From: an uncultured Candidatus Saccharibacteria bacterium
GTDB lineage: Bacteria; Patescibacteriota; Minisyncoccia; Phycocordibacterales; UBA918
Direction: 5' to 3'
Assembly: GCA_964350985.1 (NCBI GenBank)
Contig: CAYGLK010000002.1
Coordinates: forward strand, 229,406 to 293,405
Length of the DNA: 64,000 bases
Part shown: one piece after another, positions 1 through 64,000 of the stretch
Numbering within the stretch: the stretch's first letter is position 1
Layout: every line of letters starts with the position of its first letter
Position numbers and translations under genes: made by a program
The notes under the pieces: model-generated
The model's database searches: none
The model's input: only the letters and a program-made list of their open reading frames with translations
Told to the model about the DNA's origin: nothing

Positions 1-1350
1 AAGGACTGGGATTTTACCACCAGTGCTCACCCAGACCAGATTCAAGCCTTATTTCCTGATAGTTTTTGTAATAATGACTACGGTACGGTAGGTATTAAAA
101 ATGACGACGAGGAAGATTTGCGATTACAAGTAGTAGAAGTTACACCTTACCGCAGTGAAAGCGGCTACAGTGACTCTAGGAGGCCAGACAAGGTTACCTT
201 TGGAGTAAGCTTGGAAGAAGATTTGGCAAGACGTGATTTTACCGTTAACGCCATTGCATTTAGCATATCAAGCGGAGATATTGTAGACCTATATGATGGA
301 ATGTTAGATTTAAAGAACAAAAGCCTTAAGGCTGTTGGAGATGCTGACCAGCGTTTTAGTGAAGACGCCCTTAGAATGATGCGCGCAGTCAGGCTAGCAG
401 CTGAATTAGAATTTTCGATAGAGAACAAGACAATGGAAGCTATCTTAAATAACGCTTCGAAGTTAGAAAACATTGCTATTGAAAGAATTAGTGCTGAATT
501 CATTAGACTGATTGACTCTAAGACACCTATGCCAGGTATTGTTCTGCTGGAAAAGCTTGATTTGCTTCCTTTCTTGATACCAGAGCTAAAAGACTGTATT
601 GGGTGCGAACAGGGTGGTATTCACACATACGACGTGTACGAACACAACCTCCGTACCCTTCAGGCGGCTGCAGATAAAGGTTTTTCAACCGAAATGCGTC
701 TAGCGGCTCTTCTTCATGATATTGGAAAACCACCAACCAGGAGAACAGGGGGCAAGAATAAGCATTACACTTTCTTTGGACATGAGGTTATTGGTGCCAG
801 AATGACTAAAAAAATACTGGAACGCTTAAAATACCCGCGAGAAGAGTCAGCTATTATAGAAAATCTTGTACGTTGGCACATGTTTTTCTCTGATCCAGAC
901 GAAATTACCTTAGCTGCTGTCAGAAGAACTATTGTCAGAGTAGGGGAGGATCAAATAGAAAACCTTTTAAATCTAAGGGTTTGCGACAGGATTGGGACCG
1001 GAAGACCTAAAGAACAGCCATTCCGCTTCCGTAAATATAAAGCGATGGTTGACGAAGCCCTACGAGACCCTATCTCAGTTAAGTTATTAAAAATGAACGG
1101 GGATAAGATCATGGAAATAACTGGGGAAAAGCCGGGGAAAAAGCTTGGATATGTACTGCATAGTCTACTAGAAGAAGTCTTGGTGGATCCTAGTTTGAAC
1201 ACAGAAGAATACCTAACAACAAGGGTTTTGGAGCTATATAAGCTACCGGAAGCTGAACTACAGACTTTAGCTGAAGCTGGGAAAAAGAAACAAGCAGAAG
1301 AGGAGGAGGCCGCCTTGAAAGAAATAGCCAGAGAACACAAGGTAGGATAG
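1..1350 (+). CDS. cca: CCA-adding tRNA nucleotidyltransferase (HD-domain type); 5' end lies upstream of window
   Basis: Frame stays open back to nt 1. It carries the nucleotidyltransferase head motif 'RDFTVNA' and the HD motif 'LLHDIGKP'. The track start at 118 is an internal TTG. Confidence 0.8.
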   Translation, partial: KDWDFTTSAHPDQIQALFPDSFCNNDYGTVGIKNDDEEDLRLQVVEVTPYRSESGYSDSRRPDKVTFGVSLEEDLARRDFTVNAIAFSISSGDIVDLYDGMLDLKNKSLKAVGDADQRFSEDALRMMRAVRLAAELEFSIENKTMEAILNNASKLENIAIERISAEFIRLIDSKTPMPGIVLLEKLDLLPFLIPELKDCIGCEQGGIHTYDVYEHNLRTLQAAADKGFSTEMRLAALLHDIGKPPTRRTGGKNKHYTFFGHEVIGARMTKKILERLKYPREESAIIENLVRWHMFFSDPDEITLAAVRRTIVRVGEDQIENLLNLRVCDRIGTGRPKEQPFRFRKYKAMVDEALRDPISVKLLKMNGDKIMEITGEKPGKKLGYVLHSLLEEVLVDPSLNTEEYLTTRVLELYKLPEAELQTLAEAGKKKQAEEEEAALKEIAREHKVG

Positions 1351-1352
1351 CA

Positions 1353-1379
1353 AAAAACAGCTCAATTGAGCTGTTTTTT
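1353..1379 (+). terminator. Rho-independent terminator after cca
   Basis: Perfect hairpin aaaaaacagctc-aatt-gagctgtttttt with a T-run. Confidence 0.65.
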
Positions 1380-2049
1380 GCTATCCATTAAAAAATGGAT
1401 CCCTAATTTAAGTATTATTATTCTTAATAAAGAAAAAAGGCCTGAGGGGATTGAGAGTGAAATGTTTCACTGCCAATCTCCTCAGACCTTTTAAATTTTG
1501 AGCTTATATTTAGATGGATATAATAATCCAGTAGGCGCCTTTATAATAAAATGGCTAACCTGATCCAAAGCTCTACGTTGTTGCTGAGATACATAGAGAA
1601 ATCAATTTCACTTACACTAGTCTTGAACCAACCTTCTGTTCCTTCTAAAGTGTGAGGAGACTTCTCATGCTCTCAATGTGGGTGGGTTGTTATGAACTTT
1701 GTTTTGATTTGAGTTTTTGGAGGTAATACTCAATTTTTTTAAATGAACTCTTTAAGGGGTCACCTCCAGAATTCTTTGCTGAAACTTATTCAGTAGAGAA
1801 CTCTGGAGATGCCTGCTCGCCCTCTCTGGGCCTGCACATATAGTATGTCCTTTACAATATTTGGTAAAGGACATTGTGGTGGTTAGTTGTGCATAACTTA
1901 TTTCTTAATGTCCTTTATAACTTTTTTACCTAAGAAATTATTTTTTAAAGTAAGATTAAGCCTTATTTTTGAACCTATACTAGGCATGACTTTCTTAACA
2001 TTGACAAAATTGAAATTCGTGTGTTTCTGTTGAGAGTATCTATGCAAAC

Positions 2050-2853
2050 TTAGTCTTCGTTTGTGATCGCTAACTCAATAGATACTGGACAGTGATCTGA
2101 ACCAAAAACATCGTCGTGAATCCGTGCATTTTTTACTAATGAAACAATCGACTCACTTGTGAAAACGTAGTCAATTCTCCAGCCAACATTTCGTTCCCGA
2201 GCCTGAGCAAAGTGTGACCACCAAGTGTAATGACCATTGTCTTTTTCAAATATTCTAAAAGTGTCAATGAAACCTGCTTTCACAAAATTATCCAAGCCGG
2301 ATCTTTCTTCTTCGGTAAAACCCTTCTTGCCTTTATTTTCTTTTGGACGAGCTAAGTCTAACTCTGTATGAGCAACGTTTAAGTCACCACAAAAAACTAC
2401 TGGTTTCTCAGATTCTAGTTCTTTCATGAACTCTAAGTAGGCCGGATCCCAATTTTGGCGCATCGGCACTCTAGATAGATCGTCTTTGGCATTGGGTGTA
2501 TAAACAGTACTTAGGTAAAAGTGCTCAAATTCAAGAGTTAGGATCCTACCTTCTTTTGTTGTATCGCCATAGGTATCAGTTAGCTTGTATTTTGTGGCTA
2601 TATGTTCTGGAAGACCTAAAATAACGTCCAATGGGGAGTGTTTGGTAAAAATAGCGGTTCCAGAGTAGCCTTTTTTGTCAGCAGAGTGCCAAAAAGCTTC
2701 ATATTCTGGTAAATCTAAGTCCACCTGCTCTTGATTGGCTTTTGTTTCTTGCAGACAAAGAATGTCAGGGTTGTTTTTTTTAAGAAAACTTTGTAATTCA
2801 CCCTTTTTTAGCACTGCTCTAATGCCATTTACGTTCCATGAGTATATCTTCAT
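2050..2853 (-). CDS. xth: exodeoxyribonuclease III (AP endonuclease)
   Basis: 'MKIYSWNVNGIRA' start and the Xth/EEP fold end motif 'SDHCPV'. Start moved to the internal Met at 2853 (cat on + strand). Confidence 0.85.
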   Translation of the reverse strand: MKIYSWNVNGIRAVLKKGELQSFLKKNNPDILCLQETKANQEQVDLDLPEYEAFWHSADKKGYSGTAIFTKHSPLDVILGLPEHIATKYKLTDTYGDTTKEGRILTLEFEHFYLSTVYTPNAKDDLSRVPMRQNWDPAYLEFMKELESEKPVVFCGDLNVAHTELDLARPKENKGKKGFTEEERSGLDNFVKAGFIDTFRIFEKDNGHYTWWSHFAQARERNVGWRIDYVFTSESIVSLVKNARIHDDVFGSDHCPVSIELAITNED

Positions 2854-2997
2854 AGAAAGTATTATACCTATATAGGTAAAAACAACCACTAACTTTACTT
2901 GGGTTTCTGAACAAAAGAACATACAATTAACCTACAACTCTCATTAGTCCTAACGAGAGAAATATTACAGAGGTTAATTTTCAAAAATTAAATTAAT

Positions 2998-3405
2998 ATG
3001 GATACAAATACAAATACTGACCAAAATACTACTCCGGTTGAAAGAGTCGCTACCGAACAAGCAGGAGAGGCAAAGACAGAAGATACAAATACACAGATTC
3101 CAACAGTTGAGCAGAATCCAGTAATGGCAGCGCTCTCTTATATAGGACCTTTAGTACTGATTCCTTTTCTAACCAGTCGAGATAACGCTTTTGTGTTATT
3201 CCATATTAAACAAGGGTTGGTTCTATTCTTAGCTTTTCTTCTTGTTCATGTTGCCAGTAAATTCTTGTGGTTCTTTTTTCCAATCTTTTGGCTATTAAAC
3301 TTCGCTTTATTTATCCTATCGATAGTTGGTATCATCAATTCACTACAAAAAAAGGAGAAAGAACTACCGGTTATTGGAAAATTTGCTTCTCATATTAAAA
3401 TCTAA
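2998..3405 (+). CDS. small integral membrane protein (DUF4870-like)
   Basis: 135 aa with a T/Q-rich N-terminus followed by 3 hydrophobic helices. Confidence 0.5.
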   Translation: MDTNTNTDQNTTPVERVATEQAGEAKTEDTNTQIPTVEQNPVMAALSYIGPLVLIPFLTSRDNAFVLFHIKQGLVLFLAFLLVHVASKFLWFFFPIFWLLNFALFILSIVGIINSLQKKEKELPVIGKFASHIKI

Positions 3406-3548
3406 AGGTTGACCTAAAGCAAAAAAGCTTGTGTTTATTTGTGGCTGTGCTTTAATACATGCAGCGAAACAAACTCCTCTGAAGCAAGGTGAAAGCTATT
3501 GATCAGGTGAAGTGACGTTTTGTGTTAATAAAGTATAAATAAAATAAA

Positions 3549-3746
3549 ATGACAGGATCAATTGTACGAAAGCGAGATAATGGTTACGGATTTATCAAGC
3601 CAGATAACGACGAGAAAGATGTATTCTTTCACGCTCAATCACTAGTAGACGTTGCATTTGACGATCTACAAGAAGGCGATAAAGTAACTTTTGATGTAGA
3701 ACAAGGACCGAAAGGACCTGCTGCAGCAAACGTACGTCGAGCATAA
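3549..3746 (+). CDS. cold-shock domain protein
   Basis: 65 aa with 'DNGYGFIKP' and 'VFFHAQSL' RNP motifs. It has a long AT-rich 5' leader. Confidence 0.85.
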   Translation: MTGSIVRKRDNGYGFIKPDNDEKDVFFHAQSLVDVAFDDLQEGDKVTFDVEQGPKGPAAANVRRA

Positions 3747-3766
3747 TTACCGCAAGGTAAATAATA

Positions 3767-3798
3767 AAAGCCCCAGGTTTTACCTGGGGCTTTTATTA
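3767..3798 (+). terminator. Rho-independent terminator after csp
   Basis: aaagccccagg-tttta-cctggggcttttatt. Confidence 0.7.
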
Positions 3799-3863
3799 TT
3801 GCTAGACAAAAAGTTATTTTTGTTTTAAAGTATTCTCTGGCCGATCCTTGGGAGGGGAAGAAG

Positions 3864-4151
3864 ATGGATATCCAAATTACGGACCCAAAGCTGCAAGACA
3901 GCCTGGACGCAATTCGTTCAGAGCTGCTTGGATTTCTGGAAGATGCTCGCTCAGAAATCCTCTGGCTTTCACTAGTGAGAGCCTGCGTGGTAGAAAAGAC
4001 AACCGAAGACCACGATGGACTCAGTAATGGGTTCTACAACGTGCATTTCAAGGGAACGTCTTTTAACCCCCCTGAAAAGATCTTGTTGTTTGTTTCGGCT
4101 GGAAGCATTTCCGTCATCGGAATCTGCCAGAACGCGAAGAGCCTGCACTGA
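3864..4151 (+). CDS. hypothetical protein in a GC-rich patch
   Basis: Strong RBS gggaggggaag precedes the ORF and a GC hairpin agcgcccgg...ccgggcgct follows it. Local GC is about 50% against about 38% around it. No recognisable domain. Confidence 0.35.
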   Translation: MDIQITDPKLQDSLDAIRSELLGFLEDARSEILWLSLVRACVVEKTTEDHDGLSNGFYNVHFKGTSFNPPEKILLFVSAGSISVIGICQNAKSLH

Positions 4152-4337
4152 CCACCCGCCGAGCGCCCGGACTCTCCTTGTGAGGGCCGGGCGCTAACAT
4201 TTATAGAAATTAAACCTTTTAATTTAGTCTTCGGTATACATAAGTAGTATGTATACTATTTTTATTTTAAATAGGGCATTGGGCTATTATTTGCCTGATA
4301 ATTAGCCAAGGCCGTCTATCTGACATACAATATATGT

Positions 4338-5270
4338 ATGTCTACAAAAAATATTTTATCGTTGGTGGTTATTTTACTCATAATTATTGGAGGAGCTTAT
4401 TATTTCTTAAGTGGTGGGGAAGATAGTAATTACAATAAAGATAATACGCCTGTAGTGATCGATGAAACTATTAATACTGATACCGAAAATGAAATCGATC
4501 CAACGGACGAAATAACAGACAACGATGAGCCAGTGGAAAATATTGGTCAATCAGCTGGTGGTAAAGTTATTACTGCTTATCACTTTGGAGAAGGTGATAC
4601 GGAGGTACTATTTATCGGTGGTATTCACGGAGGCTACTCTTGGAACACTGCCTTGCTTGGATATGAGTTGGTGGAATGGTTCACAAAAAATGCTGACAAA
4701 GTTCCAGACAATGTAAGAGTAACTGTGATTCCAGTACTTAACCCAGACGGTCTAGAAAAAGTAACTGGTAAGCTTGGTCTCTTCACAGCTAGTGACGTTA
4801 ACAAAACAGAGTCAGTTAGAGTTGCTGGTCGCTTCAACGACAACAACGTTGATCTAAACCGAAACTTTAATTGCGAATGGCAAGCTGTTGGAAAGTGGCA
4901 AAACAAAGATGTTAGTGGTGGAACAGCTGCTTTCTCAGAACCAGAAGCGCAAGCAATCCAATCATACGTAGGAGCTAACAAGCCAGCCGCTGTTGTTACT
5001 TGGTACAGCGCAGCCGGTGGAGTTTATGCTTCAGATTGTAAAAAGGGTGTATCAGAAGATACTCTTGCTTTAACAAATCTTTTTGCTAAAGCTTCTGGTT
5101 ATACAGCTTACGAAGAATTTGATTACTACGAAATTACCGGAGACATGGTTAACTGGTTAGCTGGTCAAGGAATTCCAGCTATTAGTGTTCTACTTACAAA
5201 CCACGAACAAACAGAATTTAGTAAGAACATTGCTGGAGTAGAAGCAGTACTAGAATTCTACGCAGAATAA
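4338..5270 (+). CDS. M14-family zinc carboxypeptidase, membrane-anchored
   Basis: N-terminal TM helix. Motifs 'GGIHGGYSW', 'VIPVLNPDGL', 'NNVDLNRNFNCEW' and 'SAFSEPEA'. Confidence 0.7.
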   Translation: MSTKNILSLVVILLIIIGGAYYFLSGGEDSNYNKDNTPVVIDETINTDTENEIDPTDEITDNDEPVENIGQSAGGKVITAYHFGEGDTEVLFIGGIHGGYSWNTALLGYELVEWFTKNADKVPDNVRVTVIPVLNPDGLEKVTGKLGLFTASDVNKTESVRVAGRFNDNNVDLNRNFNCEWQAVGKWQNKDVSGGTAAFSEPEAQAIQSYVGANKPAAVVTWYSAAGGVYASDCKKGVSEDTLALTNLFAKASGYTAYEEFDYYEITGDMVNWLAGQGIPAISVLLTNHEQTEFSKNIAGVEAVLEFYAE

Positions 5271-5272
5271 TT

Positions 5273-6160
5273 ATGGATCGTCGAAAAATTGTTGGTCTAG
5301 TTGTTGGAGTTGTTCTAGTTCTAGTAGCAGTTTGGTTACTCACTAGTAACCAACCAGAAGTAGTTCCAGAAATTGTTCCTGAAGAAGTTATCGAAGAAGA
5401 ACCAGAGGTAACCGCAAATAAAATCATTGGTCAATCAGTGGAAGGTCGGTCAATCGAAAGTTACACTTACGGGACTGGAAGTACTACTCTACTTTTTGTT
5501 GGAGGAGTACACGGCGGCTACGAATGGAACAGTGTTATCTTGGCTTACGAATTCATTGATTTACTAGAGGATGAAACTTACACCCTACCTCCAGATCTAA
5601 AAGTCGTAGTGATACCAGTTTTGAACCCTGATGGACTTTTCTCAGTCGTTAAAAAAGAAGGTAGGTTTACTGCAGCTGAGATTCCGGAAAATGACGCACA
5701 CACAACAGGTCAAGGTCGCTTCAACGCAAACAATGTTGACCTGAATCGAAACTTTGACTGCAAGTGGCAACCAGAAAGTAGTTGGCGAGGGAAGACTGTT
5801 GATGCTGGAAGCAGCGCTTTCTCTGAACCAGAAGCACGGACTCTTAAGAATCTTGTCGATGAAATTAATCCAGCAGCGGCAATTTTCTGGCACAGCCAAG
5901 CAAATACTGTTTACGCTTCAGAGTGTAACGCGGGGGTTTTGCCAGAGACTTTAACTCTGATGAACACTTATGCTAACGCTGCTAGTTATAAAAAAGTTGC
6001 TAGCTTTGATGCTTACCCAGTCTCAGGTGACGCTGAAGGTTGGCTCGCCTCAATTGGTATTCCAGCTGTGACAGTTGAACTAGAAACAAGACTAAGTTCT
6101 GAATGGGCGAGAAATCAAAAAGGGATAGAAGCGGTCTTGGAACTTTATAGCACTGAGTAA
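5273..6160 (+). CDS. M14-family zinc carboxypeptidase paralog, membrane-anchored
   Basis: Same motif set as the upstream gene: 'GGVHGGYEW', 'VIPVLNPDGL', 'NNVDLNRNFDCKW', 'SAFSEPEA'. It is a tandem duplicate. Confidence 0.7.
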   Translation: MDRRKIVGLVVGVVLVLVAVWLLTSNQPEVVPEIVPEEVIEEEPEVTANKIIGQSVEGRSIESYTYGTGSTTLLFVGGVHGGYEWNSVILAYEFIDLLEDETYTLPPDLKVVVIPVLNPDGLFSVVKKEGRFTAAEIPENDAHTTGQGRFNANNVDLNRNFDCKWQPESSWRGKTVDAGSSAFSEPEARTLKNLVDEINPAAAIFWHSQANTVYASECNAGVLPETLTLMNTYANAASYKKVASFDAYPVSGDAEGWLASIGIPAVTVELETRLSSEWARNQKGIEAVLELYSTE

Positions 6161-6175
6161 ATAAAGAGAGAAATA

Positions 6176-6208
6176 AAAACAGCGCAGCCTTTGGCCGCGC
6201 TGTTTTTA
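6176..6208. terminator. bidirectional terminator between carboxypeptidase and xer (convergent)
   Basis: aaaaacagcgcagcc-tttg-gccgcgctgttttt, flanked by A/T runs on both strands. Confidence 0.7.
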
Positions 6209-6210
6209 TT

Positions 6211-7134
6211 TTACTTTCTTTTACCATGGAATTTTTTGTGGACTTCGCGGAGGTGGGAGTCAGTGACGTGGGTATAGATTTGGGTGGTGCCGATATTTGC
6301 GTGCCCAAGGAGAGCTTGGACTGAACGTAAGTCAGCGCCATTACTCAAAAGGTCAGTAGCAAAACTGTGACGAATAACGTGCGGAGTAACCTTGCGAGTG
6401 ATACCGGCTTTAGTGGCGTATTGTTTTAAAACTCTTTGCACTGTTCGTGGAGTGATCCGCGAGTCCTCTCCAACATGAGCTTTTTTGCCGTAGCGGACAA
6501 AGAGCGCGTCACTCATATCTTTACGTCCGGCCAAATAATTTTTGATCGCTGCTTTCGCGTCATCTGAAAGAAAGACAACTCGCACTTTGTCGCCCTTACC
6601 GCGGACAGAAAATTCATCTCGAGTGAGGTCTACATCATCAATTGAAAGGGAACAGAGTTCAGAGACACGAAGACCAGTTGAAAACAAAAGCTCAAGAATT
6701 GCTAAGTCACGCTTGCCTTGAAGTGAGTCTGTTTTAGGAGCAGCCATCAAGCGCTTTAGTTCACTATCAGAAATGAGATCAAGTGATCGCTCTGGAACTT
6801 TAGCTAGTTCGATTCTCTCTGGAGAGAGGGAAGCAATGCCACGCTTACGTAAAAACTTAAGGAACGCCCTGAGTGCAATCAGGTAATAATTCTGGGTACG
6901 GCGTTTCATTGGTTCACGCCGGCCACCTACCTTACTTCCAGCTTGGCGGTTTAGATACAAACGAAACTCACGCACCTGTTCCTCAGTCAAATCAGCTGGG
7001 TCTGTGATCTTAGCAAAATTGAAAAACCGATCTAAATAACGCTCGTAATTAAGGACAGTCTTAACACTACGCCCTCTTTCGATTTCGAGGTACTCAAAGA
7101 ATTGTCGTTTCAGCTCTAAAACATTCATGTTCAT
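6211..7134 (-). CDS. tyrosine recombinase XerC/XerD
   Basis: C-terminal 'HVIRHSFATDLLSNGADLRSVQALLGHANIGTTQIYTHV' with the R-H-R-Y catalytic pattern. Confidence 0.8.
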   Translation of the reverse strand: MNMNVLELKRQFFEYLEIERGRSVKTVLNYERYLDRFFNFAKITDPADLTEEQVREFRLYLNRQAGSKVGGRREPMKRRTQNYYLIALRAFLKFLRKRGIASLSPERIELAKVPERSLDLISDSELKRLMAAPKTDSLQGKRDLAILELLFSTGLRVSELCSLSIDDVDLTRDEFSVRGKGDKVRVVFLSDDAKAAIKNYLAGRKDMSDALFVRYGKKAHVGEDSRITPRTVQRVLKQYATKAGITRKVTPHVIRHSFATDLLSNGADLRSVQALLGHANIGTTQIYTHVTDSHLREVHKKFHGKRK

Positions 7135-7191
7135 ATATTATACAGATATTTTAAGCACATTTTTGACAAACAGATAAAAGAAATGTCTGAC

Positions 7192-7220
7192 TTGCATTAA
7201 TTTAAATTCTATGCTATAGT
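7192..7220 (+). promoter_or_regulatory. sigma70-like promoter of rpsO (TTGCAT-17-TATAGT)
   Basis: Hexamers with 17-nt spacing about 90 nt upstream of the rpsO start. Confidence 0.45.
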
Positions 7221-7306
7221 GTTTGGAACCTTCGCGGTTATCACTGCGAGCTACTTATAAGCACTTCGGTGCGTATCTATATAAGCCAGCCGCTTCACAC
7301 ATATTT

Positions 7307-7573
7307 ATGTTAACAAAAAGAGTAAAAGAAAATGTACTAAAAGAAACTAAGCGTCACGTTAGTGATACTGGTTCTCCGGAAGCACAAATCGCCCTACTGA
7401 CTCGTCAGATTGAAGAGCTTTCTAATCACTTGCGCAAGCATAAGAAAGATTTTCACTCACGACGTGGTTTGCTACAAATGGTAGCTGACCGAAGAAAGCA
7501 CTTGAAGTATTTAGAGAGAAAAGATGAGAAATCATACAACTCTCTAATCAAGAAGCTTGGTCTAAAGCGATAA
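7307..7573 (+). CDS. rpsO: 30S ribosomal protein S15
   Basis: '[13 protein letters not shown]...[19 protein letters not shown]' is the classic S15 sequence. Start moved to the internal ATG at 7307. Confidence 0.9.
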
Positions 7574-7578
7574 TACTG

Positions 7579-7609
7579 ATGCTCCACTATGGAGCATTTT
7601 TATTTTTTC
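7579..7609 (+). terminator. Rho-independent terminator after rpsO
   Basis: atgctccactatggagcat hairpin followed by a T-run. Confidence 0.7.
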
Positions 7610-7741
7610 AGTTATAGTTAAACCATCTTCAACAATCCGTCCCGACCAAGTTTCACAACTTTTCGGAAGACCTTAGTTGGAGATAGTGTAAGTCGCGAAG
7701 TGTTTTTATAAAAAAGTTTTTAATATTATTTTAATAAAATT

Positions 7742-8338
7742 ATGAGTGTTATACGTCACCCAGAACAAAGGGTTGCCATTTTGATAGATACCCAAAATCT
7801 CTATCACAGTGCAAAAAATTTATACAAATCAAAAGTGAATTTTGGAGCAGTAGTTAAAGCTGCCTTAGGAGGTCGAAAATTAATTCGTGCTGTTTCTTAT
7901 GTAGTGAATACTGAGAGTGGAGAAGAGTCAGCCTTTTTCGAAGCTTTAGAAAAAATTGGTATCGAAATCAAAACCAAAGACTTACAAATATTTTATGGCG
8001 GCGCAAAAAAAGCTGACTGGGATGTTGGTCTTGCTATTGATGCTATCAAGTTAGCTAACAAAGTTGACGCTGTTATTTTGGCAACTGGCGATGGAGATTT
8101 TATTCCACTAGTTGAGTACGTCAAAAACCAAGGTTGTCAGTTTGAAGTAATTACTTTTGGCCGATCCGCTTCTTCTAAACTACGAGAAGTAGTTGATGAC
8201 TTTATCGATATGGATAAAAATCCAAGTGAGTTTTTGATTGGTTATAAGACCAATAAAAAGAGAAACAATAACAACAATAGTAACAATCTTCGAAAACAGA
8301 TTAAGAAAATTGTTGGCACTGATACTGACGATATTTAG
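7742..8338 (+). CDS. NYN/LabA-like domain protein
   Basis: 'VAILIDTQNLYHSAKN' and 'ATGDGDFIPLVEY' are PIN-like NYN motifs. The tail is N-rich. Confidence 0.6.
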   Translation: MSVIRHPEQRVAILIDTQNLYHSAKNLYKSKVNFGAVVKAALGGRKLIRAVSYVVNTESGEESAFFEALEKIGIEIKTKDLQIFYGGAKKADWDVGLAIDAIKLANKVDAVILATGDGDFIPLVEYVKNQGCQFEVITFGRSASSKLREVVDDFIDMDKNPSEFLIGYKTNKKRNNNNNSNNLRKQIKKIVGTDTDDI

Positions 8339-8494
8339 GATCTAAATATCAGAGAACAAAAACTGCTGCGGCGTACTTGTACGCCGTGGCAGTTTTGCTA
8401 TGCTCTAACTATTAGTTGTGACTTTGGTATGTAGGTAGGTTTCAAATTATGAAATATAAAACATACCCGAGTTACTTCATTAAGTTAACTTCAA

Positions 8495-10624
8495 ATGCAA
8501 AGAAAAATTTTTAAAACTGAATTTGGTAACAAAACTTTAACAGCTGAATTCAATGACTTGGCTACTCACACCAATGGATCCGTGATGCTAAGTTATGGAG
8601 AAACAGTTGTGTTAGTCACTGCTGTCATGGGGAAGTCAGAAACCAACCTACCTTACTTTCCACTGTCTGTAGAATTTGAAGAAAAGTTTTATGCAGCTGG
8701 AGAAATTTTAGGCAGTCGCTTTATGCGTCGGGAGGGGAGACCGAGTGACGAGGCGGTACTTTCAGCTAGAATTGTTGATCGAACTATCCGGCCACTTTTT
8801 CCAACTCACTTAAAAATTGATGTACAAATTGTAGTATCAGTATTAGCTATTGGCGAAGACGATCCTGATCTCCTTGGCGTCATTGGTGCTTCGTTAGCGT
8901 TAGGTGTTTCAGACATACCTTGGGACGCACCTGTCAGTGCTGTAAGACTGGCTAAGAAAATTGGTGACTCGGAAATTTTAATCAATCCAAATTATGCCAC
9001 TCGCCCGGCAGATGGTCTTGATATCGAAATCCTAGCTTGTGGTAAAGATGGGAAAATTAACATGATCGAAACTGCTTCAAAAGAAGTAGCTGAAGCTGAT
9101 GTGATGGAGCTACTCCAGAAAGCCACCGAACTACATGCTGCCTTACAAGATTTTCAAGAAAAAATAATTAAAGAGCTTGGTAAGCCAAAAAGAGAGTTCG
9201 TCATTCCTGTAGCATCACCAAGCCTACTAGACTTCTACCAAACAACCTTTGCAGCCAGATTGCGTGAAACCTTATTTTCAAAGACTGCCGGTAAAGATCA
9301 TATCTATGAACTCAAAAATGTATTTTTAGCTGAGGTAAGTGTGTTAGCTGAAACAGATTCAACTATCGATAAAAAGCTAGCTGCTGATTTTTACGAAGAA
9401 ATGGTTGATCAGGAGTTGCATAAAGGGGCGGTGGAAGAAAATTTGAGGGCTGACGGCCGAAAACTAGACGAGGTTCGCCCTCTTTATGCTCAGGCAGGTG
9501 GTATCTCACCGGTGTTACACGGTTCTGGTATTTTCTATCGTGGAGGAACGCGTATATTTTCAGCCTTAACTCTTGGTGGACCAGAAGCTGCCTTACTGGT
9601 TGATACGATTGAGGAACATAATACAAAAAAACGCTTTATGCACCACTACAACTTTCCACCATTTTCTGTTGGGGAGACTGGGCGCGTTGGAGGTTTTAAC
9701 CGACGGATGATCGGCCATGGAACTTTGGCTGAAAAAGCTTTAGCTCCGGTTATTCCACAAACGACTGACTTTCCATACACAATTCGTTTAGTGTCAGAAA
9801 CAATGTCTAGTAACGGATCAAGTTCAATGGGTTCTGTTTGCGCTTCTTCTCTTGCCCTAATGGACGGAGGAGTTCCAATCACTCGAGCTGTCGCCGGTAT
9901 CGCTTCTGGAGTAATGATCGTGGAAGATAAATATGCACTTTTAACTGACATCCAAGGACCAGAAGATGAGTTTGGTGATATGGATTTTAAAGTTGCTGGA
10001 ACAAAAGAGGGAATCACTGCTATCCAAATGGACGTAAAGGTTAGTGGTATTGATCTAAATATTTTAAAGGAAGCTTTAGACAAAGCAAAAGCAGCACGTC
10101 TGGAGATCCTCGAAGTGATGAACAAAGAGATTAGTGTTTCACGGGCAGATATCTCACCGAGGGCTCCAGAAATTATTTCTCTTAAAATCCTACCTGAGCA
10201 GATTGGATTAGTTATCGGTGGAGGAGGTAAGATGATCAAGAGTATTAAAGAAGAAACTGGTGTGGAAGAAATTACTATTGAAGACGACGGAAGTGTTTTT
10301 ATCTCTGGTAAGAACGGTACGGCCAAAGCTGCTTTTGATAAAATCAGCGGTATCACAAGAACTTATAGCGTTGGTGAGAAGGTAATGGCTACTATTACAA
10401 AAGTTGCTGCCTTCGGAGCTTTTGCCAAACTAGACCCATACAATGAGGGATTAATTCATATTTCTGAAATCGCTCCCTTTCATCTTGAAAGTCTAGACGG
10501 TGTTTTCACTATCGGTGAAACAATACCTGTCGTAGTTAGTAAAATTGAAATGGGTAAGATCGGTTTATCAATTAAAAAAGCTGACCCAGAATTTGCCACT
10601 AAAAGAAACCTATTAAAGCCTTAA
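8495..10624 (+). CDS. pnp: polynucleotide phosphorylase
   Basis: 709 aa with two RNase PH-like domains, a KH domain and a C-terminal S1 domain ('GLIHISEIA'). Lies in rpsO-pnp synteny. Confidence 0.95.
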   Translation: MQRKIFKTEFGNKTLTAEFNDLATHTNGSVMLSYGETVVLVTAVMGKSETNLPYFPLSVEFEEKFYAAGEILGSRFMRREGRPSDEAVLSARIVDRTIRPLFPTHLKIDVQIVVSVLAIGEDDPDLLGVIGASLALGVSDIPWDAPVSAVRLAKKIGDSEILINPNYATRPADGLDIEILACGKDGKINMIETASKEVAEADVMELLQKATELHAALQDFQEKIIKELGKPKREFVIPVASPSLLDFYQTTFAARLRETLFSKTAGKDHIYELKNVFLAEVSVLAETDSTIDKKLAADFYEEMVDQELHKGAVEENLRADGRKLDEVRPLYAQAGGISPVLHGSGIFYRGGTRIFSALTLGGPEAALLVDTIEEHNTKKRFMHHYNFPPFSVGETGRVGGFNRRMIGHGTLAEKALAPVIPQTTDFPYTIRLVSETMSSNGSSSMGSVCASSLALMDGGVPITRAVAGIASGVMIVEDKYALLTDIQGPEDEFGDMDFKVAGTKEGITAIQMDVKVSGIDLNILKEALDKAKAARLEILEVMNKEISVSRADISPRAPEIISLKILPEQIGLVIGGGGKMIKSIKEETGVEEITIEDDGSVFISGKNGTAKAAFDKISGITRTYSVGEKVMATITKVAAFGAFAKLDPYNEGLIHISEIAPFHLESLDGVFTIGETIPVVVSKIEMGKIGLSIKKADPEFATKRNLLKP

Positions 10625-10676
10625 AAGCCACAGTAAGAGGGTCACAAACAGCTGAATTCGTGCGATACTATTAGGA

Positions 10677-12335
10677 ATGGATACTCAGGATCCGGCAGTT
10701 AAAAAAATACCGGCGCTTCGTACTTACGCAAAAGATTTAGAGTATACCCGCACCGAGAAAAAATTACCTCTTCACCATCAGAGTGAAGTTAATGTCGAAA
10801 GATCTAGCGCTCCTAAAAAACCACCGATAAGAAAGGTGATAGAAAATATCACCGAAGAAAAGGCCAGAGATCTAAAGTCAGAGGTTTCTTCCCCAATTAA
10901 ACAACTGAAGAAAAACGATCCGATAAAAATCTCAGCCATCGAGACAAAGAATACTGCTTTTATTGCAAACAATGATGACGCGGGTTCGGCGACAATTATT
11001 ACCGATACAAAGAAGGATCGTTTCAAACTATTCCCAGCGATCCTTAGTTCGCTTACCAGCTGGTTTAGCACTAAGAAAAAAGACCGAAAGAGAAAAGCAG
11101 TTCCTAAGTATAGTGTTCCTGACAGCAGTCACCGGAAGGGAGTGATTCAAAGAGCTACTTCGACAACCGGCAAATCTGTCTCTTCTGATTTTTCATCAAT
11201 ACACGAAAGAATCAGACAGAGAGCTGAGCCTGAAGAAAAACATGAACTACATAAGATTTGGACTCCTGATACTGAGCCGGGATATTTGCTATTGGAAGAA
11301 CCAGAAATTTACTCAGAATCAAATGTCGGTAACGTTCAAATAACTCCGCGTAAGAGTGTCTTGACTGAAATAGAATATGAGCCAGAGGAAGAAGAAGTAG
11401 AAGTATGGGGAGAGCCGGAAGCTTCTCCAGAAACAAAACCAGAAGTGCAAAACTATCCGGTCGCAGAACAAGAAGTAACTCCAGTTACAGAACAACCTGA
11501 TGCTGTCACCCAAGTTAATGTTAAGTCTGCTAAAGAAAAAATAACTCAGTCTCCAGCTCAAGAAAAGGTAGTAACTAAGGAGCCAATAATTGCTCCACCT
11601 GATCGACAGATAATTCCACCAATAAGAAAACGCGTAAGTAGACCTGGCTTTTTGGAGCAAGTTAAAATACTAGCTCTTGATACCAATACTTTGGCTGTAT
11701 TTATTTCATCATTTATTTTGGTGTTAATAATTATTGTGTTTGCTGTAAATTATTTCCTTGATCCTAATCGTGCAGCTGTAGCAACAGTTGCAGATCCTGA
11801 AACAATCTCACTCTTACAAAATACAAGAGTCGAATTGGTAGCAGCTAATAATCCTAACGTTGATATCTTAAGGACCCTACAAAGTCCTGAAATACAAACT
11901 TCAGGTTTTAGACAAATAGTCTTTGTTGAAAACTTAATCACAAATCAACTCTTATCACCAAGTATTATATTTAATAGTCTTGATGTACCGCTGGAGGCAA
12001 ATTTATTACAGTCAATCAGAGATGTCCGTTTTGGTTTTACAAAAGACAACCAGCCTTATATCCTGCTTAGAATTAGCGACTTTGAAGTGGCGAAAGGGGG
12101 ACTGTTACTCTGGGAAGAATCTATTTACGAAAATATAAATAATATTTTTGGACTAACAGCTGCGCCACTTAGCAACTTAGCTAAGTTCTCAGATTCAGCT
12201 TTCAGTGGAAGAGATGTTCGTATATTAAAAAATGACAATAACAATGAACTACTACTTTACGGAATCGTAGACCAAACCGTTATTATTACGAAGAACAGTA
12301 TCGGTTTCAGAGAGTTATCAATTTTAATTAAATAA
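10677..12335 (+). CDS. hypothetical membrane-anchored protein
   Basis: 552 aa. The N-terminal half is low-complexity with E/P-rich stretches. One central TM helix. No known domain. Confidence 0.4.
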   Translation: MDTQDPAVKKIPALRTYAKDLEYTRTEKKLPLHHQSEVNVERSSAPKKPPIRKVIENITEEKARDLKSEVSSPIKQLKKNDPIKISAIETKNTAFIANNDDAGSATIITDTKKDRFKLFPAILSSLTSWFSTKKKDRKRKAVPKYSVPDSSHRKGVIQRATSTTGKSVSSDFSSIHERIRQRAEPEEKHELHKIWTPDTEPGYLLLEEPEIYSESNVGNVQITPRKSVLTEIEYEPEEEEVEVWGEPEASPETKPEVQNYPVAEQEVTPVTEQPDAVTQVNVKSAKEKITQSPAQEKVVTKEPIIAPPDRQIIPPIRKRVSRPGFLEQVKILALDTNTLAVFISSFILVLIIIVFAVNYFLDPNRAAVATVADPETISLLQNTRVELVAANNPNVDILRTLQSPEIQTSGFRQIVFVENLITNQLLSPSIIFNSLDVPLEANLLQSIRDVRFGFTKDNQPYILLRISDFEVAKGGLLLWEESIYENINNIFGLTAAPLSNLAKFSDSAFSGRDVRILKNDNNNELLLYGIVDQTVIITKNSIGFRELSILIK

Positions 12336-12337
12336 TT

Positions 12338-12715
12338 ATGTTAGATACAAAATTTTACAAAGAAAAATTAGAAGCACGTTTAGTTGAACTAGTAGCGGAA
12401 TTAAAAACGATTGGACATTACGATACTGAGGGAGATAACTGGGAAGCTGTTCCTGATTTAGAATTTAATGCCGCTGAGGCAGATGACAACAGTAACGCAG
12501 ACAACGTTGAAGAATGGAATGAAAGACGGGCGACCCTTGAAGCTTTAGAAAAAGATTATCACAATGTCAAAAGGGCTTTGCAAAAAATCGAAATAGGTAA
12601 TTATGGCATCTGCGAAATTGCTGGAGAACCAATTGAGGAAAGTCGCCTAAATTTTATACCCGAAGCTAGAACTTGCATAAAGCATAAAGACGAGGAGGGA
12701 ACCTTGGCTTTATAA
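12338..12715 (+). CDS. DksA/TraR-family-like protein
   Basis: Coiled-coil N-terminus and a C-terminal 'CEIAGEPIEESRLNFIPEARTC' zinc-finger-like tail. Confidence 0.45.
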   Translation: MLDTKFYKEKLEARLVELVAELKTIGHYDTEGDNWEAVPDLEFNAAEADDNSNADNVEEWNERRATLEALEKDYHNVKRALQKIEIGNYGICEIAGEPIEESRLNFIPEARTCIKHKDEEGTLAL

Positions 12716-12717
12716 AC

Positions 12718-13659
12718 ATGAGCATCGCTTTAGTCTACACAATCCAACCCCATGTACTATCCGGAAGTGTTGTCAGAATTGAAGCTGATTTATCTAGAGG
12801 GCTCCATTCTTTTTCTATTGTTGGCTTAGCTGGTAAAGCTATAGAGGAATCCAAAGATCGTATCAGTAGTGCTATCAAACATTCTGGTTTTGAGTCACCA
12901 AAAAGTAAAAACCAAAAGATCACCATCTCTCTTTCTCCGGCTGATTTGAAGAAAGAGGGTCCACTTTTTGATCTACCGATTGCTCTAGCCTATCTAGATG
13001 CAGCCGGAGAAATTTCAATTCCTGAAGATACAATTTTTGTTGGGGAACTAGGCCTAGACGGAGACCTAAGGGCAGTTAGAGGAGTTTTAAATATTGTGAC
13101 AGCCGCCAAAGAAAGTGGTTACTCAAAAATAATAGTTCCAGGAGCAAACGCAGCCGAAGCAGCCTTGGTTGAAGGAATTGACGTCTATGCTGCTAAAAAT
13201 CTAAATGAAGTTATTTGTCACTTAAGTCCTTCCAGACCAGATTTTAAATTACTCACTATTGAGCCATTAACTCAAGTTGATGAAAATAACTGGACTGAAG
13301 GTACTGTAGTTCTTGAGGATATCAAAGGACAGGAAAGTGCTAAGCGAGCACTAGTTATTGCTGCCGCTGGTAGACATAATGTTATCTTGGTTGGTCCGCC
13401 AGGAACAGGGAAGACGATGTTGGCTAGAGCTTTCCAGGGCATTCTGCCACCCTTATCGAGAAGTGATACTTTGGCCGTCACTGCGATTCACTCAATCAGT
13501 GGGCAAGAAATATCTCTAAGTACCAAGCCACCTTTTCGTACTCCGCACCACACTGCTTCACACACCGCTTTAGTCGGAGGTGGAACTAACCCTAAACCAG
13601 GAGAGGTCACTTTGGCACATAAAGGAGTCTTGTTTATAAAGTGTGTCCCACAAAACTAA
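12718..13659 (+). pseudogene. comM: comM/yifB Mg-chelatase-like AAA ATPase, N-terminal part, interrupted by the integrated element
   Basis: Lon-like N-domain plus AAA Walker A 'GPPGTGKT'. It ends '...GEVTLAHKGVLFIKCVPQN*' just before the conserved LDELPEF block. Confidence 0.85.
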
Positions 13660-13660
13660 T
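13621..13660. repeat. attL-like junction (comM side TCTTGTTTAT / element arm AAAGTGTGTCCCACAAAAC)
   Basis: The comM frame diverges here. The element-side arm is the inverted complement of the arm at the right junction. Confidence 0.6.
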
Positions 13661-13661
13661 T

Positions 13662-14036
13662 TTACGGATTACAGTTTAAATACCTGTATGCACGAGGACC
13701 ATCGCCAAAAGCCATTGTGATTTTCTTGTTCATATACTTATCTCGCACCTCTTTAGGTGCAATTTTGCCTTCGAATTCCCATTTTGTAGGTTCAAACTTA
13801 TTTTTTTTCCAGCTATCTATAATAAATACACCCTTGACTCTATTCTGGTAAATAGCCAGTGCGTATTCTGCCAAATCTCTTGACTCCCAATTATTGCCGA
13901 CATCCCATGCTTGTTTGGCTATATCATAAATAGTATTCTCATCTCCGTCCATATATGGCTTATAGGTTTGAGCGATACTCACCAGAATCACCCTATCTTC
14001 TATGTCTTCCATCCTAATTTCTGTGAGAGCTTCCAT
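13662..14036 (-). CDS. hypothetical protein (element cargo)
   Basis: 124 aa, no recognisable motif. Its stop lies 2 nt from the comM' stop. Confidence 0.45.
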   Translation of the reverse strand: MEALTEIRMEDIEDRVILVSIAQTYKPYMDGDENTIYDIAKQAWDVGNNWESRDLAEYALAIYQNRVKGVFIIDSWKKNKFEPTKWEFEGKIAPKEVRDKYMNKKITMAFGDGPRAYRYLNCNP

Positions 14037-14223
14037 ATTTTCATTGTAGCAATCATCTAGAACAAAGTCATTTAAGAATACGCTACAATCATTAGAATGG
14101 TTTCAAAACTAAGAGCATCAATAATTATAGTAATTGTAGGTATAGTGTCTTTCTGGCTAGGAATGCAGGCTGTGATTCAAGTTCCTTGTGATTGTATTTC
14201 TAGGTTTGCACTGCTATAGAGTT

Positions 14224-14895
14224 TTAGTCGACCCTTTCTTTTTCGACGAAGTGTAAATAGTCCATAATGCCGTATCCCTTCAGATGTTCATAAGGGTTAC
14301 AGAATCTGTACCACGGTTCAGAGTGATGCCATACACCATCTTCACGCTCCTCTTTTACCGATTGTGAATCAGTTAATTTCTTCGGAGGAAGAAACTTCTT
14401 ATTATCTTTTACTAGAAATATATAATAGTGCACTTTTCCATTTTCTGTTGGTACGATCCGTGCATTTAAAATTCCTTCTTTAACCCACTTAGTTTGAGTA
14501 GCTTTCTTTATCCCGAATCTACTTTCTAACTCGTAAGGACTATAACGATTGTCACTTGTCTTAGCAATTGAACCAGGAATTTTTCGTTTATCTATAGCTT
14601 TCTGGCATGTAATACACTTGATGCCCCATTTGTCATACCAGTTAGTATCCTCTCTTGTTGCAGAACCACATACTGCACAGTTACGACCATTGCCGGGTAG
14701 AGCAAAACCCTTTGGTTCTTTTTCTAATCTTCTGTCCCATCCGTCTTTATCCATCTGACCCTTCATAACAATCTCAAAGAGACCAACGAGTCTACGTCCA
14801 GATTCTGCTGCTTCTTCCCATGACACTTCTTTACCACTTTCTTTTTCCATCAAGTCTTTGAACTCCTGAATACTTTTATCAGATAGTTGAGCCAT
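14224..14895 (-). CDS. hypothetical zinc-ribbon protein (element cargo)
   Basis: 223 aa with 'CAVCGS...(17)...CITCQ' CxxC-CxxC. Confidence 0.5.
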   Translation of the reverse strand: MAQLSDKSIQEFKDLMEKESGKEVSWEEAAESGRRLVGLFEIVMKGQMDKDGWDRRLEKEPKGFALPGNGRNCAVCGSATREDTNWYDKWGIKCITCQKAIDKRKIPGSIAKTSDNRYSPYELESRFGIKKATQTKWVKEGILNARIVPTENGKVHYYIFLVKDNKKFLPPKKLTDSQSVKEEREDGVWHHSEPWYRFCNPYEHLKGYGIMDYLHFVEKERVD

Positions 14896-15129
14896 AGCAT
14901 TTATTTAAAACTTTTAAATAAACTCCACGTTGTTACTAATAGTATAACCTTATTGATGTGGGACATTATCTACAAAACATGTCTCTCTAAAACGATAATC
15001 AAGTATTAATCTTCTTGTTAACCTCTAATAACCTTTTTAAAAAAGGTACGGAGTGAATAAATAGAAACCTTTTCTAGGACAGGTACTAAAACACCTGTCT
15101 TACTAAATGTCCCTAAAAGCAAATATGCT

Positions 15130-16710
15130 TTACTCTGTAATGTTATTTTCAACATGTAACACTTTCTTTAATGTTACATTATATCCATATCCAACAAGTC
15201 TTCGCTTTGCATTACGTAAACTAACCTTACTAAAAAACGGTAAACTTAAGTCTTCGGTACTGTTGCTAATAATCGCATACACTATTTCATACTCGGGTGT
15301 AATTGGACGAGCTTTTGAGTCAGCCAGTTTATGACTATCTGGTAGTTTAGTATTTAATTTTTCTCTAAATGCTTCGTCACTAACAAAGAGTTCCCCAGAA
15401 ACAACACCTTGAGTAAACAGATGGCTAAGAACACTAGAGCCACCATATCTTTTTACATGAATTAGTTTTTTGTCAGCAGTTAATACGTCACAGAATTCAA
15501 TACTGCTATGACCTCCACCGTAGGTGACTAGTTGTCCATCCATACAACATGAACCTGTAAGGGTAGCTACTGCATGCGAATTGTAGTCACCCTCGTTTTT
15601 AAATTCACAGTCTGGCATGGTAACAGAAGATTCAGTCATGTTCTGAAAGTCAATTTCAACTGCTTGAGAAAAGCTATCTGCTATTTCATACCACTTACTA
15701 TTATTTAGGATGTAGAGCTTATTGTTTAATCTGCACTCAGCATATAGACACTGATATGCAGACCATGAATGCAATGTGTCATCTGTAGAAGCTGAAATTG
15801 CAAAAATACGAGAATGTTTTAATTCATCTAAACTTGGACTCCTTTCTAGTTCCGATAGATATGTTGGCACATCCAAGTCATCATGTAGCTCAGCCTGCTT
15901 TGCTCTAAGATATTTAAAACCACTAATGTCAGTCCAATCTACAACTTCTGGTACAGCCATCCAAATATTGTCTATTTCTTCGTTGCCAATTTTGACTACT
16001 AGCTCATCATTTAACTGGCTCTGAATTGCCTTGTCCCGAACTTCGGCAATTTGGTCAATCCAATCAAAGTCACGTTTATAGTCCTCACTCTTATAACGAG
16101 TGTAGCTGTGCTTTAAAAAATCTTGTATATCGTTTACGTCTGTCTTAACAGAAGCATATAAGGCATCTTTTCCAGATACAGTTTTTCCAAAATGTACGTC
16201 ACGTGATTTCCCAGTAACAGAACTAATTAAGTCTTGTTCAATATCAATGCCAAATTCAAAAGGACTTACATCCTTACTCATTTGTTCTCGACTATGTTTT
16301 GGTATTGACCCAAGAGTTGTTTTATCAATACTTCTGAAACCACTTATATCAACTGAATTCAAAACTATTTTTAAACCAAACCGTTCTTCTATTACACCCT
16401 CTTTAATCATATGCCGACCAAACCCGAATGTCACAACAAAGAATCGGACACCATCTATTGTTTCGATAGATGTTACAAAAATACCTCGTGCACTCGATGT
16501 AAATATATTTTGATTATCTAGAGTTTGTCCAAAGAAGTTTTCTATCCAGTCAGGTCTACTTGGGTGTGACTCTTCAAACACAAAAAACCCTTGGTCGTTT
16601 ATCGCGACAGGTTGTTGTGTGCTTTCAACTATATCTTCCAAGTCTGTAATGCCCGCTTTTACTAGGTACACACTTAGTCGATTAGTCTTTGGTTCTACAC
16701 TGGTGGGCAT
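15130..16710 (-). CDS. large hypothetical protein (element cargo)
   Basis: 526 aa with no Walker or nuclease motifs seen. The size and N-terminus 'LSVYLVKAGITDLEDIV' vaguely recall the sporadically distributed TIGR04141/DUF6119 family. This is unverified. Confidence 0.5.
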   Translation of the reverse strand: MPTSVEPKTNRLSVYLVKAGITDLEDIVESTQQPVAINDQGFFVFEESHPSRPDWIENFFGQTLDNQNIFTSSARGIFVTSIETIDGVRFFVVTFGFGRHMIKEGVIEERFGLKIVLNSVDISGFRSIDKTTLGSIPKHSREQMSKDVSPFEFGIDIEQDLISSVTGKSRDVHFGKTVSGKDALYASVKTDVNDIQDFLKHSYTRYKSEDYKRDFDWIDQIAEVRDKAIQSQLNDELVVKIGNEEIDNIWMAVPEVVDWTDISGFKYLRAKQAELHDDLDVPTYLSELERSPSLDELKHSRIFAISASTDDTLHSWSAYQCLYAECRLNNKLYILNNSKWYEIADSFSQAVEIDFQNMTESSVTMPDCEFKNEGDYNSHAVATLTGSCCMDGQLVTYGGGHSSIEFCDVLTADKKLIHVKRYGGSSVLSHLFTQGVVSGELFVSDEAFREKLNTKLPDSHKLADSKARPITPEYEIVYAIISNSTEDLSLPFFSKVSLRNAKRRLVGYGYNVTLKKVLHVENNITE

Positions 16711-16837
16711 GTAATTAAACTACTCCTATTTCGAGTTCAATTCAAGCAGTTCAGTTTAGGCTTTACTTTATTGTTGTAGTGCGAGCTGGCTAGCCATGTC
16801 ATTGCTAGCTTTTATATTACTAATAAACATGAGGATT

Positions 16838-18613
16838 TTATTTTTTGTTGTACATACCAGGATTGTTTCTTAGTAAGTGAGCACTCCGTTGTTTCTCACT
16901 CAGTGTTTTAACGTGCAATATTAGTCTCATTTGACCGTTATTTGAGACTTCTGCTGGAGCTTCAGTAGGTACACTAGTTTTAGTTGGGAACTTAAATACC
17001 ACTTCTGCAAAGTTACTTTTGTGATGAAGTGTAATTCGTTCAATAAACAATCGGAGTATGTATTGCTTTTGCTCGTACGCGACATTGTCTAACTTACCAC
17101 TCAGTGTCTTAAACATTTCAGAGATAACCACGTCTCTATTCTTTTGTTCCTTTTTCTTTAAAAGAGTCTGGGATAGCTTTTGCTTTTGTATTTCCAGTTC
17201 TTTTTGTCGAGTGCGTTTTTCTTTCATCATTGACTCATAATCAGCCTGGCTTATGCCCATGTCAGTGAATGCTTTGACGATTCGTTGTTGTTGCTCTTTG
17301 TTTGTTTTGATTTGAGTATCAAGCCCAGTTATCTTCTTTACGGTTTTAGCTTCATTAGAATTTTTGAATGTATACTCTTCTAACTGAGGAATGGTGTTTG
17401 TTGGGTCCTTAAGGATTGAGACTAGCGTATCCCATATAGGTAATAACCTAGTTTCAGCACATTGCCCATGAACGTCATTCTGTTGACACTCGTCATTGGT
17501 TCTGTCGAGCGGTGCAACGTACGCATGATAGTACTTACCTAATGTTGGTGTTTTTAAGTCCTTCTTTGGTTTTTGATAACCACTTTGTAATTTACGACCA
17601 GTGTACCCAGAGTAAAGTAGTCCAGAAAAAAGATAAATTCTTTTTGCATTCCGTTTCTGCATGACTCGATTTTGTGTCAGTTGTTCAATGGCTTTTTCAA
17701 ACATATCACGAGTAATGATTGACGGTACATGTAACTCAATATGTTCACTTTTAGGTCGCTGGTGCTCTTTGTTTTCAATAGCATCGAGATACTTGAACGG
17801 TCGTTTATACTTGTTGTAGTAAAATGTGCCCGTGTACACCTCGTTTACTAAGAAACGATTAATTGTTCGTTTGTACCATTTTCCATTACGGATTTCATCT
17901 TTTGGTTCTTTGCCCTTTTCAGACTTGTGTGCGGGAGTGGGTAAGTTTAGTTCTATCGCTTTTCGAGTGATTTCACGAAGTGAACATTTTTCATAAACTA
18001 GCCACTCGTAGAACTGCTTGATTACCTCGGCTTCTTCTGGATGAAGAACTAATGTTTTAGTTTTTTTATCTATTCTATATCCATACGGTGGTACACCCGT
18101 TACCCACTTACCCTCACTAGCGGCACGTAATTTTCCACCCATCATTCTTTCTGCTATGAGTCTTCTTTCGTGATGGGCAAATGAAGCAATCATATGAAAC
18201 ATCAATTCACCATTTGAAGTTTCAGTTTCAAAATTTTCGGTAGCTGATTTAAAAGCAATACCATATTCTTTTAGTTGTTCTACTGCACCAATGACTTGTT
18301 TAAGATTGCGTGAAAATCTATCTAATCTGTAAACTAGCACGAGTTCAAATTCCTTTTTTTTAGCGGCTTCAAATAATTCATTCAGAGCAGGTCTACTTTT
18401 AATCGGCAGATTCCCAGAAAACCCACCGTCACAGTAAACATGGTTTTTATCCAGTTTAAAAGAGTGTGCCTCACACAAACGAGTAAGCATTTCCTCTTGT
18501 GATTTCAAGCTGTTACCGTGCTTAGCTTGCTCATCAGTAGAAACACGCAAATAGATTGCGACTTGTTTATTATTTACTATCGTTGGATAGGTTGTTTCAG
18601 TCAGTGTATTCAT
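16838..18613 (-). CDS. large serine recombinase (integrase)
   Basis: N-terminal resolvase catalytic motif 'VAIYLRVSTDEQ' with the Ser nucleophile. 591 aa with a recombinase domain, a Cys-containing zinc-ribbon region and a coiled-coil C-terminus. Confidence 0.85.
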   Translation of the reverse strand: MNTLTETTYPTIVNNKQVAIYLRVSTDEQAKHGNSLKSQEEMLTRLCEAHSFKLDKNHVYCDGGFSGNLPIKSRPALNELFEAAKKKEFELVLVYRLDRFSRNLKQVIGAVEQLKEYGIAFKSATENFETETSNGELMFHMIASFAHHERRLIAERMMGGKLRAASEGKWVTGVPPYGYRIDKKTKTLVLHPEEAEVIKQFYEWLVYEKCSLREITRKAIELNLPTPAHKSEKGKEPKDEIRNGKWYKRTINRFLVNEVYTGTFYYNKYKRPFKYLDAIENKEHQRPKSEHIELHVPSIITRDMFEKAIEQLTQNRVMQKRNAKRIYLFSGLLYSGYTGRKLQSGYQKPKKDLKTPTLGKYYHAYVAPLDRTNDECQQNDVHGQCAETRLLPIWDTLVSILKDPTNTIPQLEEYTFKNSNEAKTVKKITGLDTQIKTNKEQQQRIVKAFTDMGISQADYESMMKEKRTRQKELEIQKQKLSQTLLKKKEQKNRDVVISEMFKTLSGKLDNVAYEQKQYILRLFIERITLHHKSNFAEVVFKFPTKTSVPTEAPAEVSNNGQMRLILHVKTLSEKQRSAHLLRNNPGMYNKK

Positions 18614-18770
18614 TGTTAATTTTCCCTAAAGTGATTTTAACCATTCCCTCAGAATCATCAGTTGTGAACTCAGTACCCTCAGGCAATTCCATTTCGCTAA
18701 GGATTCTATGGGGCTGGTCACTATCGTGAACAGCTTCTTTTAATTTTTTAAGTGTGTGTCTTTTATTCAT
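18597..18770 (-). CDS. small ORF (57 aa) overlapping the integrase start; possible directionality factor or regulator
   Basis: ATG at 18770 (cat on + strand). 'MNKRHTLKKLKEAVHD...' ends with TGA overlapping the int start. Below the ORF-track size cutoff. Confidence 0.25.
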   Translation of the reverse strand: MNKRHTLKKLKEAVHDSDQPHRILSEMELPEGTEFTTDDSEGMVKITLGKINNEYTD

Positions 18771-18833
18771 AAGCCAAATAATTGTTACTCTATTGGCTAT
18801 TGAATATGGTGCGTCAGCTATGTAAAGGTAGTT

Positions 18834-20648
18834 CTATACATTGCCACCTTCTCCGACTTCAGTAAGTTTATATTTTTTCTTACGTTCGATAATTTCAGAA
18901 GTGATGAAGTCTTCATTTTCAAGCTCAATCAGTGCACTGGCAACGTTTCTTGCACCGATGTCCTCTTCCTCTTTGATAGCTTCAATCAGCTCTTCTCGAT
19001 ACAGAGATTCATTAGCTAGTAACTCAAGTGCAAATTCTTTCGCACGTAGTTTCTTAATTGTTGTACTAGGTGCATTGCCACCATATAACAACTGTATTTG
19101 TGGATGTTCATCAGCATTCTCAATCAACACTACTTGTGCAGGTTCAGCACTCTTACCTCTACGTGACTTAGCGTGTCTGATAGTGATATTCACCGGGCCT
19201 TCTGCGCTTGTTTTCTCTACAACAACTAGTGAATCTAGGCGTCCAAGAATTGCTGATGAACCACGAAGGCTCTGAGCTTGTCCACCAAGACCCCCTTTTC
19301 TATTGTGGTGAATAAAGGCCACCGACACGCTAATCTCATTAAATTTCTGCATAGCTGTCATCACGACCTGCATTTCCTCAGCATTGTTTTCTACTTTGTT
19401 GTGTAATGCAGCGAATGGGTCAAAGATTATTAATCCAATCTCATGCTTTTCACACAATTTAATTAAGCGGCTCACGCTCTCTGGCTTGTCTAGCTTAAAC
19501 TCTCTCTGGCAACAAAAGTAAATATCAAGCTCATCAGTATAGCCAAGCAACTCCAGTCTGCGTCGCATCTCCCATTTTCCACTTTCCTCATCTACAATTA
19601 AGACTTTCTTTTTTATACTCTTAAACTCATTGAGAAATTTATCTCCAATCGCTACAGCTCTGGCCATCTCTAACATTAACCAGCTTTTACCACATCCCGG
19701 GTGTCCTGACATTGCAGTAATTCCGTTTTCAGGCACAAGGCCTTCAATCAGAAATTTAGGTCTCTCCGATTCAGGCATTTTTAATAACTCACCTACAGAC
19801 AGTGGAGGTTCGTAATTTTTTGTTAAATCAACAACCCCTTTATCTTTTCTTTGTTGTTTCTGTTTTGCACTAAGCGAGCTATAAATGCTATTTAACTCTG
19901 AGTTGGGGAGAGGTGGATCGCACATAGCATCATTCCAACTTGCTAATGATGTATATACCACTTCACTCCAATCTTTTTCTGGTATATGTGCTAGTAGTTT
20001 ACCCGCTAGCCGTACTGCCGTGTTGTGGCGGTTACCTTCACTTACTGGCTCGGACAAGACTCCGTCCCATTCTTCTTTTTCAAGTTTAGTACTTGTAAGT
20101 GTTTCGATTAGCCACTCAGGTGCAGTCTGTAAGTCACTTGTGCCCAGTGGCTTTATCCATTCATATTCTTTTCCAGTGTCAGGATGTATTGAAGGTGGTG
20201 CAACGATGTACTGTCTATTTCCCTTAACATCACCCTCAATCCCGTGCTTCTTTAGACTTGTAGATGTGAATTCCCAACTGTCCTCACCTATGCCTGAAAA
20301 GTAATAATGGATGCCGTCCCGACCGCTCTTTGAACGAACGCAATTTGTTGGTAGGTCTAGCTTTGATAAATCTTGCTCTGCTTCTAAATCTAGTACAAAC
20401 ATATTTTCAAAGTAACCAGTTCTCAGACCAACGCCTGTGATACTTTTACCAAACTGTTCAAACCATCTTTTTACGTCGGAATGATTGGGTTCATACTCTT
20501 CTTCACTCCACCCTTTGACTAAAGGTCGCTTTCCATTAAGTGGTATTATAACCTTGTCTTGCTCAATGTATTCAAGCATTGCCTCCTCTATTTTTTGCTG
20601 ATTACTAGTATGTGACTTCATCGGAGTCTTGCTTACGTTTGGTATCAA
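18834..20648 (-). CDS. bifunctional primase-polymerase (PrimPol) N-domain fused to a RepA/DnaB-like AAA_25 ATPase
   Basis: N-terminal 'IPLNGKRPLVKGW' Prim-Pol motif. Walker A 'MSGHPGCGKS' and Walker B 'VLIVDE'. A winged-helix tail follows. Confidence 0.7.
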   Translation of the reverse strand: MIPNVSKTPMKSHTSNQQKIEEAMLEYIEQDKVIIPLNGKRPLVKGWSEEEYEPNHSDVKRWFEQFGKSITGVGLRTGYFENMFVLDLEAEQDLSKLDLPTNCVRSKSGRDGIHYYFSGIGEDSWEFTSTSLKKHGIEGDVKGNRQYIVAPPSIHPDTGKEYEWIKPLGTSDLQTAPEWLIETLTSTKLEKEEWDGVLSEPVSEGNRHNTAVRLAGKLLAHIPEKDWSEVVYTSLASWNDAMCDPPLPNSELNSIYSSLSAKQKQQRKDKGVVDLTKNYEPPLSVGELLKMPESERPKFLIEGLVPENGITAMSGHPGCGKSWLMLEMARAVAIGDKFLNEFKSIKKKVLIVDEESGKWEMRRRLELLGYTDELDIYFCCQREFKLDKPESVSRLIKLCEKHEIGLIIFDPFAALHNKVENNAEEMQVVMTAMQKFNEISVSVAFIHHNRKGGLGGQAQSLRGSSAILGRLDSLVVVEKTSAEGPVNITIRHAKSRRGKSAEPAQVVLIENADEHPQIQLLYGGNAPSTTIKKLRAKEFALELLANESLYREELIEAIKEEEDIGARNVASALIELENEDFITSEIIERKKKYKLTEVGEGGNV

Positions 20649-21024
20649 CTTTTTCCTTTGTTAATGGAGGTTTGTATCCCTCATCATTAGCTTGTTTCAC
20701 AAAGTGTGAGATAAGTTTATGAACGTCAATGTGAAATATACTCATACCGTTTCTGTTTTGCTCTGGCTGGTAGTCTGCTTCGTTGAAGGTCCAGAACGAT
20801 GCAATTGGCGTGTTCCTACCGACTGGAAATGAGTAATTGATCGTGTAACCAAAAATGTCTCTAAAGCTTCGGTTGTGCGATGCATCTTTGGTTGGGTAGT
20901 AGAATCCGTCCGTCTGGTAGTTGTGGTCAACACGTGTGACAAATTGTTTGATAAGTTGTTCCTCAGTTAGCTCTGTTTGTTGCAGTGCAGTGTATTCTTC
21001 AGTTGTAATTTTGCTTGGATTCAT
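20605..21024 (-). CDS. hypothetical protein
   Basis: Probable start 'MNPSKITTEEY' at 21024. No known domain. Confidence 0.4.
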   Translation of the reverse strand: MNPSKITTEEYTALQQTELTEEQLIKQFVTRVDHNYQTDGFYYPTKDASHNRSFRDIFGYTINYSFPVGRNTPIASFWTFNEADYQPEQNRNGMSIFHIDVHKLISHFVKQANDEGYKPPLTKEKVDTKRKQDSDEVTY

Positions 21025-21275
21025 ATTCTTCTTATTATTGATTAAGCATGAGTATGTCGAAGAGTGCCTCGTAGGCACATTCCAGCTCTTTTGTTTCGAT
21101 GCTGTTTAATTCCTTAGTACTCATGCGAGTAGTCTAATAAACACAGCATTTTTTACTTTTTTTAAAATTTTGCTCCTTTTTTACAAGTGGATACACTCAA
21201 AAGAACCTTGTTTTTACAAGTTTTTTTGAAGATGTTATTAAAAATATTTAATTGGAGTGTAAAACTTTACTCTTC

Positions 21276-22010
21276 TTAATTCAGCTCCACTAATACAAAA
21301 CCTTTTTTCGTATTACCATTTATCTCAACTGGCACACCTTTCCTTTTTAAGTATGCTCGAGAATCTTTTACTATCTTAATGAGTGCATCTTGGTTCTTAG
21401 TTAAACCTAATTTAGATACTAGTTCGTTATGGCTCACTCGCAGTACTTTAGTAAGTTTATTTTTCTTACAACGTGTTGGCCATAAAATTTTGAACATTTG
21501 TTGTTTCTTTTTTCCTGAGACCGTGTAAAAGTTGGTACCACCCCAAACGAACTTATTTTCATACTTACTATAGTGCAGTGAATCTACTGAACTCTTTTTT
21601 TGCCTTCCAGTAAGAACAGATACCAACAGTTGATATTCGATTGCAGTATCTGTCATTAAGTTTGTCAGGGTGCTACTTTCTGAATTTAAAAGCTCGTCGT
21701 CATGTTCGATGAACTTAGCTATGCCGCTCGTTGTAACGAAGTTATTTTCCAGAAACTCACGTAATAGTGAGAAGTTTGATTCAAATGAATTAAATTGCTC
21801 CTTCAACTGTTCCTCCAAAAAAACAAAAGAAGGTCTACTCAATAGTTGTATATATTGATCCAACACATTTAGTCGTTTTGCTGAAAAACGTCCAGTGCTT
21901 TCAATTTCATAAAACCATTCGTCAATAAATATTTCTGGTAGAGCAAGAAAAAATGCTTCTCTTCTGTCTCTATCATCCAGTAAAGGCATTGTTAGTGGTG
22001 AAATATTCAT
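21276..22010 (-). CDS. hypothetical protein (possible wHTH regulator or replication accessory)
   Basis: 244 aa with a basic C-terminal tail 'LTKVLRVSHNELVSKLGLTKNQ' resembling an HTH. Confidence 0.4.
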   Translation of the reverse strand: MNISPLTMPLLDDRDRREAFFLALPEIFIDEWFYEIESTGRFSAKRLNVLDQYIQLLSRPSFVFLEEQLKEQFNSFESNFSLLREFLENNFVTTSGIAKFIEHDDELLNSESSTLTNLMTDTAIEYQLLVSVLTGRQKKSSVDSLHYSKYENKFVWGGTNFYTVSGKKKQQMFKILWPTRCKKNKLTKVLRVSHNELVSKLGLTKNQDALIKIVKDSRAYLKRKGVPVEINGNTKKGFVLVELN

Positions 22011-22155
22011 TTTTAAATACTATTTTGAATCAAAGCAAAATGCAACACTATATAGGTGTTGCACATTGCAAAGGTGACTAATGGTAATTACCTAATACAT
22101 CACCAATCCAGTGTCTCTCGTAGGACTCTAGGGTTCATCGTGGGTACTCTATTGG

Positions 22156-22656
22156 CTAAATAGACACACATTTCCTTGATTCATCATATCCATCACTAGA
22201 CATGACAATTCCCCTACTTACTCCCTCACCAAGTAAAGTAGTAGTTGTAATATCTGGCCAGTCAGAAAACTCTACTGCAACAGCATCAACTGAAAGTGTC
22301 AGACCTGTATAGTCCAACTTGTTTGTTGCATAAGTAGCAATATCACCAGCACCTTCAAGACCTGTACCTTGCAAGTCACCACTGATGAAATAAACACTTG
22401 AGAAATCGTTTGATTTAACAGCTTTTACATTCCGTATAGACCCACCTCCATTTATATTCAAACCACTGTTAAGTCTTTCTACGAGTGTGTCTGGTACCTC
22501 AAGACATCGTGAGGTAACAGTGCTAGTGCTCCCTACTCCTGCTGGCTCCGCATCTGATGCTGTATCTATTACAACCGCAACTATTATTACAAATACAATC
22601 AGTACTAACCACGTCACTGGTGAAGTTTTCTTCTTTTCAACTTTATCTTGCTCCAT
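22156..22656 (-). CDS. membrane-anchored hypothetical protein
   Basis: N-terminal TM 'WLVLIVFVIIVAVVI' followed by a Gly/Thr-rich extracellular domain. Confidence 0.45.
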   Translation of the reverse strand: MEQDKVEKKKTSPVTWLVLIVFVIIVAVVIDTASDAEPAGVGSTSTVTSRCLEVPDTLVERLNSGLNINGGGSIRNVKAVKSNDFSSVYFISGDLQGTGLEGAGDIATYATNKLDYTGLTLSVDAVAVEFSDWPDITTTTLLGEGVSRGIVMSSDGYDESRKCVSI

Positions 22657-22906
22657 AAATTTTGGTATTACCTAGTAAACCCCAGAGCAGAACATACAAA
22701 AAGCCCACTACCAGGTGGACCGAAGTCCTACTAAGGTTTCCCCTAATAACGTTGAAGACGCAACCTGATAATGGGTTGTTTGTCTTCAACGATTTTCGAC
22801 CATACCTCTGTCTCACGACAAAGGGTTAGGTCATTGATATTCAGTTGTCATCCAATAGTATTTCTTTTGATCGTTAATGTAAACCTTGCCGTTAACTAGA
22901 TTGTGG

Positions 22907-22948
22907 AAAAGGATCATTTTTAAGATAAATGTATATTAAAATGATCCT
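22907..22948 (+). promoter_or_regulatory. palindromic operator-like inverted repeat (AAGGATCATTTT-16 nt-AAAATGATCCT) overlapping a -10-like TATATT just upstream of the HTH-methyltransferase start
   Basis: Perfect 11-bp inverted-repeat arms. Each arm contains GGATC. Confidence 0.5.
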
Positions 22949-23944
22949 ATGATAAGTTCAGCTTTAATCACTGTGGAAGAGGCTGCTGATTTGCTCAAAG
23001 TAAACACGATAACAGTGTACAGGAATATTAAAAACGGCACATTAAAAGCTAAGAAAAATGGCAAGACCTACTCTATTGTTCTAGAAGATTTAGTTAATTT
23101 TATTAACGTTAAAAATATGAAATCTTCTCAAACTACTTCAAGGAAAGCAAAACCATTCTTAAAGTGGGCGGGTGGAAAAAGACAACAGGTTGATCTTCTG
23201 TCAGAGCAGATACCAGTTGTAATAAATGGAACTTACCACGAACCATTCCTAGGAGGTGGTGCGTTGTTTTTCCATTTGCAACCACAAAAGGCGAAACTAT
23301 CTGATTCAAACTCAGAGTTGATTAATGCTTACACAGTAGTGAGGGATAGTGTGGATGACCTGATTGATTCACTATCTATACATAAGAATAATGAAGACTA
23401 CTATTACGAAACCAGAAGTATAAACCCTCTTGATCTAGACCCTATCAAGCGTGCAAGTAGAACAATTTACTTAAATAAAACCTGCTTCAATGGCCTCTAT
23501 AGGGTAAACAAGAAAGGTATTTTTAACGTACCTTTTGGAAAGAAGAAGGGAGAATTTACATACGATACTGCCAACTTGAGACTAGCAAGCGAAGCTCTTA
23601 AAAATGTTGAATTGACTGTTAGTGATTATAAAGAATCCCTAAAGGGTATAAAAAAACAGGATGTTGTTTACATAGACCCCCCGTATTATCCAGTAGGTGG
23701 CTTTGCCGACTTTCAAAGATATACAAAAGAGTGCTTCTCAGAACATGATCACGATCAGTTGTTTAATCTTTTTAAAAAGATTTCTGACAGAGGGGTGACA
23801 ATAATCCAATCTAATTCGAATTCAAAATACATACTTGATAAATACTCAGAATTTCACATGGATATTATTGATGCCAAACGATTAATTAGTAGCAACTCTG
23901 CAACCAGAAATAGTAAGGATGTAATTATTTACAGAAAAAAATAG
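22949..23944 (+). CDS. N6-adenine DNA methyltransferase (Dam/D12 class) with N-terminal excisionase/MerR-type HTH
   Basis: 'FLKWAGGKRQQVDLL', 'EPFLGGGALFF' and 'VYIDPPY' are Dam motifs. The first ~50 aa, 'VEEAADLLKVNTITVYRNIKNGTLKA', form an HTH. Confidence 0.8.
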   Translation: MISSALITVEEAADLLKVNTITVYRNIKNGTLKAKKNGKTYSIVLEDLVNFINVKNMKSSQTTSRKAKPFLKWAGGKRQQVDLLSEQIPVVINGTYHEPFLGGGALFFHLQPQKAKLSDSNSELINAYTVVRDSVDDLIDSLSIHKNNEDYYYETRSINPLDLDPIKRASRTIYLNKTCFNGLYRVNKKGIFNVPFGKKKGEFTYDTANLRLASEALKNVELTVSDYKESLKGIKKQDVVYIDPPYYPVGGFADFQRYTKECFSEHDHDQLFNLFKKISDRGVTIIQSNSNSKYILDKYSEFHMDIIDAKRLISSNSATRNSKDVIIYRKK

Positions 23945-23945
23945 T

Positions 23946-24989
23946 ATGACTCCAGATACACAAAAGCAGTTAAAAAAATATCCAGGCACCCGTTTTATGG
24001 GTAGTAAATATAAAGTACTACCAGAAATAGAGAAAGTATTAGCTGACTTGGAATTTGATACAGTACTCGATGCTTTTTCTGGAAGTGGTTGTGTCTCATA
24101 TCTGTTCAAAACGATGGGAAAAGAGGTTCATAGCAATGACTTTATGAAGTACTCGCACAGCACATCTAAGTCTCTCATTGAAAATAGCGATTTTCTCTTA
24201 AAAAAAAGTGACATTGAGTATATTACTGCTATAAACAGCAAGAGTAATTTCATTTCAAAGAAGTTTAAAGACTTATATTTTAGTGACGAAGATAATAAAT
24301 TTCTAGATTCTGCTTTTAGTAATATACACAGCATTAGAAACCCTTATAAAAAATCAATGGCTTTAGCTTCAATCTCAAGAGCTATGATTAAACGTAGACC
24401 AAGAGGTGTGTTTACATACGTAGGTAATAAATTTGATGACGGTAGAAAGGATTTAAATCAAAGTCTTGAACAACACTTCATCGATAATGTCGCTATTTTT
24501 AATAACGCAGTTTTTGATAATGGCAAAGAAAATTACTCATATCATGGAGATATTTTCAGTCTTGAATTAGAAAAACAAATGGACCTTGTTTACATGGATC
24601 CTCCATATCTATCAAAAAGTTCTGATAATGATTATGTGCGTCGATATCATTTTGTAGAAGGTTTTGTTGATGGGTGGAAAAATGTTGAAATTGACGAAGC
24701 TACAAAAACAAAAAAGTTTCCTTCGTACAAATCCAGATTTGGTTCAAAAAAGACAATAGACTTAGCTTTCTTTGACATCTTTAAAAAGTTTGAGAAAAGT
24801 AATATCTTGTTATCCTATTCATCAAATTCAATACCAGACAAAGATACTTTGATCGAGATGCTGGCAAAAACTCACAAAACAGTTAATGTATATGAGATAG
24901 ACCATGTCTACTCTTTTGGTACTCATAGTCACAAGAAAAATAACACCACAAACAGAGTCAAAGAATACTTCTTCTTAGCAAAACCTTAA
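23946..24989 (+). CDS. second N6-adenine DNA methyltransferase (D12-class-like)
   Basis: 'FMGSKYKVLPEI', motif I 'DAFSGSGCV' and motif IV 'VYMDPPY'. Confidence 0.7.
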   Translation: MTPDTQKQLKKYPGTRFMGSKYKVLPEIEKVLADLEFDTVLDAFSGSGCVSYLFKTMGKEVHSNDFMKYSHSTSKSLIENSDFLLKKSDIEYITAINSKSNFISKKFKDLYFSDEDNKFLDSAFSNIHSIRNPYKKSMALASISRAMIKRRPRGVFTYVGNKFDDGRKDLNQSLEQHFIDNVAIFNNAVFDNGKENYSYHGDIFSLELEKQMDLVYMDPPYLSKSSDNDYVRRYHFVEGFVDGWKNVEIDEATKTKKFPSYKSRFGSKKTIDLAFFDIFKKFEKSNILLSYSSNSIPDKDTLIEMLAKTHKTVNVYEIDHVYSFGTHSHKKNNTTNRVKEYFFLAKP

Positions 24990-24991
24990 AT

Positions 24992-26713
24992 ATGTCAAAA
25001 GTCTGGAATATTGGAAATACAACAGTTAGAAATCCTAAAAGGATTGAAATGGGTCTGAGAGTCATGAACGAGCAGAACCTTTTTGGTTGTATGGAGGGAG
25101 CTGAAAATGAAGAAGCGTTAACAAAGGCATTAGTAGATTCTGGAGTTGTAGATTCTAAATCTGAGGGTAAAAGTGCAGCATGGTTAGGTAGAAAATGGAG
25201 GAGTGTAATGGTCAAACTTGGCTTCTTAACTAGCAATAAATATAGGATTCAAGGAAAGACATTTAAAGTAGAAGATCTGGAGGGTTACACTAGTTTTTCA
25301 AAATCTCCATATGTATTGACGCCAGCAGGTCAACGCATGGTTAGCTCTACTACACAGGGTGAGGTTAGTGACGTATTTCTTAAGCAAATGATTAAGCATG
25401 CAGTTCCTAACCCTTCAGAAACAGCTAGGGATTTTGACTCGCACATAAAACCGTTCATACTTTTCTTATCTGTATTGAGATCGATTCAAAATGAAGGTAA
25501 GGGTCTAAACCAAAAGGAGATTGCTATTTTTATACAAAAGATTCAGCCTCACAAAGAAGGTTTGTCAGAAGTAATAGTGAAAGAAATTTTAGATTATCGA
25601 GAGAAAAGAGATGCACTTGATTCCAAAAGAACTAAGAGAGAATTTGACCAAAGTTTACTAGAAAAAAATGCAGAAGAAATGTCTATTAAGTCTACTACTC
25701 CATTAGACTATGCTGACACTACAATCAGGTACTTCTCGATGACAGGTCTGTTCGAAATGATTGGAAGCAGAGTAAATATTAAAGAAGAAAAGAAAGATTT
25801 GGTTGATGATATATTGGAATCAACTAGCATTGAAAATATATTAACCGGTGTTGATTACCTAAATGCTTTTTACGGAAATATACCTGTTGTTAAAAATGAG
25901 GAAGTTTCTGCCAGAAAAGAGTACTCCAGTCTTCTTAGAAAAGCCAAAGCATTTGATTTAAAGTTACCTACTATTGAAGTTGATCCAACTTTGGAGGAAC
26001 TAAAGACCGTAACTTTTAATCTGGAAGAACAAATACTATTAGCGGTTGAAGATAAATTTGCCTTAGAACAGCAAACAGATATTGAGATAGAAAAAATTAA
26101 ATACCATATATCAAAAATAGCTAATAAAGACAGGGATTACTTTAGATCAATCGTAGATATGCCAGCAAACTTGGAGTGGGTGGTATGGAGAGGGTTTCTT
26201 TCGATTGACCACATTACTTGTCCCATTCAGGAAACAAGAGGATTTCCTGTAGATGCAGATCTTAAACCTCGATATCCAGCACCTGGAGGAAGAGCAGATA
26301 TGCTCTTTGAATTTGAAGATCATTATCTTGTAGTTGAGGTTACCTTGACTACATCAACGAGACAATATATTGCTGAGTGTGAACCAGTTAGGAGACATGT
26401 TGCTGAAGAGAGAGGAGGTAAGCCAGTATATGGACTATTTATTGCTCCTAGTTTGGATAATAATTTCCTACACGGGTTAAGAGAGTACTATAAAGGTGAC
26501 GATCTAGTTCAACTGAAAATTCTTCCTTTGACCCTAAACGATTTTGAAACCATTATTGATCTTCATAAGACCAGTAAACTGAATCCTTCAGATATTAAAG
26601 AGTTAGTATTAAAGGGGTCTGATGAGAAAATTACAAATGCTATTGAATGGAGGCAACACATTCAGGATACACTTGCTGGTTGGGTATCTGAAAGAACAAA
26701 AGAAGTTGTATAA
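24992..26713 (+). CDS. putative Type IIS restriction endonuclease, AlwI/BstNBI/PleI family
   Basis: 573 aa lying directly after two m6A methyltransferases. Blocks 'TTIRYFSMTGLF', 'LEWVVWRGF', 'GGRADMLFEFEDHYLVVEVTLTTS', 'EPVRRHV' and 'LFIAPS' match recalled conserved blocks of the AlwI family. This rests on memory, not a search. Confidence 0.55.
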   Translation: MSKVWNIGNTTVRNPKRIEMGLRVMNEQNLFGCMEGAENEEALTKALVDSGVVDSKSEGKSAAWLGRKWRSVMVKLGFLTSNKYRIQGKTFKVEDLEGYTSFSKSPYVLTPAGQRMVSSTTQGEVSDVFLKQMIKHAVPNPSETARDFDSHIKPFILFLSVLRSIQNEGKGLNQKEIAIFIQKIQPHKEGLSEVIVKEILDYREKRDALDSKRTKREFDQSLLEKNAEEMSIKSTTPLDYADTTIRYFSMTGLFEMIGSRVNIKEEKKDLVDDILESTSIENILTGVDYLNAFYGNIPVVKNEEVSARKEYSSLLRKAKAFDLKLPTIEVDPTLEELKTVTFNLEEQILLAVEDKFALEQQTDIEIEKIKYHISKIANKDRDYFRSIVDMPANLEWVVWRGFLSIDHITCPIQETRGFPVDADLKPRYPAPGGRADMLFEFEDHYLVVEVTLTTSTRQYIAECEPVRRHVAEERGGKPVYGLFIAPSLDNNFLHGLREYYKGDDLVQLKILPLTLNDFETIIDLHKTSKLNPSDIKELVLKGSDEKITNAIEWRQHIQDTLAGWVSERTKEVV

Positions 26714-26745
26714 GTTTGTGGGACTCTTCTTATGGATGAGTTTCC
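26700..26745. repeat. attR-like junction (element arm AAGTTTGTGGGACTCTTCTTAT / comM side GGATGAG)
   Basis: The comM frame resumes at ATG 26732 ('MDEFPEF'). TTTGTGGGAC is the inverse of GTCCCACAAA at the left junction. Confidence 0.6.
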
Positions 26746-27328
26746 TGAATTTGACAGACGCTCTCTTGATGCCCTACGTCAACCACTGGAGGACAGGATG
26801 GTAAGTATTTCTCGCATTCAAGGTACCGCACTTTTCCCAGCTGATTTTATTTTAGTAGCAGCTATGAATCCTTATCGTGGGCAAGAAGATGGTACGACCA
26901 ATCTCGCTCGGGCTATGCAAGAAACTTACAAAGGAAAAATATCAGGACCGATTTTAGACAGAATTGATTTGTGGATTGAGGTACCTCATGTTGATTATGA
27001 AACTCTCACAAACCTCAACCGAAAAAGTGACGAGACGAGGTATGCTCGTGACCAGATTAAAAAAGCCCGCAGCTTACAAGAAGAGAGACTCCGAGATAGA
27101 GGAGTTGTTACTAATGCCGAGATGACTAGTCGCGACATCGACTACTGCATTAAACTGAGTCCGGAAGTATCTGAGCTACTAAAAATGTCGTCAGAAAAAT
27201 TAAACCTCTCTCCCCGCAGTTACCATAGACTAATTAAAGTCGCCCGCACTATTGCTGACCTAGATGACCAGGAAGAGATCGAAACAAAACATGTACTTGA
27301 GGCCCTTCAGTATAGAATAACAATATAA
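26732..27328 (+). pseudogene. comM: comM/yifB C-terminal part (Mg-chelatase ChlI C-terminal domain)
   Basis: 'DEFPEFDRRSLDALRQPLED...VAAMNP' continues the ComM sequence exactly where the N-fragment stops. Confidence 0.85.
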
Positions 27329-27334
27329 TGAAAT

Positions 27335-28087
27335 ATGAAAAAAATACTTTACTTACTGATTATTATTTTAGGTATAGTGACAACAGTTACCTATCTAAAT
27401 ATATCTAAGAACGAAAAGCTTAATGAGCTCAAATTTTCAAACACCCAAGAGTGGGACCAATTTTATCTTCAAGCTCTAACAAAGCCTGTATTGTTGGTGT
27501 CGGATGCATTGGAGGTAATAAAATTAGATAAATCTCCACTAAACACTTCGCAAAAAACAATTGAGGAATTGGATTACTTACATCTTCTTGTTGCAGAAAG
27601 AACTGAAAGTAAAGAAGAAGAAATAAAAGCAGAACAAGAATTAACTACTACTATTTATAATGGTTTAACTTTCGAAGAAATTATTAAAGACAAACCTCGT
27701 ACTGAAAAACTTCTCAACTCTTCTCTCTCTGAAATTCTAACTGTAATACTTCATTTCAAAAATCAATTTGATAGAGTTAGGCCTAATATTTTAGACACCA
27801 GCCTGACAACTTCTATATCAGTACCTGGACACCCGGCATATCCAAGTGGCCACGCTACGCAGTCTTACCTAATCTACTTAATCTTATCTGACTTAGATCC
27901 TAAAAATCAAGAATCCTACAAGGAAGATGCTTATCGAATTGCTCACAATCGTGAGATTGGTGGCCTGCATTATCCAACTGATTCAGAAGCTGGCAGAGAT
28001 TTGGCAACGCAGTACTTTAATCTATTAAGGAAATCGACCTGGTACGAATTAAATATTAGTTTAGCCAGAAGTGAATGGGAAAAGTAA
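27335..28087 (+). CDS. PAP2-superfamily phosphatase, secreted or membrane-anchored
   Basis: Signal/TM N-terminus and 'PGHPAYPSGHATQ' PAP2 signature. Confidence 0.7.
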   Translation: MKKILYLLIIILGIVTTVTYLNISKNEKLNELKFSNTQEWDQFYLQALTKPVLLVSDALEVIKLDKSPLNTSQKTIEELDYLHLLVAERTESKEEEIKAEQELTTTIYNGLTFEEIIKDKPRTEKLLNSSLSEILTVILHFKNQFDRVRPNILDTSLTTSISVPGHPAYPSGHATQSYLIYLILSDLDPKNQESYKEDAYRIAHNREIGGLHYPTDSEAGRDLATQYFNLLRKSTWYELNISLARSEWEK

Positions 28088-28137
28088 AAAGTCATAATAA
28101 AAAACTCCCACTGGGGTTTTTTATTATGACTTTTTTA

Positions 28138-29109
28138 TTAGAAAGGATTACTTGCTCCTCGAACTTCAAAGTGTAGGTGAGAACCAGTTGATCTTCCTGA
28201 ATTACCAACTCCACCGATCACTTGACCCTGGCTAACATAAGCTCCGACTCCAACACTGTTACTAGAAAGGTGAGCGTATAGAGTTTGCGCTCCATTTGAG
28301 TGTTTAACTACTATGTATTGTCCGTACCCACCATTCCAACCAAGACTCTTTGAAACAATAACTTCTCCTGAGGCTGCTGCTCTAACTGCAGTCCCAGCTG
28401 CCGCGGCTAAGTCGACAGCGTTGTAACCGTGCAATCCTTGTGTCTTTATACTTCCAGGAGCTGGATGAGATAGCCAGCTTGAGCCACTATTTGAACCTGA
28501 TGATTTAGTTGGAGAAGCATAAGCCTTAGCCACTGGAGCGGTATGAATAGCTCCACCAGGAATAACTAAAGTGGTCCCAACTACCAAAGCATCGTCCGCT
28601 AATAGTTGATTATAAGAAAGAATTTCGTCTACGTCTCCATCATATTTCTTAGCTAGTGATTTAATCGTGTCACCCTTTTTGACTGTATGTCTAACTCCGG
28701 CAACTGGTAAAATGACCAACGTCTGACCAGCTCTAATACCTGTTGCTCGAGGAATATCATTTGCCCACAAGATAGTATTTGTAGTAACTCCATACATTTC
28801 AGCAATGTGAGAAAGGGTATCTCCTTCTCTAACAGTATATACACTAATCTCTCCAGTTGGATTCTTTGCTGTAGCAATAACATCTGGCCCAATCGGTCCA
28901 GGAGAAACTAAAGTGTCCTCATTTACAAAAACATCTGCTCCACCACGTCCATTAAGAGGGTTTGGATTTTGTTGTGCGGATAGAATAGAAACATCTAAAG
29001 CTGATTCTAGTCTAGGATCAATGCTTGTAAAATAATCTCTAGTCAAAGCGCTATTATCGTTATTAAAAATAACCGCTTGAACGGATATAGGTATAATAAT
29101 TACTGCCAT
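28138..29109 (-). CDS. LysM-domain M23 peptidoglycan endopeptidase
   Basis: Two LysM repeats ('GDTLSHIAEMYGV', 'GDTIKSLAKKYDG') plus M23 'HLHFEV'. Confidence 0.85.
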   Translation of the reverse strand: MAVIIIPISVQAVIFNNDNSALTRDYFTSIDPRLESALDVSILSAQQNPNPLNGRGGADVFVNEDTLVSPGPIGPDVIATAKNPTGEISVYTVREGDTLSHIAEMYGVTTNTILWANDIPRATGIRAGQTLVILPVAGVRHTVKKGDTIKSLAKKYDGDVDEILSYNQLLADDALVVGTTLVIPGGAIHTAPVAKAYASPTKSSGSNSGSSWLSHPAPGSIKTQGLHGYNAVDLAAAAGTAVRAAASGEVIVSKSLGWNGGYGQYIVVKHSNGAQTLYAHLSSNSVGVGAYVSQGQVIGGVGNSGRSTGSHLHFEVRGASNPF

Positions 29110-29512
29110 TAATAGGGCGCCTTCAATGAAGTAGCTACTCTTTGGAGAAATTACTCTATTTATTATATTCTGATTCGCCTCTTCTTTTAAACTTGAATCA
29201 GAATTTTGGTCAGTGGGTTTTATATAAGATTAATTATGGACTCGCCGCGATGCAACCGTTACGGAAAATTCAGAAATAAAAAGAGGTCTTGCGACTCTCT
29301 TTTTATTAGATCAGTACACCTTTTTTGGTATGTCGTTAATTCTACTAGAAGAGAAGTTAGGCGCAATTGACGAAAGCTACTTTTTCTTAACAATTAAATA
29401 TTAGTCAAACTAGCATTATTTAAAGCCAGATAAATGCTATTGACAACAAACTTTATATATTGCTAATTGTAAAACTAGTTTTCAATCGGCGCTCTTTAGC
29501 CTCCATGTTATA

Positions 29513-31486
29513 GTGTCACTAAATTTCTATATGCTTAATTTCCCCTACCTTGAAGGACTAAACGCCCCACAACGTGAAGCGGTTATGCAAACTGAAGGGC
29601 CTTTATTAGTCTTAGCTGGAGCTGGTTCAGGAAAAACCCGTGTAATTACTCATCGAATTGTCCATATTATTCATCAAGGAACAGCTCCTTATAATGTCTT
29701 AGCTCTCACCTTCACCAACAAAGCAGCCAAAGAGATGCGTGAACGAGTAGAACACTTGGTCAAAAAATACCCCCCTTCAGAGAGAGCGGCTTTAGACTCT
29801 CTGCCTTTAGTGACTACTTTCCACGCCTTAGGAGTCAGACTACTCCGAGAATTTCATGATCAATTAGGTTTGCCTAGGCACTTCACTATATATGACAGAG
29901 CTGACAGCGTTAGAGCAGTTAAGCAGGCGGTCGAAAAGGCTGACTACAATCCAAAAGAATTTGAACCGAAAAAAATTCTGGGAAAGATATCAAGAGCTAA
30001 AGGAGACGCGCAAAGCTTGGAAGATTTTAAACTATCAGCTTCAACCTTTCCTGACCAAGTCGCAGCTACTGTATGGGGATACTATGAAGAGATCCTTAAA
30101 GCAGAGAGCGCTCTTGATTTTGATGATCTCTTGATAAAGACTTTGAACCTCATTAAAAATAATCCTGGAGTTAGAGAGAGACTACAGTCTCGTTTTAAGT
30201 ACATACATATAGATGAGTACCAAGACACGAACGCGGTTCAGTTTTCTTTAGCTAAGCTGCTCGCTGGCACAAAGCAAAATATTTGTGTTGTTGGAGATAT
30301 CGACCAAAATATTTATTCTTGGCGTGGAGCTGACATAAAAAACGTACTTCAGTTTGAACGAGAGTTCCCAGGAGCTAAAACTATTTTACTTGAAGAAAAC
30401 TATCGCTCGACAAAAACAATCATTGCTGCCTCAAACGAAATAATTGAAAAAAATAAAAACCGGGTAGCTAAAGAAGTATTCACTAGTAACGAAGAGGGAG
30501 AGAAAATTACACTTTACGCCGCTATGACTGGTCAGGATGAAGCGGAATATGTTGCCTTGAAAGCTAAAGAGCTAATTGAAGCTGGTCAGAACCCAACCGA
30601 CATCGCTGTCTTGTATCGTACCAACTTTCAATCCAGAGCCCTGGAAGAAGCATTTTTGAATTACCAGGTTTCCTACCAGCTACTTGGAACAAAATTTTAT
30701 GAAAGAAAAGAAGTAAAAGATGTTTTGTCATATCTTCGTCTTTCTTTAAATCCAAGTAGTAATGCGGACATCGCCAGAATAATTAACGAACCAGCTCGCG
30801 GGATCGGTAAAGTAACCATGCTAAAGGTGATAGAAGGGAGACGCTCTGAACTCAAGGGAGCTATCTTAGAAAAAGTTAGTCGCTTTGATCAAATGATGTC
30901 AGATATTGGGGACGAGGCGCGGACAAAACCACTTTCTGAGACCTTAAAATTTATTATAAAAAGAACTGGTATTGAAACAGAGCTAAAAAAGAACGGAACT
31001 GAGGACGATCTCTCTCGACTAGAAAACCTACAAGAACTTGTGACACTTGGTCGCAGGTATGACGATATGTCTCCTGAAGAAGCGATCGAAGCCTTGATCG
31101 AAACAGCAGCTCTACAAAGCGACCAAGACGAACTAAAAGATAAAGAAGAACAAGACGCTGTCAGACTGATGACGATACACTCGGCCAAGGGACTGGAGTT
31201 TCCCTATGTCTTTATTTGCGGCCTAGAAGAAGGCTTATTTCCTCACGAGAGGCTAGACGATACTGGGATTGACCACGAAGAAGAGCGTCGCTTATTCTAT
31301 GTCGCCATCACTCGCGCTGCTAAAAAACTCTTTTTAACCTACGCCCACTTACGTACTATTTATGGTAGCCAAAGGGTAAATTTACCCTCATCTTTCTTAA
31401 ACGACATTAGTACTAAATACGTTGAAGGAGGCAACCCGGCTGACGCAGCTTCATCTGGATACGAGACAACTATTTTTCTTGATTAA
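29513..31486 (+). CDS. UvrD/PcrA-type ATP-dependent DNA helicase
   Basis: 'LAGAGSGKTRVITHRI' Walker A and the SF1 helicase motif series 'TFHALG' and 'VGDIDQNIYSWRGA'. Confidence 0.9.
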   Translation: MSLNFYMLNFPYLEGLNAPQREAVMQTEGPLLVLAGAGSGKTRVITHRIVHIIHQGTAPYNVLALTFTNKAAKEMRERVEHLVKKYPPSERAALDSLPLVTTFHALGVRLLREFHDQLGLPRHFTIYDRADSVRAVKQAVEKADYNPKEFEPKKILGKISRAKGDAQSLEDFKLSASTFPDQVAATVWGYYEEILKAESALDFDDLLIKTLNLIKNNPGVRERLQSRFKYIHIDEYQDTNAVQFSLAKLLAGTKQNICVVGDIDQNIYSWRGADIKNVLQFEREFPGAKTILLEENYRSTKTIIAASNEIIEKNKNRVAKEVFTSNEEGEKITLYAAMTGQDEAEYVALKAKELIEAGQNPTDIAVLYRTNFQSRALEEAFLNYQVSYQLLGTKFYERKEVKDVLSYLRLSLNPSSNADIARIINEPARGIGKVTMLKVIEGRRSELKGAILEKVSRFDQMMSDIGDEARTKPLSETLKFIIKRTGIETELKKNGTEDDLSRLENLQELVTLGRRYDDMSPEEAIEALIETAALQSDQDELKDKEEQDAVRLMTIHSAKGLEFPYVFICGLEEGLFPHERLDDTGIDHEEERRLFYVAITRAAKKLFLTYAHLRTIYGSQRVNLPSSFLNDISTKYVEGGNPADAASSGYETTIFLD

Positions 31487-31573
31487 GGAGTTCGTTTAAA
31501 CTGTTTCTTGAATTTCATTTATTAAACCTAATAATGCCTTGCTCTTTTGTCTGCATCTTAGTATGCTCGCTAG

Positions 31574-32425
31574 ATGAAAAGAAGGTTTCCAAAAAAAGAA
31601 TCTGACAGCAGGCCTAACCCGGAGGGGGAGGGTAAGTTTGTGCACAAGCGTTCTTTGGGACAAAATTTCTTAACTAGTGACATTGTCCCAGGCTGGATGG
31701 TAGATGCAGCTAAAGTTGCATCAACAGATACTGTTCTTGAAATTGGGCCGGGTACCGGGAGACTAACAACAGCTTTACTTAAAACTGGAGCAAAAGTGCT
31801 CGCCGTTGAGGCTGATGGTAGAGCTATTGGTGAGTTAAATAAAACTTTTGAGAAAGAGATTGAAAGCAGGCAGCTAACTATTCATCATGGGGATGCTCGC
31901 GAGATCACTCCGACAACTCTAGGTCTAAAAGATAAAGGTTTTAAAGTAGTGGCAAACATCCCTTATTACTTGTCTGGTTTTTTACTAAGGTCACTACTGG
32001 AAAATGAGATCCAGCCAAGTAATTTAACGTTTTTAATTCAGAAGGAACTAGCGGTACGAATTGCTCGCGATAAAAAAGAATCCATTTTGGCTTTATCTGT
32101 AAAGGTTTTTGGTGAACCACACCTTTTTAAAAACGTCAGTCCCGGACATTTTCATCCTATGCCTAAGGTAGATTCCGCTATTTTAGCTATTGCAAATATC
32201 AATCGGGAAAATTTTAAACAAATCACTCCAACACAATTTTTTGAAGTGATTCATCTTGGTCTCGGTAAAAAAAGAAAGCAATTACTGGCTAATCTGAGTG
32301 AAAAATACGCCAGATCAAAGCTAGAAGGGAGCTTTGCTGAATTAAATTTATCACCCACCATACGGGGGGAAGATGTCTCTTTAGCAGACTGGCTCAAGCT
32401 CACAGAAATTTTAGAAAAAAGGTAA
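31574..32425 (+). CDS. rsmA: 16S rRNA (adenine1518/1519-N6)-dimethyltransferase
   Basis: 'SLGQNFLTS' and 'VLEIGPGTGRLT' are KsgA motifs. Confidence 0.85.
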   Translation: MKRRFPKKESDSRPNPEGEGKFVHKRSLGQNFLTSDIVPGWMVDAAKVASTDTVLEIGPGTGRLTTALLKTGAKVLAVEADGRAIGELNKTFEKEIESRQLTIHHGDAREITPTTLGLKDKGFKVVANIPYYLSGFLLRSLLENEIQPSNLTFLIQKELAVRIARDKKESILALSVKVFGEPHLFKNVSPGHFHPMPKVDSAILAIANINRENFKQITPTQFFEVIHLGLGKKRKQLLANLSEKYARSKLEGSFAELNLSPTIRGEDVSLADWLKLTEILEKR

Positions 32426-32503
32426 AGTTTGAAAGTGGTTTTAAGAGGTAAACTATGAACACTCTTAGGGAAAAAGGGCTTTCATTACTGCTATAATAAA
32501 CAC

Positions 32504-33394
32504 ATGGTAAACCAATCTAATTCAAAGGTTGTTGGCGCTTTTGTGGTGGGCTTGAGCCTCGTTACTGGCGCTTATGTTTTGAATAATTTTGGTCAAAACT
32601 ATTCTCCAACAACCACTCCTCAATCAATCACTACAGTTGAGGCTCCGCTTCGTATGCCTATCCCGGTTTCTGATACCAATAATGACGGCATCGAAGATTG
32701 GCAAGAGGAGTTTGTTAGCACTAATATAGTAAATGTTCAAAACGGATCAGATTCCTACCTAGCACCCGAGACTTTGACAGGAAAGATAGGAGTTTCTTTT
32801 ATTGAGGAAATTATCCTCGCTAAAGGATATGAAGAATTTGGTCCTTCAACTGAAGAAGTTATCGATAGTACTGTTAATACTATTATTAAATCGACCGAGG
32901 ATAAAATTTATGATATTAAAGAAATAACTATCATAAAAACTACCGACAGCGGGAGCGTCCGCGCATATGCTAATGCCCATGCTAGCGCTCTAATTGATAA
33001 CAACGTTCCTGATCTTCGTGACCCCCTTGTAATTTTAAAGGAAGTTGTTGATGGAAAAACTGATCCTGGATTAAAGGAACTTGAAACGCTGAGCGAAGTC
33101 TATCGTAAAATCCGTGACTCAGTTTTAAGAATCCCAGTTCCTTCTACTCTAGCCAAAGAACACTTGGACTTAATTAATATTTACAACGCTCTACATGAAG
33201 ATCTGAAGGGAATGGGCAAGTCTGGAGAAGATCCTCTTGTGGCCTTAGTCCGACTTAGACGTTATGAGGATGACACCTTGGCTTTAGGTTTGGCTTTGCA
33301 AAATTTAGGCAGAACCCTAAAAAAATATAATTTTGAATATACCGAAAGTGATCCTTCTGTTGTATTTCTAGCTTTCATCCTAAATTCACAATAA
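32504..33394 (+). CDS. hypothetical exported protein (first gene of T4SS-containing operon)
   Basis: N-terminal anchor 'VVGAFVVGLSLVTGAYVL'. No known domain. Confidence 0.45.
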   Translation: MVNQSNSKVVGAFVVGLSLVTGAYVLNNFGQNYSPTTTPQSITTVEAPLRMPIPVSDTNNDGIEDWQEEFVSTNIVNVQNGSDSYLAPETLTGKIGVSFIEEIILAKGYEEFGPSTEEVIDSTVNTIIKSTEDKIYDIKEITIIKTTDSGSVRAYANAHASALIDNNVPDLRDPLVILKEVVDGKTDPGLKELETLSEVYRKIRDSVLRIPVPSTLAKEHLDLINIYNALHEDLKGMGKSGEDPLVALVRLRRYEDDTLALGLALQNLGRTLKKYNFEYTESDPSVVFLAFILNSQ

Positions 33395-33398
33395 TTTT

Positions 33399-34841
33399 AT
33401 GAGCTTACTACACTACCTAACTCAACGATTCCTAATTTCTGGCTTTATTTTAAGTTTTGTTTTTGTCTCACTTTACACACCACTGCCGTCTAATACATTG
33501 AATACTGCCGAAGCAGCATATCCGGTCTTTGATGCTGCTGCAGAAATACAACTAACTACTGCCAATACTAACTTAGTAACGACAAATGCCGCTTTAAAGG
33601 CTGGTTTTGGTTCTTTAATAAAACTCGAAACAAGTGAAGAATCTAAAAGTCTGTTTGCTGACGGTATTGCTTGGGCTTTAGCAAAACAGGTGGTGTCAGC
33701 CATTACGTCTAGTATTGTTAGTTGGATTAATTCCGGCTTTCAAGGCAAACCCGTTTTTGTTCAGGATCTAGGTGGATTTTTAACTGGTATTGCCGATGAT
33801 ACTGCCGGTCTTTACCTACAAGAATTGGGTGGGCCTTTATCATTCCTTTGTTCTCCATTTAAGCTCGACATCCAAATTGCTCTCTCTTTCGCCTACGCCA
33901 GAGAGAGGAATGGACATCTTTATGGCTCTTGTACTTTAACTGGAGCCTTGTCCAACCTTGAAAGCTTTATTGATGGTGATTTTGCTAGTGGAGGCTGGGA
34001 TGCTTGGTTTAGTGTTACTTCCCAGCCGGAGCTCTACACTCCTTATGGAAGTATGATGGCAGCTAAAGAACAGCTGGATAGACGGGTTAGTGAAAAAACT
34101 GGCGAAGAAAGAAATCTTTTAAGTTTTGGCTCCGGTTTCTTATCAACAAAAAAATGTACCTCCCCGGATGATTCTCAGGGAGGAGGACCACCTGATTGTA
34201 GAATTGTTACCCCTGGCCAGACAATCAGCGAATCTTTAAGCTTTCAACTTTCAACAGGACAAAGGTCACTAATTAGTGCTGATGAAATTGATGAAATCAT
34301 TGGTGCTTTGATTGGAGCCTTAGCCCAGAAGGCTATAACAGAAGGTTTGAGTTCTCTTAGTGGTGGAAGTGGATCAGGCAGTGGTAGCAGCGCAGGCAGT
34401 TCTTACTTAACTGAATTACAAAGTGAGGCAGCTAACTTTGATCGCTTCCGAGAGCAAGTTTTAGACAGCATTGCTCTACTGGAACTATATATTGATGAAG
34501 CATTATTTTATAAACCTCTTCTCCTAGATTTTGCTAATAATTCAAACAATAATTCACGTCGTCGGGAGGCTGCCTTAGCTGAGGTCAATGAAATTGATTT
34601 GGACTTAATTGAAGCGGACGAGACAATTGAGGAGTTAGAAAGGCTACTAGATCAAATTGAGTTTGGACTGACACCAGAATCCGCTGGCTCAATATCTAGA
34701 ATCTATATGTCTCTTCCGCTACATTCACAAAATAGTATAGATTTTGCTATAGACGCATGGGAATCTTTAATTGCTCCAGATAATAATGACAGCGGCTCTG
34801 GCGGATCATCAAACTCAACCTCAACCTTCCCAGGAGGTTAA
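33399..34841 (+). CDS. hypothetical membrane-anchored protein with Gly/Ser linker
   Basis: N-terminal TM, 'SGGSGSGSGSSAGSS' linker and an acidic C-terminus. Confidence 0.45.
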   Translation: MSLLHYLTQRFLISGFILSFVFVSLYTPLPSNTLNTAEAAYPVFDAAAEIQLTTANTNLVTTNAALKAGFGSLIKLETSEESKSLFADGIAWALAKQVVSAITSSIVSWINSGFQGKPVFVQDLGGFLTGIADDTAGLYLQELGGPLSFLCSPFKLDIQIALSFAYARERNGHLYGSCTLTGALSNLESFIDGDFASGGWDAWFSVTSQPELYTPYGSMMAAKEQLDRRVSEKTGEERNLLSFGSGFLSTKKCTSPDDSQGGGPPDCRIVTPGQTISESLSFQLSTGQRSLISADEIDEIIGALIGALAQKAITEGLSSLSGGSGSGSGSSAGSSYLTELQSEAANFDRFREQVLDSIALLELYIDEALFYKPLLLDFANNSNNNSRRREAALAEVNEIDLDLIEADETIEELERLLDQIEFGLTPESAGSISRIYMSLPLHSQNSIDFAIDAWESLIAPDNNDSGSGGSSNSTSTFPGG

Positions 34842-34847
34842 TAATTC

Positions 34848-37025
34848 ATGAATTGGTTTAGACAAAACAAAAATAAAGTTCTCTCACTGTCTTTTTTGGT
34901 GATTATTTTTTCATTTTTACCTCAAGTTGCTGACGCCCAACTTGCTATTGTTAAAGAATATTACGTAAGCGTGGCTTGGACATTTGTTAATACCGTTTTT
35001 GGTTGGATGCTTTGGGCTGGGGGAGTCCTTATAAACTACAGTGTGACAACTTTTGTAGTAGGTTTTGGTTCTTTCTATGTAAACTCAGGAATAGGCGAAG
35101 CTGTCAATACATTATGGGGAAAGGTACGTGACATTTTTAACCTCACTTTTATCTTTGGGTTAGTCTACATTGGTTTTAAGATGATCTTAGACAGCAGCGA
35201 CAGTAGTGCCAAAAAAATGCTGGGATCTCTCTTAATCGCTGCGCTTTTGGTGAACTTTAGCCTTTTTATCACCAAGTCAGTAGTGGATTTTTCTAACATT
35301 GCCGCTAAGCAATTTGCGGAACCATTTCTGGTAGTCAACAATGCCGGCAAAGAAGAATATGAGATTTCAAGCAAATTCATGGAATTACTTGGCCTGACGA
35401 GTATCATTTCTTTTGAGTTTTTTGACGCTCCAGAGAAAGCTGGTTTTGGTTATGTCTTTGGCACAGCTTATCTTTATATTATTGGAGCCTTTGTTTTTGG
35501 CGCCGGGGGTATTTTGTTACTCATTCGTTTTATAGTACTGAATATTTATATGCTTTTGTCTCCTTTAATGTTTCTCGGGTTTGTTTTTCCGGGCTTAATG
35601 AGTATTTCCAAACAATACTGGACCGGCTTCCTAAAACGTGCTTTTTTTGCCCCCGCTTATCTTCTGATGATTTACTTTTCCGCTCAGATTCTGGCAAACT
35701 TAAGTCGTTTTGTTGGAGTTGATAATGATTACTCCGCTGCTTTTGTAGCGAGTAGTGACTTAGGTGCGACTGCAGCTGCTACTTTTGAAGGAACTATTGT
35801 TTATTTTATGATTATCTGCGGTTTTTTAATCGCTTCTTTAATTGTGGCCAATAAACTAGGTGTTCATGGTGCCAGTACAGCTATCTCACTTGGTAAAAAA
35901 GGTTCAGCCTGGGCCAGAAGAAAAACCATCACTAACGCTAGGGGTGCCGTTTTTGTGGGTGCCCGGGCAGGACTTGACGCTGCAGCCAAAGACAACGGAA
36001 AGCGTTACAGTAGTAAAACTAAAAATTTCCTTAGAGGAGGGACTAGGATGGCGGCCAGAAGTGCTACTCTACTTGGGGCTAGAGATGGACTAGACTCACT
36101 AGCTAAGCCGTATGACGAAAGTTCTGCTGATTGGAAGAAAAAAGTGGCGGGATTAAATCAACGTGACAAAGAAGCTCGCGATGAAGAAACAATTGCAGAG
36201 GGTCAACGCGGAGCAGATGAGCTTGCTGTTATTAGAGCAGCTCAAAAAGCCAAAACTTCAACTTCTGCACAAGACGCTAGACTACCAGACCTAGAGAAAG
36301 CTGAAGCAGCGATGTTGTCTGTTATTGCTGGGATGGCTACTAGTCAGCTAGAAAATATGTCAGCTAGTGACATAGCCAAGATCGCACCAAATCTTACCAG
36401 TTCACAAATCGAGAATGTCTTAAAGAGCGACAAGGTGGATCCTGCGATTAAATCAAAGCTTCTAAAGACTCGCATCGACGCTATTACTGGAAAAATTACG
36501 GCTACAAATGCTGCTGGTGTAAAAGTACTTCGCATCAAAGAATTAACTGCCCTTAGTACTGATGAAATCGAAACCTTGGGTGATGAGTGGATTAGGAAAA
36601 ACGCAGCATTATTATCAAATACACAAATGGAAGACCTGAAGAAGAGTAAGAAATTCACGGAAGGTCAAAAAAACAGCTACGCTTCTATTCGATCGACAAC
36701 ACACAAAAATTTGGTTGATTCTGGAACTACATCCGAAATAGCTGCACTATTTAGAAATAATGACGGAGTACCTTCTAAGGGAATAAAAGCTACTGACAGG
36801 AAACCTAAAGAAGTAGCTAATCTTGGGAAAGATGTTTTGACAAATGATAAGTCTCTTCCTTTCCTTACGGGCGGTATATTAAATGAAATTGCTAAAAATG
36901 AAACCCTATTGCAACCAGATCGTGCTGCTCTAAGAAAGAAAATCGAAGATACTTCATACTCTGGAGCAAACAAGACTGAATTACAGGAATACTTTAAATC
37001 TTCTCACGGACAAAGACACTGGTAA
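34848..37025 (+). CDS. polytopic membrane protein, VirB6/TrbL-like (PrgH/TcpH-like) with long hydrophilic C-terminal extension
   Basis: More than 6 predicted TM helices in the first ~330 aa, then a ~390-aa soluble tail. Sits in a T4SS context. Confidence 0.5.
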   Translation: MNWFRQNKNKVLSLSFLVIIFSFLPQVADAQLAIVKEYYVSVAWTFVNTVFGWMLWAGGVLINYSVTTFVVGFGSFYVNSGIGEAVNTLWGKVRDIFNLTFIFGLVYIGFKMILDSSDSSAKKMLGSLLIAALLVNFSLFITKSVVDFSNIAAKQFAEPFLVVNNAGKEEYEISSKFMELLGLTSIISFEFFDAPEKAGFGYVFGTAYLYIIGAFVFGAGGILLLIRFIVLNIYMLLSPLMFLGFVFPGLMSISKQYWTGFLKRAFFAPAYLLMIYFSAQILANLSRFVGVDNDYSAAFVASSDLGATAAATFEGTIVYFMIICGFLIASLIVANKLGVHGASTAISLGKKGSAWARRKTITNARGAVFVGARAGLDAAAKDNGKRYSSKTKNFLRGGTRMAARSATLLGARDGLDSLAKPYDESSADWKKKVAGLNQRDKEARDEETIAEGQRGADELAVIRAAQKAKTSTSAQDARLPDLEKAEAAMLSVIAGMATSQLENMSASDIAKIAPNLTSSQIENVLKSDKVDPAIKSKLLKTRIDAITGKITATNAAGVKVLRIKELTALSTDEIETLGDEWIRKNAALLSNTQMEDLKKSKKFTEGQKNSYASIRSTTHKNLVDSGTTSEIAALFRNNDGVPSKGIKATDRKPKEVANLGKDVLTNDKSLPFLTGGILNEIAKNETLLQPDRAALRKKIEDTSYSGANKTELQEYFKSSHGQRHW

Positions 37026-37028
37026 AAT

Positions 37029-37535
37029 ATGAAAATATCTAACGAACAATTTGATGAAGCTTACGAAAAAGCCACCCCTGCTCAGCAATACCTGTGCTCC
37101 TATTCAGGTGGTCAACTGCTAAGTATCGCAAATAAATATAATTTAAACGAAGAAGAATATAAAAATTTGGCCATAACTATTGGTGACGTGGTACTTGGTT
37201 TTTTTCCAAAAACCGAGCTACCTAACCTTTTGGTTAATGAAGTTGGTTTAAACGAAACGAACGCCTTTAAAATAACTGGAGAGTTAATGGATTTTTTCAA
37301 TCCCTTGACTGATCCAAGTTGGCAACCGCCCAAAAATAATACAGAAAATGATTTGGAGGAGGTTGGGCTGTCAGTCCAAGAAGAAATTGCTGAAGCTGAA
37401 GCTGCCTTAAAGTCACTACGAACCATGGCTGATGACGAACTAGCAGCAATAGACTCAGAAAAAGTACACCCTAGCCAGCAAGCGGACCTACTCAACAAAG
37501 AAAGCGGCCCTTCTCCTCGTTGGGGGAGCGGGTAA
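37029..37535 (+). CDS. hypothetical protein
   Basis: 168 aa, acidic, no motif. Confidence 0.4.
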   Translation: MKISNEQFDEAYEKATPAQQYLCSYSGGQLLSIANKYNLNEEEYKNLAITIGDVVLGFFPKTELPNLLVNEVGLNETNAFKITGELMDFFNPLTDPSWQPPKNNTENDLEEVGLSVQEEIAEAEAALKSLRTMADDELAAIDSEKVHPSQQADLLNKESGPSPRWGSG

Positions 37536-37536
37536 T

Positions 37537-37570
37537 AAAAAAACGAAAGCCTATGCAGCTTTCGTTTTTT
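37537..37570 (+). terminator. Rho-independent terminator
   Basis: aaaaaaacgaaagc-ctatgca-gctttcgtttttt. Confidence 0.7.
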
Positions 37571-37620
37571 ATTCCACGTCAATTAACCCTGACTACTTCT
37601 CTAACGTGTATAATGAGTAG

Positions 37621-38040
37621 ATGCAATTTGAAGTACCTCAGTTTATTGAAATTGAAGACAAAATCTTTGGGCCATTGACTTGGAGGCAATTTCTTTATAT
37701 TGGCGGCGGTGTTGGTATGGGTGTGGTTTTATTTTTTACCACCAATTTTATAATTTTCCTAATCATTGGACTACCTTTGGCACTTTTGGCTGGAGCTTTG
37801 GCTTTTTACCCAGTTAATAATCGTCCTTTTTCCTACTTCCTCGAATCTTTAATTGGCTACTTTAGAAGAAAGAAACTCTACCTTTGGAGACAAAAAAAAG
37901 CGGAAGTACATAAATATAATTTTACCCCAAGTCAAATACCTCACCAAAACCCTCTAAATGTTAGTCATCAAGCATCCCAAAAAAATGTTGCCTCAATGGC
38001 TCGCCGTCTAGAATTAGAAGCTCTACAAAAAAAAGATTAA
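37621..38040 (+). CDS. PrgI/VirB3-like small T4SS membrane protein
   Basis: 'VPQFIEIEDKIFGPLTWRQFLYIGGG' followed by two TM helices, the typical PrgI-family arrangement upstream of VirB4. Confidence 0.55.
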   Translation: MQFEVPQFIEIEDKIFGPLTWRQFLYIGGGVGMGVVLFFTTNFIIFLIIGLPLALLAGALAFYPVNNRPFSYFLESLIGYFRRKKLYLWRQKKAEVHKYNFTPSQIPHQNPLNVSHQASQKNVASMARRLELEALQKKD

Positions 38041-38041
38041 C

Positions 38042-38677
38042 ATGCCAAAAGCTACTCCAGCCTCACAAGATTTTGTTACCATCAAAGACATTAAAGATGG
38101 TGTTGTTATTCTAAAAAGTGGCCAAATGTGTTCTGTTCTTTTAGCTTCTTCCATCAACTTTGCTCTTAAATCTAGTGACGAACAACAAGCGATCTTACAC
38201 AACTTTCAGAGTTTTTTAAACACTTTAGATTTCTCACTACAGATCTATATCCAATCAAGAAGGTTAAATATTGAGCCTTACTTGTCTCTTTTGGCCACTA
38301 GAGAAGACCAACAAGACAACGACCTGATGCGGATCCAACTCCGTGAATACATAGAATTTATTCGTAGCTTTACAGAAGAAGTAGATGTGATGAGTAAAAA
38401 CTTCTTTTTAGTAATCCCTTACACACCATCTCCAGTCAATCTCACTCGAGGAATCACAAATTTTTTTACACCTGGAAAACAAAAAGCCGCCCCGGCCGAC
38501 TTACAATTTGATGTCCAACGGATCCAACTAGAGCAACGTGTCGCCATTGTCGAACAGGGCTTATCCAGAGTGGGTGTAAGAACTATTAAGCTAAAAAATG
38601 AAGACTTAGTGGAGCTTTATTACCATATCTACAACCCAACTGACCCTACAGGTTCAGCTCCAATGGGTAATAATTAA
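38042..38677 (+). CDS. hypothetical T4SS-associated protein
   Basis: 211 aa. It is separated from virB4 by two consecutive in-frame TAA stops. Confidence 0.45.
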   Translation: MPKATPASQDFVTIKDIKDGVVILKSGQMCSVLLASSINFALKSSDEQQAILHNFQSFLNTLDFSLQIYIQSRRLNIEPYLSLLATREDQQDNDLMRIQLREYIEFIRSFTEEVDVMSKNFFLVIPYTPSPVNLTRGITNFFTPGKQKAAPADLQFDVQRIQLEQRVAIVEQGLSRVGVRTIKLKNEDLVELYYHIYNPTDPTGSAPMGNN

Positions 38678-38686
38678 TAAAAACAT

Positions 38687-40492
38687 ATGGGACTTTTTGA
38701 TTTTCTAAAACCACAACCACAAAATAACTTTGGTACATCAAACACAGACCTTGGTGATCACTTAATGACACTAACTGATGTTATTGCCCCCTCAGCAATC
38801 AACATCAGTCCCCGAAACATTAATATGAGCGGCATGAATGCCCGGGTGCTATATGCGGTGGCCTACCCAAGGTTTTTAAATGATAGTTGGATGGAGCCGG
38901 TTTTAAATCTTGAAAAAGAATTAGATGTTTCTATAGTCATTCACCCAATCGACACCTCAGAAACCTTAAAAAAATTCCAAAAAAAAGTGGCTGAAGTGCA
39001 AAGTCAGATCAACATCAAAGCTGAGCGCGGGGAAGTACGTGACCCACAACTAGAAGCAGCTTACAGAAACCTGGAAGATTTACGCGATAAGCTGCAACAG
39101 TCAGAAGAAAAGCTTTTTGACGTTGGTTTTTATATTACTCTTTATGGAGAAGACGATGCTGCTTTAAACAAAGCAGAGACTGACCTCAAGGGGATATTAG
39201 ATTCACGACTTATTTATCTAAAGCCGGCTTTGTTTCAACAAGAACAAGGTATCCAGAGTGTTTTACCTCTAGCAACAGACCAGCTCTTGGTACACAGTAA
39301 ATTTAATTCTTCACCACTATCCAGCTTTTTTCCCTTTACTTCTTTTGACCTTACCTCTGACAATGGAATCTTGTACGGTATTAATCGACACAACTCATCA
39401 CTAGTACTTTTGGATCGTTTTTCACTGACCAACTATAACTCAGTAACTTTTGCCACCTCAGGAGCTGGAAAATCTTATGCTCTAAAGCTCGAAATTCTTC
39501 GTTCACTGATGTTTGGGACTGAAGTGATTGTACTTGACCCAGAAAGGGAATACGAATACTTAGCTGAAGCTACGGGTGGTCGCTTTTTCAATATCTCTCT
39601 TTCTTCTGATCACCACATCAATCCTTTTGACCTACCGCCACCGCAGCCAGACGAAAGCCCTAAAGATATTCTTCGCAGTCATGTGATTGAGTTAATCGGC
39701 CTTTTCAGACTGATGCTTGGTGGACTGAGTCCGGAAGAAGAAACTGTACTTGACTTAGCTATTCAAGAAACTTACGCCTTAAAAGATATTACTGGGGACT
39801 CAGACTTTAGTGACCAAGAATCCCCGATGCTATCAGACTTTGAGATGGTTTTGGCTGGAATGGATGGAAGCTCATCTTTGATTGCCCGCTTACAAAAGTA
39901 TACCTCTGGTACCTGGTCTGGTTTTATGAACAAACCTACCAACGTCGACATCAATCAAAAGTTTGTGGTCTTTTCACTTAGAGACATGGAAGAAGAACTG
40001 AAGACAATTGCAATGTATATTATTACCAACTTTATTTGGGGCTCTGTTAGACGACGTATAGTGAAGCGCTTGCTCGTGATTGATGAAGCTTGGTGGATGA
40101 TGAAATCTGAAGACACTGCTTCTTTCTTGTTTAGTCTGGCTAAGCGTGGACGAAAGTATTACTTAGGTATTGCCACTATCACTCAGGATGTAGACGACTT
40201 CCTACGCTCTCCTTACGGAGTTCCGATGATCACCAACTCTTCTTTGCAGTTTTTGATGAAACAATCACCAACCGCTATTGATAACATCCAAAGAACTTTC
40301 AATCTTACTGATGAGGAGAAGTTCTTACTGCTTGAATCAGGAGTTGGGGAAGGAATTTTCTTTGCTGGACTTAAACATGTGGCAGTAAAAGTCATCGCTT
40401 CATACACAGAAGATCAGATCATCACCTCAGATCCTTCACAAATTCTCCAGATTAAAAAGGCTAGAGAGGAACTGCAAGCTTCACGTTCGTAG
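38687..40492 (+). CDS. VirB4/TraE/PrgJ-family T4SS ATPase
   Basis: N-terminal 'VIAPSAINISPRNINMSGMNARVLYAVAYPRFLNDS' block of the Gram-positive VirB4 type. Walker A 'TSGAGKSYA' and Walker B 'LLVIDEAWWMM'. Confidence 0.85.
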   Translation: MGLFDFLKPQPQNNFGTSNTDLGDHLMTLTDVIAPSAINISPRNINMSGMNARVLYAVAYPRFLNDSWMEPVLNLEKELDVSIVIHPIDTSETLKKFQKKVAEVQSQINIKAERGEVRDPQLEAAYRNLEDLRDKLQQSEEKLFDVGFYITLYGEDDAALNKAETDLKGILDSRLIYLKPALFQQEQGIQSVLPLATDQLLVHSKFNSSPLSSFFPFTSFDLTSDNGILYGINRHNSSLVLLDRFSLTNYNSVTFATSGAGKSYALKLEILRSLMFGTEVIVLDPEREYEYLAEATGGRFFNISLSSDHHINPFDLPPPQPDESPKDILRSHVIELIGLFRLMLGGLSPEEETVLDLAIQETYALKDITGDSDFSDQESPMLSDFEMVLAGMDGSSSLIARLQKYTSGTWSGFMNKPTNVDINQKFVVFSLRDMEEELKTIAMYIITNFIWGSVRRRIVKRLLVIDEAWWMMKSEDTASFLFSLAKRGRKYYLGIATITQDVDDFLRSPYGVPMITNSSLQFLMKQSPTAIDNIQRTFNLTDEEKFLLLESGVGEGIFFAGLKHVAVKVIASYTEDQIITSDPSQILQIKKAREELQASRS

Positions 40493-40500
40493 TATACTGA

Positions 40501-41640
40501 TTGGATATGGCTGCTCCAGCACCACAACCAAAAAATTCTAGAGACTATAGACGGTCCAGGGGGAGATCTAAGGAAACTCTTAGATCACGCTGGGGAGGGA
40601 AAGGTCAGCGTGAAAAAATAGGAATTAATGACGACTTCCAATATCTAGAGGATCAGGAATTGACACAAAATGCTTCTAGTGACCAGATTTTTAAGGATAA
40701 TTACCGAAAGCGAGGGATTCAGGCTGGGAACTTTAATTACCGAGCTGAACAAAATGCTGCAGCTAATGATTCTGACTCAAAAGAAACCCAAAATGAACCC
40801 TACGTTATTCCTCGATCTAGAGGAATAACACAAGTTCGACGTGAAGAAAGAAGAGTCAGTAATAATTCACCATATCCCCAAGCAACTGAATCATCACCAA
40901 ACCCGTCCGTGGACGAAGTTTTTAATGCATCTTACCAAAATCAAGGTATTCAAGCACAAGATTTAGCTAGTCCAATTAAAAAAGTCGTTGATAAAACCGG
41001 GTCAGATTATCAAACAAAATATCAATCTCGAGAAAATAACGAAAGTAAAAGAAATTTTCGGGCGAAAACAAATTTTCCTAAAATTAATGATGCCAAACTA
41101 CCTAGAGAAATACCTAAAAAACCTAAATTTAAAGCTAATAGTAAGGTCAAAAAAGCTTTGGCCAAAAGTAAGGCTTCGGCCGCTAGTACTAGTATTTTTG
41201 TGTGGTATGGAAACCTTTGGTTTTGGGTACAATTGCCAATTGTTATAGTTAGTATTGTCGGTCTTGCTCTAGCTACTGGAACAGAGTCAAATGCTATTGG
41301 ATTTTTAGACACAGTATCTAGACTTGGTATTTCAGGAGATGTCTTGGCTATAACTGAATTTTTTACTGGCAGAGATTTGAGTCTTGCTGGCGCTCTTGAA
41401 GCAACTGGATTAGGTTTATTTTTCCTTTGTTACATTACTACTTTAGCGATTGGTGCTATTGCTTTCATGGCTATGTATCTACAGTACACATTCAGTCTTA
41501 GCAACTGCCTTTCTGGGAACCGACAAAGCCTAAAAACAAACTCTCTTCTAATAGTTTTTTTAGGTTATCTTACTCCAGGACTTAATATTCTACCGTGGCT
41601 ATTTGTTTGGGTTATTGTTGTCTGGATGTACCCAGAATAA
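40501..41640 (+). CDS. hypothetical membrane protein with basic, disordered N-terminus and C-terminal 4 TM
   Basis: The motif '(N/S)Y(R/Q)xxGIQA' appears twice in the N-terminal half. The C-terminus is hydrophobic. Confidence 0.45.
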   Translation: MDMAAPAPQPKNSRDYRRSRGRSKETLRSRWGGKGQREKIGINDDFQYLEDQELTQNASSDQIFKDNYRKRGIQAGNFNYRAEQNAAANDSDSKETQNEPYVIPRSRGITQVRREERRVSNNSPYPQATESSPNPSVDEVFNASYQNQGIQAQDLASPIKKVVDKTGSDYQTKYQSRENNESKRNFRAKTNFPKINDAKLPREIPKKPKFKANSKVKKALAKSKASAASTSIFVWYGNLWFWVQLPIVIVSIVGLALATGTESNAIGFLDTVSRLGISGDVLAITEFFTGRDLSLAGALEATGLGLFFLCYITTLAIGAIAFMAMYLQYTFSLSNCLSGNRQSLKTNSLLIVFLGYLTPGLNILPWLFVWVIVVWMYPE

Positions 41641-41685
41641 TCATAAATCCGCTTTCTCTAAGAATTTATTTGTTATCATATAGTA

Positions 41686-42645
41686 GTGAAGTATATTTTC
41701 TTATTCTTAGCCCTAATATTAGTATCTCCGTTTACTGCTTTAGGTCAATTTGATGGTGGAATAATCCCCTCTGGTGCCACACTTGAATTAAATCCTCAAA
41801 ATCCGGCGCCAGACAGTCCTTTTTCTGTGACTATAAACGATTACTCCGTACCTGGACAAACTAGTTCGATTATCTGGCGCGTTGATGGTCAGGTTATTGT
41901 AGAGGCTGAGAACTCTCGCCGCATTGATTTGACCAGTAAAGGTTCTGGGGAAGCGACAGTGGTTGAAGCAACCCTAGGACGGAGCGGTGGAGGTAATATC
42001 GTAATAAAGCAGACAGTAACTCCTTTATACTTAGATGTAATCATCGAAGCTCAAACTCGTTCTCCTGGTTTTTATACGGGCAGAAGTTTGCCTAGTGTCG
42101 GTAGCACTATTAACGCTACCGCTATACTTAGCAGCAACTTAGCGCCGAGCGACTTAGTATATTTATGGGAAGCCGGTGATAAAGTAATTGACGGTGGGCC
42201 ACTTCGAGGGAGAAATCGTATTTCGGCCACTGTCCCTTCTGGGCAAGTCTTCTTAATTAAAGTTGAAGTAAGAAAAACAAACGGAGATTTTGTTGCCTCT
42301 AGATTGGTTCAAGTTCGGACTTTTTCTCCTGAGATTTATTTCTATGAAAAGAGCTCTCTCTATGGAGTAAATAATAAGCCCATTAGTAGCTTTGGTCTGA
42401 TTGGGGCTAGCGCCACGATTGTTGCTGAACCATACAACCTGGACATTAAGACTTTCAATTCCCCGCCACTCTTAGTGTGGGAAGTTGACGGAAAAGAAAC
42501 TTCTACCACTTTAGGTAACCCTTACGAGATTACCTTAGCGAGACCTGAAGGAGTAGCCTCTGGAGCCTCAGCTATAAACTTCCATGTCCGTAACTTAACT
42601 AATCTACTTCAGGGGGCAAAAGGTAGCTTCCGAATTAATTTTTAA
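41686..42645 (+). CDS. hypothetical secreted protein
   Basis: Signal peptide 'MKYIFLFLALILVSPFTALG'. Confidence 0.45.
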   Translation: MKYIFLFLALILVSPFTALGQFDGGIIPSGATLELNPQNPAPDSPFSVTINDYSVPGQTSSIIWRVDGQVIVEAENSRRIDLTSKGSGEATVVEATLGRSGGGNIVIKQTVTPLYLDVIIEAQTRSPGFYTGRSLPSVGSTINATAILSSNLAPSDLVYLWEAGDKVIDGGPLRGRNRISATVPSGQVFLIKVEVRKTNGDFVASRLVQVRTFSPEIYFYEKSSLYGVNNKPISSFGLIGASATIVAEPYNLDIKTFNSPPLLVWEVDGKETSTTLGNPYEITLARPEGVASGASAINFHVRNLTNLLQGAKGSFRINF

Positions 42646-42646
42646 A

Positions 42647-43828
42647 ATGAAAAAACCTCTTCTCATAATTATTGCAGCTTCAATTGGTCTAATAGTAATT
42701 TTGATCTGGATTTACTTGATGTTTTTTAACAAAAACGTCACTCCAGAAAATATTTTCACCGGCTTCCTAAACGGGGAAGAAGACACTTCATTAGACACAA
42801 CCCCGCCGCCACAAATCATAGACAACAATCAAGTAAACCTCGAGCGACAGGCTCTTCGACAGTTAACCACAAGGCCGGTTGCGTCGTTTCGAGAGGTAAA
42901 ACAGTCAGCGAGCAGCAGCCCAGAACTCTATTATGTAGAAATGGGCACTGGTCATATTTACAGTATCAATACTGAAACTGGTGAAGAAAAACGATTGTCT
43001 GGTAGCACAGTTGCTCAAGCTAATGCGGCTGCTATTTCAACTAACGGAGACTACTTTGCCATTTCTTCTTACAATAATGATGGTAGCAAACGCTTAACAG
43101 TGGGTTGGCTTGATAGGGAAAACAATTTTCTAGAGGAACGTCTAGTTGAGGCAGTGCATGACTTCTCTATCGGAATAAGTGATGAACTCCTCTACACTAC
43201 AGCTGGCAATAACGGCCTTTTGGCATATAGCTACAACCTTGAGACAGCTGCTAAACAATTAATGTTCTCTCTACCCTTTTTTGAAGCTAAGATGCAGTGG
43301 GGAACAAGCTCTGCAGCTGCCCATTTTGTTTACCCAAAAAGCTCATTTGCTGCGACTGGTTTTTTATATGAAATTAAAAATGGAAAGTTAGTTCGTCTTC
43401 CACTTTCTGGTTACGGTTTTTCAGCTTTAACGACCAGTAAATACGTACTTTACACAAAACTACATGAAGAAAAACCAACCAGTTTCTTTTTTGATAGAGC
43501 TACTGGTATTTCTACACCTATTACAATAGATGTTCTACCAGAAAAGTGTTCCGCTATCGAAACACTTACAGTCTTTGTTTGTCCACGAGACAGGGCGACA
43601 CCACTACCATATGAAACTCCTGACGAGTGGTATAAGGGTAACCTAGGTTTTAAAGATGCTGTTTGGCAACTCAATCCAGCCAACGTTCCTGGAGGGATCA
43701 TTTTTGACACTTTAGACACTGGTCGAGAAATTGATATTATTAAACTTGATGATAATTTGGATCTTACTGCCTTTTTCTTTACCAACAAAAATGATAATAC
43801 CCTCTGGATGTATGAATTATATGAATAA
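42647..43828 (+). CDS. hypothetical membrane-anchored periplasmic protein
   Basis: N-terminal TM. The remainder is rich in beta-strand-like repeats and may form a propeller. Confidence 0.45.
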   Translation: MKKPLLIIIAASIGLIVILIWIYLMFFNKNVTPENIFTGFLNGEEDTSLDTTPPPQIIDNNQVNLERQALRQLTTRPVASFREVKQSASSSPELYYVEMGTGHIYSINTETGEEKRLSGSTVAQANAAAISTNGDYFAISSYNNDGSKRLTVGWLDRENNFLEERLVEAVHDFSIGISDELLYTTAGNNGLLAYSYNLETAAKQLMFSLPFFEAKMQWGTSSAAAHFVYPKSSFAATGFLYEIKNGKLVRLPLSGYGFSALTTSKYVLYTKLHEEKPTSFFFDRATGISTPITIDVLPEKCSAIETLTVFVCPRDRATPLPYETPDEWYKGNLGFKDAVWQLNPANVPGGIIFDTLDTGREIDIIKLDDNLDLTAFFFTNKNDNTLWMYELYE

Positions 43829-44750
43829 AACAATTTTTTCGATATTTGTTTTAGGTTTGGTTTTCATTCCTTTTATTTCCTGGGCACAAACTGCTCCAGA
43901 AACAGTTACTGAGTGTATAGGAGAGGGAGATGATGCTTTTTACTTAAATTTACGTGAATGTTCAAGGGAAATTGAAATCTGTAAATTAGGTCTTGGAACT
44001 AATCCAATTTTAGATACTTCAGTGACCCCAAATACTGTGACTTGTACTCAATCTGGTTTAGTGCCGACAAACCCTACTCCTGTAGACCCCTACAGTAATG
44101 GAAAATTTGTACCTCTAGTAGGAATTCCTGGAGTTAATGCAGACGCAAATATTAATGATTACATTAATGCACTTTACGCACTATCAATTAGTCTAGCTGC
44201 TCTTCTGGCCGTGATTAAGATCATCATTGCTGGAGTAAAGTGGATGTTATCTGATATGGTTACTACCATATCAGACGCTAAGAAAGATATTCAAGGTGCT
44301 CTACTCGGACTTTTAATTGTGATTTCAGCCGTAGTGGTTCTGAACTTTATTAACCCACAACTGACAGAAACTGATGTATTTCTAGCTCCAGTGGGACAAA
44401 GTGCTAATAATACTAGTGAAACAAATACCACCCCGGAACAACCAACTCTTTTTTGCTCTTCAGCTACGACCTGTGCAGAACTTAATGCCAGATGTCGGGT
44501 GGTTGGTGGCAATCCCACAACTCTTCCTTCTATTGAAGAAGGGGATGGAGGAACGGTCACTTGCGACAAACCCTTTGGTCCACCATTACCACCTCGGACA
44601 ACTATTGTTTTCCCTTGTAACTATACTGGTGATGACCCTTGTTTGGGTGCTATATCTGCTTGCGATAGAAAGGCCGGAAGTACCTATGTTACAAGATTGG
44701 TGGTTGAAGAAGATAAACTAGAGCTGATTTGTAGTTTTCCTGCGGAGTAA
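43812..44750 (+). CDS. secreted Cys-rich protein with VirB2/TrbC-pilin-like double hydrophobic hairpin
   Basis: Signal peptide 'MNKTIFSIFVLGLVFIPFISWAQT'. The start is approximate because the ORF track begins at 43731, overlapping the previous gene. The central segment 'ALYALSISLAALLAVIKIIIAGVKWML...ALLGLLIVISAVVVLNFI' is hydrophobic. The N-terminal domain has 6 Cys and the C-terminal domain has 9. Confidence 0.45.
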   Translation: MNYMNKTIFSIFVLGLVFIPFISWAQTAPETVTECIGEGDDAFYLNLRECSREIEICKLGLGTNPILDTSVTPNTVTCTQSGLVPTNPTPVDPYSNGKFVPLVGIPGVNADANINDYINALYALSISLAALLAVIKIIIAGVKWMLSDMVTTISDAKKDIQGALLGLLIVISAVVVLNFINPQLTETDVFLAPVGQSANNTSETNTTPEQPTLFCSSATTCAELNARCRVVGGNPTTLPSIEEGDGGTVTCDKPFGPPLPPRTTIVFPCNYTGDDPCLGAISACDRKAGSTYVTRLVVEEDKLELICSFPAE

Positions 44751-44758
44751 CGAAACTT

Positions 44759-44796
44759 AAAAAACAGGCACTTCCGGAAGGAAGTGCCTGTTTTTT
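44759..44796. terminator. bidirectional terminator (operon end / yidC)
   Basis: aaaaaacaggcacttccggaaggaagtgcctgtttttt. Confidence 0.75.
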
Positions 44797-44814
44797 AAGT
44801 TTTAAATTTTACTC

Positions 44815-45543
44815 TTATCTATGTTTTTTAACGTAGATCTCTTGAGCAATAGCAACTAAGTTACTAACGAAGAAGTAGAGGGCGATAGCAGAAGAAATAG
44901 TGTAGGCCACAACAAAAATAATTATTGGCATCACGTAGCGCATTTGCATTTGCATATTGCGACCAAAATCCGCCTTGAAGTCTGGCGCAGCATTTGGGTC
45001 TCGTGGCGCTAGCGCAGGCATGGCTAGCTTTACCTGGTAGTACTGGGTGATTCCAGCTAAAGCAGCCAAAAGTAGACTCCTGCCAGTAATATCAATCAGT
45101 CCTAAGAAGTTCATATTCACAATCTCTGGTGCTGCAATAAAAGCATAGAGCACATCGAGATTGATAGCCGGTAAGGCAACACCGCCACCACTATAGACAG
45201 AGAAGTAGAGGGCAATTAGAATTGGGATTTGGAGGAAAATTAAAAAGATACTGGCAAAAGGATTCATTCCAGCATCTCGATAAATCTTCATCATCGCCAC
45301 CGCTTGCTCTTCACGCTTATCTTTCAGGGTTTCTTTAATCTCTTTTAGCTTAGGTTCGATCTCACGCATGATCCGCTGGGTCTTTGCAGCTTTGATTGAA
45401 AGGGGAAGTAAGATTGTCTTTACCACAATAACAATTGCGATAATCGCTAGTCCAACGTCACCTCCAGGAATTATGTCAATAAAAAAGACCAGTCCGTTGT
45501 AAACTGGATCAAAAAAGAATGTGTGCCAAATATAATTAAACAT
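44815..45543 (-). CDS. yidC: membrane protein insertase YidC (short form)
   Basis: 242 aa with multiple TM helices and the YidC/Oxa1 block 'LPLSIKAAKTQRIMREIEPKLKEIKE'. Lies in rpmH-rnpA-yidC synteny. Confidence 0.85.
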   Translation of the reverse strand: MFNYIWHTFFFDPVYNGLVFFIDIIPGGDVGLAIIAIVIVVKTILLPLSIKAAKTQRIMREIEPKLKEIKETLKDKREEQAVAMMKIYRDAGMNPFASIFLIFLQIPILIALYFSVYSGGGVALPAINLDVLYAFIAAPEIVNMNFLGLIDITGRSLLLAALAGITQYYQVKLAMPALAPRDPNAAPDFKADFGRNMQMQMRYVMPIIIFVVAYTISSAIALYFFVSNLVAIAQEIYVKKHR

Positions 45544-45559
45544 AGAAGCTATTTTACCT

Positions 45560-45886
45560 TTAATTCAGCGCCCGTCCAATTTCCTTAGTCATATTTTCAG
45601 TAAAAAGCTTTTTACTTAACTTAGAAACCTCTGGTTTTGCAATAATAATATAGACCCCTTTTAACTCTTTCTCTACTCGTAAGATATCCAAGATCCCATA
45701 AATACGCCTACGAATAGAGTTTCTTTTAACCGCACTTTTAGACACTTTCTTACCCACAACAACAGACCCAAACAAGGTTGGGGCAGGGTAGTTAATTATA
45801 GTGGCGTAAGTTCCATTGATTCTTTTACCTTTTTTAAAGTAGTTAGAGAAACTAGAACGGTCTAAACGTTCGGTCTTTTTAAGCAT
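45560..45886 (-). CDS. rnpA: ribonuclease P protein component
   Basis: 108 aa, basic, 'LKKTERLDRSSFSNYFKKGKR'. Confidence 0.85.
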   Translation of the reverse strand: MLKKTERLDRSSFSNYFKKGKRINGTYATIINYPAPTLFGSVVVGKKVSKSAVKRNSIRRRIYGILDILRVEKELKGVYIIIAKPEVSKLSKKLFTENMTKEIGRALN

Positions 45887-45940
45887 AACTTATGTATTAT
45901 ACTGCATCCTGCTCTTCGAAAAGAGATACAAAAAAAGCTC

Positions 45941-46090
45941 TTATCGAGCTTTTTTCACCGTTAGTTGTGCGCGTCCTTTCCTTCGTCTTGCTTGCAATAC
46001 TTTTGATCCAGCAGTTGTAGCACTCCGCACCAAAAAGCCGTGCGTAGTGGCTCGTTTTTGTTTACTTGGCTGGTAGGTTCTTTTACTCAT
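45941..46090 (-). CDS. rpmH: 50S ribosomal protein L34
   Basis: Manual translation of the minus strand gives [49 protein letters not shown]. It is below the ORF-track size cutoff. Confidence 0.85.
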
Positions 46091-46339
46091 ATGGCAACTA
46101 CTATACATGAACCCTGTAATAATTCAATAGGGGACCAGGTCTAGGATGACCCAAACCTCAAGCTGATAGTGGGGGTCCTTCCTTAGACAAGACCTCAAGA
46201 TAGTTTATTCACAGTTTATACACAGTTGCATTTTTTGGAGAAGAAAAGAGGGTACCAATAGTAGGATTTTTACGAAATATTTTACAGCTGAGTTTATGAG
46301 AGTATAATGCTATTTACTGTTTAGATTTTTTGAATCGTT
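46091..46339. promoter_or_regulatory. rpmH-dnaA intergenic region with DnaA-box-like 9-mers (origin region, with the dnaA-dnaN spacer)
   Basis: TTATTCACA (46205..46213) and TTATACACA (46216..46224) lie 2 bp apart, each one mismatch from TTATCCACA. They sit between the divergent rpmH and dnaA genes. Confidence 0.5.
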
Positions 46340-47725
46340 ATGAACCCAATATCACATCCTTCTTCAACAAATAGTATCGTTCGCACAGAACATATTGACG
46401 TTAAAAAGTTGTGGGATGACGCCTTGGTAAAAATCGAACTTTCAATTACTCCAGCCAACTTCAAAACCTGGTTCCGAGACACTTATATTTTGACTCTTGA
46501 AGACGGAACCGCTACCTTAGCTGTACCTAGTGTTTTTGTTCGTGACTGGCTACAAGACAAATTCCAATCTATGATCCTAAAGACACTAAGAGACCTTTCT
46601 CCTTATATACGGAGTGTTGAATATGAGGTTGTCCAAAGAAACGACCGTCGCAGCGAAACAAATAAAACTCAAACCGTAAATGCAGCACTGCCACTAGAGG
46701 AATACTACATCAATAAAAACGATAATCTTAATCCAAAGTATTCTTTTGAGAACTTTGTTATCGGACCCTATAACGCCCTAGCACACGCCGCTGCAAAAAC
46801 CGTTAGTGAGAAGCCTGGAATCGCTTATAACCCACTATTTATTTACGGAAAGACTGGTCACGGAAAGACTCACTTGATCCAGGCAGTAGGGAACCAAATT
46901 AAAAAAACTGGAAAGAAAGTATTTTATGTTACCAGTGAACGTTTTGCAGTTGATTACTTCAACTCCCTCCAGAGCGGTAGTGCTAACAGCTTTAAAGATA
47001 AGTACCGACAGTACGATGTCTTGATCATGGACGATGTTCAGTTTTTGGCCAGTAAAGAAAAAACTCAAGAGGAACTTTTCCATCTTTTTAATGCTTTGCA
47101 TGACACCAATAAACAAATTGTTTTCTCCAGTGATATTCATCCAGCTCTTCTCTCTGGTCTAGAAGAAAGACTACAGTCTAGATTTGCTCAAGGAATGATT
47201 GTTGATATTCCAGCCCCTGACCTAGAGTCTAGAGCCGCTATCCTGAAAGCAAAAGCAGCTCAAAACAGTATTGTTTTAGCTGATGATGTAGTAGACCACC
47301 TGGCTCAAACAATCGAAGGTAACATTCGCGAACTGGAAGGGGCTTTAAACACCATTATGTGTCAGTCTCAACTCCTGGGACGTACTTTGGTACTAGACGA
47401 AGTTAAAACTATTATCAAAAACAGCTCTCGACCTCGTAAAACTCTAGCTGTTTCAGATGTAGTAGATAAGGTGGCTCGTTACTTTGATATTGACCAAGCT
47501 AGTATCTATGAAAAAACCAGGCGTAAGGAAATTGTCCGCCCGAGACAGATCATTATGTATATCTTAAGAGAGGACTTCGCTGTTTCATATCCTTCAATTG
47601 GTAAAAAACTAGGGGGAAGAGATCATACGACAGTAATTCACTCGTGTGAGAAGATAAAAAACGAACTAAAGTCAAACACCGAGCTTGAGGAAGAGATCAC
47701 CCAGATAAGAATGCTCCTAAAATAA
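46340..47725 (+). CDS. dnaA: chromosomal replication initiator DnaA
   Basis: AAA+ 'GKTGHGKTHL' and the C-terminal DNA-binding domain 'IGKKLGGRDHTTVIHSCEKI'. Confidence 0.95.
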   Translation: MNPISHPSSTNSIVRTEHIDVKKLWDDALVKIELSITPANFKTWFRDTYILTLEDGTATLAVPSVFVRDWLQDKFQSMILKTLRDLSPYIRSVEYEVVQRNDRRSETNKTQTVNAALPLEEYYINKNDNLNPKYSFENFVIGPYNALAHAAAKTVSEKPGIAYNPLFIYGKTGHGKTHLIQAVGNQIKKTGKKVFYVTSERFAVDYFNSLQSGSANSFKDKYRQYDVLIMDDVQFLASKEKTQEELFHLFNALHDTNKQIVFSSDIHPALLSGLEERLQSRFAQGMIVDIPAPDLESRAAILKAKAAQNSIVLADDVVDHLAQTIEGNIRELEGALNTIMCQSQLLGRTLVLDEVKTIIKNSSRPRKTLAVSDVVDKVARYFDIDQASIYEKTRRKEIVRPRQIIMYILREDFAVSYPSIGKKLGGRDHTTVIHSCEKIKNELKSNTELEEEITQIRMLLK

Positions 47726-47748
47726 AACACCTTCGGGTGTTTTATTTT
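47724..47748 (+). terminator. terminator after dnaA
   Basis: aaaacacc-ttcg-ggtgtttt followed by a T-run. Confidence 0.65.
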
Positions 47749-48039
47749 AACCAAACCAAGGAATATCTAAGCTGGGGTAAATTATGCTAAACTATGTTTA
47801 CAACAAAGAAAAAACTGTTGGTAAGTGTAAAATTTTTGCTAATTTTTATAGAGACCCTGAGGATAAAAAACAGAAGAAAATTAAGATTGGTCACTTGTCC
47901 CCGAGTTGTTAGCGACTAAACCCAACCAACCAACAGGTAGCTGTTAATTAAAGTACTCAAACAAACCAACTAATACAACATACTATTTAGATATGCACAC
48001 TTCCACAACCCTAATAGTAGAGAGTAAAATAGTTTAAAT

Positions 48040-49134
48040 ATGGAAATAATAATCCCTTATACACAACTTGTTAAAGCTCTAGAACTGATCACTAAAATCA
48101 GTATCAAGCATGTGACCTTGCCAGTACTCCAATGTGCCTTGATTACAGTAACTGACAAAATCACTATCAAAGCAACGAACCTGGAATTAAGTATTGAAGT
48201 TGAAGTAAAAGGTGAAATTAAAGAAACAGGAACTATTGCAGTACCTGCAACAACACTACTTCAAAGTATCCAGTACATTAACCAAAGTGATGTGGTGCTC
48301 AGAGTTGAAGATAACGTTCTTTTGATCGAAACAACTCAAACCAATACTTCCATTAAATCAATCAGTGCTGAAGAGTTTCCAAACATCCGTCACTTATCAG
48401 GAGAAAGTGTTAAGTTGAACCGATCATTGTTTGCTTTAGGTATAAAGACTACTGCTTTTGCTGCTTCTCAATCATCTATCAAGCCAGAGCTTGGTAGTGT
48501 TTATATTCAACAAAAAAAAGAACACTCACTTACTTTTGTTTCTACGGACTCTTTCCGTTTGATGGAAAAAACCGTTCCACAAAAAGGGGTTATTTTAAAC
48601 CAGTCGTTTCTAGTTCCTCAAAAAAACGCCATCGAACTTGCTCGTATCTGTGACCTACTTGAAACTGAACCAATGCTGATTGTTACCGAGAATCAGTGCT
48701 CACTAGATTTTACTGAAGAAGGAGTTTATGTGACTTCACGATTGGTTTCTGGTTCTTTCCCTGACTATGAACAAATTATCCCTAAGGAATACGTCACCAA
48801 AGTAACCTTACTTAAAAATGATTTACAGAGCGCTTTTAAGAAAACTTCTATATTCTTAAATAAGTTTATGCAGGTATCACTTACTTTGACCAACAAGGCT
48901 TTGACTGTCTCTTCACAAAATAATGACGTAGGACACATTACAGACACGATCAAGGCTGTTACTAGTGGTGAAGAGCTTTCGTTAAACTTTAATCAACAAT
49001 ATGTTATTGAACCACTCTCACACATTTCAGACGATAGTCTTGTTTTAAATTTTGCTGGAATTGGTCGACCTTTAGTTATTACAGGAGTTTCCGATAATTC
49101 ACTAAGATATTTAGTGATGCCAATGAATCGTTAG
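48040..49134 (+). CDS. dnaN: DNA polymerase III beta sliding clamp
   Basis: 364 aa with three-domain clamp architecture. Lies directly after dnaA. Confidence 0.85.
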   Translation: MEIIIPYTQLVKALELITKISIKHVTLPVLQCALITVTDKITIKATNLELSIEVEVKGEIKETGTIAVPATTLLQSIQYINQSDVVLRVEDNVLLIETTQTNTSIKSISAEEFPNIRHLSGESVKLNRSLFALGIKTTAFAASQSSIKPELGSVYIQQKKEHSLTFVSTDSFRLMEKTVPQKGVILNQSFLVPQKNAIELARICDLLETEPMLIVTENQCSLDFTEEGVYVTSRLVSGSFPDYEQIIPKEYVTKVTLLKNDLQSAFKKTSIFLNKFMQVSLTLTNKALTVSSQNNDVGHITDTIKAVTSGEELSLNFNQQYVIEPLSHISDDSLVLNFAGIGRPLVITGVSDNSLRYLVMPMNR

Positions 49135-49135
49135 T

Positions 49136-49432
49136 ATGTTTAAACGTCGAGGAGAGAAGGGGGTGGTGGCTGTAAAAGACTTATTTGCAAAATATAAACT
49201 AACTCTTCAAGCTCCACAGAAAACTGTCGAGCTAGAGTCACTTAAAGTTATTGGTGAAATCACCTCAATCAAACTCACAGAAGATCAGGTGGAGTACACT
49301 GTTTCCTCAAGGACTCTTTTTATAAAAGCGCCAAGTTTAATAAAGCAGGAATTAAAAATAAAAAATAAGCTGATTTTGGAACAGTTAAAAAAAAGCCTTG
49401 GGGCTAAGAGTAGTCCCAAGACAATTTTGTAG
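49136..49432 (+). CDS. DUF721/DciA-like small protein
   Basis: 98 aa placed immediately after dnaN, the typical DUF721 context. Confidence 0.4.
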   Translation: MFKRRGEKGVVAVKDLFAKYKLTLQAPQKTVELESLKVIGEITSIKLTEDQVEYTVSSRTLFIKAPSLIKQELKIKNKLILEQLKKSLGAKSSPKTIL

Positions 49433-49435
49433 TTT

Positions 49436-51649
49436 TTATTCCTCGTCTTCGTCTCTGTCCTCCTCTTCCTCCTGGGCTTCTTCTAGGATCTCTGCTATGC
49501 CGTAGGTGGCGTTTTTCCACTCTTGGACGGCATATTCCCAGTTGGCGTACTGACCATCACTGTTGGGGTTTACAGGGTCTGGACCAAGAGGGTTGCTCTT
49601 GTCTACATAATGAAGAATAGAGTGGGTGTTTTGGAAAACAGAAGGAAGGTTTATTAAGTCGTTGTTTTCAAGTAATTGCATTAAAGCTTGGGTATCTACA
49701 TATTCCCCGCGAAGAATTGGCTTTACGCCAACTCGATTTATAGTGGGTTGAGTAAATTTATCGTCTGGTAGTTTTGCTAGGGCAATATCCATAAATTCTC
49801 GCCACATAGGAGTTACTATAAGTCCAGATAAGCCACCACCCATTGGAGAGTTGTCGTTGTTACCTACCCAGGTACCAACAGCAATGTTTGGAGAGTACCC
49901 CATTAACCAAGCGTCTCGAAGGTTGTTGGTACTACCAGTTTTTGAAGCGACAGATTTTCCTGGAAAATTTACCAATGAGTTTGCCCCCCATAGTGGCGTT
50001 CTGGCAACGTTGTCTGACAAAATATCACTAATCATCAAAGCTGCGTTTTTATCCAAGACTTTTTTAGTTTCAACCTGGCTTTCCTCAATAATATTTCCTC
50101 GGTTGTCTTCGATCTTTAAGATGCTTCGTGGGGTAGCTCTCACTCCTTCGTTAGCAAATACACCATAGGCGTACGTCATATCCAGTAATTTTACTTCACC
50201 ACCACCTAGAACTAAAGTAAGTCCGTAGCGATCAGGGTCAGTAAGAGAAGTTATTCCCATATCAGAGGCTAGTTTAAGAGAATCTCTCATTCCAGCTAGG
50301 TACAAGGTTTTAACAGCGGGAATGTTGAGCGACTGAGCTAAGGCGTTACGTAAACTAATCGGACCAAGGAATTTATTGTTGTAGTTGTTTGGAGAGTAAC
50401 AAGGTGATTCAGAACTGTTGCTGGTCGCTGGACACTGAGGTGAGAATTGAGTCCTAACGTCAAAGACTACTGTGTCAGGTAGGTATCCTTTACTAAAAGC
50501 AGTAGCGTAAATAAAAGGTTTGATAGAAGATCCTGGTTGTCGTTCCGCTAGGGCAATGTTGAAATTCCCGTCAATTTCTTCACTAAAATAGTCACGAGAC
50601 CCAACCATAACTAGCAAGTCACCATTCCTAGGATCAACAGCAGTCATTCCAGCATTAGTAGCTTTGAAGCGGTCGACATTTGTTGCTCCTCTCTCAAATA
50701 AGATTCTCTCAGCTTCTTTTTGAAGCTCCCAGTCTAGTGTGGTAGTTACCTTCATTCCTCTTTCCATCAAGGCTTCTTCTCCATATTTCTCCGCTAAGTA
50801 TTCTCGGATGTACATGACAAAGTGAGGTGCTCGGATCCCTGTCACTGCTTGGGGTTCAAATTCAACCTCTTCTTCTTTAGCGGCATTATATTCTTCTTCA
50901 GTAATAAATTCTTTTGCTAGCATTCTATCTAGAACTAAAGCCTGTCTTTGGTTTAGAGAGTCACGGTTGTTTCCATAAGGGGAGTAGAAGGTTGGTAGCT
51001 GTGGTAGAGAGGCTAAATAAGCGGCTTCAGCTAAAGTTACTTCAGAAGCTTTTTTACCAAAGAATGATTGTGAAGCTTCTTCAACTCCGTAAATAGTTCC
51101 TCCGTACGGAGATTCGTTTAAGTAAATTGAAAGGATTTCATCTTTAGATAAAATTCTTTCAATCTTAATTGATAGGATCCATTCTTTTACTTTTCGAGTC
51201 AATGTCTTTTCTCTTTGTAGGATAGAGTTTTTGATCACTTGTTGCGTGATAGTAGAACCACCTTGTCCTCCAAGAAGATCTCCTTGTTGCAGGTTTGCTA
51301 AAACTGCTCGAACGATCGATAAGGGCTCAATACCGTGGTGGTTGTAAAACTGATCGTCTTCAATGGCGATGGTGGCGTTTTTTAAATGTCTAGAAATCTC
51401 TTCAAAAGGAACAATAGTTCGCCTGACATCCTGGTGTAGGTCATAAAGCATAATTTCTCCGGTACGATCATAAATTTTTGTGGACTGAAGAATTCTTCTT
51501 TCTTCAAAAGTAGACAAGTCAGGAATTTCTAAAGTTGAAACCCAAAACAAAACAATTGCAGACAGGACTAGTCCAGCAGCAATTACTACAATTGAAACGT
51601 CGATTAAGATGTCTTTTGAGTATTTTTTAAACCAGGATTTTTTAATCAT
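49436..51649 (-). CDS. class A penicillin-binding protein (transglycosylase + transpeptidase)
   Basis: N-terminal TM, GT51 'EDDQFYNHHGIEP' and transpeptidase 'SSIKPF' and 'KTGST'. Acidic C-terminal tail. Confidence 0.9.
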   Translation of the reverse strand: MIKKSWFKKYSKDILIDVSIVVIAAGLVLSAIVLFWVSTLEIPDLSTFEERRILQSTKIYDRTGEIMLYDLHQDVRRTIVPFEEISRHLKNATIAIEDDQFYNHHGIEPLSIVRAVLANLQQGDLLGGQGGSTITQQVIKNSILQREKTLTRKVKEWILSIKIERILSKDEILSIYLNESPYGGTIYGVEEASQSFFGKKASEVTLAEAAYLASLPQLPTFYSPYGNNRDSLNQRQALVLDRMLAKEFITEEEYNAAKEEEVEFEPQAVTGIRAPHFVMYIREYLAEKYGEEALMERGMKVTTTLDWELQKEAERILFERGATNVDRFKATNAGMTAVDPRNGDLLVMVGSRDYFSEEIDGNFNIALAERQPGSSIKPFIYATAFSKGYLPDTVVFDVRTQFSPQCPATSNSSESPCYSPNNYNNKFLGPISLRNALAQSLNIPAVKTLYLAGMRDSLKLASDMGITSLTDPDRYGLTLVLGGGEVKLLDMTYAYGVFANEGVRATPRSILKIEDNRGNIIEESQVETKKVLDKNAALMISDILSDNVARTPLWGANSLVNFPGKSVASKTGSTNNLRDAWLMGYSPNIAVGTWVGNNDNSPMGGGLSGLIVTPMWREFMDIALAKLPDDKFTQPTINRVGVKPILRGEYVDTQALMQLLENNDLINLPSVFQNTHSILHYVDKSNPLGPDPVNPNSDGQYANWEYAVQEWKNATYGIAEILEEAQEEEEDRDEDEE

Positions 51650-51723
51650 ATTGTGTTGTATATAGCCAATAGTACCATGACTTGTCTAGACAATTTAGAG
51701 CAGATTCATGGTAAAGTTATTTA

Positions 51724-52965
51724 ATGAAATTGTCTGAAGAGTTACAAACTAGAGGTTTTATTAACCAGGTTTCAGGGGACTCATTGTCAGTAGTCCTTGA
51801 TGCTGAAAAACGAGTTATTTATCACGGAATTGACCCAAGCGCTGATTCTGCTCATGCCGGAAACTTTGTCATTTGGATGTTGCTCAAGCACTTGGTTAAT
51901 GATGGGCATAGTCTGATTTTTCTAGTCGGAGGGGGCACTGGGATGATTGGGGACCCAAAACCAGACTCGGAGAGAGTTTTAAGTGAAAGAGACGAAGTTG
52001 ACTCTCGGGTGCAAAAAATAAAAACCCAGGCTCATAATTTTTTTGGTTCAGACAAAGTGACTTTTGTAGACAACTATGATTGGTTAGGGTCTTTAAACCT
52101 GATCACCTTCCTTAGAGATATTGGTAAAAAATTTACCATCAACGAACTAATAAAAAAAGACGCTATTTCCAAAAGACTAAATTCTGAAAATGGTATTTCT
52201 TATACAGAATTTGCTTACCCATTGTTACAAGCTTACGACTACCTGAAGCTCTATAAGGAAAACGGTGTCACTCTCCAGGTCGGAGGTTCAGACCAGTGGG
52301 GGAATGTTGTTTCTGGAGTGGATCTAGTAAGAAGGACAGAGCAACAAACTGTTTATGGACTGACAGTGCCTTTGATTATTGATAAAACTACAGGTAAGAA
52401 GTTTGGTAAAAGTGAAGGCAATGCAGTTTGGTTGGATGCGGAAAAAACTTCACCTTATGATTTCTACCAATTCTGGCTAAACTCTAGTGACGAAAGTGTG
52501 GTTGATTATTTGAAACTATTTACCTTCTTGCCACTTATAGAGATTGCTGCATTAGAAGAGGAAGTGAGAAATAATCCTCAAGAAAGAAAGGCGCAAAAAG
52601 TTTTAGCTAGTGAAGTGACTACTTTGGTACACGGAGCTGATTTGAGTAAAAAAATAGAACGAGTTACAGAATGTTTGTTTAGTGAAACTAATCTAACTAC
52701 GTTAAGTTCTGAAGACATTGCTTTACTCAAAGAAAACGCCCCATTAACAAATGTTACTGAAGGAAGTGAATTGGTAGACGTCCTAGTTTTGTCAGGACTA
52801 GCTTCAAGTAAACGAGAAGCAAGAACGTTTATCGAAAGTAGCGCTGTGTTGGTTGGAGGAAATAAAATTACCGAGGTCAATTTTCTCTTAACAAAATCTA
52901 CTCAAGGTGAATTAGTTCACCTTAAGCGCGGGAAGAAAAATATTGCTTTGGTCTTGCTTGATTAG
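51724..52965 (+). CDS. tyrS: tyrosine-tRNA ligase
   Basis: HIGH-like 'PSADSAHAGN', KMSKS-like 'KFGKS' and a C-terminal S4-like domain. Confidence 0.9.
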   Translation: MKLSEELQTRGFINQVSGDSLSVVLDAEKRVIYHGIDPSADSAHAGNFVIWMLLKHLVNDGHSLIFLVGGGTGMIGDPKPDSERVLSERDEVDSRVQKIKTQAHNFFGSDKVTFVDNYDWLGSLNLITFLRDIGKKFTINELIKKDAISKRLNSENGISYTEFAYPLLQAYDYLKLYKENGVTLQVGGSDQWGNVVSGVDLVRRTEQQTVYGLTVPLIIDKTTGKKFGKSEGNAVWLDAEKTSPYDFYQFWLNSSDESVVDYLKLFTFLPLIEIAALEEEVRNNPQERKAQKVLASEVTTLVHGADLSKKIERVTECLFSETNLTTLSSEDIALLKENAPLTNVTEGSELVDVLVLSGLASSKREARTFIESSAVLVGGNKITEVNFLLTKSTQGELVHLKRGKKNIALVLLD

Positions 52966-52983
52966 AGTAGTTAGTCTTAAATA

Positions 52984-53017
52984 AAAACAGCGCGGCCAAT
53001 GGCTGCGCTGTTTTTTA
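52984..53017. terminator. bidirectional terminator, an inverted copy of the hairpin at 6176
   Basis: aaaaacagcgcggccaatggctgcgctgtttttt. Confidence 0.7.
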
Positions 53018-53030
53018 TTTTGATTGTCTA

Positions 53031-53324
53031 CTACATCTCGTCGATATCATCGAAGGTGTCAAAATCAACATCCTCAGCATCTTCGTCCAAAGTCGCTTCT
53101 TCCTCGTCGTCATCTTCTTTTTCTTCCTCTTCATCTTTGTCGTCCTTCTCGTCTTCAGTAATCAAACCAAAACCTTCCAAGTCGTCGCTCGCGTCTTCTT
53201 CACCAACCTCATCTAATAAATCATCAGCTAAAGTAGCCTCTTCATCATCTGGGTTCTCTGATTCTTCCTCGTCTGATTTATTGAAAAATATCATACATTC
53301 TTTTATTACGATATGTTGTATCAA
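53031..53324 (-). CDS. highly acidic small protein (hypothetical)
   Basis: 97 aa, about 50% D/E. Co-oriented directly downstream of ruvC. Its antisense ORF 52999..53436 is a Ser-rich shadow. Confidence 0.4.
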   Translation of the reverse strand: MIQHIVIKECMIFFNKSDEEESENPDDEEATLADDLLDEVGEEDASDDLEGFGLITEDEKDDKDEEEEKEDDDEEEATLDEDAEDVDFDTFDDIDEM

Positions 53325-53367
53325 AGTTAAGGAAAAAATTCAAATTTTTTACCCCAAGGTCTATGGG

Positions 53368-53847
53368 TTAATACTTGATTCGGTTGTGGGCCAAACAGGT
53401 AACTCCCACAGCAATGGCATCGTATTCATCGTCTAAGGCATTTTCAGGTAGGTTTTTCAATAGTTTTTTTAACATTAGAATAACGGCGTTCTTATCACTC
53501 TTGCCGTAGCCCGTAACCGCAACTTTAATCTCTTGAGGTCCGTATTCATAAACGGCGCAACCAGCTTTCTTTGCCAGGTATAAGATGACCCCTCTGGCTT
53601 GAGCCACCAAAATAGCAGTTTTTACATTTTTATTAAAAAATAAAGTTTCAATTGCCACTGCATCAGGTTTATATTTTTGGAGCAAGTTATCAATCTCATT
53701 CCCGAGCAACATTATTCTTTCAGGAAATTCTTTCACCTTGCTAGTCTCAAAACAATTAGAATATAAAACAATCTCACCCTCAGGACCGTTTTCAACTAGG
53801 GCTATTCCTAAGCGATCGTAGCCGGGATCGATTGCAAGTACTCGCAT
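53368..53847 (-). CDS. ruvC: Holliday junction resolvase RuvC
   Basis: 'MRVLAIDPGYDRLGIALV'. Confidence 0.9.
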   Translation of the reverse strand: MRVLAIDPGYDRLGIALVENGPEGEIVLYSNCFETSKVKEFPERIMLLGNEIDNLLQKYKPDAVAIETLFFNKNVKTAILVAQARGVILYLAKKAGCAVYEYGPQEIKVAVTGYGKSDKNAVILMLKKLLKNLPENALDDEYDAIAVGVTCLAHNRIKY

Positions 53848-53849
53848 AG

Positions 53850-54398
53850 TTAGTTGGGGTCGCCCAAGCTATCAGCGCTAGTAAAAACCTCTTGAACATC
53901 AGCGTGGTTTTCAATTGCTTCAATTAGGTTAGCTAATTTTTCTCCGTCTTCGTCAGACAGCTCAAGCGGTGTCGTTGGTACATAGACACCATCTTTTTTT
54001 TCAAAAGCCCATGAAGCAGAACCAGGAGTAGCGATTTCAAAACCGCTTTTATGTAAGAGATGTTTGATCTCTGGAGCGGTACGGTTGTTATTGTCGGTAA
54101 TAGCAGTAATAAGTAATGCCGCTCCACCTGGACCATAGGCTTCAAAAAGAACCTCTTCTAGCTTAGTGGTATTACTTCCTTTACCTTTTTCAACAGCGCG
54201 ATCAATATTATCTTTCGGCATTGAGTCTTTTTTAGCTCGTTCAATAACTGCCGCCAGACTAGGGGAAGAGATGTCGCCATTAACTTTAATAGACTCTAAA
54301 GTAATTAACTGCGAGTATTTAGAAAAGACCTTACTTTTTTGTGAGTCAGCTGCCGCTTTTTTGTGTTTTATTTTTGACCACTTATTGTGTCCAGACAT
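53850..54398 (-). CDS. yebC: YebC/PmpR-family DNA-binding protein (short)
   Basis: 'MSGHNKWSKIKHKKAA' is the canonical YebC N-terminus. Confidence 0.85.
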   Translation of the reverse strand: MSGHNKWSKIKHKKAAADSQKSKVFSKYSQLITLESIKVNGDISSPSLAAVIERAKKDSMPKDNIDRAVEKGKGSNTTKLEEVLFEAYGPGGAALLITAITDNNNRTAPEIKHLLHKSGFEIATPGSASWAFEKKDGVYVPTTPLELSDEDGEKLANLIEAIENHADVQEVFTSADSLGDPN

Positions 54399-54406
54399 AA
54401 TATTAT

Positions 54407-55411
54407 TTAAACCCCGTCTTTGTATTGATCTAGGTGATTATTAGCTTCCGCATTAGTTACTCTACCTCGAGGAGTTCGCTCAAGTAAGCCGAGTCTAATT
54501 AGATAAGGTTCAAGTACGTCTTCAATAGTTGACTGCTCCTCTCCAGTTGCGGCAGCAATAGTATTTAGTCCAACCGGGCCGCCGCCAAACTTATAAATAA
54601 TAGATTCCAAAACCGCTCTATCTGGTTTTCCTAGACCGAGGTTATCTATCTCAAGTAATGAAAAGGTTTTATTGACCACATCTAATCCCATTTTTCCATT
54701 ATCTAACTGGGCCATATCTCGGCAGCGCTTCAGTAAGTAGTTAGCTGTACGAGGCGTAGCCCGACACCGCTTGGCGATGGCGAGCATAATGTCTTCCTGG
54801 TGTTCGATTTCAAGAATTTTAGCTGAGTGAGTTAGGATTTGAGCAATTTCTTCATCACTATAAAACTCTAACCTAAAAGTTCCTCCAGAAAAACGAGATC
54901 GGAGCGGTGCAGAAAGCATGGAGATTCTGGTAGTGGCCGCAACTAGGGTAAAAGGAGGGAGGTCTAGTTGTACGGTTCTGGCAGAAGGACCTTTGCCGAT
55001 GATAATATCCAAAACTCCAGACTCCATTGCTGGGTAAAGTACTTCCTCGATTGTTTTTGAAAGTCGGTGAATCTCATCAATAAAAAGAACATCTCCAGGA
55101 GAGAGGTTGGTTAGGATAGCGGCCAAGTCACCAATCTTTTCAATTGCCGGACCTGAGGTGCTACGCATATTTGTACCCAAGGTCTTAGCTATCAGGTGAG
55201 CTAGGGTCGTTTTTCCAAGTCCTGGAGGACCATAAAGTAGCACGTGTTCAGCAGCGTGTCCGCGCTCTTTGGCAGCAGTAAGTAAAATACGTAAATTCTC
55301 CTTAATTTTTGTTTGACCAATATAATCTTCCCAAGTTTGAGGGCGTAAAGTTTGGTCTAAATTACCGCTCAAATCACGAGCGATTGGTTTTTTTGTAGCA
55401 GCATTTTCCAT
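54407..55411 (-). CDS. ruvB: Holliday junction branch migration ATPase RuvB
   Basis: AAA+ '[11 protein letters not shown]' and the RuvB C-terminal wing. Confidence 0.95.
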
Positions 55412-55483
55412 TTGTTCATTCTAGCAAATTTATCAATAATTTACCTATGCGAGACAATAAAATACCAAGGAAAGGCCTAGGTG

Positions 55484-55512
55484 TTGACAAAAAAATATAT
55501 CTGTGCTAGTAT
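55484..55512 (+). promoter_or_regulatory. consensus sigma70 promoter TTGACA-17-TAGTAT
   Basis: Perfect -35 hexamer with 17-nt spacing. No protein-coding gene lies downstream on this strand. Confidence 0.6.
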
Positions 55513-55518
55513 AGCGAA

Positions 55519-55790
55519 GTAACTCGTTCTCCAGCGCCAATAAAACGGCGCGCCACTACTGATCTTAATATTCCAGAGGATAACTCTCTAAGCAACCTGA
55601 GCACGTTGCGAGGGTTTTGTGGCGTTCACCGTTGAGTGAGAGTGCGGCAAAATTCCTTAGCGCGGTGTTCACTTTCAATGCGGAAGCTTGCTTAGAGAGT
55701 TATATTCTGGAAGCGGATCTGTAAGGAACGATTTATAATTTGACTATATCATACTAAAGTTAAAAACAAGCTTGACCCAAGCTTGTTTTT
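55519..55790 (+). ncRNA. candidate structured small RNA (6S-like long interrupted closing helix); identity unresolved
   Basis: Sits downstream of the consensus promoter. CCAGAGGATAACTCTCTAAGCAA (55573..55595) pairs with TTGCTTAGAGAGTTATATTCTGG (55688..55710) as a 23-bp helix with one G-U and one mismatch. It ends at the intrinsic terminator 55762..55790. No ORF. Confidence 0.35.
55762..55790. terminator. bidirectional terminator (sRNA / pilB)
   Basis: aaaaacaagcttg-accca-caagcttgttttt. Confidence 0.7.
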
Positions 55791-55816
55791 ATATCTCAGA
55801 ACAATAGCGGCTTTAA

Positions 55817-57544
55817 CTAGACGATGTGTGACAAAAATAAATCCGCATCATCATCTTTTTTAACTTCTGGAGTATCTTTAAAATTTGGGATCTCGATCAT
55901 TCTTTCTAGTTCTGCCATGGAAGTATCTCCGTTTACTACTTTTTCAATTCCGTCTTCAAGCATGGTCGGGATACCCTGGTTTTCTGCTGCTTCCAAAATA
56001 ACGTGCTCTCTTGGGTCGCTGATGACTGCTTCTTCAACTGCCTGGTCCATTAGGATCGCTTCAAAGATTGCCGCCCGTCCTTTGTATCCAGTGTCACCAC
56101 ACTTCGGACAACCAACAGCTTTGTATAAATTTAACGGACTGGTAACTTGGATGTTCCCCGGGTGTTTTTTTAGTACTTCAGTAATAGTATGAAATTCTTC
56201 TGCGCTAGCTTCATAAGAAACCTTACACTCCTGACAAAGTTTTCTAACTAAGCGCTGCCCCAAGACAGCATTAACAGATGTTCCTAAAACTCGAGAATCT
56301 ACCCCAAGGTCAATCAAGCGAGCGAACGCCGCCGCCGCATTATTAGCGTGAAGAGTAGAGAATACTAAGTGTCCGGTTTGAGCAGCGTGAAGAGCGGTTG
56401 AAGCTACTTCACCATCACGGATTTCTCCGATGAGAATAATGTCAGGGTCTTGCCGGAGGATGGCTCTAAGTCCAGAAGAAAAAGTATAGTCCTCACTAGT
56501 TTGAGTTTGAACAATTCCTTCTATTTTATACTCAACTGGGTTTTCGATAGTGATTATCTTTACTCCTTCCTGGTGAGTGGCTCTGAGGAAAGCATAGAGC
56601 ACGGTAGTCTTACCTGAACCAGTTGGACCCGTAGTAAGAATCAAGCCGTTTGGTTTCTTCAATTCCTTTTCCATTATTGAAAGCAGAGTTGCGTTCATTT
56701 GAATTTTATCCAAAGTGTAACTAGCTACTCCAGAGTCCAAAAGACGCATTACCATTGATTCACCAGCCGCCCCGGGGATAATCGAAGATCGAACATCGAT
56801 CTCTTGTTCTCCGATTGTAAAAGTAAAACGACCATCCTGGGCTTCTTTTCTTTGATTCAATGTCATTCCCGAGAGTAGTTTTAAACGAGACATTAACCTT
56901 TCATAAATATAGTGATCAATATCAAAAACATCTTGAAGTACACCGTCTAAACGGTAACGAAGACGGACGACGTTTTTTTCTGGTTCGATGTGGATGTCAG
57001 AGGCTTTTAGTCTCAGAGCTCCGGCTAACATTAGTTCTAAGGTTTCGGTAATTCTCCTAGAGTTATTTAGAGTGCCAACTTTTTGCATTAGGGCACCAAC
57101 GTCGTCTTTTTTACTGATGCTTTTTGAGAAATTAGTGATTTCGTCCGCACTAATATCAAAAACACCAATTTTAGAACTGGTAGATTTTTCAATATCTGCA
57201 TAACGTTTCCAAGCGTGCTCTAGACTGGCAGAAGAGCACATGTAAACCTGTATTCCTTGTCGGTTATTTTGTAGTTCCTCAAGAGCTTGTTTAGTAGTTG
57301 GGCTGGTAGGGGTTTGTGCGGCTACTGAAAGGGAGTCGTGTTTAAAATCAAAAACCACTAATCTTGCTGCACGGGCTTTTTTTTCTGGATATAGTCCAAT
57401 GGCTTCTGGGTTAAGAGTGTAGCCTTTGAGATCGATATATTCAAAACCATACTGCGGAGCCAGTGTCATTACCAGTTTTTCTTCTTCACCACGACGGAGT
57501 TCGTCTAAGCGAGTGTTGGCAAATTTATCATTAAAATTAAGCAT
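55817..57544 (-). CDS. pilB: type IV pilus assembly ATPase PilB/GspE family
   Basis: 'LILTTGPTGSGKTT' Walker A and the tetra-Cys motif 'CQECK...CPKCGDTGY'. Confidence 0.9.
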   Translation of the reverse strand: MLNFNDKFANTRLDELRRGEEEKLVMTLAPQYGFEYIDLKGYTLNPEAIGLYPEKKARAARLVVFDFKHDSLSVAAQTPTSPTTKQALEELQNNRQGIQVYMCSSASLEHAWKRYADIEKSTSSKIGVFDISADEITNFSKSISKKDDVGALMQKVGTLNNSRRITETLELMLAGALRLKASDIHIEPEKNVVRLRYRLDGVLQDVFDIDHYIYERLMSRLKLLSGMTLNQRKEAQDGRFTFTIGEQEIDVRSSIIPGAAGESMVMRLLDSGVASYTLDKIQMNATLLSIMEKELKKPNGLILTTGPTGSGKTTVLYAFLRATHQEGVKIITIENPVEYKIEGIVQTQTSEDYTFSSGLRAILRQDPDIILIGEIRDGEVASTALHAAQTGHLVFSTLHANNAAAAFARLIDLGVDSRVLGTSVNAVLGQRLVRKLCQECKVSYEASAEEFHTITEVLKKHPGNIQVTSPLNLYKAVGCPKCGDTGYKGRAAIFEAILMDQAVEEAVISDPREHVILEAAENQGIPTMLEDGIEKVVNGDTSMAELERMIEIPNFKDTPEVKKDDDADLFLSHIV

Positions 57545-57623
57545 GCTTAAAAAATTATACCACGATGAATTTATTTTAAATCAAGAATGGTTTAATTTTT
57601 AATTAGTAGGTACAATAAAATAT

Positions 57624-58076
57624 ATGCCTGAAACCACGATCATTAAAGATTTAGTAGAACTCGGTGCTTTTGCTAAAAATCTCCTTACTTACTTAAGTGA
57701 AAATCAAGACAAATATCATGTTATTGCCCTCTCAGGAGACCTTGGCGCTGGCAAGACAGCTTTTGTGCAGCAGCTAGCAAAAGAATTGGGTATTGATGAA
57801 GTGGTCACTAGTCCGACATTTACGATCATGAAGCAATATCAAGTGCCGCAGCCAAATCAGTTTAAACAGCTGTTTCATATGGATGCTTATAGATTGGATT
57901 CATTAGACGAAGTCCGTCCACTAGGGATTAGTGAATTAATGAAATCTAAAACAAACTTACTTTGTATTGAATGGGCAGAAAAAATAGAGGAAGTATTGCC
58001 GGAGGGTACTATTTATTTAAGTTTTAAAATAAGTAATGAAGATAATAGAGAGGTGGTTTTAAAGCTAAAAACATAG
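57624..58076 (+). CDS. tsaE: tRNA t6A biosynthesis protein TsaE
   Basis: 'ALSGDLGAGKTAFV' and 'SPTFTIM'. Confidence 0.8.
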   Translation: MPETTIIKDLVELGAFAKNLLTYLSENQDKYHVIALSGDLGAGKTAFVQQLAKELGIDEVVTSPTFTIMKQYQVPQPNQFKQLFHMDAYRLDSLDEVRPLGISELMKSKTNLLCIEWAEKIEEVLPEGTIYLSFKISNEDNREVVLKLKT

Positions 58077-58116
58077 ATTTTAGTCAGTTTAGAGAAAAAA
58101 CAGTATACTGAATAAA

Positions 58117-60504
58117 GTGACTACTAAGAAAACAAAACCAAGACTTATTTTACTCGACGCTCATGCTATTTTGCATCGGGCTTATCATGCTCTCCCTGAC
58201 TTTACCGCTCCTGACGGCTCTCCAACAGGTGCTCTTTATGGAGTAGTTAGTATGGTTTTAAAAATCGTTGAAGATTTTAAGCCAGATTATATTGTGGCCT
58301 GTTTTGATTTGCCGGAAGCGACTTATCGTCATGATGCTTTTGAAGGGTACAAAGCCAAACGAGTAAAAACTGATGATACTTTAGTGTCACAGATTATCCG
58401 TTCGCGAGATATTTTTGCCGCCTTCGGAATTCCAATTTACGAACAGGTGGGATTTGAGGCAGATGATCTCTTGGGAACAATCTCTCATCAAACTAAAAAC
58501 AACAAAGACCTAGAAGTCATCATCGCTTCTGGAGATATGGATACGATGCAGTGTGTTGATGGTGTTAGAGTCCGTGTTTATACTCTCAAGAAGGGAATTA
58601 AGGATACGGTTATTTATGACGAAAAAGCAGTAAAGGAACGTTTTGGTTTTGGTCCAAAGTTAGTGCCTGACTACAAGGGGCTTCGTGGAGATACTTCAGA
58701 TAATATTCCAGGTATTGCAGGTATTGGTGAAAAAACCGCCACTGAACTAATCACTAACTTTGGCGACCTTGATTCTATTTATAAAAAATTAAAGAAAGAC
58801 GAACAGCAGTTTTTGGACGCAAAAATCAAACCACGCATCATAAACATACTGAAAGAAGGAGAGGAAGAAGCGCGGTTTTCAAAGATGCTGGCTACTATCA
58901 GAATCGACGTGCCGGTGGAGTTTTCTTTACCAAAGACTAGTTGGCGAGATGGGGCTGACCCCGAAAAGATCAGTGTACTATTTGCTGAGTTAGGTTTTAG
59001 AACTTTAGGTGCTCGGGTACGAACAGCTCTAGAACTTGATCCAGAAGTTTCTGTTGGAGTATCTAGCCAGAATGTCTCAGCAGAAGAAGTGGCGCATACT
59101 GGTATTTTACTTTGGCTCTTGGAGAGTGAGCGAACAAATCCTTCTTTGGAAGACATTGTTGACTATGGCCAAGCTTATTTGAATACCAGCGACTTCAAAG
59201 AGATCACTAAAACCTTACTTGAGAAAGTGGTTAGTGATCCGGACTTAAAAGAAGTTTACGAAAATATTGAAAAACCACTGCAGGAAGCTGTGAGTAGTAT
59301 CAACTCCACTGGGATCAAACTTAATGTTGACTACCTAAAAAAGTTGGCCGTAAAAATGCATAAAGAGTTGGAGACTCTCAGACAAAATATATATCATCAC
59401 GCTGGCACTGAATTTAATATTAATTCACCAAAACAACTAGGAGAAGTTTTGTTTGATGCTTTAGCCTTAAAACCTAAAAATCAAAAGAAAACAGCCGGAG
59501 GGCAGCGTTCAACCAAAGAATCAGAACTAGAAAAGCTGAAAGATTATCATCCAATTATCCCAGAAATTTTACGCTATCGAGAATTACAAAAACTGGTCTC
59601 CACTTACGCTGATACACTGCCAACTCAAGTAAGTGATGATGGTCGAATCAGAACTACTTTCTTGCAAACAGGTACCACTACTGGGCGAATGGGTTCAAAG
59701 GACCCAAACCTGCAAAACATTCCAGTCAGGACAGAAGAAAGTAGGGCTATCAGACGAGCTTTTGTGGCTGACGAAGGATACACAATGGTCGGTATCGACT
59801 ACTCCCAAATTGAATTGCGAATTGCGGCTATCTTGTCCGAAGATAAAAAACTAATTGATATCTTTAGTGCCGGAGAAGATGTTCATACTGGAGTAGCTAT
59901 CCGTGTCTTTGGTGTAAAAGCAGAAGAAGTAACAAGTGAAATGCGTCGCAAAGCTAAAGTGATCAACTTCGGTATTCTTTATGGAATGGGAGTAAATGCA
60001 CTTAGGACAAACTTGGGGGACGATACTCCGAGAGAAGAAGCTCAAGAGTTTTTAAATGCTTATTTCAATACCTTTACTAGATTGGCAGAGTACTTGGAGG
60101 AAACAAAACAATTCGCTCGAGATCACGGTTATACCAAAACACTTTTTGGTCGGCAACGGCATTTCCCTGGAATAAAATCCAACGCTCCATTTATTAGAGC
60201 GCAGGCAGAACGAATGGCGATCAATGCACCAATTCAAGGAACAGCGGCCGACATCATGCGAGTAGCCATGAATCGAGTTTATGACTACTTGAATAAAGCC
60301 AAAAAACTAGGTGATGTGAGAATCCTGCTACAAGTACATGATGAGTTGGTCTTTGAAATAAAAAACGAAATTCTAGAAAAAGAAATTCCCAAGTTAACTG
60401 CTCTGATGGAAGGGGTTTTGGAAGGGAAGGAAACTTTCGGAGTGCCGGTTAAGGTCGATGTTGCTGTTGGAGATAACTGGGCTGATCTAGTAGATCGTAA
60501 ATAA
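58117..60504 (+). CDS. polA: DNA polymerase I (5'-3' exonuclease + polymerase; 3'-5' exo domain reduced)
   Basis: 795 aa with the FEN-like N-terminus 'LLDAHAILHRAYHA' and polymerase motifs 'DYSQIELR' and 'LQVHDELVFE'. Confidence 0.9.
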   Translation: MTTKKTKPRLILLDAHAILHRAYHALPDFTAPDGSPTGALYGVVSMVLKIVEDFKPDYIVACFDLPEATYRHDAFEGYKAKRVKTDDTLVSQIIRSRDIFAAFGIPIYEQVGFEADDLLGTISHQTKNNKDLEVIIASGDMDTMQCVDGVRVRVYTLKKGIKDTVIYDEKAVKERFGFGPKLVPDYKGLRGDTSDNIPGIAGIGEKTATELITNFGDLDSIYKKLKKDEQQFLDAKIKPRIINILKEGEEEARFSKMLATIRIDVPVEFSLPKTSWRDGADPEKISVLFAELGFRTLGARVRTALELDPEVSVGVSSQNVSAEEVAHTGILLWLLESERTNPSLEDIVDYGQAYLNTSDFKEITKTLLEKVVSDPDLKEVYENIEKPLQEAVSSINSTGIKLNVDYLKKLAVKMHKELETLRQNIYHHAGTEFNINSPKQLGEVLFDALALKPKNQKKTAGGQRSTKESELEKLKDYHPIIPEILRYRELQKLVSTYADTLPTQVSDDGRIRTTFLQTGTTTGRMGSKDPNLQNIPVRTEESRAIRRAFVADEGYTMVGIDYSQIELRIAAILSEDKKLIDIFSAGEDVHTGVAIRVFGVKAEEVTSEMRRKAKVINFGILYGMGVNALRTNLGDDTPREEAQEFLNAYFNTFTRLAEYLEETKQFARDHGYTKTLFGRQRHFPGIKSNAPFIRAQAERMAINAPIQGTAADIMRVAMNRVYDYLNKAKKLGDVRILLQVHDELVFEIKNEILEKEIPKLTALMEGVLEGKETFGVPVKVDVAVGDNWADLVDRK

Positions 60505-60507
60505 AAT

Positions 60508-61209
60508 ATGTTAGAAGTTTTTTATGGAACTGATGGCCTTAAGGCCAGACAAAAAGCACAACTATCGATCTTGGCTAAGATAGCTCCAGATCAAGAAGTT
60601 ATTTCACTAGAGGCAGATAAGTACACCCCCGGAACTTTGCTTGGCGTGAGTACTACCAGCTCTTTGTTTGGCAGCAACTCCATTTATCTAGTGGATGCTA
60701 CCGATAGTCCCAGTGTAATTTTTAGTGAACTGATTGAAAATGCAGAAGCGTTGGCTGGGTCACAAAATCTTTTTGTTTGTGTAGTCGGCGCGTTGCTGGC
60801 AGCTGATAAAAAGAAAGTATCTAAGCATACCTCTTTGGTTGAGGAATATAAAAAAGATCCCGAAGCTCGGTTTAACGCTTTTCAAATGGCTGATGCTTTG
60901 GCTTTAAAAGATAAGCGGTCACTCTGGCTTTTACTCCAAGAAGCAAAAAGAAACAATATGTCAGCGGAAGAAATAATCGGGACCCTGTGGTGGCAACTTA
61001 AAGCTCTAAGATTAGCGTCTGTTACTAAAACTGCCGCGGAAGCTGGGATGAAAGATTTTCCATATCAAAAAGCGAAGAAAGCTTTACGTAATTTCAAAGA
61101 AGGAGAACTAGAACTAAAATCAAGGCAGCTTTTAAAGTCATATCATGAAGGACACAGAGGGGAGACTGGCTTGGACTTAGCGTTAGAGGCGTGGGTGTTA
61201 ACTATTTAG
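60508..61209 (+). CDS. possible DNA polymerase III delta subunit-like protein (short)
   Basis: The N-terminal pattern 'VFYGTDGL...SLFGSNSIYLV' resembles HolA. At 233 aa it is shorter than typical. Confidence 0.35.
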   Translation: MLEVFYGTDGLKARQKAQLSILAKIAPDQEVISLEADKYTPGTLLGVSTTSSLFGSNSIYLVDATDSPSVIFSELIENAEALAGSQNLFVCVVGALLAADKKKVSKHTSLVEEYKKDPEARFNAFQMADALALKDKRSLWLLLQEAKRNNMSAEEIIGTLWWQLKALRLASVTKTAAEAGMKDFPYQKAKKALRNFKEGELELKSRQLLKSYHEGHRGETGLDLALEAWVLTI

Positions 61210-61918
61210 TTTTTCTACCCAAGATCCACTGATTGAACAGTTTACTTATCATTCCAACCATTAATCCAAAGAGAGCCATTCCACAAAATTTTGTAATAAT
61301 GAAAATTACTTTACCAAGAGTGCCTTCTGGTATTGGGGCAGGTAAGCCACCTAGAAATACTGAGAAAGCCCAAAACATTCCAGCGGGGATACTCCAGTAG
61401 ATGTCATCATTTGAAATAAAGAGGTGGAGAGCAACTCCTAGGATAAGCATTATAAAAATTAGAGTAGTGGCGTAGAGAGCAATATTAAATCCAAATACAC
61501 CAAAAGATTCTTCAATGTCAGCAGTATCTGTCCGGGATATTTTTGCTAGTCTAGCTAGTCTTAGAAAACGAATGATACGAACAACTCTAGCGGACTTTAG
61601 GAAGCTTAAATTACCTAGACCAAGGAAAGTCGGCACAATAGCTGCTAGGTCAATTATCCCAAAAGGACTGAGGACGTAATCAGAACGTTTCTTTGTTGAC
61701 CAAAATCGAAAAATATATTCAAGAGAAAATAAGGCAACGGCTCCCCATTCAATAATTTGAAAAATTATTCCATATTTATCAAATGAGACCACCGTCTCCA
61801 TGACAATTGAAAGTATCGAAATAAGGGTCGCTAAAGATAGGGTGTCATTAACAAGCGAAAAGTATGGTGATTTTGGATCATCAAATATTTTTCTAACAGA
61901 TTGCTTTGAAAATGACAT
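61202..61918 (-). CDS. 6-TM voltage-sensor-containing ion channel homolog
   Basis: S4 helix 'RVVRIIRFLRLARLAKISR' with Arg at every third residue. The pore region 'IPAGMFWAFSVFLGGLP' lacks a GYG filter. Confidence 0.6.
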   Translation of the reverse strand: MSFSKQSVRKIFDDPKSPYFSLVNDTLSLATLISILSIVMETVVSFDKYGIIFQIIEWGAVALFSLEYIFRFWSTKKRSDYVLSPFGIIDLAAIVPTFLGLGNLSFLKSARVVRIIRFLRLARLAKISRTDTADIEESFGVFGFNIALYATTLIFIMLILGVALHLFISNDDIYWSIPAGMFWAFSVFLGGLPAPIPEGTLGKVIFIITKFCGMALFGLMVGMISKLFNQWILGRKTK

Positions 61919-62080
61919 TAGGTTAAGTATATCCTAAGGGGTTATTTTAAGGAGGGTGGGGTGTGGTAAAGAGGGTAAATTGTCTAAAGGTTCGTCCTGA
62001 TGCATCAGTGGTCACGAGTTACTAACTATAAAATATGCACATTTCTTCAATTATTTACCCTTAGTTTTTCAATATATAAA

Positions 62081-62106
62081 AAGCCTCTGCAACTGCAGAG
62101 GCTTGA
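62081..62106 (-). terminator. terminator after radical-SAM gene
   Basis: gcctctgc-aact-gcagaggc with a T-run on the minus strand. Confidence 0.6.
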
Positions 62107-62125
62107 GGGGAAGAGAAGAAAGCAT

Positions 62126-63019
62126 TTATTTTTTTTGAATCTCTTTTCCAGTCTCCGCAAGAATTCGTTCTAGAAATCTGACCGGATCCTCGCACTGATC
62201 CCAAACAGGTGCGTGGATTGCTTCATGTAGTGCTTCCGTGCCGCGCGAGCAGGTGCCGTCTGGTGAAAGACGAACGATGTAATCCGTGTCTTCAAGAGAT
62301 TTCACGTTCATCGTGTTGAAGAGCTCATTGCTTGTTACGTGTCGAAGCTCGTCACTTAAATAAAGGTGAACTCCCTCTTTACTCGCACTCTCGTCAAGCA
62401 GGATGAGTGAGTCGTGTACTTCTTCACGACAAACGAGTTGAACGCCGTTCGAAAAATTCAGCACTGGCGCGACTACCCATTCGCTCACACCAAGTTTTCG
62501 CAAAAGTGCAGGCATCTCGACGAGATCAGTTGCGCCACCCGGAAAAAGGACGGAGGCAACTTGTAGATCTTTATTGAAATACTGTGCTGCTTCTTTTATT
62601 CCATCGGTCGTTTTCTTCCAAGCTCCTTTAACTCCACGTAGTTCGTCATGCCTTTCTGGCCTGAAGCTATCAAGCGAGACAGTTAGTACATCCACGAGAC
62701 CGGAAAGCTCCTTGGACTTTGCTCTGAGCTGGATGCCGTTGGTCACCAAGGCGGTTCCAAGATCAGAATGATCGGCAAGTGTGAGAAGCCTCTTTGTAAG
62801 TGGCCAGCTCTGAGGGAGTAGTGGCTCATAGCCTTGGATTGCAAAACGACTCACGACAAACTTTGCTGACACTTCTAAAAGAAAGAGACAGTAGGACTCG
62901 TCGAGGAGTTTAATTGTCTGTGCCTCTTTACGATGTGCAATGGCACAGAAAGGACACTTAAGGTTACAGCCAAATGGTGCCGGAAGGACCATTGTGAGAT
63001 ACAAGCGGACCAAATCCAT
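62126..63019 (-). CDS. radical SAM enzyme (unknown substrate) in GC-rich patch
   Basis: 'GCNLKCPFC' CxxxCxxC cluster and 'QGYEPLL' SAM-binding motif. Local GC is visibly higher than the genome background. Confidence 0.7.
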   Translation of the reverse strand: MDLVRLYLTMVLPAPFGCNLKCPFCAIAHRKEAQTIKLLDESYCLFLLEVSAKFVVSRFAIQGYEPLLPQSWPLTKRLLTLADHSDLGTALVTNGIQLRAKSKELSGLVDVLTVSLDSFRPERHDELRGVKGAWKKTTDGIKEAAQYFNKDLQVASVLFPGGATDLVEMPALLRKLGVSEWVVAPVLNFSNGVQLVCREEVHDSLILLDESASKEGVHLYLSDELRHVTSNELFNTMNVKSLEDTDYIVRLSPDGTCSRGTEALHEAIHAPVWDQCEDPVRFLERILAETGKEIQKK

Positions 63020-63380
63020 TGATGTCTCCTCGGGAAGGGAAGTAAAGAACTAAAGCTCTACAAACTCATAATGCATTTCTATGAGCTTGATAAAGCTCCC
63101 ATCGCGTCCAAAAAAGCTTTGACCGTGATGGGAGAAAGGCTACTTCTTCGTGTTTTGGTACGCCGGACGGTCACGCCGTTTCAGAGTCGACTGGAACGTC
63201 AACCCAGAAGCTACCGCAACATAAAGAACTTTTTCTGCAAACATACATCACCTTCTTGTTGCAATGAACCAGGCGGAATGCCTAGTTTCATATTAAGAAT
63301 ACTTAGTATGTGAGCCTATTGATAGAAATATAGTCAAGGTAAATAAAAGCTTTATAAATAAACCTAAATTGAAGAAATTT

Positions 63381-63409
63381 TTGACGCAAATTGCATCAAA
63401 GAGTATAAT
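63381..63409 (+). promoter_or_regulatory. sigma70 promoter TTGACG-17-TATAAT; the ATG lies 7 nt after the -10, implying a leaderless mRNA
   Basis: Hexamers with 17-nt spacing. The start codon at 63416 has no RBS. Confidence 0.5.
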
Positions 63410-63415
63410 TTTTGT

Positions 63416-64000
63416 ATGAGAGAAATTACAAAACGGTCAAAAGTGTTGGGGTTTTCAAAGCTTGAAGACACGCTTATAAAAGTGCTTACTGAGAAACCTC
63501 AGACCATTGCTTGTCTTGCTGATAAAATAAATGCGCCGCGGACATCGTTATATCGGCCACTCAAAGCCCTCAGTATTAGAGGATTTATAGAAAAGGTGAC
63601 GCTAAATAAGAGAGTAAGGTGGAGATTAGTGAGTCAGGAATCATTAGTTGCTTCGCTCAGCCCTATTCTTTTCATAGGCATTGAAGCACCACTTCATCCA
63701 GAATTTTTCCTGCATACCGGAAAAGAAACACTGATGCAATTGTATGAAAAGTTAGCAGAACGTCCGGGAGTACGAGTCTACGCGATTCAGCCAAATAGAT
63801 CTGCCGAGTCGGTGTTAAATATATTTCCATTTAGCCGACTAGTTCGTTTGACTGAACGTATTAAAGAAAACAAAGTAATCGTCGAAGCCCTATTGCAGGA
63901 AGACTTCATACCATTTTATACTGATTTAATTCGTCGACGAGGGCTTTCGATCAAAAAAATACTTACAGCTTTTGGGGGTCGTTCTGCAGATACTAGTTAT
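63416..64000 (+). CDS. winged-helix (TrmB/MarR-like) transcriptional regulator, 3' end beyond window
   Basis: Open frame to the window end. The N-terminal 'LEDTLIKVLTEKPQTIACLADKINAPRTSLYRPLKALSIRGFIEK' is an HTH. It is absent from the ORF track because it runs off the end. Confidence 0.5.
   Translation, partial: MREITKRSKVLGFSKLEDTLIKVLTEKPQTIACLADKINAPRTSLYRPLKALSIRGFIEKVTLNKRVRWRLVSQESLVASLSPILFIGIEAPLHPEFFLHTGKETLMQLYEKLAERPGVRVYAIQPNRSAESVLNIFPFSRLVRLTERIKENKVIVEALLQEDFIPFYTDLIRRRGLSIKKILTAFGGRSADTSY

Follow-up and report, generated by a model that had tools for sequence, protein, structure and literature searches.

Organization of the integrative element

The window analyzed here, a 64-kb stretch of DNA from a genome of Patescibacteria type, as judged from homolog labels (Patescibacteria, Paceibacterota), contains a comM gene that is cleanly split by an integrative element of ~13.1 kb encoding a serine recombinase and a PrimPol replicase (Table 1). 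At the left junction the N-terminal comM ORF continues into the element, where it meets its stop codon, and the element half-site found there has an inverted partner, TTTGTGGGAC, at the right junction. Three ORFs of 124, 223 and 526 aa occupy the recombinase-proximal (left) end of the element, while its other end is taken up by a restriction-modification (R-M) system; no type I R-M system is present in the 64-kb window. The initial annotation had placed three co-directional ORFs between the left junction and an integrase gene, in what it took to be the accessory or cargo territory of a mobile element. Each of the three ORFs is found at the coordinates given there, the integrase is a 591-aa large serine recombinase, and the assignment of the region to cargo territory is supported by the analyses described below. 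The three ORFs are moreover real genes and not chance reading frames, because all of them have homologs: at least 2244 at E<=1e-3 among 8000 scored candidates for the 526-aa protein, 132 for the 223-aa protein, and nine close homologs plus 863 remote representative clusters, recovered by profile search, for the 124-aa protein.

Table 1. Coordinates of the genes and sequence features discussed in the text (positions within the window)
Feature	Position	Strand	Details
comM, N-terminal part	12718-13659		Mg_chelatase profile positions 2-115
attL, left junction inside comM	13621-13656		Host half ends GGAGTCTTGTTTAT; element half-site AAAGTGTGTCCCACAAAAC; read from sequence
124-aa ORF	13662-14036	-	
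Extended -10-like box, TGCTACAAT	14043-14051	-	Ends 6 nt upstream of the 124-aa start codon (ATG)
223-aa ORF	14224-14895	-	
Promoter-like region of the 223-aa ORF	14941-14965	-	-10-like TATACT at 14941-14946; TGTCCCACA at 14957-14965
Stem-loop GACAGGT-N8-ACCTGTC	15078-15099	-	30 nt past the DUF6119 stop codon
526-aa ORF (DUF6119/TIGR04141)	15130-16710	-	
Large serine recombinase, 591 aa	16838-18613	-	Resolvase E 5.8e-37; Recombinase E 3.4e-17
R-M system: two D12 methyltransferases and AlwI-family type IIS endonuclease	22949-26713	Opposite to DUF6119	~6 kb away from DUF6119
attR, right junction	26712-26735		Element half-site GTTTGTGGGACTCTTCTTAT; host comM resumes with GGATGAGTTTCC; read from sequence
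comM, C-terminal part	26732-27328		Mg_chelatase profile positions 112-206

The cargo slot and its occupants

Comparison with sister elements reveals that the gene for the 526-aa protein, a member of the DUF6119 family, is swappable cargo in a defined slot extending from the recombinase gene to a conserved hairpin. The recombinase gene constitutes the proximal border of this slot, and the stem-loop downstream of DUF6119, with a computed RNA folding energy of -25.1 kcal/mol (z = -3.68), constitutes its distal border. An identical copy of the hairpin is found in the nearest sister element (loci L005 and L006), and in a further element (L179) the hairpin lies directly 3' of a different cargo gene; it bounds the slot irrespective of what the slot contains. 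The hairpin is also the probable terminator of the backbone operon. The slots of sister elements hold a DUF5343 protein (the PADLOC candidate PDC-M34A), a PIN toxin, an AbiJ-like Abi_C protein, a UvrD/GajB-like helicase together with a SAM synthetase, or an EMARD_N protein, the latter occupying the slot of L179 in place of DUF6119.

This exchange of cargo bears directly on whether DUF6119 serves the element itself, be it as an accessory of DNA processing or recombination that combines an RdgC-like DNA-binding part with a nuclease, or as an addiction toxin that stabilizes the island. We regard such a role as quite unlikely. Sister elements with the same recombinase/replicase backbone carry unrelated cargo in the slot, so DUF6119 is dispensable for the maintenance of the element, and most genomic copies of the gene are located away from recombinases (only three of 79 loci have one adjacent). 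Plasmids and phages, too, seldom carry DUF6119 (29 of 72,556 plasmid records and 1 of 50,697 phage records), and no conserved antitoxin-like partner was found next to it among the surveyed loci.

Independent inheritance of the three genes

The initial annotation considered the trio a candidate for an undescribed system. In such a system, the Zn-ribbon/HTH protein and the modification reader described below would sense or regulate and the DUF6119 protein would act as effector. The three genes do share strand and order, they recur in the same order and with similar gap lengths in L005/L006, and the pairing of a reader domain with a nuclease is functionally sensible; furthermore, one DUF6119 homolog and one 223-aa homolog are each listed with a longest contig of 3180 bp and may share that contig. 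A single system is nonetheless very improbable, since closely related elements carry each of the genes in the absence of its partners. L001, inserted at the same comM site and sharing the backbone, encodes a 223-aa homolog (77% identical) and carries neither DUF6119 nor the 124-aa gene; L179 (recombinase 68%, PrimPol 56%, 124-aa homolog 76%) has neither DUF6119 nor the 223-aa gene; and L007-L012 harbor 124-aa homologs with neither of the two partners. Co-inheritance does not extend to diverse genomes either: homologs of the 223-aa protein were detected in none of the 79 DUF6119 genome loci, where a single weak 124-like match was obtained, and DUF6119 was detected in none of the 40 long loci carrying 223-aa homologs.

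The layout of the region likewise departs from that of a tight operon. The intergenic gaps amount to 187 and 234 bp, conserved promoter-like sequences with -10-like boxes precede the 223- and 124-aa genes, and the stable hairpin lies between DUF6119 and the 223-aa gene. The trio was seen together only in L005/L006, besides the window, and because this co-occurrence is limited to one narrow element lineage, it is explained by shared descent. The three ORFs thus appear to be separate, independently inherited modules, not components of one system, and we analyze them individually in what follows.

The 526-aa protein and its predicted nuclease fold

The likeness to the TIGR04141/DUF6119 family that the initial annotation had faintly perceived in the 526-aa protein is confirmed by full-length matches to PF19614 (481.3 bits, cutoff 27; residues 12-517, profile positions 1-523 of 524) and to TIGR04141 (497.1 bits, cutoff 35; profile positions 1-516 of 516). 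The family comprises thousands of clusters from Acidobacteriota, Proteobacteria, Planctomycetota, Bacteroidota, Clostridia and candidate phyla, and the identity of up to 57% observed between phyla indicates that it has spread horizontally while being strongly constrained. An IMG/VR search yielded three DUF6119 loci and two loci of the 223-aa family. The window protein retains every column that is invariant in 120 homologs, as well as all columns that are at least 97% conserved in a set of 73 cross-phylum sequences sharing 34-57% identity with it. Residues E373, D391, E405, D408, H418, K420 and Q434 reach this level of conservation and, together with C407, make up the near-invariant residues of the C-terminal region. 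No function or phenotype for DUF6119, TIGR04141 or PF19614 was found in the searchable literature; since the family lacks a described function, membership names the 526-aa protein without explaining it.

In a confident predicted model, a large alpha/beta region makes up the N-terminal part of the protein and is followed by a PD-(D/E)xK-like domain at the C-terminus (~residues 370-520). In this domain the model recovers the alpha-beta-beta-beta-alpha-beta core fold of the PD-(D/E)xK superfamily and places the conserved E373, D391, E405, D408, H418 and K420 on the appropriate helix and strands; Q434 likewise lies on the predicted elements of the domain. The register of the motif, E405-F-C407-D408 ... 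H418-V-K420, is not the textbook (D/E)xK, and these residues are to be read as candidate catalytic residues only. The initial annotation had seen no PD-(D/E)xK signature in the protein, which holds at the level of sequence but not at the level of the predicted fold. Sequence-profile search of the PDB returned just one chance match (E 1.4), alignment with HSDR_N domains in hhalign gave a probability below 1%, and a Foldseek search of the PDB with the predicted model gave nothing at E<=0.001 (best E 0.011). The N-terminal ~350 residues, taken whole, matched no solved structure, and the long family variants P0227 and P0210 were searched for informative domain fusions, with none found. PADLOC-DB v2.0 contains no model with a significant match to either the 526-aa or the 223-aa protein; a match of DUF6119 to NsnC (E 0.022) was not significant and was treated as noise.

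Genomic neighborhoods of DUF6119

In 33 of the 79 DUF6119 genome loci an R-M component lies within four genes of DUF6119, and in 19 at least two type I subunits do so. In 14 loci the gene is flanked on both sides by hsd genes of the same strand, typically in the order hsdM-hsdS-DUF6119-hsdR and also between hsdM and hsdS. Copies embedded in type I R-M operons include those of Roseibium litorale (L028) and of the Leisingera (L077) and Chitinophaga (L074) neighborhoods; a phage copy is that of Pseudomonas phage vB_PaeS-D14B (L093). Other neighbors include type III Mod/Res, AbiEi/Eii, AAA_15/21 and RhuM genes. No annotated defense neighbor is present in over half of the loci surveyed, a tally in which defense neighbors represent a lower bound because only recurrent neighbor clusters were annotated. 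The DUF6119 gene of the window lies outside any R-M operon, in the cargo slot of the element. The initial annotation had put forward a defense or accessory role for the trio, to be abandoned should homologs never co-occur and never sit in mobile or defense contexts; homologs do occur in both kinds of context, and the surroundings of DUF6119 in other genomes render a defense role plausible for this one protein.

The frequent proximity to R-M genes raises the prospect that DUF6119 is an R-M accessory or guardian akin to PrrC in EcoprrI, latent or cooperating with the R-M enzymes and firing upon their inhibition, with the AlwI-family type IIS system at the other end of the element as its partner here. 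Consistent with such a role, 14 to 19 of the 79 copies sit within type I R-M operons and are transcribed in the direction of the operon, some copies are located downstream of type III Mod/Res or other methyltransferases, and the window element does carry an R-M system with two D12 methyltransferases and an endonuclease. A precedent for embedded genes with their own defense role is provided by TgvAB, a GmrSD-like DUF262/DUF1524 pair located within a type I R-M operon of Vibrio cholerae VPI-2 (PMC11411939). Over half of the DUF6119 loci, however, have no detectable R-M neighbor, and the R-M types that do occur nearby vary (type I, type III and type II/IIS), a diversity that is hard to reconcile with one specific physical partner. 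In L005, moreover, the DUF6119 protein is 81% identical to that of the window, yet the R-M system is a different one (BsaWI-type). On balance, we deem a guardian role unlikely.

The 124-aa protein and the CMoRE sensor domain

The 124-aa protein is homologous to the C-terminal modification-sensing domain of CMoRE (PD-T4-3) but stands free, with no nuclease domain attached. CMoRE is a single-component type IV restriction endonuclease of the GIY-YIG type (PDB 9U75, 9U7U); its C-terminal domain binds 5hmC and glucosyl-5hmC, and the sequence and structure searches of the authors recovered no homologues of this domain (PMC12923530). The PADLOC check recommended in the initial annotation identified the relationship, matching the 124-aa protein to PD-T4-3 over the sensor part (E 4.3e-10, profile positions 132-193 of 256). 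The protein also matches phrog_5356 (E 1.4e-9), and a profile built from its nine homologs matches residues 153-247 of PDB 9u75/9u8d (E 9.9e-8) and 9u7u_A (E 5e-5). A match to Arf (E 0.047) was treated as noise. Multi-domain relatives align to residues 8-123 of the query. A GIY-YIG domain is present in 50 of the 70 relatives longer than 200 aa, other relatives are fusions to HEPN, HNH, HSDR_N or SRA domains, and roughly one third of the best 150 of the 863 clusters are stand-alone proteins no longer than 140 aa. The close family was not found in viral contigs.

The 124-aa protein itself has no GIY-YIG match and no adjacent GIY-YIG ORF; it comprises the sensor domain only and is therefore not a CMoRE system. 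The sole ligand contact named in the text of the CMoRE paper, the main-chain O of Y127 (PMC12923530), falls in the poorly aligned N-terminus relative to the 124-aa protein. Upstream of the gene, the TGCTACAAT box has been retained amid diverged flanks in L005 and L094, two sister loci, suggesting that the 124-aa gene has its own promoter and is transcribed as a leaderless or very short-leader mRNA.

The 223-aa protein of the element backbone

The 223-aa gene is a backbone gene of prophages and integrative elements of candidate phyla (Patescibacteria), and the length of its product is conserved among homologs. Both features that the initial annotation had recognized in this protein are upheld: the CxxC-17-CxxC ribbon, formed by C73xxC76 and C94xxC97 and invariant in its four cysteines in 113 homologs, and the Trp/His-rich C-terminus, which is in fact rich in Trp, His and Tyr. 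The protein is laid out as an N-terminal helical hairpin, the Zn-ribbon, a putative winged helix of the excisionase/MerR type and a C-terminal beta-hairpin region; evidence for the HTH is weak, the window protein itself falling below Pfam detection. A sequence-profile search of the PDB with the family produced only chance matches to Cys-rich proteins.

In the promoter-like region of the gene, TGTCCCACA is located 10 nt upstream of TATACT, at the -35 position, and is the same 9-mer that occurs in the terminal recombinase half-site of the element. Both blocks are kept in L005, where the surrounding sequence has diverged, and this placement and conservation of TGTCCCACA are suggestive. Across the window the TGTCCCACA/GTCCCAC motif is not enriched above chance, and a consensus scan of the region for promoters and terminators gave counts no higher than those of shuffled sequence. 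The probable role of the protein is that of a regulator or of a recombination directionality factor.

Discussion

The joint explanation that we favor, with moderate confidence, is that the element carries three separate modules: DUF6119 as nuclease or defense cargo, the 223-aa protein as a DNA-binding component of the backbone, and the 124-aa protein as a modification reader. As its predicted model indicates, DUF6119 would most likely operate as a stand-alone, metal-dependent nuclease of the PD-(D/E)xK type, with a large N-terminal region that would sense or bind nucleic acid. By analogy with the usual role of genes embedded in type I R-M operons, it would function as a defense or exclusion factor against phages or other mobile genetic elements. 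The 223-aa protein would bind DNA, most likely as a transcriptional regulator or recombination directionality factor, and the 124-aa protein, as its sequence relationships suggest, would most likely bind modified DNA bases without cutting, be it as a reader for R-M control, as a trans-acting sensor or as a shield against type IV restriction. We consider it improbable that, within this lineage of elements, recognition of modified DNA is provided in trans by the free-standing reader of CMoRE type.

More broadly, and tentatively, as the odds are somewhat below even, DUF6119/TIGR04141 might represent an unrecognized and widely transferred class of single-protein nuclease defense with an N-terminal sensor, repeatedly recruited to type I and type III R-M operons, where it would add a second line of defense, and to mobile-element cargo hotspots, among them those of the candidate phyla with reduced genomes. 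We encountered neither the nuclease-like fold nor the R-M embedding of DUF6119 in the searchable literature. The analysis offers a testable function for the family, that of a nuclease whose candidate catalytic residues are named and whose defense role would be linked to R-M, and a concrete candidate for defense catalogues that goes undetected by present tools such as PADLOC. It also outlines, in Patescibacteria elements, a defined cargo hotspot, with the recombinase gene on one side and the conserved hairpin on the other, at which defense-type genes are exchanged, which should be useful for mining defense genes in unculturable organisms. Finally, the sensor domain of CMoRE, reported as having no homologues, emerges as a broad family, free-standing or fused to several nuclease types, with a bearing on modification-dependent restriction and on the proposed use of the domain as a 5hmC reagent.

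Comparison with known systems

In sequence, nothing sets the 526-aa protein apart from the DUF6119 (PF19614)/TIGR04141 family of 'sporadically distributed' proteins. Relative to the PD-(D/E)xK effectors of defense systems (HamA of Hachiman, Shedu SduA, Can2, Cas4) and to the catalytic domains of type II/IIS restriction endonucleases (FokI, R.BspD6I), DUF6119 has no detected sequence similarity, an unusual motif register and no conserved helicase or ATPase neighbor. With PrrC, the anticodon nuclease of EcoprrI, it shares the position within R-M operons observed in its relatives, and many DUF6119 genes resemble TgvAB in the same positional manner (PMC11411939); neither likeness extends to a sequence relationship. 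The 124-aa protein shares homology with the whole C-terminal modification-sensing domain of CMoRE, whereas two parts of CMoRE are missing from it, the autoinhibitory acidic loop and the GIYxY-YIG nuclease domain at the N-terminus, so it could not be a restriction enzyme alone. The 223-aa protein is much larger than the winged-helix proteins of the excisionase/AlpA/MerR-BldC group (HTH_17, MerR) and the directionality factors of serine integrases; what it has in addition is a helical hairpin, a Zn-ribbon of the Cys4 type and, at the C-terminus, a conserved aromatic module.

Element architecture and insertion in comM

The three minus-strand open reading frames lie in a ~13.1-kb insertion that interrupts comM, dividing its product into an N-terminal part of 313 residues that stops at 13659 (Mg_chelatase profile positions 2-115 of 207) and a C-terminal part of 198 residues that restarts at 26732 (positions 112-206). 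The junction sequences constitute an attP-like imperfect inverted repeat (GTTTGTGGGAC ... GTCCCACAAAAC at the element ends) flanking a core that reads TTAT in the window and TTTCT in the related element L001. All three frames were recovered at exactly the coordinates first assigned to them. The initial annotation had taken the region for cargo territory of a mobile element in a reduced genome; our analysis supports the former view, and the latter remark is consistent with the labels of cargo-gene homologs (Patescibacteria, Paceibacterota and similar).

The element family targets an identical comM codon region (GVLF/xDEFPEF, the slash marking the junction) in both orientations, with the 124-aa gene adjoining the N-terminal half of comM in the window and the C-terminal half in the sister element L005. 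The restriction-modification (R-M) system at the corresponding place differs wholly among elements (Dcm-type methylase with NgoFVII in L001, BsaWI-type in L005). L010, an element with a 124-aa homolog, is integrated beside a tmRNA gene (17780-17920) and not in comM. Within the window element, a match to the LOOT RNA family (Rfam RF03000, function unknown) reaches 70 bits, where the gathering score is 46.4; all eight relatives examined have one too (64-87 bits). Eight of the nine elements have it on the coding strand of the backbone operon, 52-61 nt ahead of the first gene, and in L004 a gene follows after 4 nt. The RNA resembles a conserved leader or regulatory element of these Patescibacteria serine-recombinase elements.

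Features of the element and of related loci (L numbers; all other positions refer to the window)
Feature	Position	Strand	Details
124-aa ORF	13662-14036	-	
223-aa ORF	14224-14895	-	
526-aa ORF (DUF6119)	15130-16710	-	
Stem-loop	15078-15099	-	GACAGGT-N8-ACCTGTC, 30 nt past DUF6119 stop
9-mer TGTCCCACA	14957-14965	-	
9-mer TGTCCCACA	13644-13652	+	
9-mer TGTCCCACA	26717-26725	-	
Left junction	13621-13656		...GGAGTCTTGTTTAT/AAAGTGTGTCCCACAAAAC..., read from sequence
Right junction	26712-26735		...GTTTGTGGGACTCTTCTTAT/GGATGAGTTTCC..., read from sequence
Large serine recombinase			591 aa
PrimPol/AAA_25 replicase			604 aa
Small genes of unknown function			n = 3
R-M system, type IIS-like	22949-26713	+	opposite strand to cargo genes
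HTH_17-fused D12 adenine methyltransferase			331 aa, element R-M
Second D12 methyltransferase			347 aa, element R-M
AlwI-family type IIS endonuclease			573 aa, element R-M
LOOT RNA	22717-22832	-	
LOOT RNA in relatives	L001 12988-13113; L004 13698-13826; L005 2392-2510; L007 1991-2111		
LOOT RNA in relatives	L010 12891-13005; L096 507-624; L097 1691-1814; L179 1724-1840		
comM insertion site in relatives	L005 11520-11560; L001 9150-9180 and 20330-20345		

The three genes are separate modules

The proposal that the three genes form a single system is contradicted most strongly by sister elements that lack one or two of them, and also by the local anatomy. L001 shares with the window element the comM target, the PrimPol-recombinase backbone and a 223-aa homolog (77% identity), and has neither DUF6119 nor the 124-aa gene; DUF5343 is encoded beside its recombinase, a PIN toxin gene precedes the 223-aa gene, and its R-M system is a different one. 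L179, with a shared backbone (recombinase 68%, PrimPol 56%) and a 124-aa homolog (76% identity), lacks the 223-aa gene and encodes an EMARD_N protein in the DUF6119 position, and the 124-aa homologs of L007-L012 belong to other serine-recombinase elements, from which both partners are missing. Among 79 genomes, no 223-aa homolog and a single, weak 124-like match fell within 8 kb of DUF6119, and none of 40 long metagenome loci with 223-aa homologs contained DUF6119. The one relative seen to have the complete trio is L005/L006, the nearest sister element (DUF6119 81% identical), so shared descent suffices to explain the co-occurrence. Local anatomy agrees with separate genes: the intergenic gaps measure 187 and 234 bp, a hairpin follows DUF6119, and -10-like boxes precede both the 223-aa and 124-aa genes, being kept while their surroundings drift. 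The three genes are thus not one system.

The hairpin, a stable stem-loop (-25.1 kcal/mol, z -3.7), is kept in L005 (10097-10118), L006 (5637-5658) and L179 (9611-9632), in the last directly 3′ of the unrelated EMARD_N gene. It marks the distal edge of an exchange slot that opens at the recombinase stop codon, giving the order recombinase, swappable cargo slot, hairpin, backbone 223-aa gene, optional 124-aa gene and att. In sister elements the slot holds DUF5343 (PADLOC candidate PDC-M34A), a PIN toxin, an AbiJ-like Abi_C protein, a UvrD/GajB-like helicase with SAM synthetase, or the EMARD_N protein. The L097 slot contains a SAM riboswitch followed by the SAM synthetase gene and the helicase (6951-7064 and 7118-8053).

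The 223-aa protein as a backbone gene product

The 223-aa protein itself matches nothing in Pfam, NCBIfam, PADLOC or PHROG. It belongs to a tight family of ~220-aa proteins (132 matches, labelled almost entirely Patescibacteria; two matches in IMG/VR) with four invariant cysteines and a conserved aromatic C-terminal motif, and its structure model is very confident (pLDDT 94.2). Some of its relatives match HTH_17 (24 of 113) or MerR (10 of 113). Recurrent neighbours include N6_N4 methyltransferases (43 loci, the L004 copy adding a ParB_N domain), serine recombinases (23), a small-terminase-like HTH protein (22), a large-terminase-like protein (16) and a LexA/S24 repressor (11), with variable genes between this conserved block and the 223-aa gene. 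These recurrent neighbours place the gene in the backbone of prophages and integrative elements from candidate phyla, and with modest confidence we consider its product a regulator or recombination directionality factor.

The promoter-like region ahead of the 223-aa gene has, at its -35 position, a copy of the 9-mer TGTCCCACA from the left terminal half-site, and L005 keeps this copy; the motif's window-wide count shows no enrichment above chance. The repetition hints at control of the gene by a protein that binds att, be it the recombinase or another.

Many homologs (L098-L172) lie in prophage-like regions with a recurrent block of serine recombinase, large-terminase-like, small-terminase-like HTH and N6_N4 methyltransferase genes, a LexA/S24 repressor being nearby; these may be temperate Patescibacteria phages that are poorly represented in IMG/VR. 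In L180 (1048-1720), a homolog beside an intact 125-aa gene is split into two frames (residues 1-91 and 91-223), the result of a pseudogenizing frameshift or else of faulty assembly.

DUF6119 as a candidate defence nuclease

The 526-aa protein had been tentatively likened to TIGR04141/DUF6119, correctly, as full-length matches demonstrate (E 5e-149 and 4.7e-144, respectively). The family is large and unusually conserved, with 2244 significant homologs among 8000 scored candidates. The closest genome matches are from Acidobacteriota (up to 57% identity), and matches of 35-50% identity extend across Proteobacteria, Planctomycetota, Bacteroidota, Nitrospirota, Clostridia and many candidate phyla, a spread that fits horizontal transfer. 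The literature searched contained no paper giving DUF6119/TIGR04141 a function, and the protein matches none of the PADLOC models.

Its AlphaFold model, built with 120 homologs, is confident (pLDDT 88.4, pTM 0.80); Foldseek comparison with the PDB returned nothing at E ≤ 0.001. Conservation peaks at residues 400-450 and 476-500, coinciding with a predicted helix-strand-strand-strand-helix core. Across 73 sequences 34-57% identical to the window protein, E373, D391, E405, C407, D408, H418, K420 and Q434 are at least 97% conserved, all within the peak stretch and the helix and strand immediately preceding it. This coincidence of conserved residues and predicted core is good evidence for a PD-(D/E)xK-type domain in the C-terminal part. 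Two reservations are the non-canonical register of the candidate motif and the absence of any match to HSDR_N nuclease domains in a profile-profile comparison. The initial annotation, which saw no PD-(D/E)xK signature, therefore holds at the motif level but not at that of the predicted fold.

We clustered the ORFs around 79 DUF6119 loci and annotated the recurrent clusters. The chief neighbours are HsdM (23 loci), HsdS (19) and HsdR (14). At least two type I subunits lie within four genes of DUF6119 at 19 loci, and at 14 the gene sits strictly between same-strand hsd genes, usually as hsdM-hsdS-DUF6119-hsdR. Type III Mod/Res genes are immediately upstream in two loci (L047, L048), and further neighbours include N6_N4 methyltransferases, AbiEi/AbiEii, AAA_15/21 ATPases and RhuM. 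R-M components occur no more than four genes from DUF6119 at 33 or more of the 79 loci, a lower bound because annotation was limited to recurrent clusters. With no conserved partner across the 79 loci, DUF6119 behaves as a solo gene. Few plasmids (29 of 72,556 records) or phages (1 of 50,697, the gene being flanked there by two integrase genes) encode it, and IMG/VR yielded only three loci.

A portable sensor domain

The 124-aa protein matches phrog_5356 and the PADLOC PD-T4-3 model (E 4.3e-10, profile positions 132-193 of 256), and a profile of nine close homologs matches the PDB crystal structures 9U75/9U8D (E 1e-7) and 9U7U/9U7Z (E 5e-5). In a full HMMER scan the domain turned up in no fewer than 863 representative clusters, and 50 of the best 150 are free-standing proteins of at most 140 aa. 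A LEM-3-like GIY-YIG domain is present in 50 of the 70 proteins that exceed 200 aa, and HEPN, HSDR_N, HNH or SRA domains are present in a few. Free-standing copies and varied nuclease fusions together portray the domain as a portable reader, often encoded alone. Relatives P0250-P0399 include many free-standing proteins of ~110-135 aa, and fusions to HEPN_Swt1, HSDR_N, HNH, SRA and GIY-YIG.

In L010-L012 the gene downstream of the homolog, 49 bp away, encodes a type II restriction endonuclease. Judging from the geometry, excision would leave the 124-aa gene and the AlwI-family endonuclease gene in convergent orientation on either side of attP in the circular element. The most economical reading is that the protein would bind modified DNA without cutting it; it could serve R-M control as a reader, act as a trans-acting sensor or shield against type IV restriction.

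Comparison with known systems

A gene lodged within a type I R-M operon is typically a defence module in its own right, PrrC being one example. TgvAB of Vibrio cholerae VPI-2 is another (PMC11411939). Together, R-M embedding, defence-type slot cargo and the predicted PD-(D/E)xK-type fold make a nuclease-type defence or exclusion factor, whose trigger, substrate and phenotype we infer, the best-supported mechanism for DUF6119. It would act as a single-gene nuclease defence, next to a reader domain (124-aa) and a putative element regulator (223-aa). We thus regard DUF6119, a family that is catalogued but uncharacterised, as a credible though unproven defence nuclease; that it typifies a new, widespread R-M-associated defence class is a tentative proposal, which we judge somewhat improbable.

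The structures matched by the 124-aa profile are those of CMoRE, a type IV restriction enzyme in which an N-terminal GIY-YIG domain cleaves DNA and a C-terminal domain binds 5hmC and glucosyl-5hmC (PMC12923530). No homologues of the C-terminal domain were found in that study (PMC12923530), a statement that the present family of at least 863 clusters goes beyond. Compared with CMoRE, the 124-aa protein equals the entire C-terminal domain and nothing more.

What the first reader, a model, noticed from the sequence alone, without database searches (positions are those of the whole stretch)
22907..26713. Type IIS-like R-M module: HTH-fused Dam-like methyltransferase, a second m6A methyltransferase and an AlwI-family-like endonuclease, with a GGATC-bearing palindromic operator
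Two adjacent D12-class m6A methyltransferases followed by a ~570-aa endonuclease is the layout of Type IIS systems with an asymmetric site, where one methyltransferase serves each strand. The endonuclease carries blocks that I recall as AlwI/BstNBI/PleI-family, such as 'RYFxxTGLF', 'EWxxWxGF', 'PDM...VxEVTxTTS', 'EPVxRH' and 'FIAP'. The first methyltransferase has an excisionase/MerR-type HTH at its N-terminus. A perfect 11-bp inverted repeat (AAGGATCATTTT ... AAAATGATCCT) straddles a -10-like element right at its start codon, and each arm contains GGATC. This resembles the autoregulatory operators of HTH-fused methyltransferases such as M.SsoII and M.EcoRII. GGATC is the AlwI site, and Dam-like enzymes methylate within GATC. 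That suggests GGATC specificity and possibly methylation-sensitive autoregulation.
Basis: partly seen in the sequence, partly recalled or inferred. Interest (0 to 1): 0.6.

Follow-up and report, generated by a model that had tools for sequence, protein, structure and literature searches.

The report
AlwI-type restriction system with self-sensing promoter
This is an intact restriction-modification system of the known AlwI (GGATC) kind carried on a mobile element; one of its two protective methylases has a DNA-binding domain fused to it, and its promoter carries two conserved boxes that probably contain the system's own target site.

Summary
Three tightly packed + strand genes encode M1 (22949-23944: HTH_17 domain plus Dam-family D12 methyltransferase), M2 (23946-24989: second D12 methyltransferase) and R (24992-26713: AlwI-family endonuclease). 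All catalytic motifs are intact. The perfect 11-bp inverted repeat AGGATCATTTT/AAAATGATCCT lies at 22910-22920 and 22938-22948 and ends one base before the ATG.

The repeat arms are invariant in five related loci (M1 61-74% identical) while the spacer between them drifts. The right arm overlaps a TAAAAT -10 element 6 nt before the ATG, so the mRNA is probably leaderless.

All 96 AlwI-family loci surveyed keep a Dam-like domain, a second D12 domain and R. The two methyltransferase domains are either fused, as in M.AlwI, M.EacI and M.GmeI, or split. The split, HTH_17-fused form is confined to a small clade.

Convergent GGATC...GATCC pairs sit upstream of the methyltransferase in three separate lineages. 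No pair in any other orientation was found.

Autoregulation and methylation sensing are inferred, not shown. Precedents exist in M.EcoRII/M.SsoII and in CfrBI, so this is a new variant of a known kind.

The operon is cargo at the right edge of a 13.1-kb serine-recombinase element that splits comM. A LOOT RNA gene lies next to the operon's promoter.

The parts
22902..22909 (+). Conserved block TGTGGAAA immediately 5' of the left box. It could be a second protein-binding element.
   Evidence: TGTGG is invariant in 6 of 6 aligned promoters. A related TTGGAAAAA is kept in L010.
22910..22920 (+). Left box of the inverted repeat, AGGATCATTTT, containing GGATC (22911-22915). It overlaps the -35 position of the proposed promoter.
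   Evidence: Read directly. AAGGATCATTT is invariant in 6 of 6 loci.
22937..22942 (+). -10-like hexamer TAAAAT (TATAAT in L002 and L009), 6 nt upstream of the ATG. This implies a leaderless mRNA.
   Evidence: The position is conserved. No Shine-Dalgarno sequence is present. The host genome is poor in Shine-Dalgarno sequences (8 of 53 genes), and many genes have a TATAAT-like element 5-9 nt before the ATG.
22938..22948 (+). Right box of the inverted repeat, AAAATGATCCT, containing GATCC (22943-22947). It overlaps the -10 element and the predicted transcription start.
   Evidence: Read directly. AATGATCCTATGAT is invariant in 6 of 6 loci. The two GATC cores are 31-33 bp apart in all six.
22949..23944 (+). 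M1: an N-terminal HTH_17 winged-helix domain (about residues 1-58), a linker, and a Dam-family D12 N6-adenine methyltransferase (residues 66-331).
   Evidence: The best solved relative is DpnM (GATC) at 192.7 bits. Motif I is EPFLGGGALFF and motif IV is DPPY. The AlphaFold2 model of residues 1-71 has pLDDT 82 and is closest to BldC, RacA, RdfS and Xis.
23946..24989 (+). M2: a second, divergent D12-class N6-adenine methyltransferase.
   Evidence: Pfam PF02086 at 69.4 bits. Motif I is FSGSG and motif IV is DPPY. It matches positions 302-641 of the 643-position PADLOC MTase_II model PDLC03261 at 388 bits. It also matches the C-terminal half of the fused 641-aa methyltransferases.
24992..26713 (+). 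R: an AlwI-family Type IIS-type restriction endonuclease.
   Evidence: Pfam PF09491 at 243.8 bits. N.BspD6I at 115 bits, with the ADM...EVT...ECEPV catalytic block aligned. Full-length match to PADLOC REase_II PDLC03463 at 210 bits. 32.7% identical to the AlwI-family enzyme of an Acinetobacter lwoffii plasmid.
13636..26731 (.). The 13.1-kb integrative element that carries the operon at its right edge and is inserted in comM/yifB.
   Evidence: The N-terminal part of comM (12718-13659) stops at Mg_chelatase profile position 115. The C-terminal part (26732-27328) starts at position 112. A shared TTAT lies at 13634-13637 and 26730-26733. Inner inverted half-sites are GTCCCACAAA (13645-13654) and TTTGTGGGAC (26715-26724). 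The large serine recombinase is at 16838-18613 on the minus strand.

Best explanation
This is a complete, apparently active Type IIS restriction-modification operon of the AlwI family, most likely specific for GGATC.

Modification and restriction. M1 (Dam-like) and M2 are the split equivalent of the two-domain methyltransferases M.AlwI, M.EacI and M.GmeI. Together they place N6-methyladenine on both strands of GGATC/GATCC. R cuts unmodified sites.

Expression. The three genes are read from one promoter as a leaderless mRNA. M2 and R are probably translated by coupling, because the gaps are 1-2 nt and there is no ribosome-binding site.

Control. The promoter is bracketed by two inverted copies of AGGATCATT, three helical turns apart. 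One copy lies over the -35 position and the other over the -10 element and the transcription start. The proposal is that the N-terminal winged-helix domain of M1 binds these boxes and represses the operon. Each box contains the system's own target, so the methylation state of the boxes would alter that binding, RNA polymerase binding, or both. Expression would then be coupled to whether the DNA is already protected.

What is shown: gene identities, intact motifs, family-wide architecture, conservation of the boxes, and their co-occurrence with the HTH.

What is inferred: GGATC specificity, the leaderless start, HTH binding to the boxes, repression, and the methylation effect.
For: -
- M1 and M2 match the N- and C-terminal halves of fused 620-680-aa methyltransferases that sit next to AlwI-family genes. 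This holds in all 96 loci surveyed. They also match the two halves of a single PADLOC model.
- PMC3526280 states that M.AlwI, M.EacI and M.GmeI are fusions of two domains that make GGm6ATC and Gm6ATCC.
- M1 keeps the equivalents of E. coli Dam K9, N120, L122, R124, N126 and P134, and the DpnM-like FNGLYRVN block.
- The boxes are invariant in 6 of 6 loci whose M1 proteins are 61-74% identical, while the spacer varies. The two positions lost from each arm in L002 and L009 are not compensated.
- The HTH_17 fusion and the boxes co-occur in this clade.
- Convergent GGATC...GATCC pairs upstream of the methyltransferase occur in three lineages: this clade, L045, and L095/L096/L100. Divergent and direct pairs number zero in 96 loci.
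- The -10 element followed by 6 nt and the ATG, with no Shine-Dalgarno sequence, fits a genome in which 45 of 53 genes lack one.
- Precedents: HTH-fused methyltransferases repress their own promoters, M.EcoRII only when its sites are methylated. CfrBI and LlaDII sense methylation of their promoters (PMC3874152, PMC12707154).
Against: - No experiment or methylome is available, so specificity rests on family resemblance and promoter motifs.
- At 32.7% identity to the Acinetobacter enzyme, specificity could have changed.
- L010, an HTH_17-fused relative (47% identical), keeps the TGGAAAAA block and the TATAAT-6 nt-ATG arrangement. In place of GGATC/GATCC it has GGTTT/GAACC. The HTH might therefore bind the TGTGGAAA block and not the boxes.
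- L045 has a GGATC palindrome but no HTH, so such boxes can work without one.
- The six loci with boxes form one clade, so their agreement counts as one evolutionary origin.
- No convincing -35 hexamer was found, and the promoter scan did not call this promoter.
- GGATC is not avoided in the host DNA (ratio 1.21 in the whole window). This says nothing either way about whether R is active.
Confidence: 0.6

Rival explanations
1. The boxes are not an HTH operator. They are the system's own recognition sites, placed in the promoter so that methylation directly changes RNA polymerase binding, or so that the catalytic domains of the methyltransferase or the endonuclease occupy them. This is CfrBI/LlaDII-type control. 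The HTH would bind a different conserved element, such as TGTGGAAA at 22902-22909, or would have another role.
For: - L045 has a perfect 12-bp palindrome, TTATTTGGATCA-CATT-TGATCCAAATAA, in its promoter. Its methyltransferase has no HTH and no regulator gene lies nearby.
- In L095, L096 and L100 the GGATC pair is 51-52 bp apart, and other repeated motifs (AGACAT) are present.
- L010 keeps the HTH and the TGGAAAAA block but has lost GGATC.
- Only the convergent orientation of site pairs is seen.
Against: - In this clade the conserved sequence extends beyond GGATC to AGGATCATT on both arms. That is more than a 5-bp recognition site needs.
- In this clade the HTH_17 fusion and the boxes appear together.
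Confidence: 0.25
2. The inverted repeat acts as an RNA hairpin in a longer 5' leader transcribed from an upstream promoter (for example TTGATA-16 nt-TAGTAT at 22834-22861). It would limit translation of M1 at the adjacent AUG.
For: - The 11-bp stem folds at -12.1 kcal/mol and ends one base before the AUG.
- A consensus-like promoter lies upstream at 22834-22861.
Against: - There is no covariation. Both arms are invariant in sequence across loci whose proteins are only 61-74% identical.
- In L002 and L009 the two outer pairs are lost without compensation.
- The conserved TAWAAT, 6 nt before the ATG, matches the leaderless pattern of this genome.
- The upstream conserved block is more simply explained as the divergent promoter of the LOOT RNA on the minus strand.
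Confidence: 0.07
3. The HTH_17 (excisionase-family) domain of M1 serves the mobile element. It would act as a recombination directionality factor for the large serine recombinase, and would not be a regulator of the restriction-modification operon.
For: - The domain matches the excisionase family TIGR01764. Its model resembles the RdfS and Pukovnik Xis excisionases.
- Serine recombinases lie next to these operons in the window, L002, L009 and L010.
Against: - The fold matches BldC and RacA, which are transcription and DNA-organisation factors, at least as well.
- No M1-type box occurs at the element's ends.
- Other AlwI-family systems carry unrelated HTH types in the same position: MerR-type, XRE-type and a stand-alone gene. 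That pattern fits regulation of the operon.
Confidence: 0.05

Closest known systems
AlwI / EacI / GmeI GGATC Type IIS systems (PMC3526280)
   Same: - They have an AlwI-family endonuclease plus two D12-class m6A methyltransferase domains, in the same order: Dam-like first, then the second domain.
- R is 32.7% identical over 91% of its length to the AlwI-family enzyme on an Acinetobacter lwoffii plasmid.
- M1 and M2 match the two halves of one 643-position PADLOC methyltransferase model.
   Different: - Here the methyltransferase is split into two genes, and the first carries an N-terminal HTH_17 domain.
- The A. lwoffii plasmid system has a separate small HTH gene upstream and an operator-like repeat without GGATC.
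- Specificity was not measured here.
Regulatory methyltransferases with an N-terminal HTH: M.SsoII, M.Ecl18kI, M.EcoRII, M.MspI, M.ScrFI (PMC3874152, PMC12707154, PMC2760811)
   Same: - An N-terminal DNA-binding domain of about 60-70 residues is joined by a linker to the catalytic domain.
- An inverted repeat overlaps the methyltransferase promoter.
- M.EcoRII is reported to repress only when its sites are methylated, which is the behaviour proposed here.
   Different: - Those enzymes are C5-cytosine methyltransferases in Type IIP/IIE systems, often with divergent R and M genes and competing promoters.
- Here the enzyme is a Dam-like N6-adenine methyltransferase in a one-promoter M1-M2-R operon.
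- The HTH is of the BldC/excisionase (HTH_17) kind.
- The half-sites are about 31 bp apart and each contains the presumed cognate site.
Control by methylation of the promoter: CfrBI, LlaDII (PMC3874152, PMC12707154)
   Same: The cognate recognition site lies inside the promoter of the methyltransferase gene. In CfrBI it lies within inverted repeats.
   Different: - Those systems have no HTH on the methyltransferase.
- Here two convergent sites bracket the core promoter, and an HTH is fused to the enzyme.
N.BspD6I / Nt.BstNBI nicking enzymes (GAGTC), PDB 2ewf and 5liz
   Same: They share the family (PF09491) and the catalytic block. The match is 115 bits, mostly over the C-terminal catalytic half.
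   Different: - The N-terminal recognition region is barely similar (23.6 bits).
- PADLOC scores R at 210 bits, full length, against a restriction-enzyme model, and at 109 bits, C-terminal part only, against the nicking-enzyme model.
- No small-subunit gene follows R.

Membership tests
AlwI-family restriction endonucleases (Pfam PF09491) | A match to the family profile above its curated threshold over most of the profile. | tested here: met
   243.8 bits against a cut-off of 23.1, covering profile positions 9-441 of 441.
AlwI-family restriction endonucleases (Pfam PF09491) | An intact PD-(D/E)xK-type catalytic block in the C-terminal half. | tested here: met
   GGRADMLFEFEDHYLVVEVTLTTS...ECEPVRRH aligns with QPDMEIIYEDFIVLGEVTTSK...MESEPVTRH of N.BspD6I. 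D436, E449 and E464 are invariant in 18 homologues.
AlwI-family restriction endonucleases (Pfam PF09491) | Recognition of GGATC with cleavage 4/5 nt downstream, and double-strand cutting through transient dimers. | not testable with these tools
   Support is indirect only: and PMC3526280.
D12-class (alpha) N6-adenine DNA methyltransferases (PF02086) | A profile match above threshold, with motif I (FxGxG) and motif IV (DPPY). | tested here: met
   M1 scores 189.8 bits, with FLGGG and DPPY. M2 scores 69.4 bits, with FSGSG and DPPY.
Dam family (TIGR00571), GATC-recognising | A score above the subfamily cut-off, and conservation of the residues that contact GATC in E. coli Dam. The residue list is recalled from the Dam-DNA structure papers. 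| tested here: met
   M1 scores 258 bits against a cut-off of 114.85. The equivalents of K9, N120, L122, R124, N126 and P134 are kept, with Y119 replaced by F as in DpnM. M2 does not match this subfamily.
Two-domain GGATC methyltransferases (M.AlwI / M.EacI / M.GmeI type) | A single polypeptide that fuses the two methyltransferase domains. | tested here: not met
   There are two separate ORFs, with a stop codon at 23942-23944. The domain content and order are the same as in the fused forms. Split forms are common in the family.
SsoII-like regulatory methyltransferases | An N-terminal HTH domain on the methyltransferase. | tested here: met
   HTH_17 at 28 bits (cut-off 27) and TIGR01764 at 33.9 bits (cut-off 28.8). 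The model has pLDDT about 90 over residues 10-50 and is a winged helix similar to BldC and RacA.
SsoII-like regulatory methyltransferases | An inverted-repeat operator that overlaps the methyltransferase promoter. | tested here: met
   The boxes at 22910-22920 and 22938-22948 overlap the -35 position and the -10 element and start site, and are conserved in 6 of 6 loci. Binding was not tested.
SsoII-like regulatory methyltransferases | A C5-cytosine methyltransferase catalytic domain. | tested here: not met
   The catalytic domain is a D12 N6-adenine methyltransferase. The system may work like this family but is not a member.
Restriction-modification systems controlled by promoter methylation (CfrBI type) | The cognate recognition site lies inside the methyltransferase promoter. 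| tested here: inconclusive
   GGATC and GATCC lie in the promoter boxes, and this recurs in three lineages. That GGATC is the cognate site is inferred, not measured.

The most novel reading that the evidence does not exclude
A Dam-like methyltransferase reads its own epigenetic mark. Its fused winged-helix domain would bind two operator half-sites that each embed the system's recognition sequence, so that occupancy depends on whether M1 and M2 have already methylated them. The operon would then run freely in a naive host and shut down once the DNA is protected. Convergent GGATC pairs in three separate lineages of the family would mean that this 'cognate site in the promoter' design has been selected repeatedly in Type IIS AlwI-type systems, with or without a fused HTH.
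Probability: 0.3. Interest if true: 0.5.

Novelty: new variant of a known kind. Interest (0 to 1): 0.35.

Why it matters
The paper searches made here turned up HTH-fused regulatory methyltransferases only among C5-cytosine enzymes (PMC3874152, PMC12707154). This locus, together with the XRE-type and MerR-type fusions found alongside it, shows that the same solution exists for Dam-like adenine methyltransferases of Type IIS systems.

It also gives a compact promoter of about 50 bp in which repressor binding and methylation of the cognate site can be separated experimentally.

The recurrent convergent GGATC pairs offer a sequence-only clue to the specificity of uncharacterised AlwI-family systems.

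The practical value is modest. The result improves annotation of AlwI-family systems, which are numerous in metagenomes, and gives an example of defence cargo on a serine-recombinase element that interrupts comM.

Tried and rejected
- GGATC and GATC avoidance in the window. Neither is depleted overall (ratios 1.21 and 0.94), so this gives no information on specificity or activity.
- Exact look-up of the window's R protein on contigs. Nothing is on record.
- Cluster look-up for names. None are given.
- Homologue search with the HTH region alone. No candidates were found, and the search was wasted.
- Pattern scan for the operator in metagenome contigs. There were three hits. One is the L009 locus again (L092). 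The other two, upstream of a CTP synthase in L091 and of a 23-aa ORF in L093, are not next to an HTH-M1 gene; my rough estimate was that a few chance matches would be expected. There were none in viral contigs.
- Profile search of 1.84 billion representative proteins. No hit matched the profile from position 1, so HTH_17-Dam fusions are rare. Several Dam-like proteins with N-terminal extensions carry XRE-type HTH domains instead.
- Promoter scan. It did not call the proposed promoter because no -35 match exists. The leaderless promoter is therefore inferred from conservation and from the habit of this genome.
- A second, small endonuclease subunit as in BspD6I. It was considered and rejected, because no ORF fits between the R stop codon (26713) and the element's end (26731).
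- Similarity of TGTGG in the promoter to the recombinase half-site TTTGTGGGAC. Only 5 nt are shared, so it was treated as coincidence.
- Relatives of the serine recombinase in viral contigs. None were found.

Full report
**1. The observation**

The region holds three closely packed + strand ORFs:
- M1, 22949-23944, 331 aa
- M2, 23946-24989, 347 aa
- R, 24992-26713, 573 aa

The gaps between them are 1 and 2 nt.

Profile searches identify them as follows.
- M1 has HTH_17 (28 bits, cut-off 27; residues 6-52) and MethyltransfD12 (189.8 bits).
- M2 has MethyltransfD12 (69.4 bits).
- R has RE_AlwI (243.8 bits, cut-off 23.1, almost the whole profile).
- NCBIfam places M1 in the Dam family (TIGR00571, 258 bits against 114.85) and finds an excisionase-type DNA-binding domain (TIGR01764, 33.9 against 28.8).

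AGGATCATTTT is at 22910-22920 and AAAATGATCCT at 22938-22948, with a 17-nt spacer. The ATG is at 22949.

A perfect 11-bp inverted repeat with a gap of 3-30 nt is expected about once per 64 kb by chance (mean 0.95 in 200 simulations). The window holds about 14 real ones, mostly terminator hairpins. The repeat is therefore significant because of its position and conservation, not because it exists.

**2. The proteins**

*R.* In the PDB, R matches only the nicking enzyme N.BspD6I (115 bits). The C-terminal catalytic half aligns well and the catalytic block is conserved. The N-terminal recognition region scores only 23.6 bits. PADLOC gives a full-length match to a Type II restriction-enzyme model (210 bits, positions 3-566 of 570). 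The match to the nicking-enzyme model is 109 bits and C-terminal only. R is 32.7% identical over 91% of its length to the AlwI-family enzyme on an Acinetobacter lwoffii plasmid.

*M1.* The best solved relative of M1 is DpnM, the GATC methyltransferase of DpnII (192.7 bits). E. coli Dam follows at about 129 bits. In that alignment M1 keeps the equivalents of Dam K9, N120, L122, R124, N126 and P134, and has the DpnM-like FNGLYRVN block. The identity of the GATC-contact residues is from my recollection of the Dam-DNA structure papers. The alignment itself is.

*M2.* M2 has no solved relative. It carries FSGSG and DPPY, and it matches positions 302-641 of a 643-position PADLOC methyltransferase model. 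M1 matches positions 17-284 of that same model.

**3. The family**

The closest relatives of R (50-54% identical; L003-L008, and L013 from a Candidatus Lloydbacteria genome) sit next to a single methyltransferase of about 640-660 aa with two D12 domains and no HTH.

A survey of 96 loci from genomes, metagenomes and viral contigs found the same content everywhere: a Dam-like domain, then an M2-like domain, then R. The two methyltransferase domains are fused in about half of the loci and split in the rest.

Murray et al. (PMC3526280) state that M.AlwI, M.EacI and M.GmeI are such fusions. One domain makes GGm6ATC and the other makes Gm6ATCC on the complementary strand. The window's M1 and M2 are the split form of that enzyme. 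A 2026 Mycoplasma paper makes the same association between AlwI-family endonucleases and fused or split adenine methyltransferase pairs (PMC12898733).

**4. The promoter boxes**

HTH_17-fused M1 proteins were found in only a handful of sequences. For five of them the upstream DNA could be read: L001, L002, L009, L011 and L012 (M1 61-74% identical).

All five have the same arrangement as the window:

TGTGGA(A/T)AAG-GATCATTT ... variable spacer ... AA(A/T)GTA(C/T)A(T/G)TA(A/T)AATGATCCT-ATG

- The arms are invariant while the spacer and flanks diverge.
- In L002 and L009 the arms are 9 bp, and the lost outer pairs are not compensated. The conservation is therefore of sequence, not of base pairing.
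- The two GATC cores are 31-33 bp apart in all six, which is three helical turns.
- A -10-like TAAAAT or TATAAT lies at a fixed 6 nt before the ATG, and there is no Shine-Dalgarno sequence.
- In this genome only 8 of 53 genes have a Shine-Dalgarno-like motif, and many have a TATAAT-like element 5-9 nt before the ATG. A leaderless M1 mRNA is therefore the natural reading.
- With +1 at the A of the ATG, the right box covers the -10 element and the start site, and the left box covers the -35 position.

**5. Is GGATC in the boxes meaningful?**

Among the loci without the HTH_17 fusion, the 300 nt before the Dam domain usually contain no GGATC at all. There are two independent exceptions.

- L045 (an alphaproteobacterial genome; fused methyltransferase, no HTH, no regulator gene nearby) has a perfect 12-bp palindrome, TTATTTGGATCA-CATT-TGATCCAAATAA, in its promoter.
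- Three viral contigs (L095, L096, L100) have TGGATC-N46-GATCCA conserved upstream. Their fused methyltransferase carries an HTH-like stretch (matched by tblastn with the M1 HTH) inside a 155-aa N-terminal extension.

Across the 96 loci, convergent GGATC...GATCC pairs no more than 70 nt apart were found in seven loci, which represent three lineages. Divergent and direct pairs were found in none.

This pattern supports GGATC as the cognate site. It also supports cognate sites in the promoter as a recurrent design in this family.

Against a strict link between the HTH and the boxes stands L010 (HTH_17-M1, 47% identical). It keeps TTGGAAAAA and TATAAT-6 nt-ATG, but has GGTTT and GAACC where the others have GGATC and GATCC.

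**6. The HTH**

An AlphaFold2 model of residues 1-71 has mean pLDDT 82, and about 90 over residues 10-50. It is a small winged helix.

Foldseek finds BldC, RacA, the RdfS excisionase and mycobacteriophage Xis as the best matches. TM-scores are 0.6-0.85 and the E-values are weak because the domain is small.

Other AlwI-family systems solve the same problem with other DNA-binding modules.
- MerR-type HTH domains are fused to fused methyltransferases in L035 and L056.
- An XRE-type HTH is fused to the Dam-like methyltransferase in L019. XRE-type HTH fusions to Dam-like methyltransferases also occur in P0188, P0244, P0245, P0247 and P0289, whose gene neighbourhoods were not examined.
- A separate 83-aa HTH gene lies in front of the methyltransferase on the A. 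lwoffii plasmid. It has its own inverted repeat, ACACATAAAA/TTTTATGTGT, and no GGATC.

Regulation through an HTH is thus common in the family. The HTH_17 fusion is one rare version of it.

**7. Mechanism and known parallels**

Reviews describe two known modes of control (PMC3874152; PMC12707154).
- Methyltransferases with an N-terminal HTH repress their own promoter: EcoRII, SsoII, Ecl18kI, MspI and ScrFI, all C5-cytosine enzymes.
- Methylation of cognate sites in the promoter controls expression: CfrBI and LlaDII.

M.EcoRII is reported to repress only when its sites are methylated.

The locus here appears to combine both modes in a Dam-like adenine methyltransferase of a Type IIS system. I propose that the M1 HTH represses a leaderless M1-M2-R operon through the two boxes, and that methylation of the embedded GGATC modulates this. 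Translational coupling would give M1 ≥ M2 ≥ R.

The rivals are:
- boxes that act without the HTH (confidence 0.25)
- an RNA hairpin (0.07; -12.1 kcal/mol, but no covariation)
- an excisionase role for the HTH (0.05)

**8. Context**

The operon is the rightmost cargo of a 13.1-kb element (about 13636-26731) inserted in comM/yifB.
- The N-terminal part of comM ends at Mg_chelatase profile position 115, and the C-terminal part starts at 112.
- Both junctions share TTAT and are flanked on the inside by inverted half-sites, GTCCCACAAA and TTTGTGGGAC. This is the pattern expected for attL and attR of a large serine recombinase.
- The element also encodes that recombinase (16838-18613), a PrimPol-AAA_25 primase/helicase-like protein, a DUF6119 protein and several unknown proteins.
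- The recombinase is 61% identical to the one in L009, the same divergence as M1, so recombinase and operon have travelled together.
- L001 shows the same operon next to the same comM fragment in a related organism.

**9. Verdict**

This is an ordinary, well-populated family of restriction-modification systems with an uncommon regulatory variant. Function is inferred only. Interest is moderate to low (0.35), and the novelty class is 'new variant of a known kind'.

Noticed in passing
window 22717-22832 (minus strand); also L001 4-113, L009 4782-4899, L011 504-621: A LOOT RNA (Rfam RF03000, an sRNA of unknown function) scores 70 bits against a gathering score of 46.4. It is transcribed divergently from the operon's promoter, is followed by a terminator-like hairpin, and lies upstream of a small membrane-protein ORF (22156-22656). 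It is conserved next to the same operon in three related loci (61.7-74.8 bits). This places LOOT RNAs on serine-recombinase mobile elements.
   Followed up: partly
window 13636-26731: A 13.1-kb integrative element splits comM/yifB (N-terminal part 12718-13659, C-terminal part 26732-27328). Both junctions share TTAT, and inverted half-sites GTCCCACAAA / TTTGTGGGAC lie just inside them. The element carries a large serine recombinase (16838-18613, minus strand), a PrimPol-AAA_25 protein (18834-20648, minus strand) and a DUF6119 protein (15130-16710, minus strand).
   Followed up: partly
window 13641-22900; L009 485-4990; L002 1-3900: GATC is strongly depleted in the element's backbone: 5 observed against 23 expected (ratio 0.22). 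The two related elements show ratios of 0.30 and 0.31. The operon itself (0.98) and the host flanks (0.97-1.17) are not depleted. This is unexplained.
   Followed up: partly
whole window (53 likely genes): Only 8 of 53 genes have a Shine-Dalgarno-like motif, and many have a TATAAT-like element 5-9 nt before the ATG. This suggests widespread leaderless or very short-leader mRNAs in this organism. The source organism was not identified; its G+C content is about 39%.
   Followed up: no
window 13662-14036 (minus strand): A 124-aa ORF at the left edge of the element partly matches the PADLOC candidate defence protein PD-T4-3 (37.6 bits, profile positions 132-193 of 256) and phrog_5356. It may be a fragment or a small relative.
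   Followed up: no
L045 3073-3100: A perfect 12-bp palindrome, TTATTTGGATCA-CATT-TGATCCAAATAA, lies in the promoter of an AlwI-family system that has no HTH. The system sits next to a tyrosine-integrase-like ORF.
   Followed up: partly
L035 3537-3697 and L056 2949-3195: Two systems have a MerR-type HTH fused to the fused methyltransferase, which is transcribed divergently from R. They share a repeated motif, TGAACCGAAA-N12-14-C(C/A)TTATACA, in the intergenic region (once in L035, twice in L056). It is a candidate operator of a different kind.
   Followed up: no
L091, 4706-4751 of the reverse complement: The same box pair, AGGATCATT-N25-AATGATCCT-ATG, occurs in front of a CTP synthase gene on an unrelated 135-kb metagenome contig. 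It is probably a chance match.
   Followed up: no

Follow-up and report, generated by a model that had tools for sequence, protein, structure and literature searches.

At 32504-44750, the window (the whole 64-kb stretch of DNA that was analyzed) holds exactly 11 co-directional plus-strand ORFs, o1 to o11, as originally predicted. These genes encode a monoderm-type T4SS (Table 1). The spacers from o1 to o11 measure 4, 6, 3, 85, 1, 9, 8, 45, 1, and -17 nt; the described spacing of 1-10 nt is found at eight of the ten junctions and fails at the remaining two. At least 557 Patescibacteria species genomes gave a match, and the best 80 of these were compared by tblastn.

Table 1 Genes and hairpins of the T4SS cluster (window coordinates).
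Feature	Length (aa)	Coordinates	Strand	Description
o1	296	32504..33394	+	Lineage-specific T4SS partner; N-terminal membrane anchor at aa 9-27
o2	480	33399..34841	+	Signal/anchor, conserved Cys-containing domain, Gly/Ser linker, C-terminal helical hairpin
o3	725	34848..37025	+	Extended VirB6/TrbL-like polytopic membrane protein
o4	168	37029..37535	+	Acidic, cytoplasmic; helical N-domain of ~90 aa, disordered Pro-rich tail
Hairpin		37538..37570	+	Terminator-like, after o4; RNA fold -14.3 kcal/mol, z = -5.6
o5	139	37621..38040	+	PrgI/VirB3-like small membrane protein
o6	211	38042..38677	+	TrsD/TraC-like; VirB4 N-terminal domain as its own gene
o7	601	38687..40492	+	VirB4 ATPase, middle and C-terminal P-loop domains
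o8	379	40501..41640	+	Basic low-complexity N-terminal half; ~3-4 C-terminal TM segments by hydropathy
o9	319	41686..42645	+	Exported; signal peptide and three tandem Ig-like repeats
o10	393	42647..43828	+	N-terminally anchored extracytoplasmic TolB-like beta-propeller
o11	~312	43812..44750	+	VirB2/TrbC-like T4SS pilin, last gene of the cluster
Hairpin		44756..44799		Perfect 20-bp bidirectional terminator between o11 and convergent yidC; -37.2 kcal/mol, z = -9.7

The VirB4 assignment of o7 is backed by three profile or structure matches: Pfam P-loop_TraG (7.9e-25), NCBIfam conju_CD1110 (5.9e-109; 365 bits, cut-off 325), and the VirB4 structure PDB 4ag5 (5.9e-39). The predicted 'APSAI' string is present at residue 34, Walker A (SGAGKS) and Walker B (LLVIDE) are both intact, and the gene was found in all 80 related loci. 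An HMM search had been proposed as the test of this assignment, and o7 scores above curated HMM cut-offs. The adjacent o5 matches Pfam PrgI (PF12666) at 9.4e-11 and 42.5 bits (cut-off 27), as predicted, and occurs in 77 of the 80 loci. In a targeted comparison, its orthologue profile also matched a PrgI-family protein on a Clostridium perfringens plasmid (4.7e-7).

The 211-aa protein between them, previously called unknown, is a detached VirB4 N-terminal domain. It matches the NCBIfam models VirB4_plasma (positions 104-233; 5.9e-11), TrsD (7.3e-7), and conju_CD1110 (positions 8-117), and has a precomputed PF26593 TraC-like match. On a 783-aa plasmid VirB4, the o6 orthologue profile covers residues 36-191 and the o7 profile residues 202-755; o6 was found in 79 of 80 loci. 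This changes the reading of the gene order, which had been likened to pCF10, Tn916, and pCW3. In those systems, a full-length VirB4 directly follows PrgI, as we also saw on the C. perfringens plasmid, whereas a separate TrsD gene at the o6 position is, by HMM profile, a pGO1-type trait (PMC12102498). The PrgI-TrsD-VirB4 order here is therefore of the pGO1 type.

The prediction that o3 is a VirB6-like polytopic protein with a long soluble tail holds by transitivity. Seven hydropathy peaks span aa 11-334, the first probably representing a signal or an anchor; beyond them lies a hydrophilic C-terminal tail of ~390 aa. Pfam TrbL/VirB6 is matched by 9 of 44 orthologues (best 2e-8). The window protein itself gave no direct Pfam match, and a weak TrbL_3 match is precomputed for the exact protein. 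Orthologues of o3 were found in 63 of the 80 loci.

The last gene, o11, encodes the only pilin that the pilin profile detected in the window. The ORF is listed as 43731-44750 (339 aa), and the start is most likely the ATG at 43812 or 43821. Besides a signal peptide and a two-helix hydrophobic core (aa 113-180), the protein has two Cys-rich parts, an N-terminal insertion and a C-terminal extension. Its own match to Pfam T4SS_pilin is weak (7.4e-4); 42 of 44 orthologues match this family (best 2.2e-11) and seven match TrbC/VirB2. Orthologues share a core of constant length (~85 aa); their C-terminal extensions span 7-353 aa and contain a median of 6 Cys. Fused domains of this size might not permit polymerization, and o11 would then be a minor subunit, a tip subunit, or a membrane protein.

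Beside the core stand six lineage-specific partners, of which o4 is cytoplasmic and o1, o2, o8, o9, and o10 are membrane-anchored or exported. The accompanying proteins had been described as lacking known domains; this does not hold for o9, o10, and the pilin. The o9 orthologue profile matches the Ig-like domains of phage T4 Hoc (8.7e-6), an invariant Trp recurs at ~100-aa intervals (residues 64, 161, and 265), and the gene was found in 69-73 of 80 loci. For o10 (64-66 of 80 loci), hydropathy places a TM anchor at aa 5-23, and the orthologue profile matches TolB propellers (11 chains, 4.7e-6 to 2.6e-5).

Neither Pfam nor NCBIfam matched o1, and Pfam domains occur in none of the 85 homologues listed at E<=1e-4 (weakest 2e-48). 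It carries a DxDxDGxxDWxE Ca-loop-like motif and occupies the same position in 37-43 of the 80 loci. Its AF2 model (pLDDT 82.7) predicts an extracytoplasmic all-alpha bundle, for which Foldseek returned nothing from PDB at E below 0.5. We rejected o1 as a VirB8-like candidate, as its modeled fold is all-helical and not NTF2-like; within the cluster, neither a VirB8-like nor a VirB1-like component was identified. Searches of Pfam, NCBIfam, and PDB likewise gave no match for o2, which belongs to a large uncharacterized family (6,074 50%-identity clusters at E<=1e-3) and was found in 58 of 80 loci. Its conserved domain bears the motifs WINSGFxGxPxFV, FLCSPF, TPG, and ADEINEI; the AF2 model is poor across this domain (pLDDT 64.5) and gave no Foldseek match.

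By hydropathy, o4 has no TM segment. Its family, without a Pfam match, accounts for 62 of the 72 ORFs located between VirB6 and PrgI by profile iteration. Its position is conserved while its sequence evolves fast; the C-terminus reads DPYRE in most members and PRWG in the clade of the window. The o8 slot is the least conserved of the cluster, being filled by a gene in 48 of 73 loci, with direct sequence similarity in just 12-15. No Pfam family matched o8, and the pilin profile rejected it as a pilin.

The predicted operon is too strong a reading, as two signals separate o4 from o5. None of 200 shuffles folded as well as the hairpin at 37538-37570, and a -10 box, TGTATAAT, follows it ~7 nt 5' of the o5 ATG. 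The box recurs 5' of prgI in loci L002, L005, L010, L013, L015, and L019, whereas the hairpin is not generally conserved across related loci. Together, they probably act as an attenuator or as a boundary of transcription inside the cluster, which probably comprises at least two transcription units. The hairpin at 44756-44799 would mark its 3' end.

Housekeeping genes flank the cluster on both sides, with uvrD-ksgA upstream and yidC-rnpA-rpmH-dnaA-dnaN downstream. The synteny comparison proposed earlier revealed that the order UvrD-KsgA-[cluster]-YidC-RnpA-DnaA-DnaN is common to most of the 80 best-matching genomes (YidC in 64 loci, DnaA in 60, and KsgA in 48), and the order and orientation of cluster genes and flanks are always the same. 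In most of these genomes the block thus has a fixed place at the replication origin, between ksgA and yidC-rnpA-rpmH-dnaA. The GC content of the cluster (0.400) matches that of the remaining window (0.399). Among these best 80 of at least 557 Patescibacteria matches, VirB4 identity is 67-89%, to Paceibacteria, Kaiserbacteria, Nomurabacteria, and Parcubacteria MAGs. The predicted CPR origin is thus upheld, but the cell is not Saccharibacteria-like, since the best VirB4 matches are from Paceibacteria/Parcubacteria. The 2,521 plasmid matches reach at most 35% identity, the best being Bacillota/Actinomycetota members of the CD1110 family. The placement of o7 in the Patescibacteria VirB4 clade rests on these identity contrasts and would agree with published trees, where that clade is monophyletic and nested in MPF-FATA (PMC12102498). 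Median identity to orthologues is 70% for VirB4, 52% for TrsD, and 48% for PrgI, and 25-36% for o1, o2, VirB6, o9, o10, and the pilin. We interpret these medians as evidence for a core under purifying selection and a rapidly changing surface.

We therefore consider it very probable that the cluster is a chromosomal, vertically inherited 'Patescibacteria-type' T4SS of a Paceibacteria genome, of MPF-FATA descent, which has lost its link to DNA mobilization. The core of the original prediction, that a CPR genome here encodes a Gram-positive-type T4SS with VirB4, PrgI, and VirB6, passed every test run and agrees with the literature (PMC10633639, PMC12102498, PMC12857230). Such an origin-proximal, non-mobile cluster is real but already known, having been described in 2023 and 2025: nearly all CPR/Patescibacteria have this type, with TrsD, PrgI, VirB6, and pilins, without relaxase, and close to dnaA (Wang 2023 Cell; Quinonero-Coronel 2025 Microb Genom). 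Near Patescibacteria virB4 lie TrsD, PrgI, VirB6, and VirB2-like pilins, with relaxase absent, and dnaA/dnaN/rnpA/ksgA are found nearby especially in Paceibacteria (PMC12102498). T4SS essentiality is known for only one Saccharimonadia species, Southlakia epibionticum, whose cluster lacks relaxase and T4CP and is required for epibiotic growth (PMC10633639). Two papers state that the function of the T4SS is not known (PMC12857230, PMC11665869).

Ordinary conjugation from a (decayed) ICE, with relaxase, T4CP, and integrase just outside the cluster or window, is very improbable. Its VirB4 family is otherwise annotated on conjugative plasmids (NCBIfam CD1110), and the window has a XerC/D-like tyrosine recombinase (6211-7134) and a large serine recombinase (16838-18613). 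However, the latter belongs to the sole mobile element in the window, a separate 13-kb insertion ~5 kb upstream of the cluster, bounded precisely by comM halves. A Pfam scan of the called genes, ORFs of at least 100 aa outside larger called genes, and one ORF of 98 aa matched no relaxase, VirD4/T4CP, or VirB11 family, as predicted; the one T2SSE-family ATPase (55817-57544) has an MshEN domain and is of the PilB type. The cluster has neither a relaxase nor a coupling protein, and no integrase or att-like boundary, whereas a true conjugative locus with the same VirB4 family has MobC-relaxase-VirD4 directly upstream. There is no GC shift, and relaxases occur in just 103 of 3,035 Patescibacteria genomes (PMC12102498). 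As the housekeeping synteny is conserved across most of the 80 genomes, the cluster is not an ICE, and the refutation that had been proposed on this ground does not apply. A T4CP could be encoded elsewhere in the genome, outside the window; VirD4 homologues are present in most Patescibacteria genomes, usually distant from virB4 (PMC12102498). With no relaxase or coupling protein nearby, this is probably not a conjugation machine, as suggested originally and in line with the literature.

The lack of relaxase and T4CP also recalls Helicobacter pylori ComB, and a dedicated uptake system could, like ComB or archaeal Ced, pull host DNA, or else RNA, into a cell unable to make nucleotides, with import rather than effector export as its primary task. 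We regard this as a possible but unlikely alternative. Patescibacteria lack nucleotide synthesis, and in S. epibionticum ComEC-dependent competence is dispensable while the T4SS is essential and has been proposed as an alternative route (PMC11665869). A 2026 preprint describes host-RNA uptake by a cultivated member and host-penetrating tubular structures 'that may be T4SS pili' (10.64898/2026.06.21.733656), but explicitly leaves the mechanism unresolved. A PNPase gene lies in the window (8495-10624). The weak partial match of o7 to the model of the archaeal DNA-import ATPase CedB (6.1e-9) covers only the generic P-loop region, far below cut-off; Pfam and NCBIfam detected nucleic-acid-binding domains in none of the 11 proteins, and the sequence gives no sign of transport direction. 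A purely adhesive or penetrating fiber for host attachment, made of pilin and surface domains without a translocation channel, is less probable still. The hypervariable Cys-rich domain on the pilin, the Ig-like and propeller proteins (typical adhesion or scaffold modules), and the absence of a substrate-recruiting T4CP in cis would suit it. Yet the cluster keeps a conserved VirB6, presumably the channel subunit, complete with its extended cytoplasmic tail. In addition, a type IV pilus ATPase for adhesion/motility is encoded in the same genome, which leaves less need for a second fiber that is purely adhesive.

In the preferred reading of a Patescibacteria-type T4SS, machines of this lineage descend from the MPF-FATA class of conjugation apparatus found in monoderm bacteria and no longer mobilize DNA. 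Solved T4SSs suggest, by analogy, that a VirB4 hexamer would dock on VirB3/VirB6 at the cytoplasmic membrane and power pilin extraction and polymerization, which would yield a tube. Among the exported proteins, those with Ig, propeller, and helical folds may provide a scaffold for crossing the wall and for touching the host cell, and the Cys-rich domain fused to the pilin would be displayed on the fiber exterior. From the literature only, we infer that the machine would serve the host-dependent lifestyle through contact-dependent macromolecule transfer, not conjugation. This exchange with the host may run in either direction, as export of effectors or as import of host material, such as nucleic acids.

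The eleven + strand ORFs that the original prediction had placed at window positions 32504-44750 were all found at precisely those coordinates. From o1 to o11, they encode proteins of 296, 480, 725, 168, 139, 211, 601, 379, 319, 393 and 339 aa, with spacers of 4, 6, 3, 85, 1, 9, 8, 45, 1 and -17 nt in order. The annotated start of o11 is a TTG at 43731. An ATG at 43812 or 43821 is more plausible: the protein then begins with a typical signal peptide (MNKTIFSIFVLGLVFIPFISWAQT), and the gene overlaps o10 by 8 or 17 nt.

The assignment of o7 to the VirB4 ATPases passed the HMM check. The protein scored 365.4 bits with NCBIfam conju_CD1110 (curated cut-off, 325) and matched the Thermoanaerobacter VirB4 structure (PDB 4ag5) at 5.9e-39 and TrwK at 3e-6. 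It also exceeds the Pfam cut-offs for P-loop_TraG, AAA_10 and DUF87, and its Walker motifs are intact (SGAGKS for A and LLVIDE for B). Two genes upstream, o5 encodes the PrgI/VirB3-like small membrane protein that is required of a monoderm T4SS (Pfam PrgI, 9.4e-11, 42.5 bits vs a cut-off of 27). The intervening 211-aa protein, o6, had been called unknown but is a TrsD/TraC-like VirB4 N-domain. Two full-length VirB4 models align to it with their N-terminal ~110-130 positions, the NCBIfam TrsD model matches as well, and its precomputed Pfam match is TraC-like. In a targeted comparison with a 783-aa C. perfringens plasmid VirB4, the o6 orthologue profile aligned to residues 36-191 and the o7 orthologue profile to residues 202-755. 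Because both profiles map collinearly onto one full-length plasmid protein, o6 and o7 together are a split VirB4, with the N-domain separate from the rest.

Hydropathy analysis of o3 revealed seven peaks, all within residues 1-334, and a hydrophilic tail of ~390 aa after them. Pfam gave no direct match for the window protein, but TrbL/VirB6 was matched by 9 of 44 orthologues (best 2e-8), and a database protein identical to o3 carries a weak precomputed TrbL_3 match. On this indirect evidence, o3 is an 'extended VirB6' polytopic channel protein. Protein o11 is a VirB2-like pilin. The o11 protein of the window matches T4SS_pilin (PF18895) weakly (7.4e-4); 42 of its 44 orthologues match the same family (best 2.2e-11) and seven match TrbC/VirB2 (PF04956). 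No further pilin or VirB6 paralogues were found in the window by an orthologue-profile search. We aligned o11 with its orthologues from the 80 best-matching relatives' loci and found a constant VirB2-like core of ~85 aa and a C-terminal extension of 7-353 aa (median 162), in which the number of Cys residues is usually even (median 6). In the window copy, a further ~80 aa with Cys residues are inserted after the signal peptide, ahead of the core. C-terminal fusions are displayed on F-pili. By this analogy, the extension would decorate the fibre exterior, which makes it a candidate host-recognition module and a possible surface or host-specificity domain.

The original prediction described the cluster as an operon. 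The clustering is certain, but a single operon is doubtful because of the hairpin after o4 and the -10 boxes at the junctions, including TGTATAAT before o5 (Table). We read the junctions directly, since the generic promoter scan did not rise above background (26 sites vs 26.9 expected) and the internal hairpin escaped the terminator scan. The TGTATAAT box also precedes prgI in several close relatives; the hairpin was checked in relatives and is not conserved. No Shine-Dalgarno sequence is present in the junction sequences before o1 and o5, and the proximity of the -10 boxes to the ATG, together with this absence, suggests leaderless or near-leaderless transcripts for both genes. Internal promoters are probably present, and the cluster more likely comprises two or three leaderless-like transcription units than one.

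Coordinates of features in and around the T4SS gene cluster
Feature	Position	Strand	Location or content	Remarks
Tandem M14 zinc carboxypeptidase genes (two)	4338-6160
552-aa ORF	10677-12335		Close downstream of PNPase; the next gene encodes a DksA/TraR-type zinc-finger protein (region 10677-12715)	No Pfam match
comM, N-half	12718-13659
LOOT RNA (Rfam RF03000), full-length	22717-22832	-	Inside the comM insertion, where its leftward and rightward gene blocks leave a gap	70 bits vs gathering 46.4; E = 4e-11
comM, C-half	26732-27328
LysM x2 + M23 peptidase	28138-29109	-	3.4 kb upstream of the cluster, opposite strand
Extended -10 box TGCTATAAT	within 32480-32503		8 nt upstream of o1 ATG
Terminator-like hairpin	37538-37570		In the 85-nt gap 3' of o4	-14.3 kcal/mol; z = -5.6
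Extended -10 box TGTATAAT	within 37600-37620		3' of the hairpin, 7 nt upstream of o5 ATG
Bidirectional terminator hairpin, perfect 20-bp	44756-44799		Between o11 and convergent yidC	-37.2 kcal/mol; z = -9.7
Replication-origin neighbourhood	45560-48040		rnpA, rpmH, DnaA-box-like sequences, dnaA, dnaN	Cluster ends ~1.5 kb away
rpmH, unannotated	~45958-46092	-
DnaA-box-like TTATTCACA and TTATACACA	~46205-46225
PilB/GspE-type ATPase with MshEN	55817-57544	-	~11 kb from the T4SS	Sign of type IV pilus machinery

The Pfam scan covered all ORFs of 100 aa or more outside the larger called genes and, in addition, one of 98 aa. As originally stated, no relaxase, T4CP (VirD4/TcpA) or VirB11 family was matched among these ORFs of the 64-kb window. 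The PilB-type ATPase was considered as a VirB11 and rejected, as an MshEN N-domain with T2SSE is the architecture of a type IV pilus ATPase. The outer-membrane core proteins VirB7, VirB9 and VirB10 had no Pfam match among the scanned ORFs either, which fits the monoderm type. Searches with Pfam, NCBIfam and PDB profiles gave no signal of a VirB8-like (NTF2-fold) protein in o1 or other ORFs. The topology of o1 would fit the missing VirB8, but its confident AF2 model (pLDDT 82.7) is an anchored all-alpha bundle with no NTF2 match; because this model matches no solved fold, we do not consider o1 a VirB8. According to the survey by Quinonero-Coronel et al. 2025 (Microb Genom 11:001409; PMC12102498), VirB8 occurs almost only in class ABY1 among Patescibacteria. 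None of the 11 cluster genes encodes a VirB1-like cell-wall hydrolase. The same survey describes VirB1 homologues with LysM and M23 domains and a VirB1-virB4 association in Paceibacteria; the LysM-M23 peptidase of the window (Table) is a protein of this kind.

We profiled the locus in related species, using one genome per species. At least 557 genomes encode a relative of o7, and we analyzed the best 80. Exact-sequence look-ups gave no record for the o7 product and, for o2, only a 37.7-kb Logan contig from run ERR3534985. Their names are Paceibacteria, Paceibacterota, Kaiserbacteria, Nomurabacteria, Parcubacteria or Patescibacteria, with the exception of a generic 'uncultured Candidatus Saccharibacteria' label on one third-party assembly set. 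The host is thus, by the names of these 80 relatives, a member of the Paceibacteria rather than the Saccharibacteria-like cell first suggested. Placement of o7 in the monophyletic Patescibacteria clade of VirB4 was judged from identities as a proxy: o7 is 67-89% identical to the best 80 of the at least 557 relatives vs at most 35% to plasmid VirB4s (best of 2,521 matches, from Bacillota and Actinomycetota plasmids and annotated as CD1110 family). A separate TrsD homologue adjoining virB4, a mark of this clade, is present in the window and in 79 of the 80 related loci.

The kept gene order is UvrD-KsgA-o1-o2-VirB6-o4-PrgI-TrsD-VirB4-(o8)-o9-o10-pilin-YidC-RnpA-DnaA-DnaN, with o10 and the pilin locally swapped in some loci. 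VirB4 was present in all 80 loci, PrgI in 77, o9 in 69, o10 and YidC in 64 each, VirB6 in 63, DnaA in 60, o2 in 58, the pilin in 57 and KsgA in 48, many of the absences being contig ends. Median identity to orthologues is 70% for VirB4, 52% for TrsD and 48% for PrgI vs 25-36% for the membrane and surface proteins. The comparison shows that, in most related genomes, each of the eleven genes is represented by a conserved family at a set position, with o8 the weakest case. It also shows that the predicted surface parts (pilin extension, Ig repeats and propeller) evolve much faster than the motor.

The claim that the remaining genes have no known domains holds only in part, as three of them have recognisable folds. 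Protein o9 is exported and carries three Ig-like repeats (profile match to phage Hoc, 8.7e-6), with an invariant Trp about every 100 residues. Protein o10 is a membrane-anchored TolB-like beta-propeller (11 TolB chains, at 4.7e-6 and similar). The uncharacterised o2 belongs to a very large family of 6,074 50%-identity clusters at E<=1e-3 (3,731 at 1e-30) that has no Pfam or NCBIfam model. Its AF2 model is of low confidence in the conserved Cys-containing domain, and Foldseek gave long-helix noise only. PDB profile searches with VirB6, the pilin, o1 and o2 returned only coiled-coil or EF-hand-like noise (E >= 0.01). The small acidic cytoplasmic protein o4 has direct similarity in 10 loci only; profile iteration extended its family to 62 of the 72 ORFs between VirB6 and PrgI, in about 60 of 63 loci. 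In its members, a helical N-domain of ~90 aa is joined by a Pro-rich linker to a C-terminal motif (DPYRE(P)I in most, PRWG in the window's clade), a possible docking peptide for the motor or the VirB6 tail. Poorly conserved o8 has a basic low-complexity half and C-terminal TM segments, and its slot is occupied in 48 of 73 loci. Profile iteration at this slot grew steadily from 13 to 46 hits; as these proteins are of low complexity and rich in TM segments, we do not trust this growth as evidence of homology. Neither the o4 nor the o8 family had a Pfam match.

The genes flanking the cluster are PAP2, the LysM-M23 peptidase, UvrD/PcrA and KsgA upstream, and YidC, RnpA, rpmH, DnaA-box-like sequences, DnaA and DnaN downstream; PBP1, TyrRS, RuvC, YebC, RuvB and the PilB-type ATPase follow. 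The window thus has the chromosomal site near dnaA/dnaN/rnpA/ksgA, with no relaxase, that characterizes the T4SSs of the Patescibacteria clade. The sole mobile DNA in the window is a 13,072-bp insertion (GC 0.368 vs 0.399) that splits comM (Mg-chelatase/YifB family) exactly, the halves meeting at Pfam Mg_chelatase positions ~112-115. Besides several unknown ORFs, it has genes for a large serine recombinase, a PrimPol+AAA_25 helicase, DUF6119, two D12 methyltransferases (one of them HTH-D12) and an AlwI-type endonuclease. The insertion resembles an integrated mobile element with a restriction-modification system, and no transfer genes were found in it.

We weighed whether the cluster is a conjugative element (ICE or plasmid), as the original prediction had allowed. 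The serine recombinase of the window could be taken as a sign of such an element, but it belongs to the comM-bounded insert, separate from the cluster. Nor is this insert an ICE that carries or mobilises the T4SS: it is bounded by the comM halves, ends ~5 kb before the cluster and lacks transfer genes. The cluster has the GC of its flanks, no relaxase or T4CP family was matched in the 64-kb window, and there is no variable, att-bounded context. We ruled out an ICE because the housekeeping synteny is kept across related species, plasmid VirB4s are distant and a real conjugative locus differs. The comparisons show a vertically inherited, origin-proximal core locus of class Paceibacteria.

Such a system has already been published, and the window cluster is one more instance, real and correctly interpreted. 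The overall original reading, a Gram-positive-type T4SS in a CPR bacterium that probably does not serve conjugation, fits the Patescibacteria T4SS as described in the survey (PMC12102498). In this survey, VirB4 was found in 2,417 of 3,035 Patescibacteria genomes, almost always in one clade nested in MPF-FATA. TrsD is its commonest companion, and PrgI/VirB3, VirB6 and VirB2-like pilins occur near virB4, the pilins being unusual for monoderm T4SSs. VirB8 and VirB1 were rarely detected, relaxases occurred in 103 of the 3,035 genomes only, and T4CPs were mostly far from virB4. The Paceibacteria virB4 neighbours are dnaA, dnaN, rnpA and ksgA. The window shares with these systems VirB4 with the adjoining TrsD, PrgI/VirB3, VirB6 and VirB2-like pilin, and the lack of a relaxase, of a nearby T4CP and of an outer-membrane core. 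We found no essential difference from that description, and the window genome is possibly already in the surveyed set. The o9, o10 and o1 folds, the split-VirB4 mapping and the Cys-rich pilin extension are not given in the available text.

Wang et al. 2023 (Cell; PMC10633639) reported an 'apparent T4SS' (SEML1_0006-0019) that is essential for epibiotic growth of Southlakia epibionticum. They described it as Gram-positive-like with a pilin array, recognised no coupling protein or relaxase, and proposed protein export or an alternative role. Strain ML1 and the window share the core order VirB6 - PrgI - TrsD-like - VirB4, VirB2-like pilins and an origin-proximal site (low locus tags in Southlakia) with no relaxase or T4CP in the cluster. 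The Ig-like exported protein SEML1_0005 (PEGA), which adjoins the Southlakia cluster, is a further likeness. In contrast, the extended VirB6-like proteins of Southlakia number two (998 and 1,088 aa), and its locus also encodes an NTF2/VirB8-like protein, a lysozyme and a 1,113-aa protein downstream of VirB4. In the window there is a single VirB6, the cluster contains neither a hydrolase nor an NTF2-like gene, and the o1, o2, o4 and o10 families are present. Southlakia carries six short pilins in a divergently oriented array; the window has one, with fused Cys-rich domains. Essentiality is shown for Southlakia epibionticum only.

Plasmids of the pGO1/pSK41 type carry a VirB3-like gene, then TrsD, then VirB4. 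These MPF-FATA systems (TrsC-TrsD-TrsE) share with the window a VirB3-like protein, a separate TrsD, VirB4 and a monoderm type without VirB7/9/10. Unlike the window, they are mobile, have a relaxase, a T4CP, a VirB1-type hydrolase and VirB8-like proteins, and lack a pilin. The TrsD HMM profile occurs in only one of four MPF-FATA subclasses, the pGO1-type, according to the survey (PMC12102498). On this description, PrgI-TrsD-VirB4 is a pGO1-type trait and not the pCF10, Tn916 and pCW3 order first proposed. In the CD1110/CD1115-type locus of C. perfringens pSXP-169_2 (NZ_CP143494.1), which has the same VirB4 family (30.6% identity, 2e-64), a PrgI-family gene lies immediately upstream of VirB4, but VirB4 is a single 783-aa protein. 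That locus also carries MobC, relaxase and VirD4 (CD1115) genes immediately upstream, an SLT transglycosylase gene downstream, and topoisomerase and sortase genes, all of which are absent from the window cluster. H. pylori ComB (DNA uptake), Sulfolobales Ced (DNA import) and Bordetella Ptl (toxin export) are likewise driven by VirB4 without a relaxase or T4CP in the cluster, having been repurposed from conjugation. Their orthology with the window covers only VirB4 and generic VirB3/6/2 parts, the CedB model match is weak and partial, and ComB and Ptl, being diderm systems, possess a VirB7/9/10 core. The likeness is a functional analogy only.

By homology with solved T4SSs, VirB4 (o6 + o7) would be anchored by VirB3 and VirB6 and would power three steps: extraction of the pilin, its polymerisation, and the passage of substrate through VirB6. 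The wall-spanning role of the missing VirB8/VirB1-type parts may fall to the exported Ig, propeller and helical proteins. A 2025 review (PMC12857230) emphasises the pilins and calls these T4SSs 'the most exciting newcomers', and a 2024 perspective calls their role 'completely unknown' and floats nucleotide uptake (PMC11665869). A 2026 preprint (10.64898/2026.06.21.733656) reports host-RNA uptake by a cultivated member and tubes 'that may be T4SS pili'. Besides such literature proposals, the only sign of nucleic-acid import was the weak, partial CedB model match. A further reading, which we judge improbable, is that the Paceibacteria T4SS is a feeding tube: the hypervariable disulfide-rich C-terminal domain of the single pilin, along the fibre or at its tip, would set host specificity, and VirB4/VirB6 would import host cytoplasmic macromolecules such as RNA through the tube. 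If this were true, the conserved families o1, o2, o4, o9 and o10 would be wall-spanning and gating parts of an import machine without a described counterpart.

The window adds no new kind of system, and its value is that of a clean, well-delimited Paceibacteria example. The additions are modest: the split-VirB4 mapping, the o9 and o10 folds, the rejection of o1 as VirB8, the o4 family and its motif, the size of the o2 family and the variable pilin extension. Because of the eleven-gene conservation, the split motor and the fast-evolving surface parts, these proteins are targets for complex structure prediction and for genetics in cultivable strains. Few machines have been shown to be essential for the CPR epibiotic lifestyle, and the Patescibacteria T4SS is among them (Southlakia Tn-seq).
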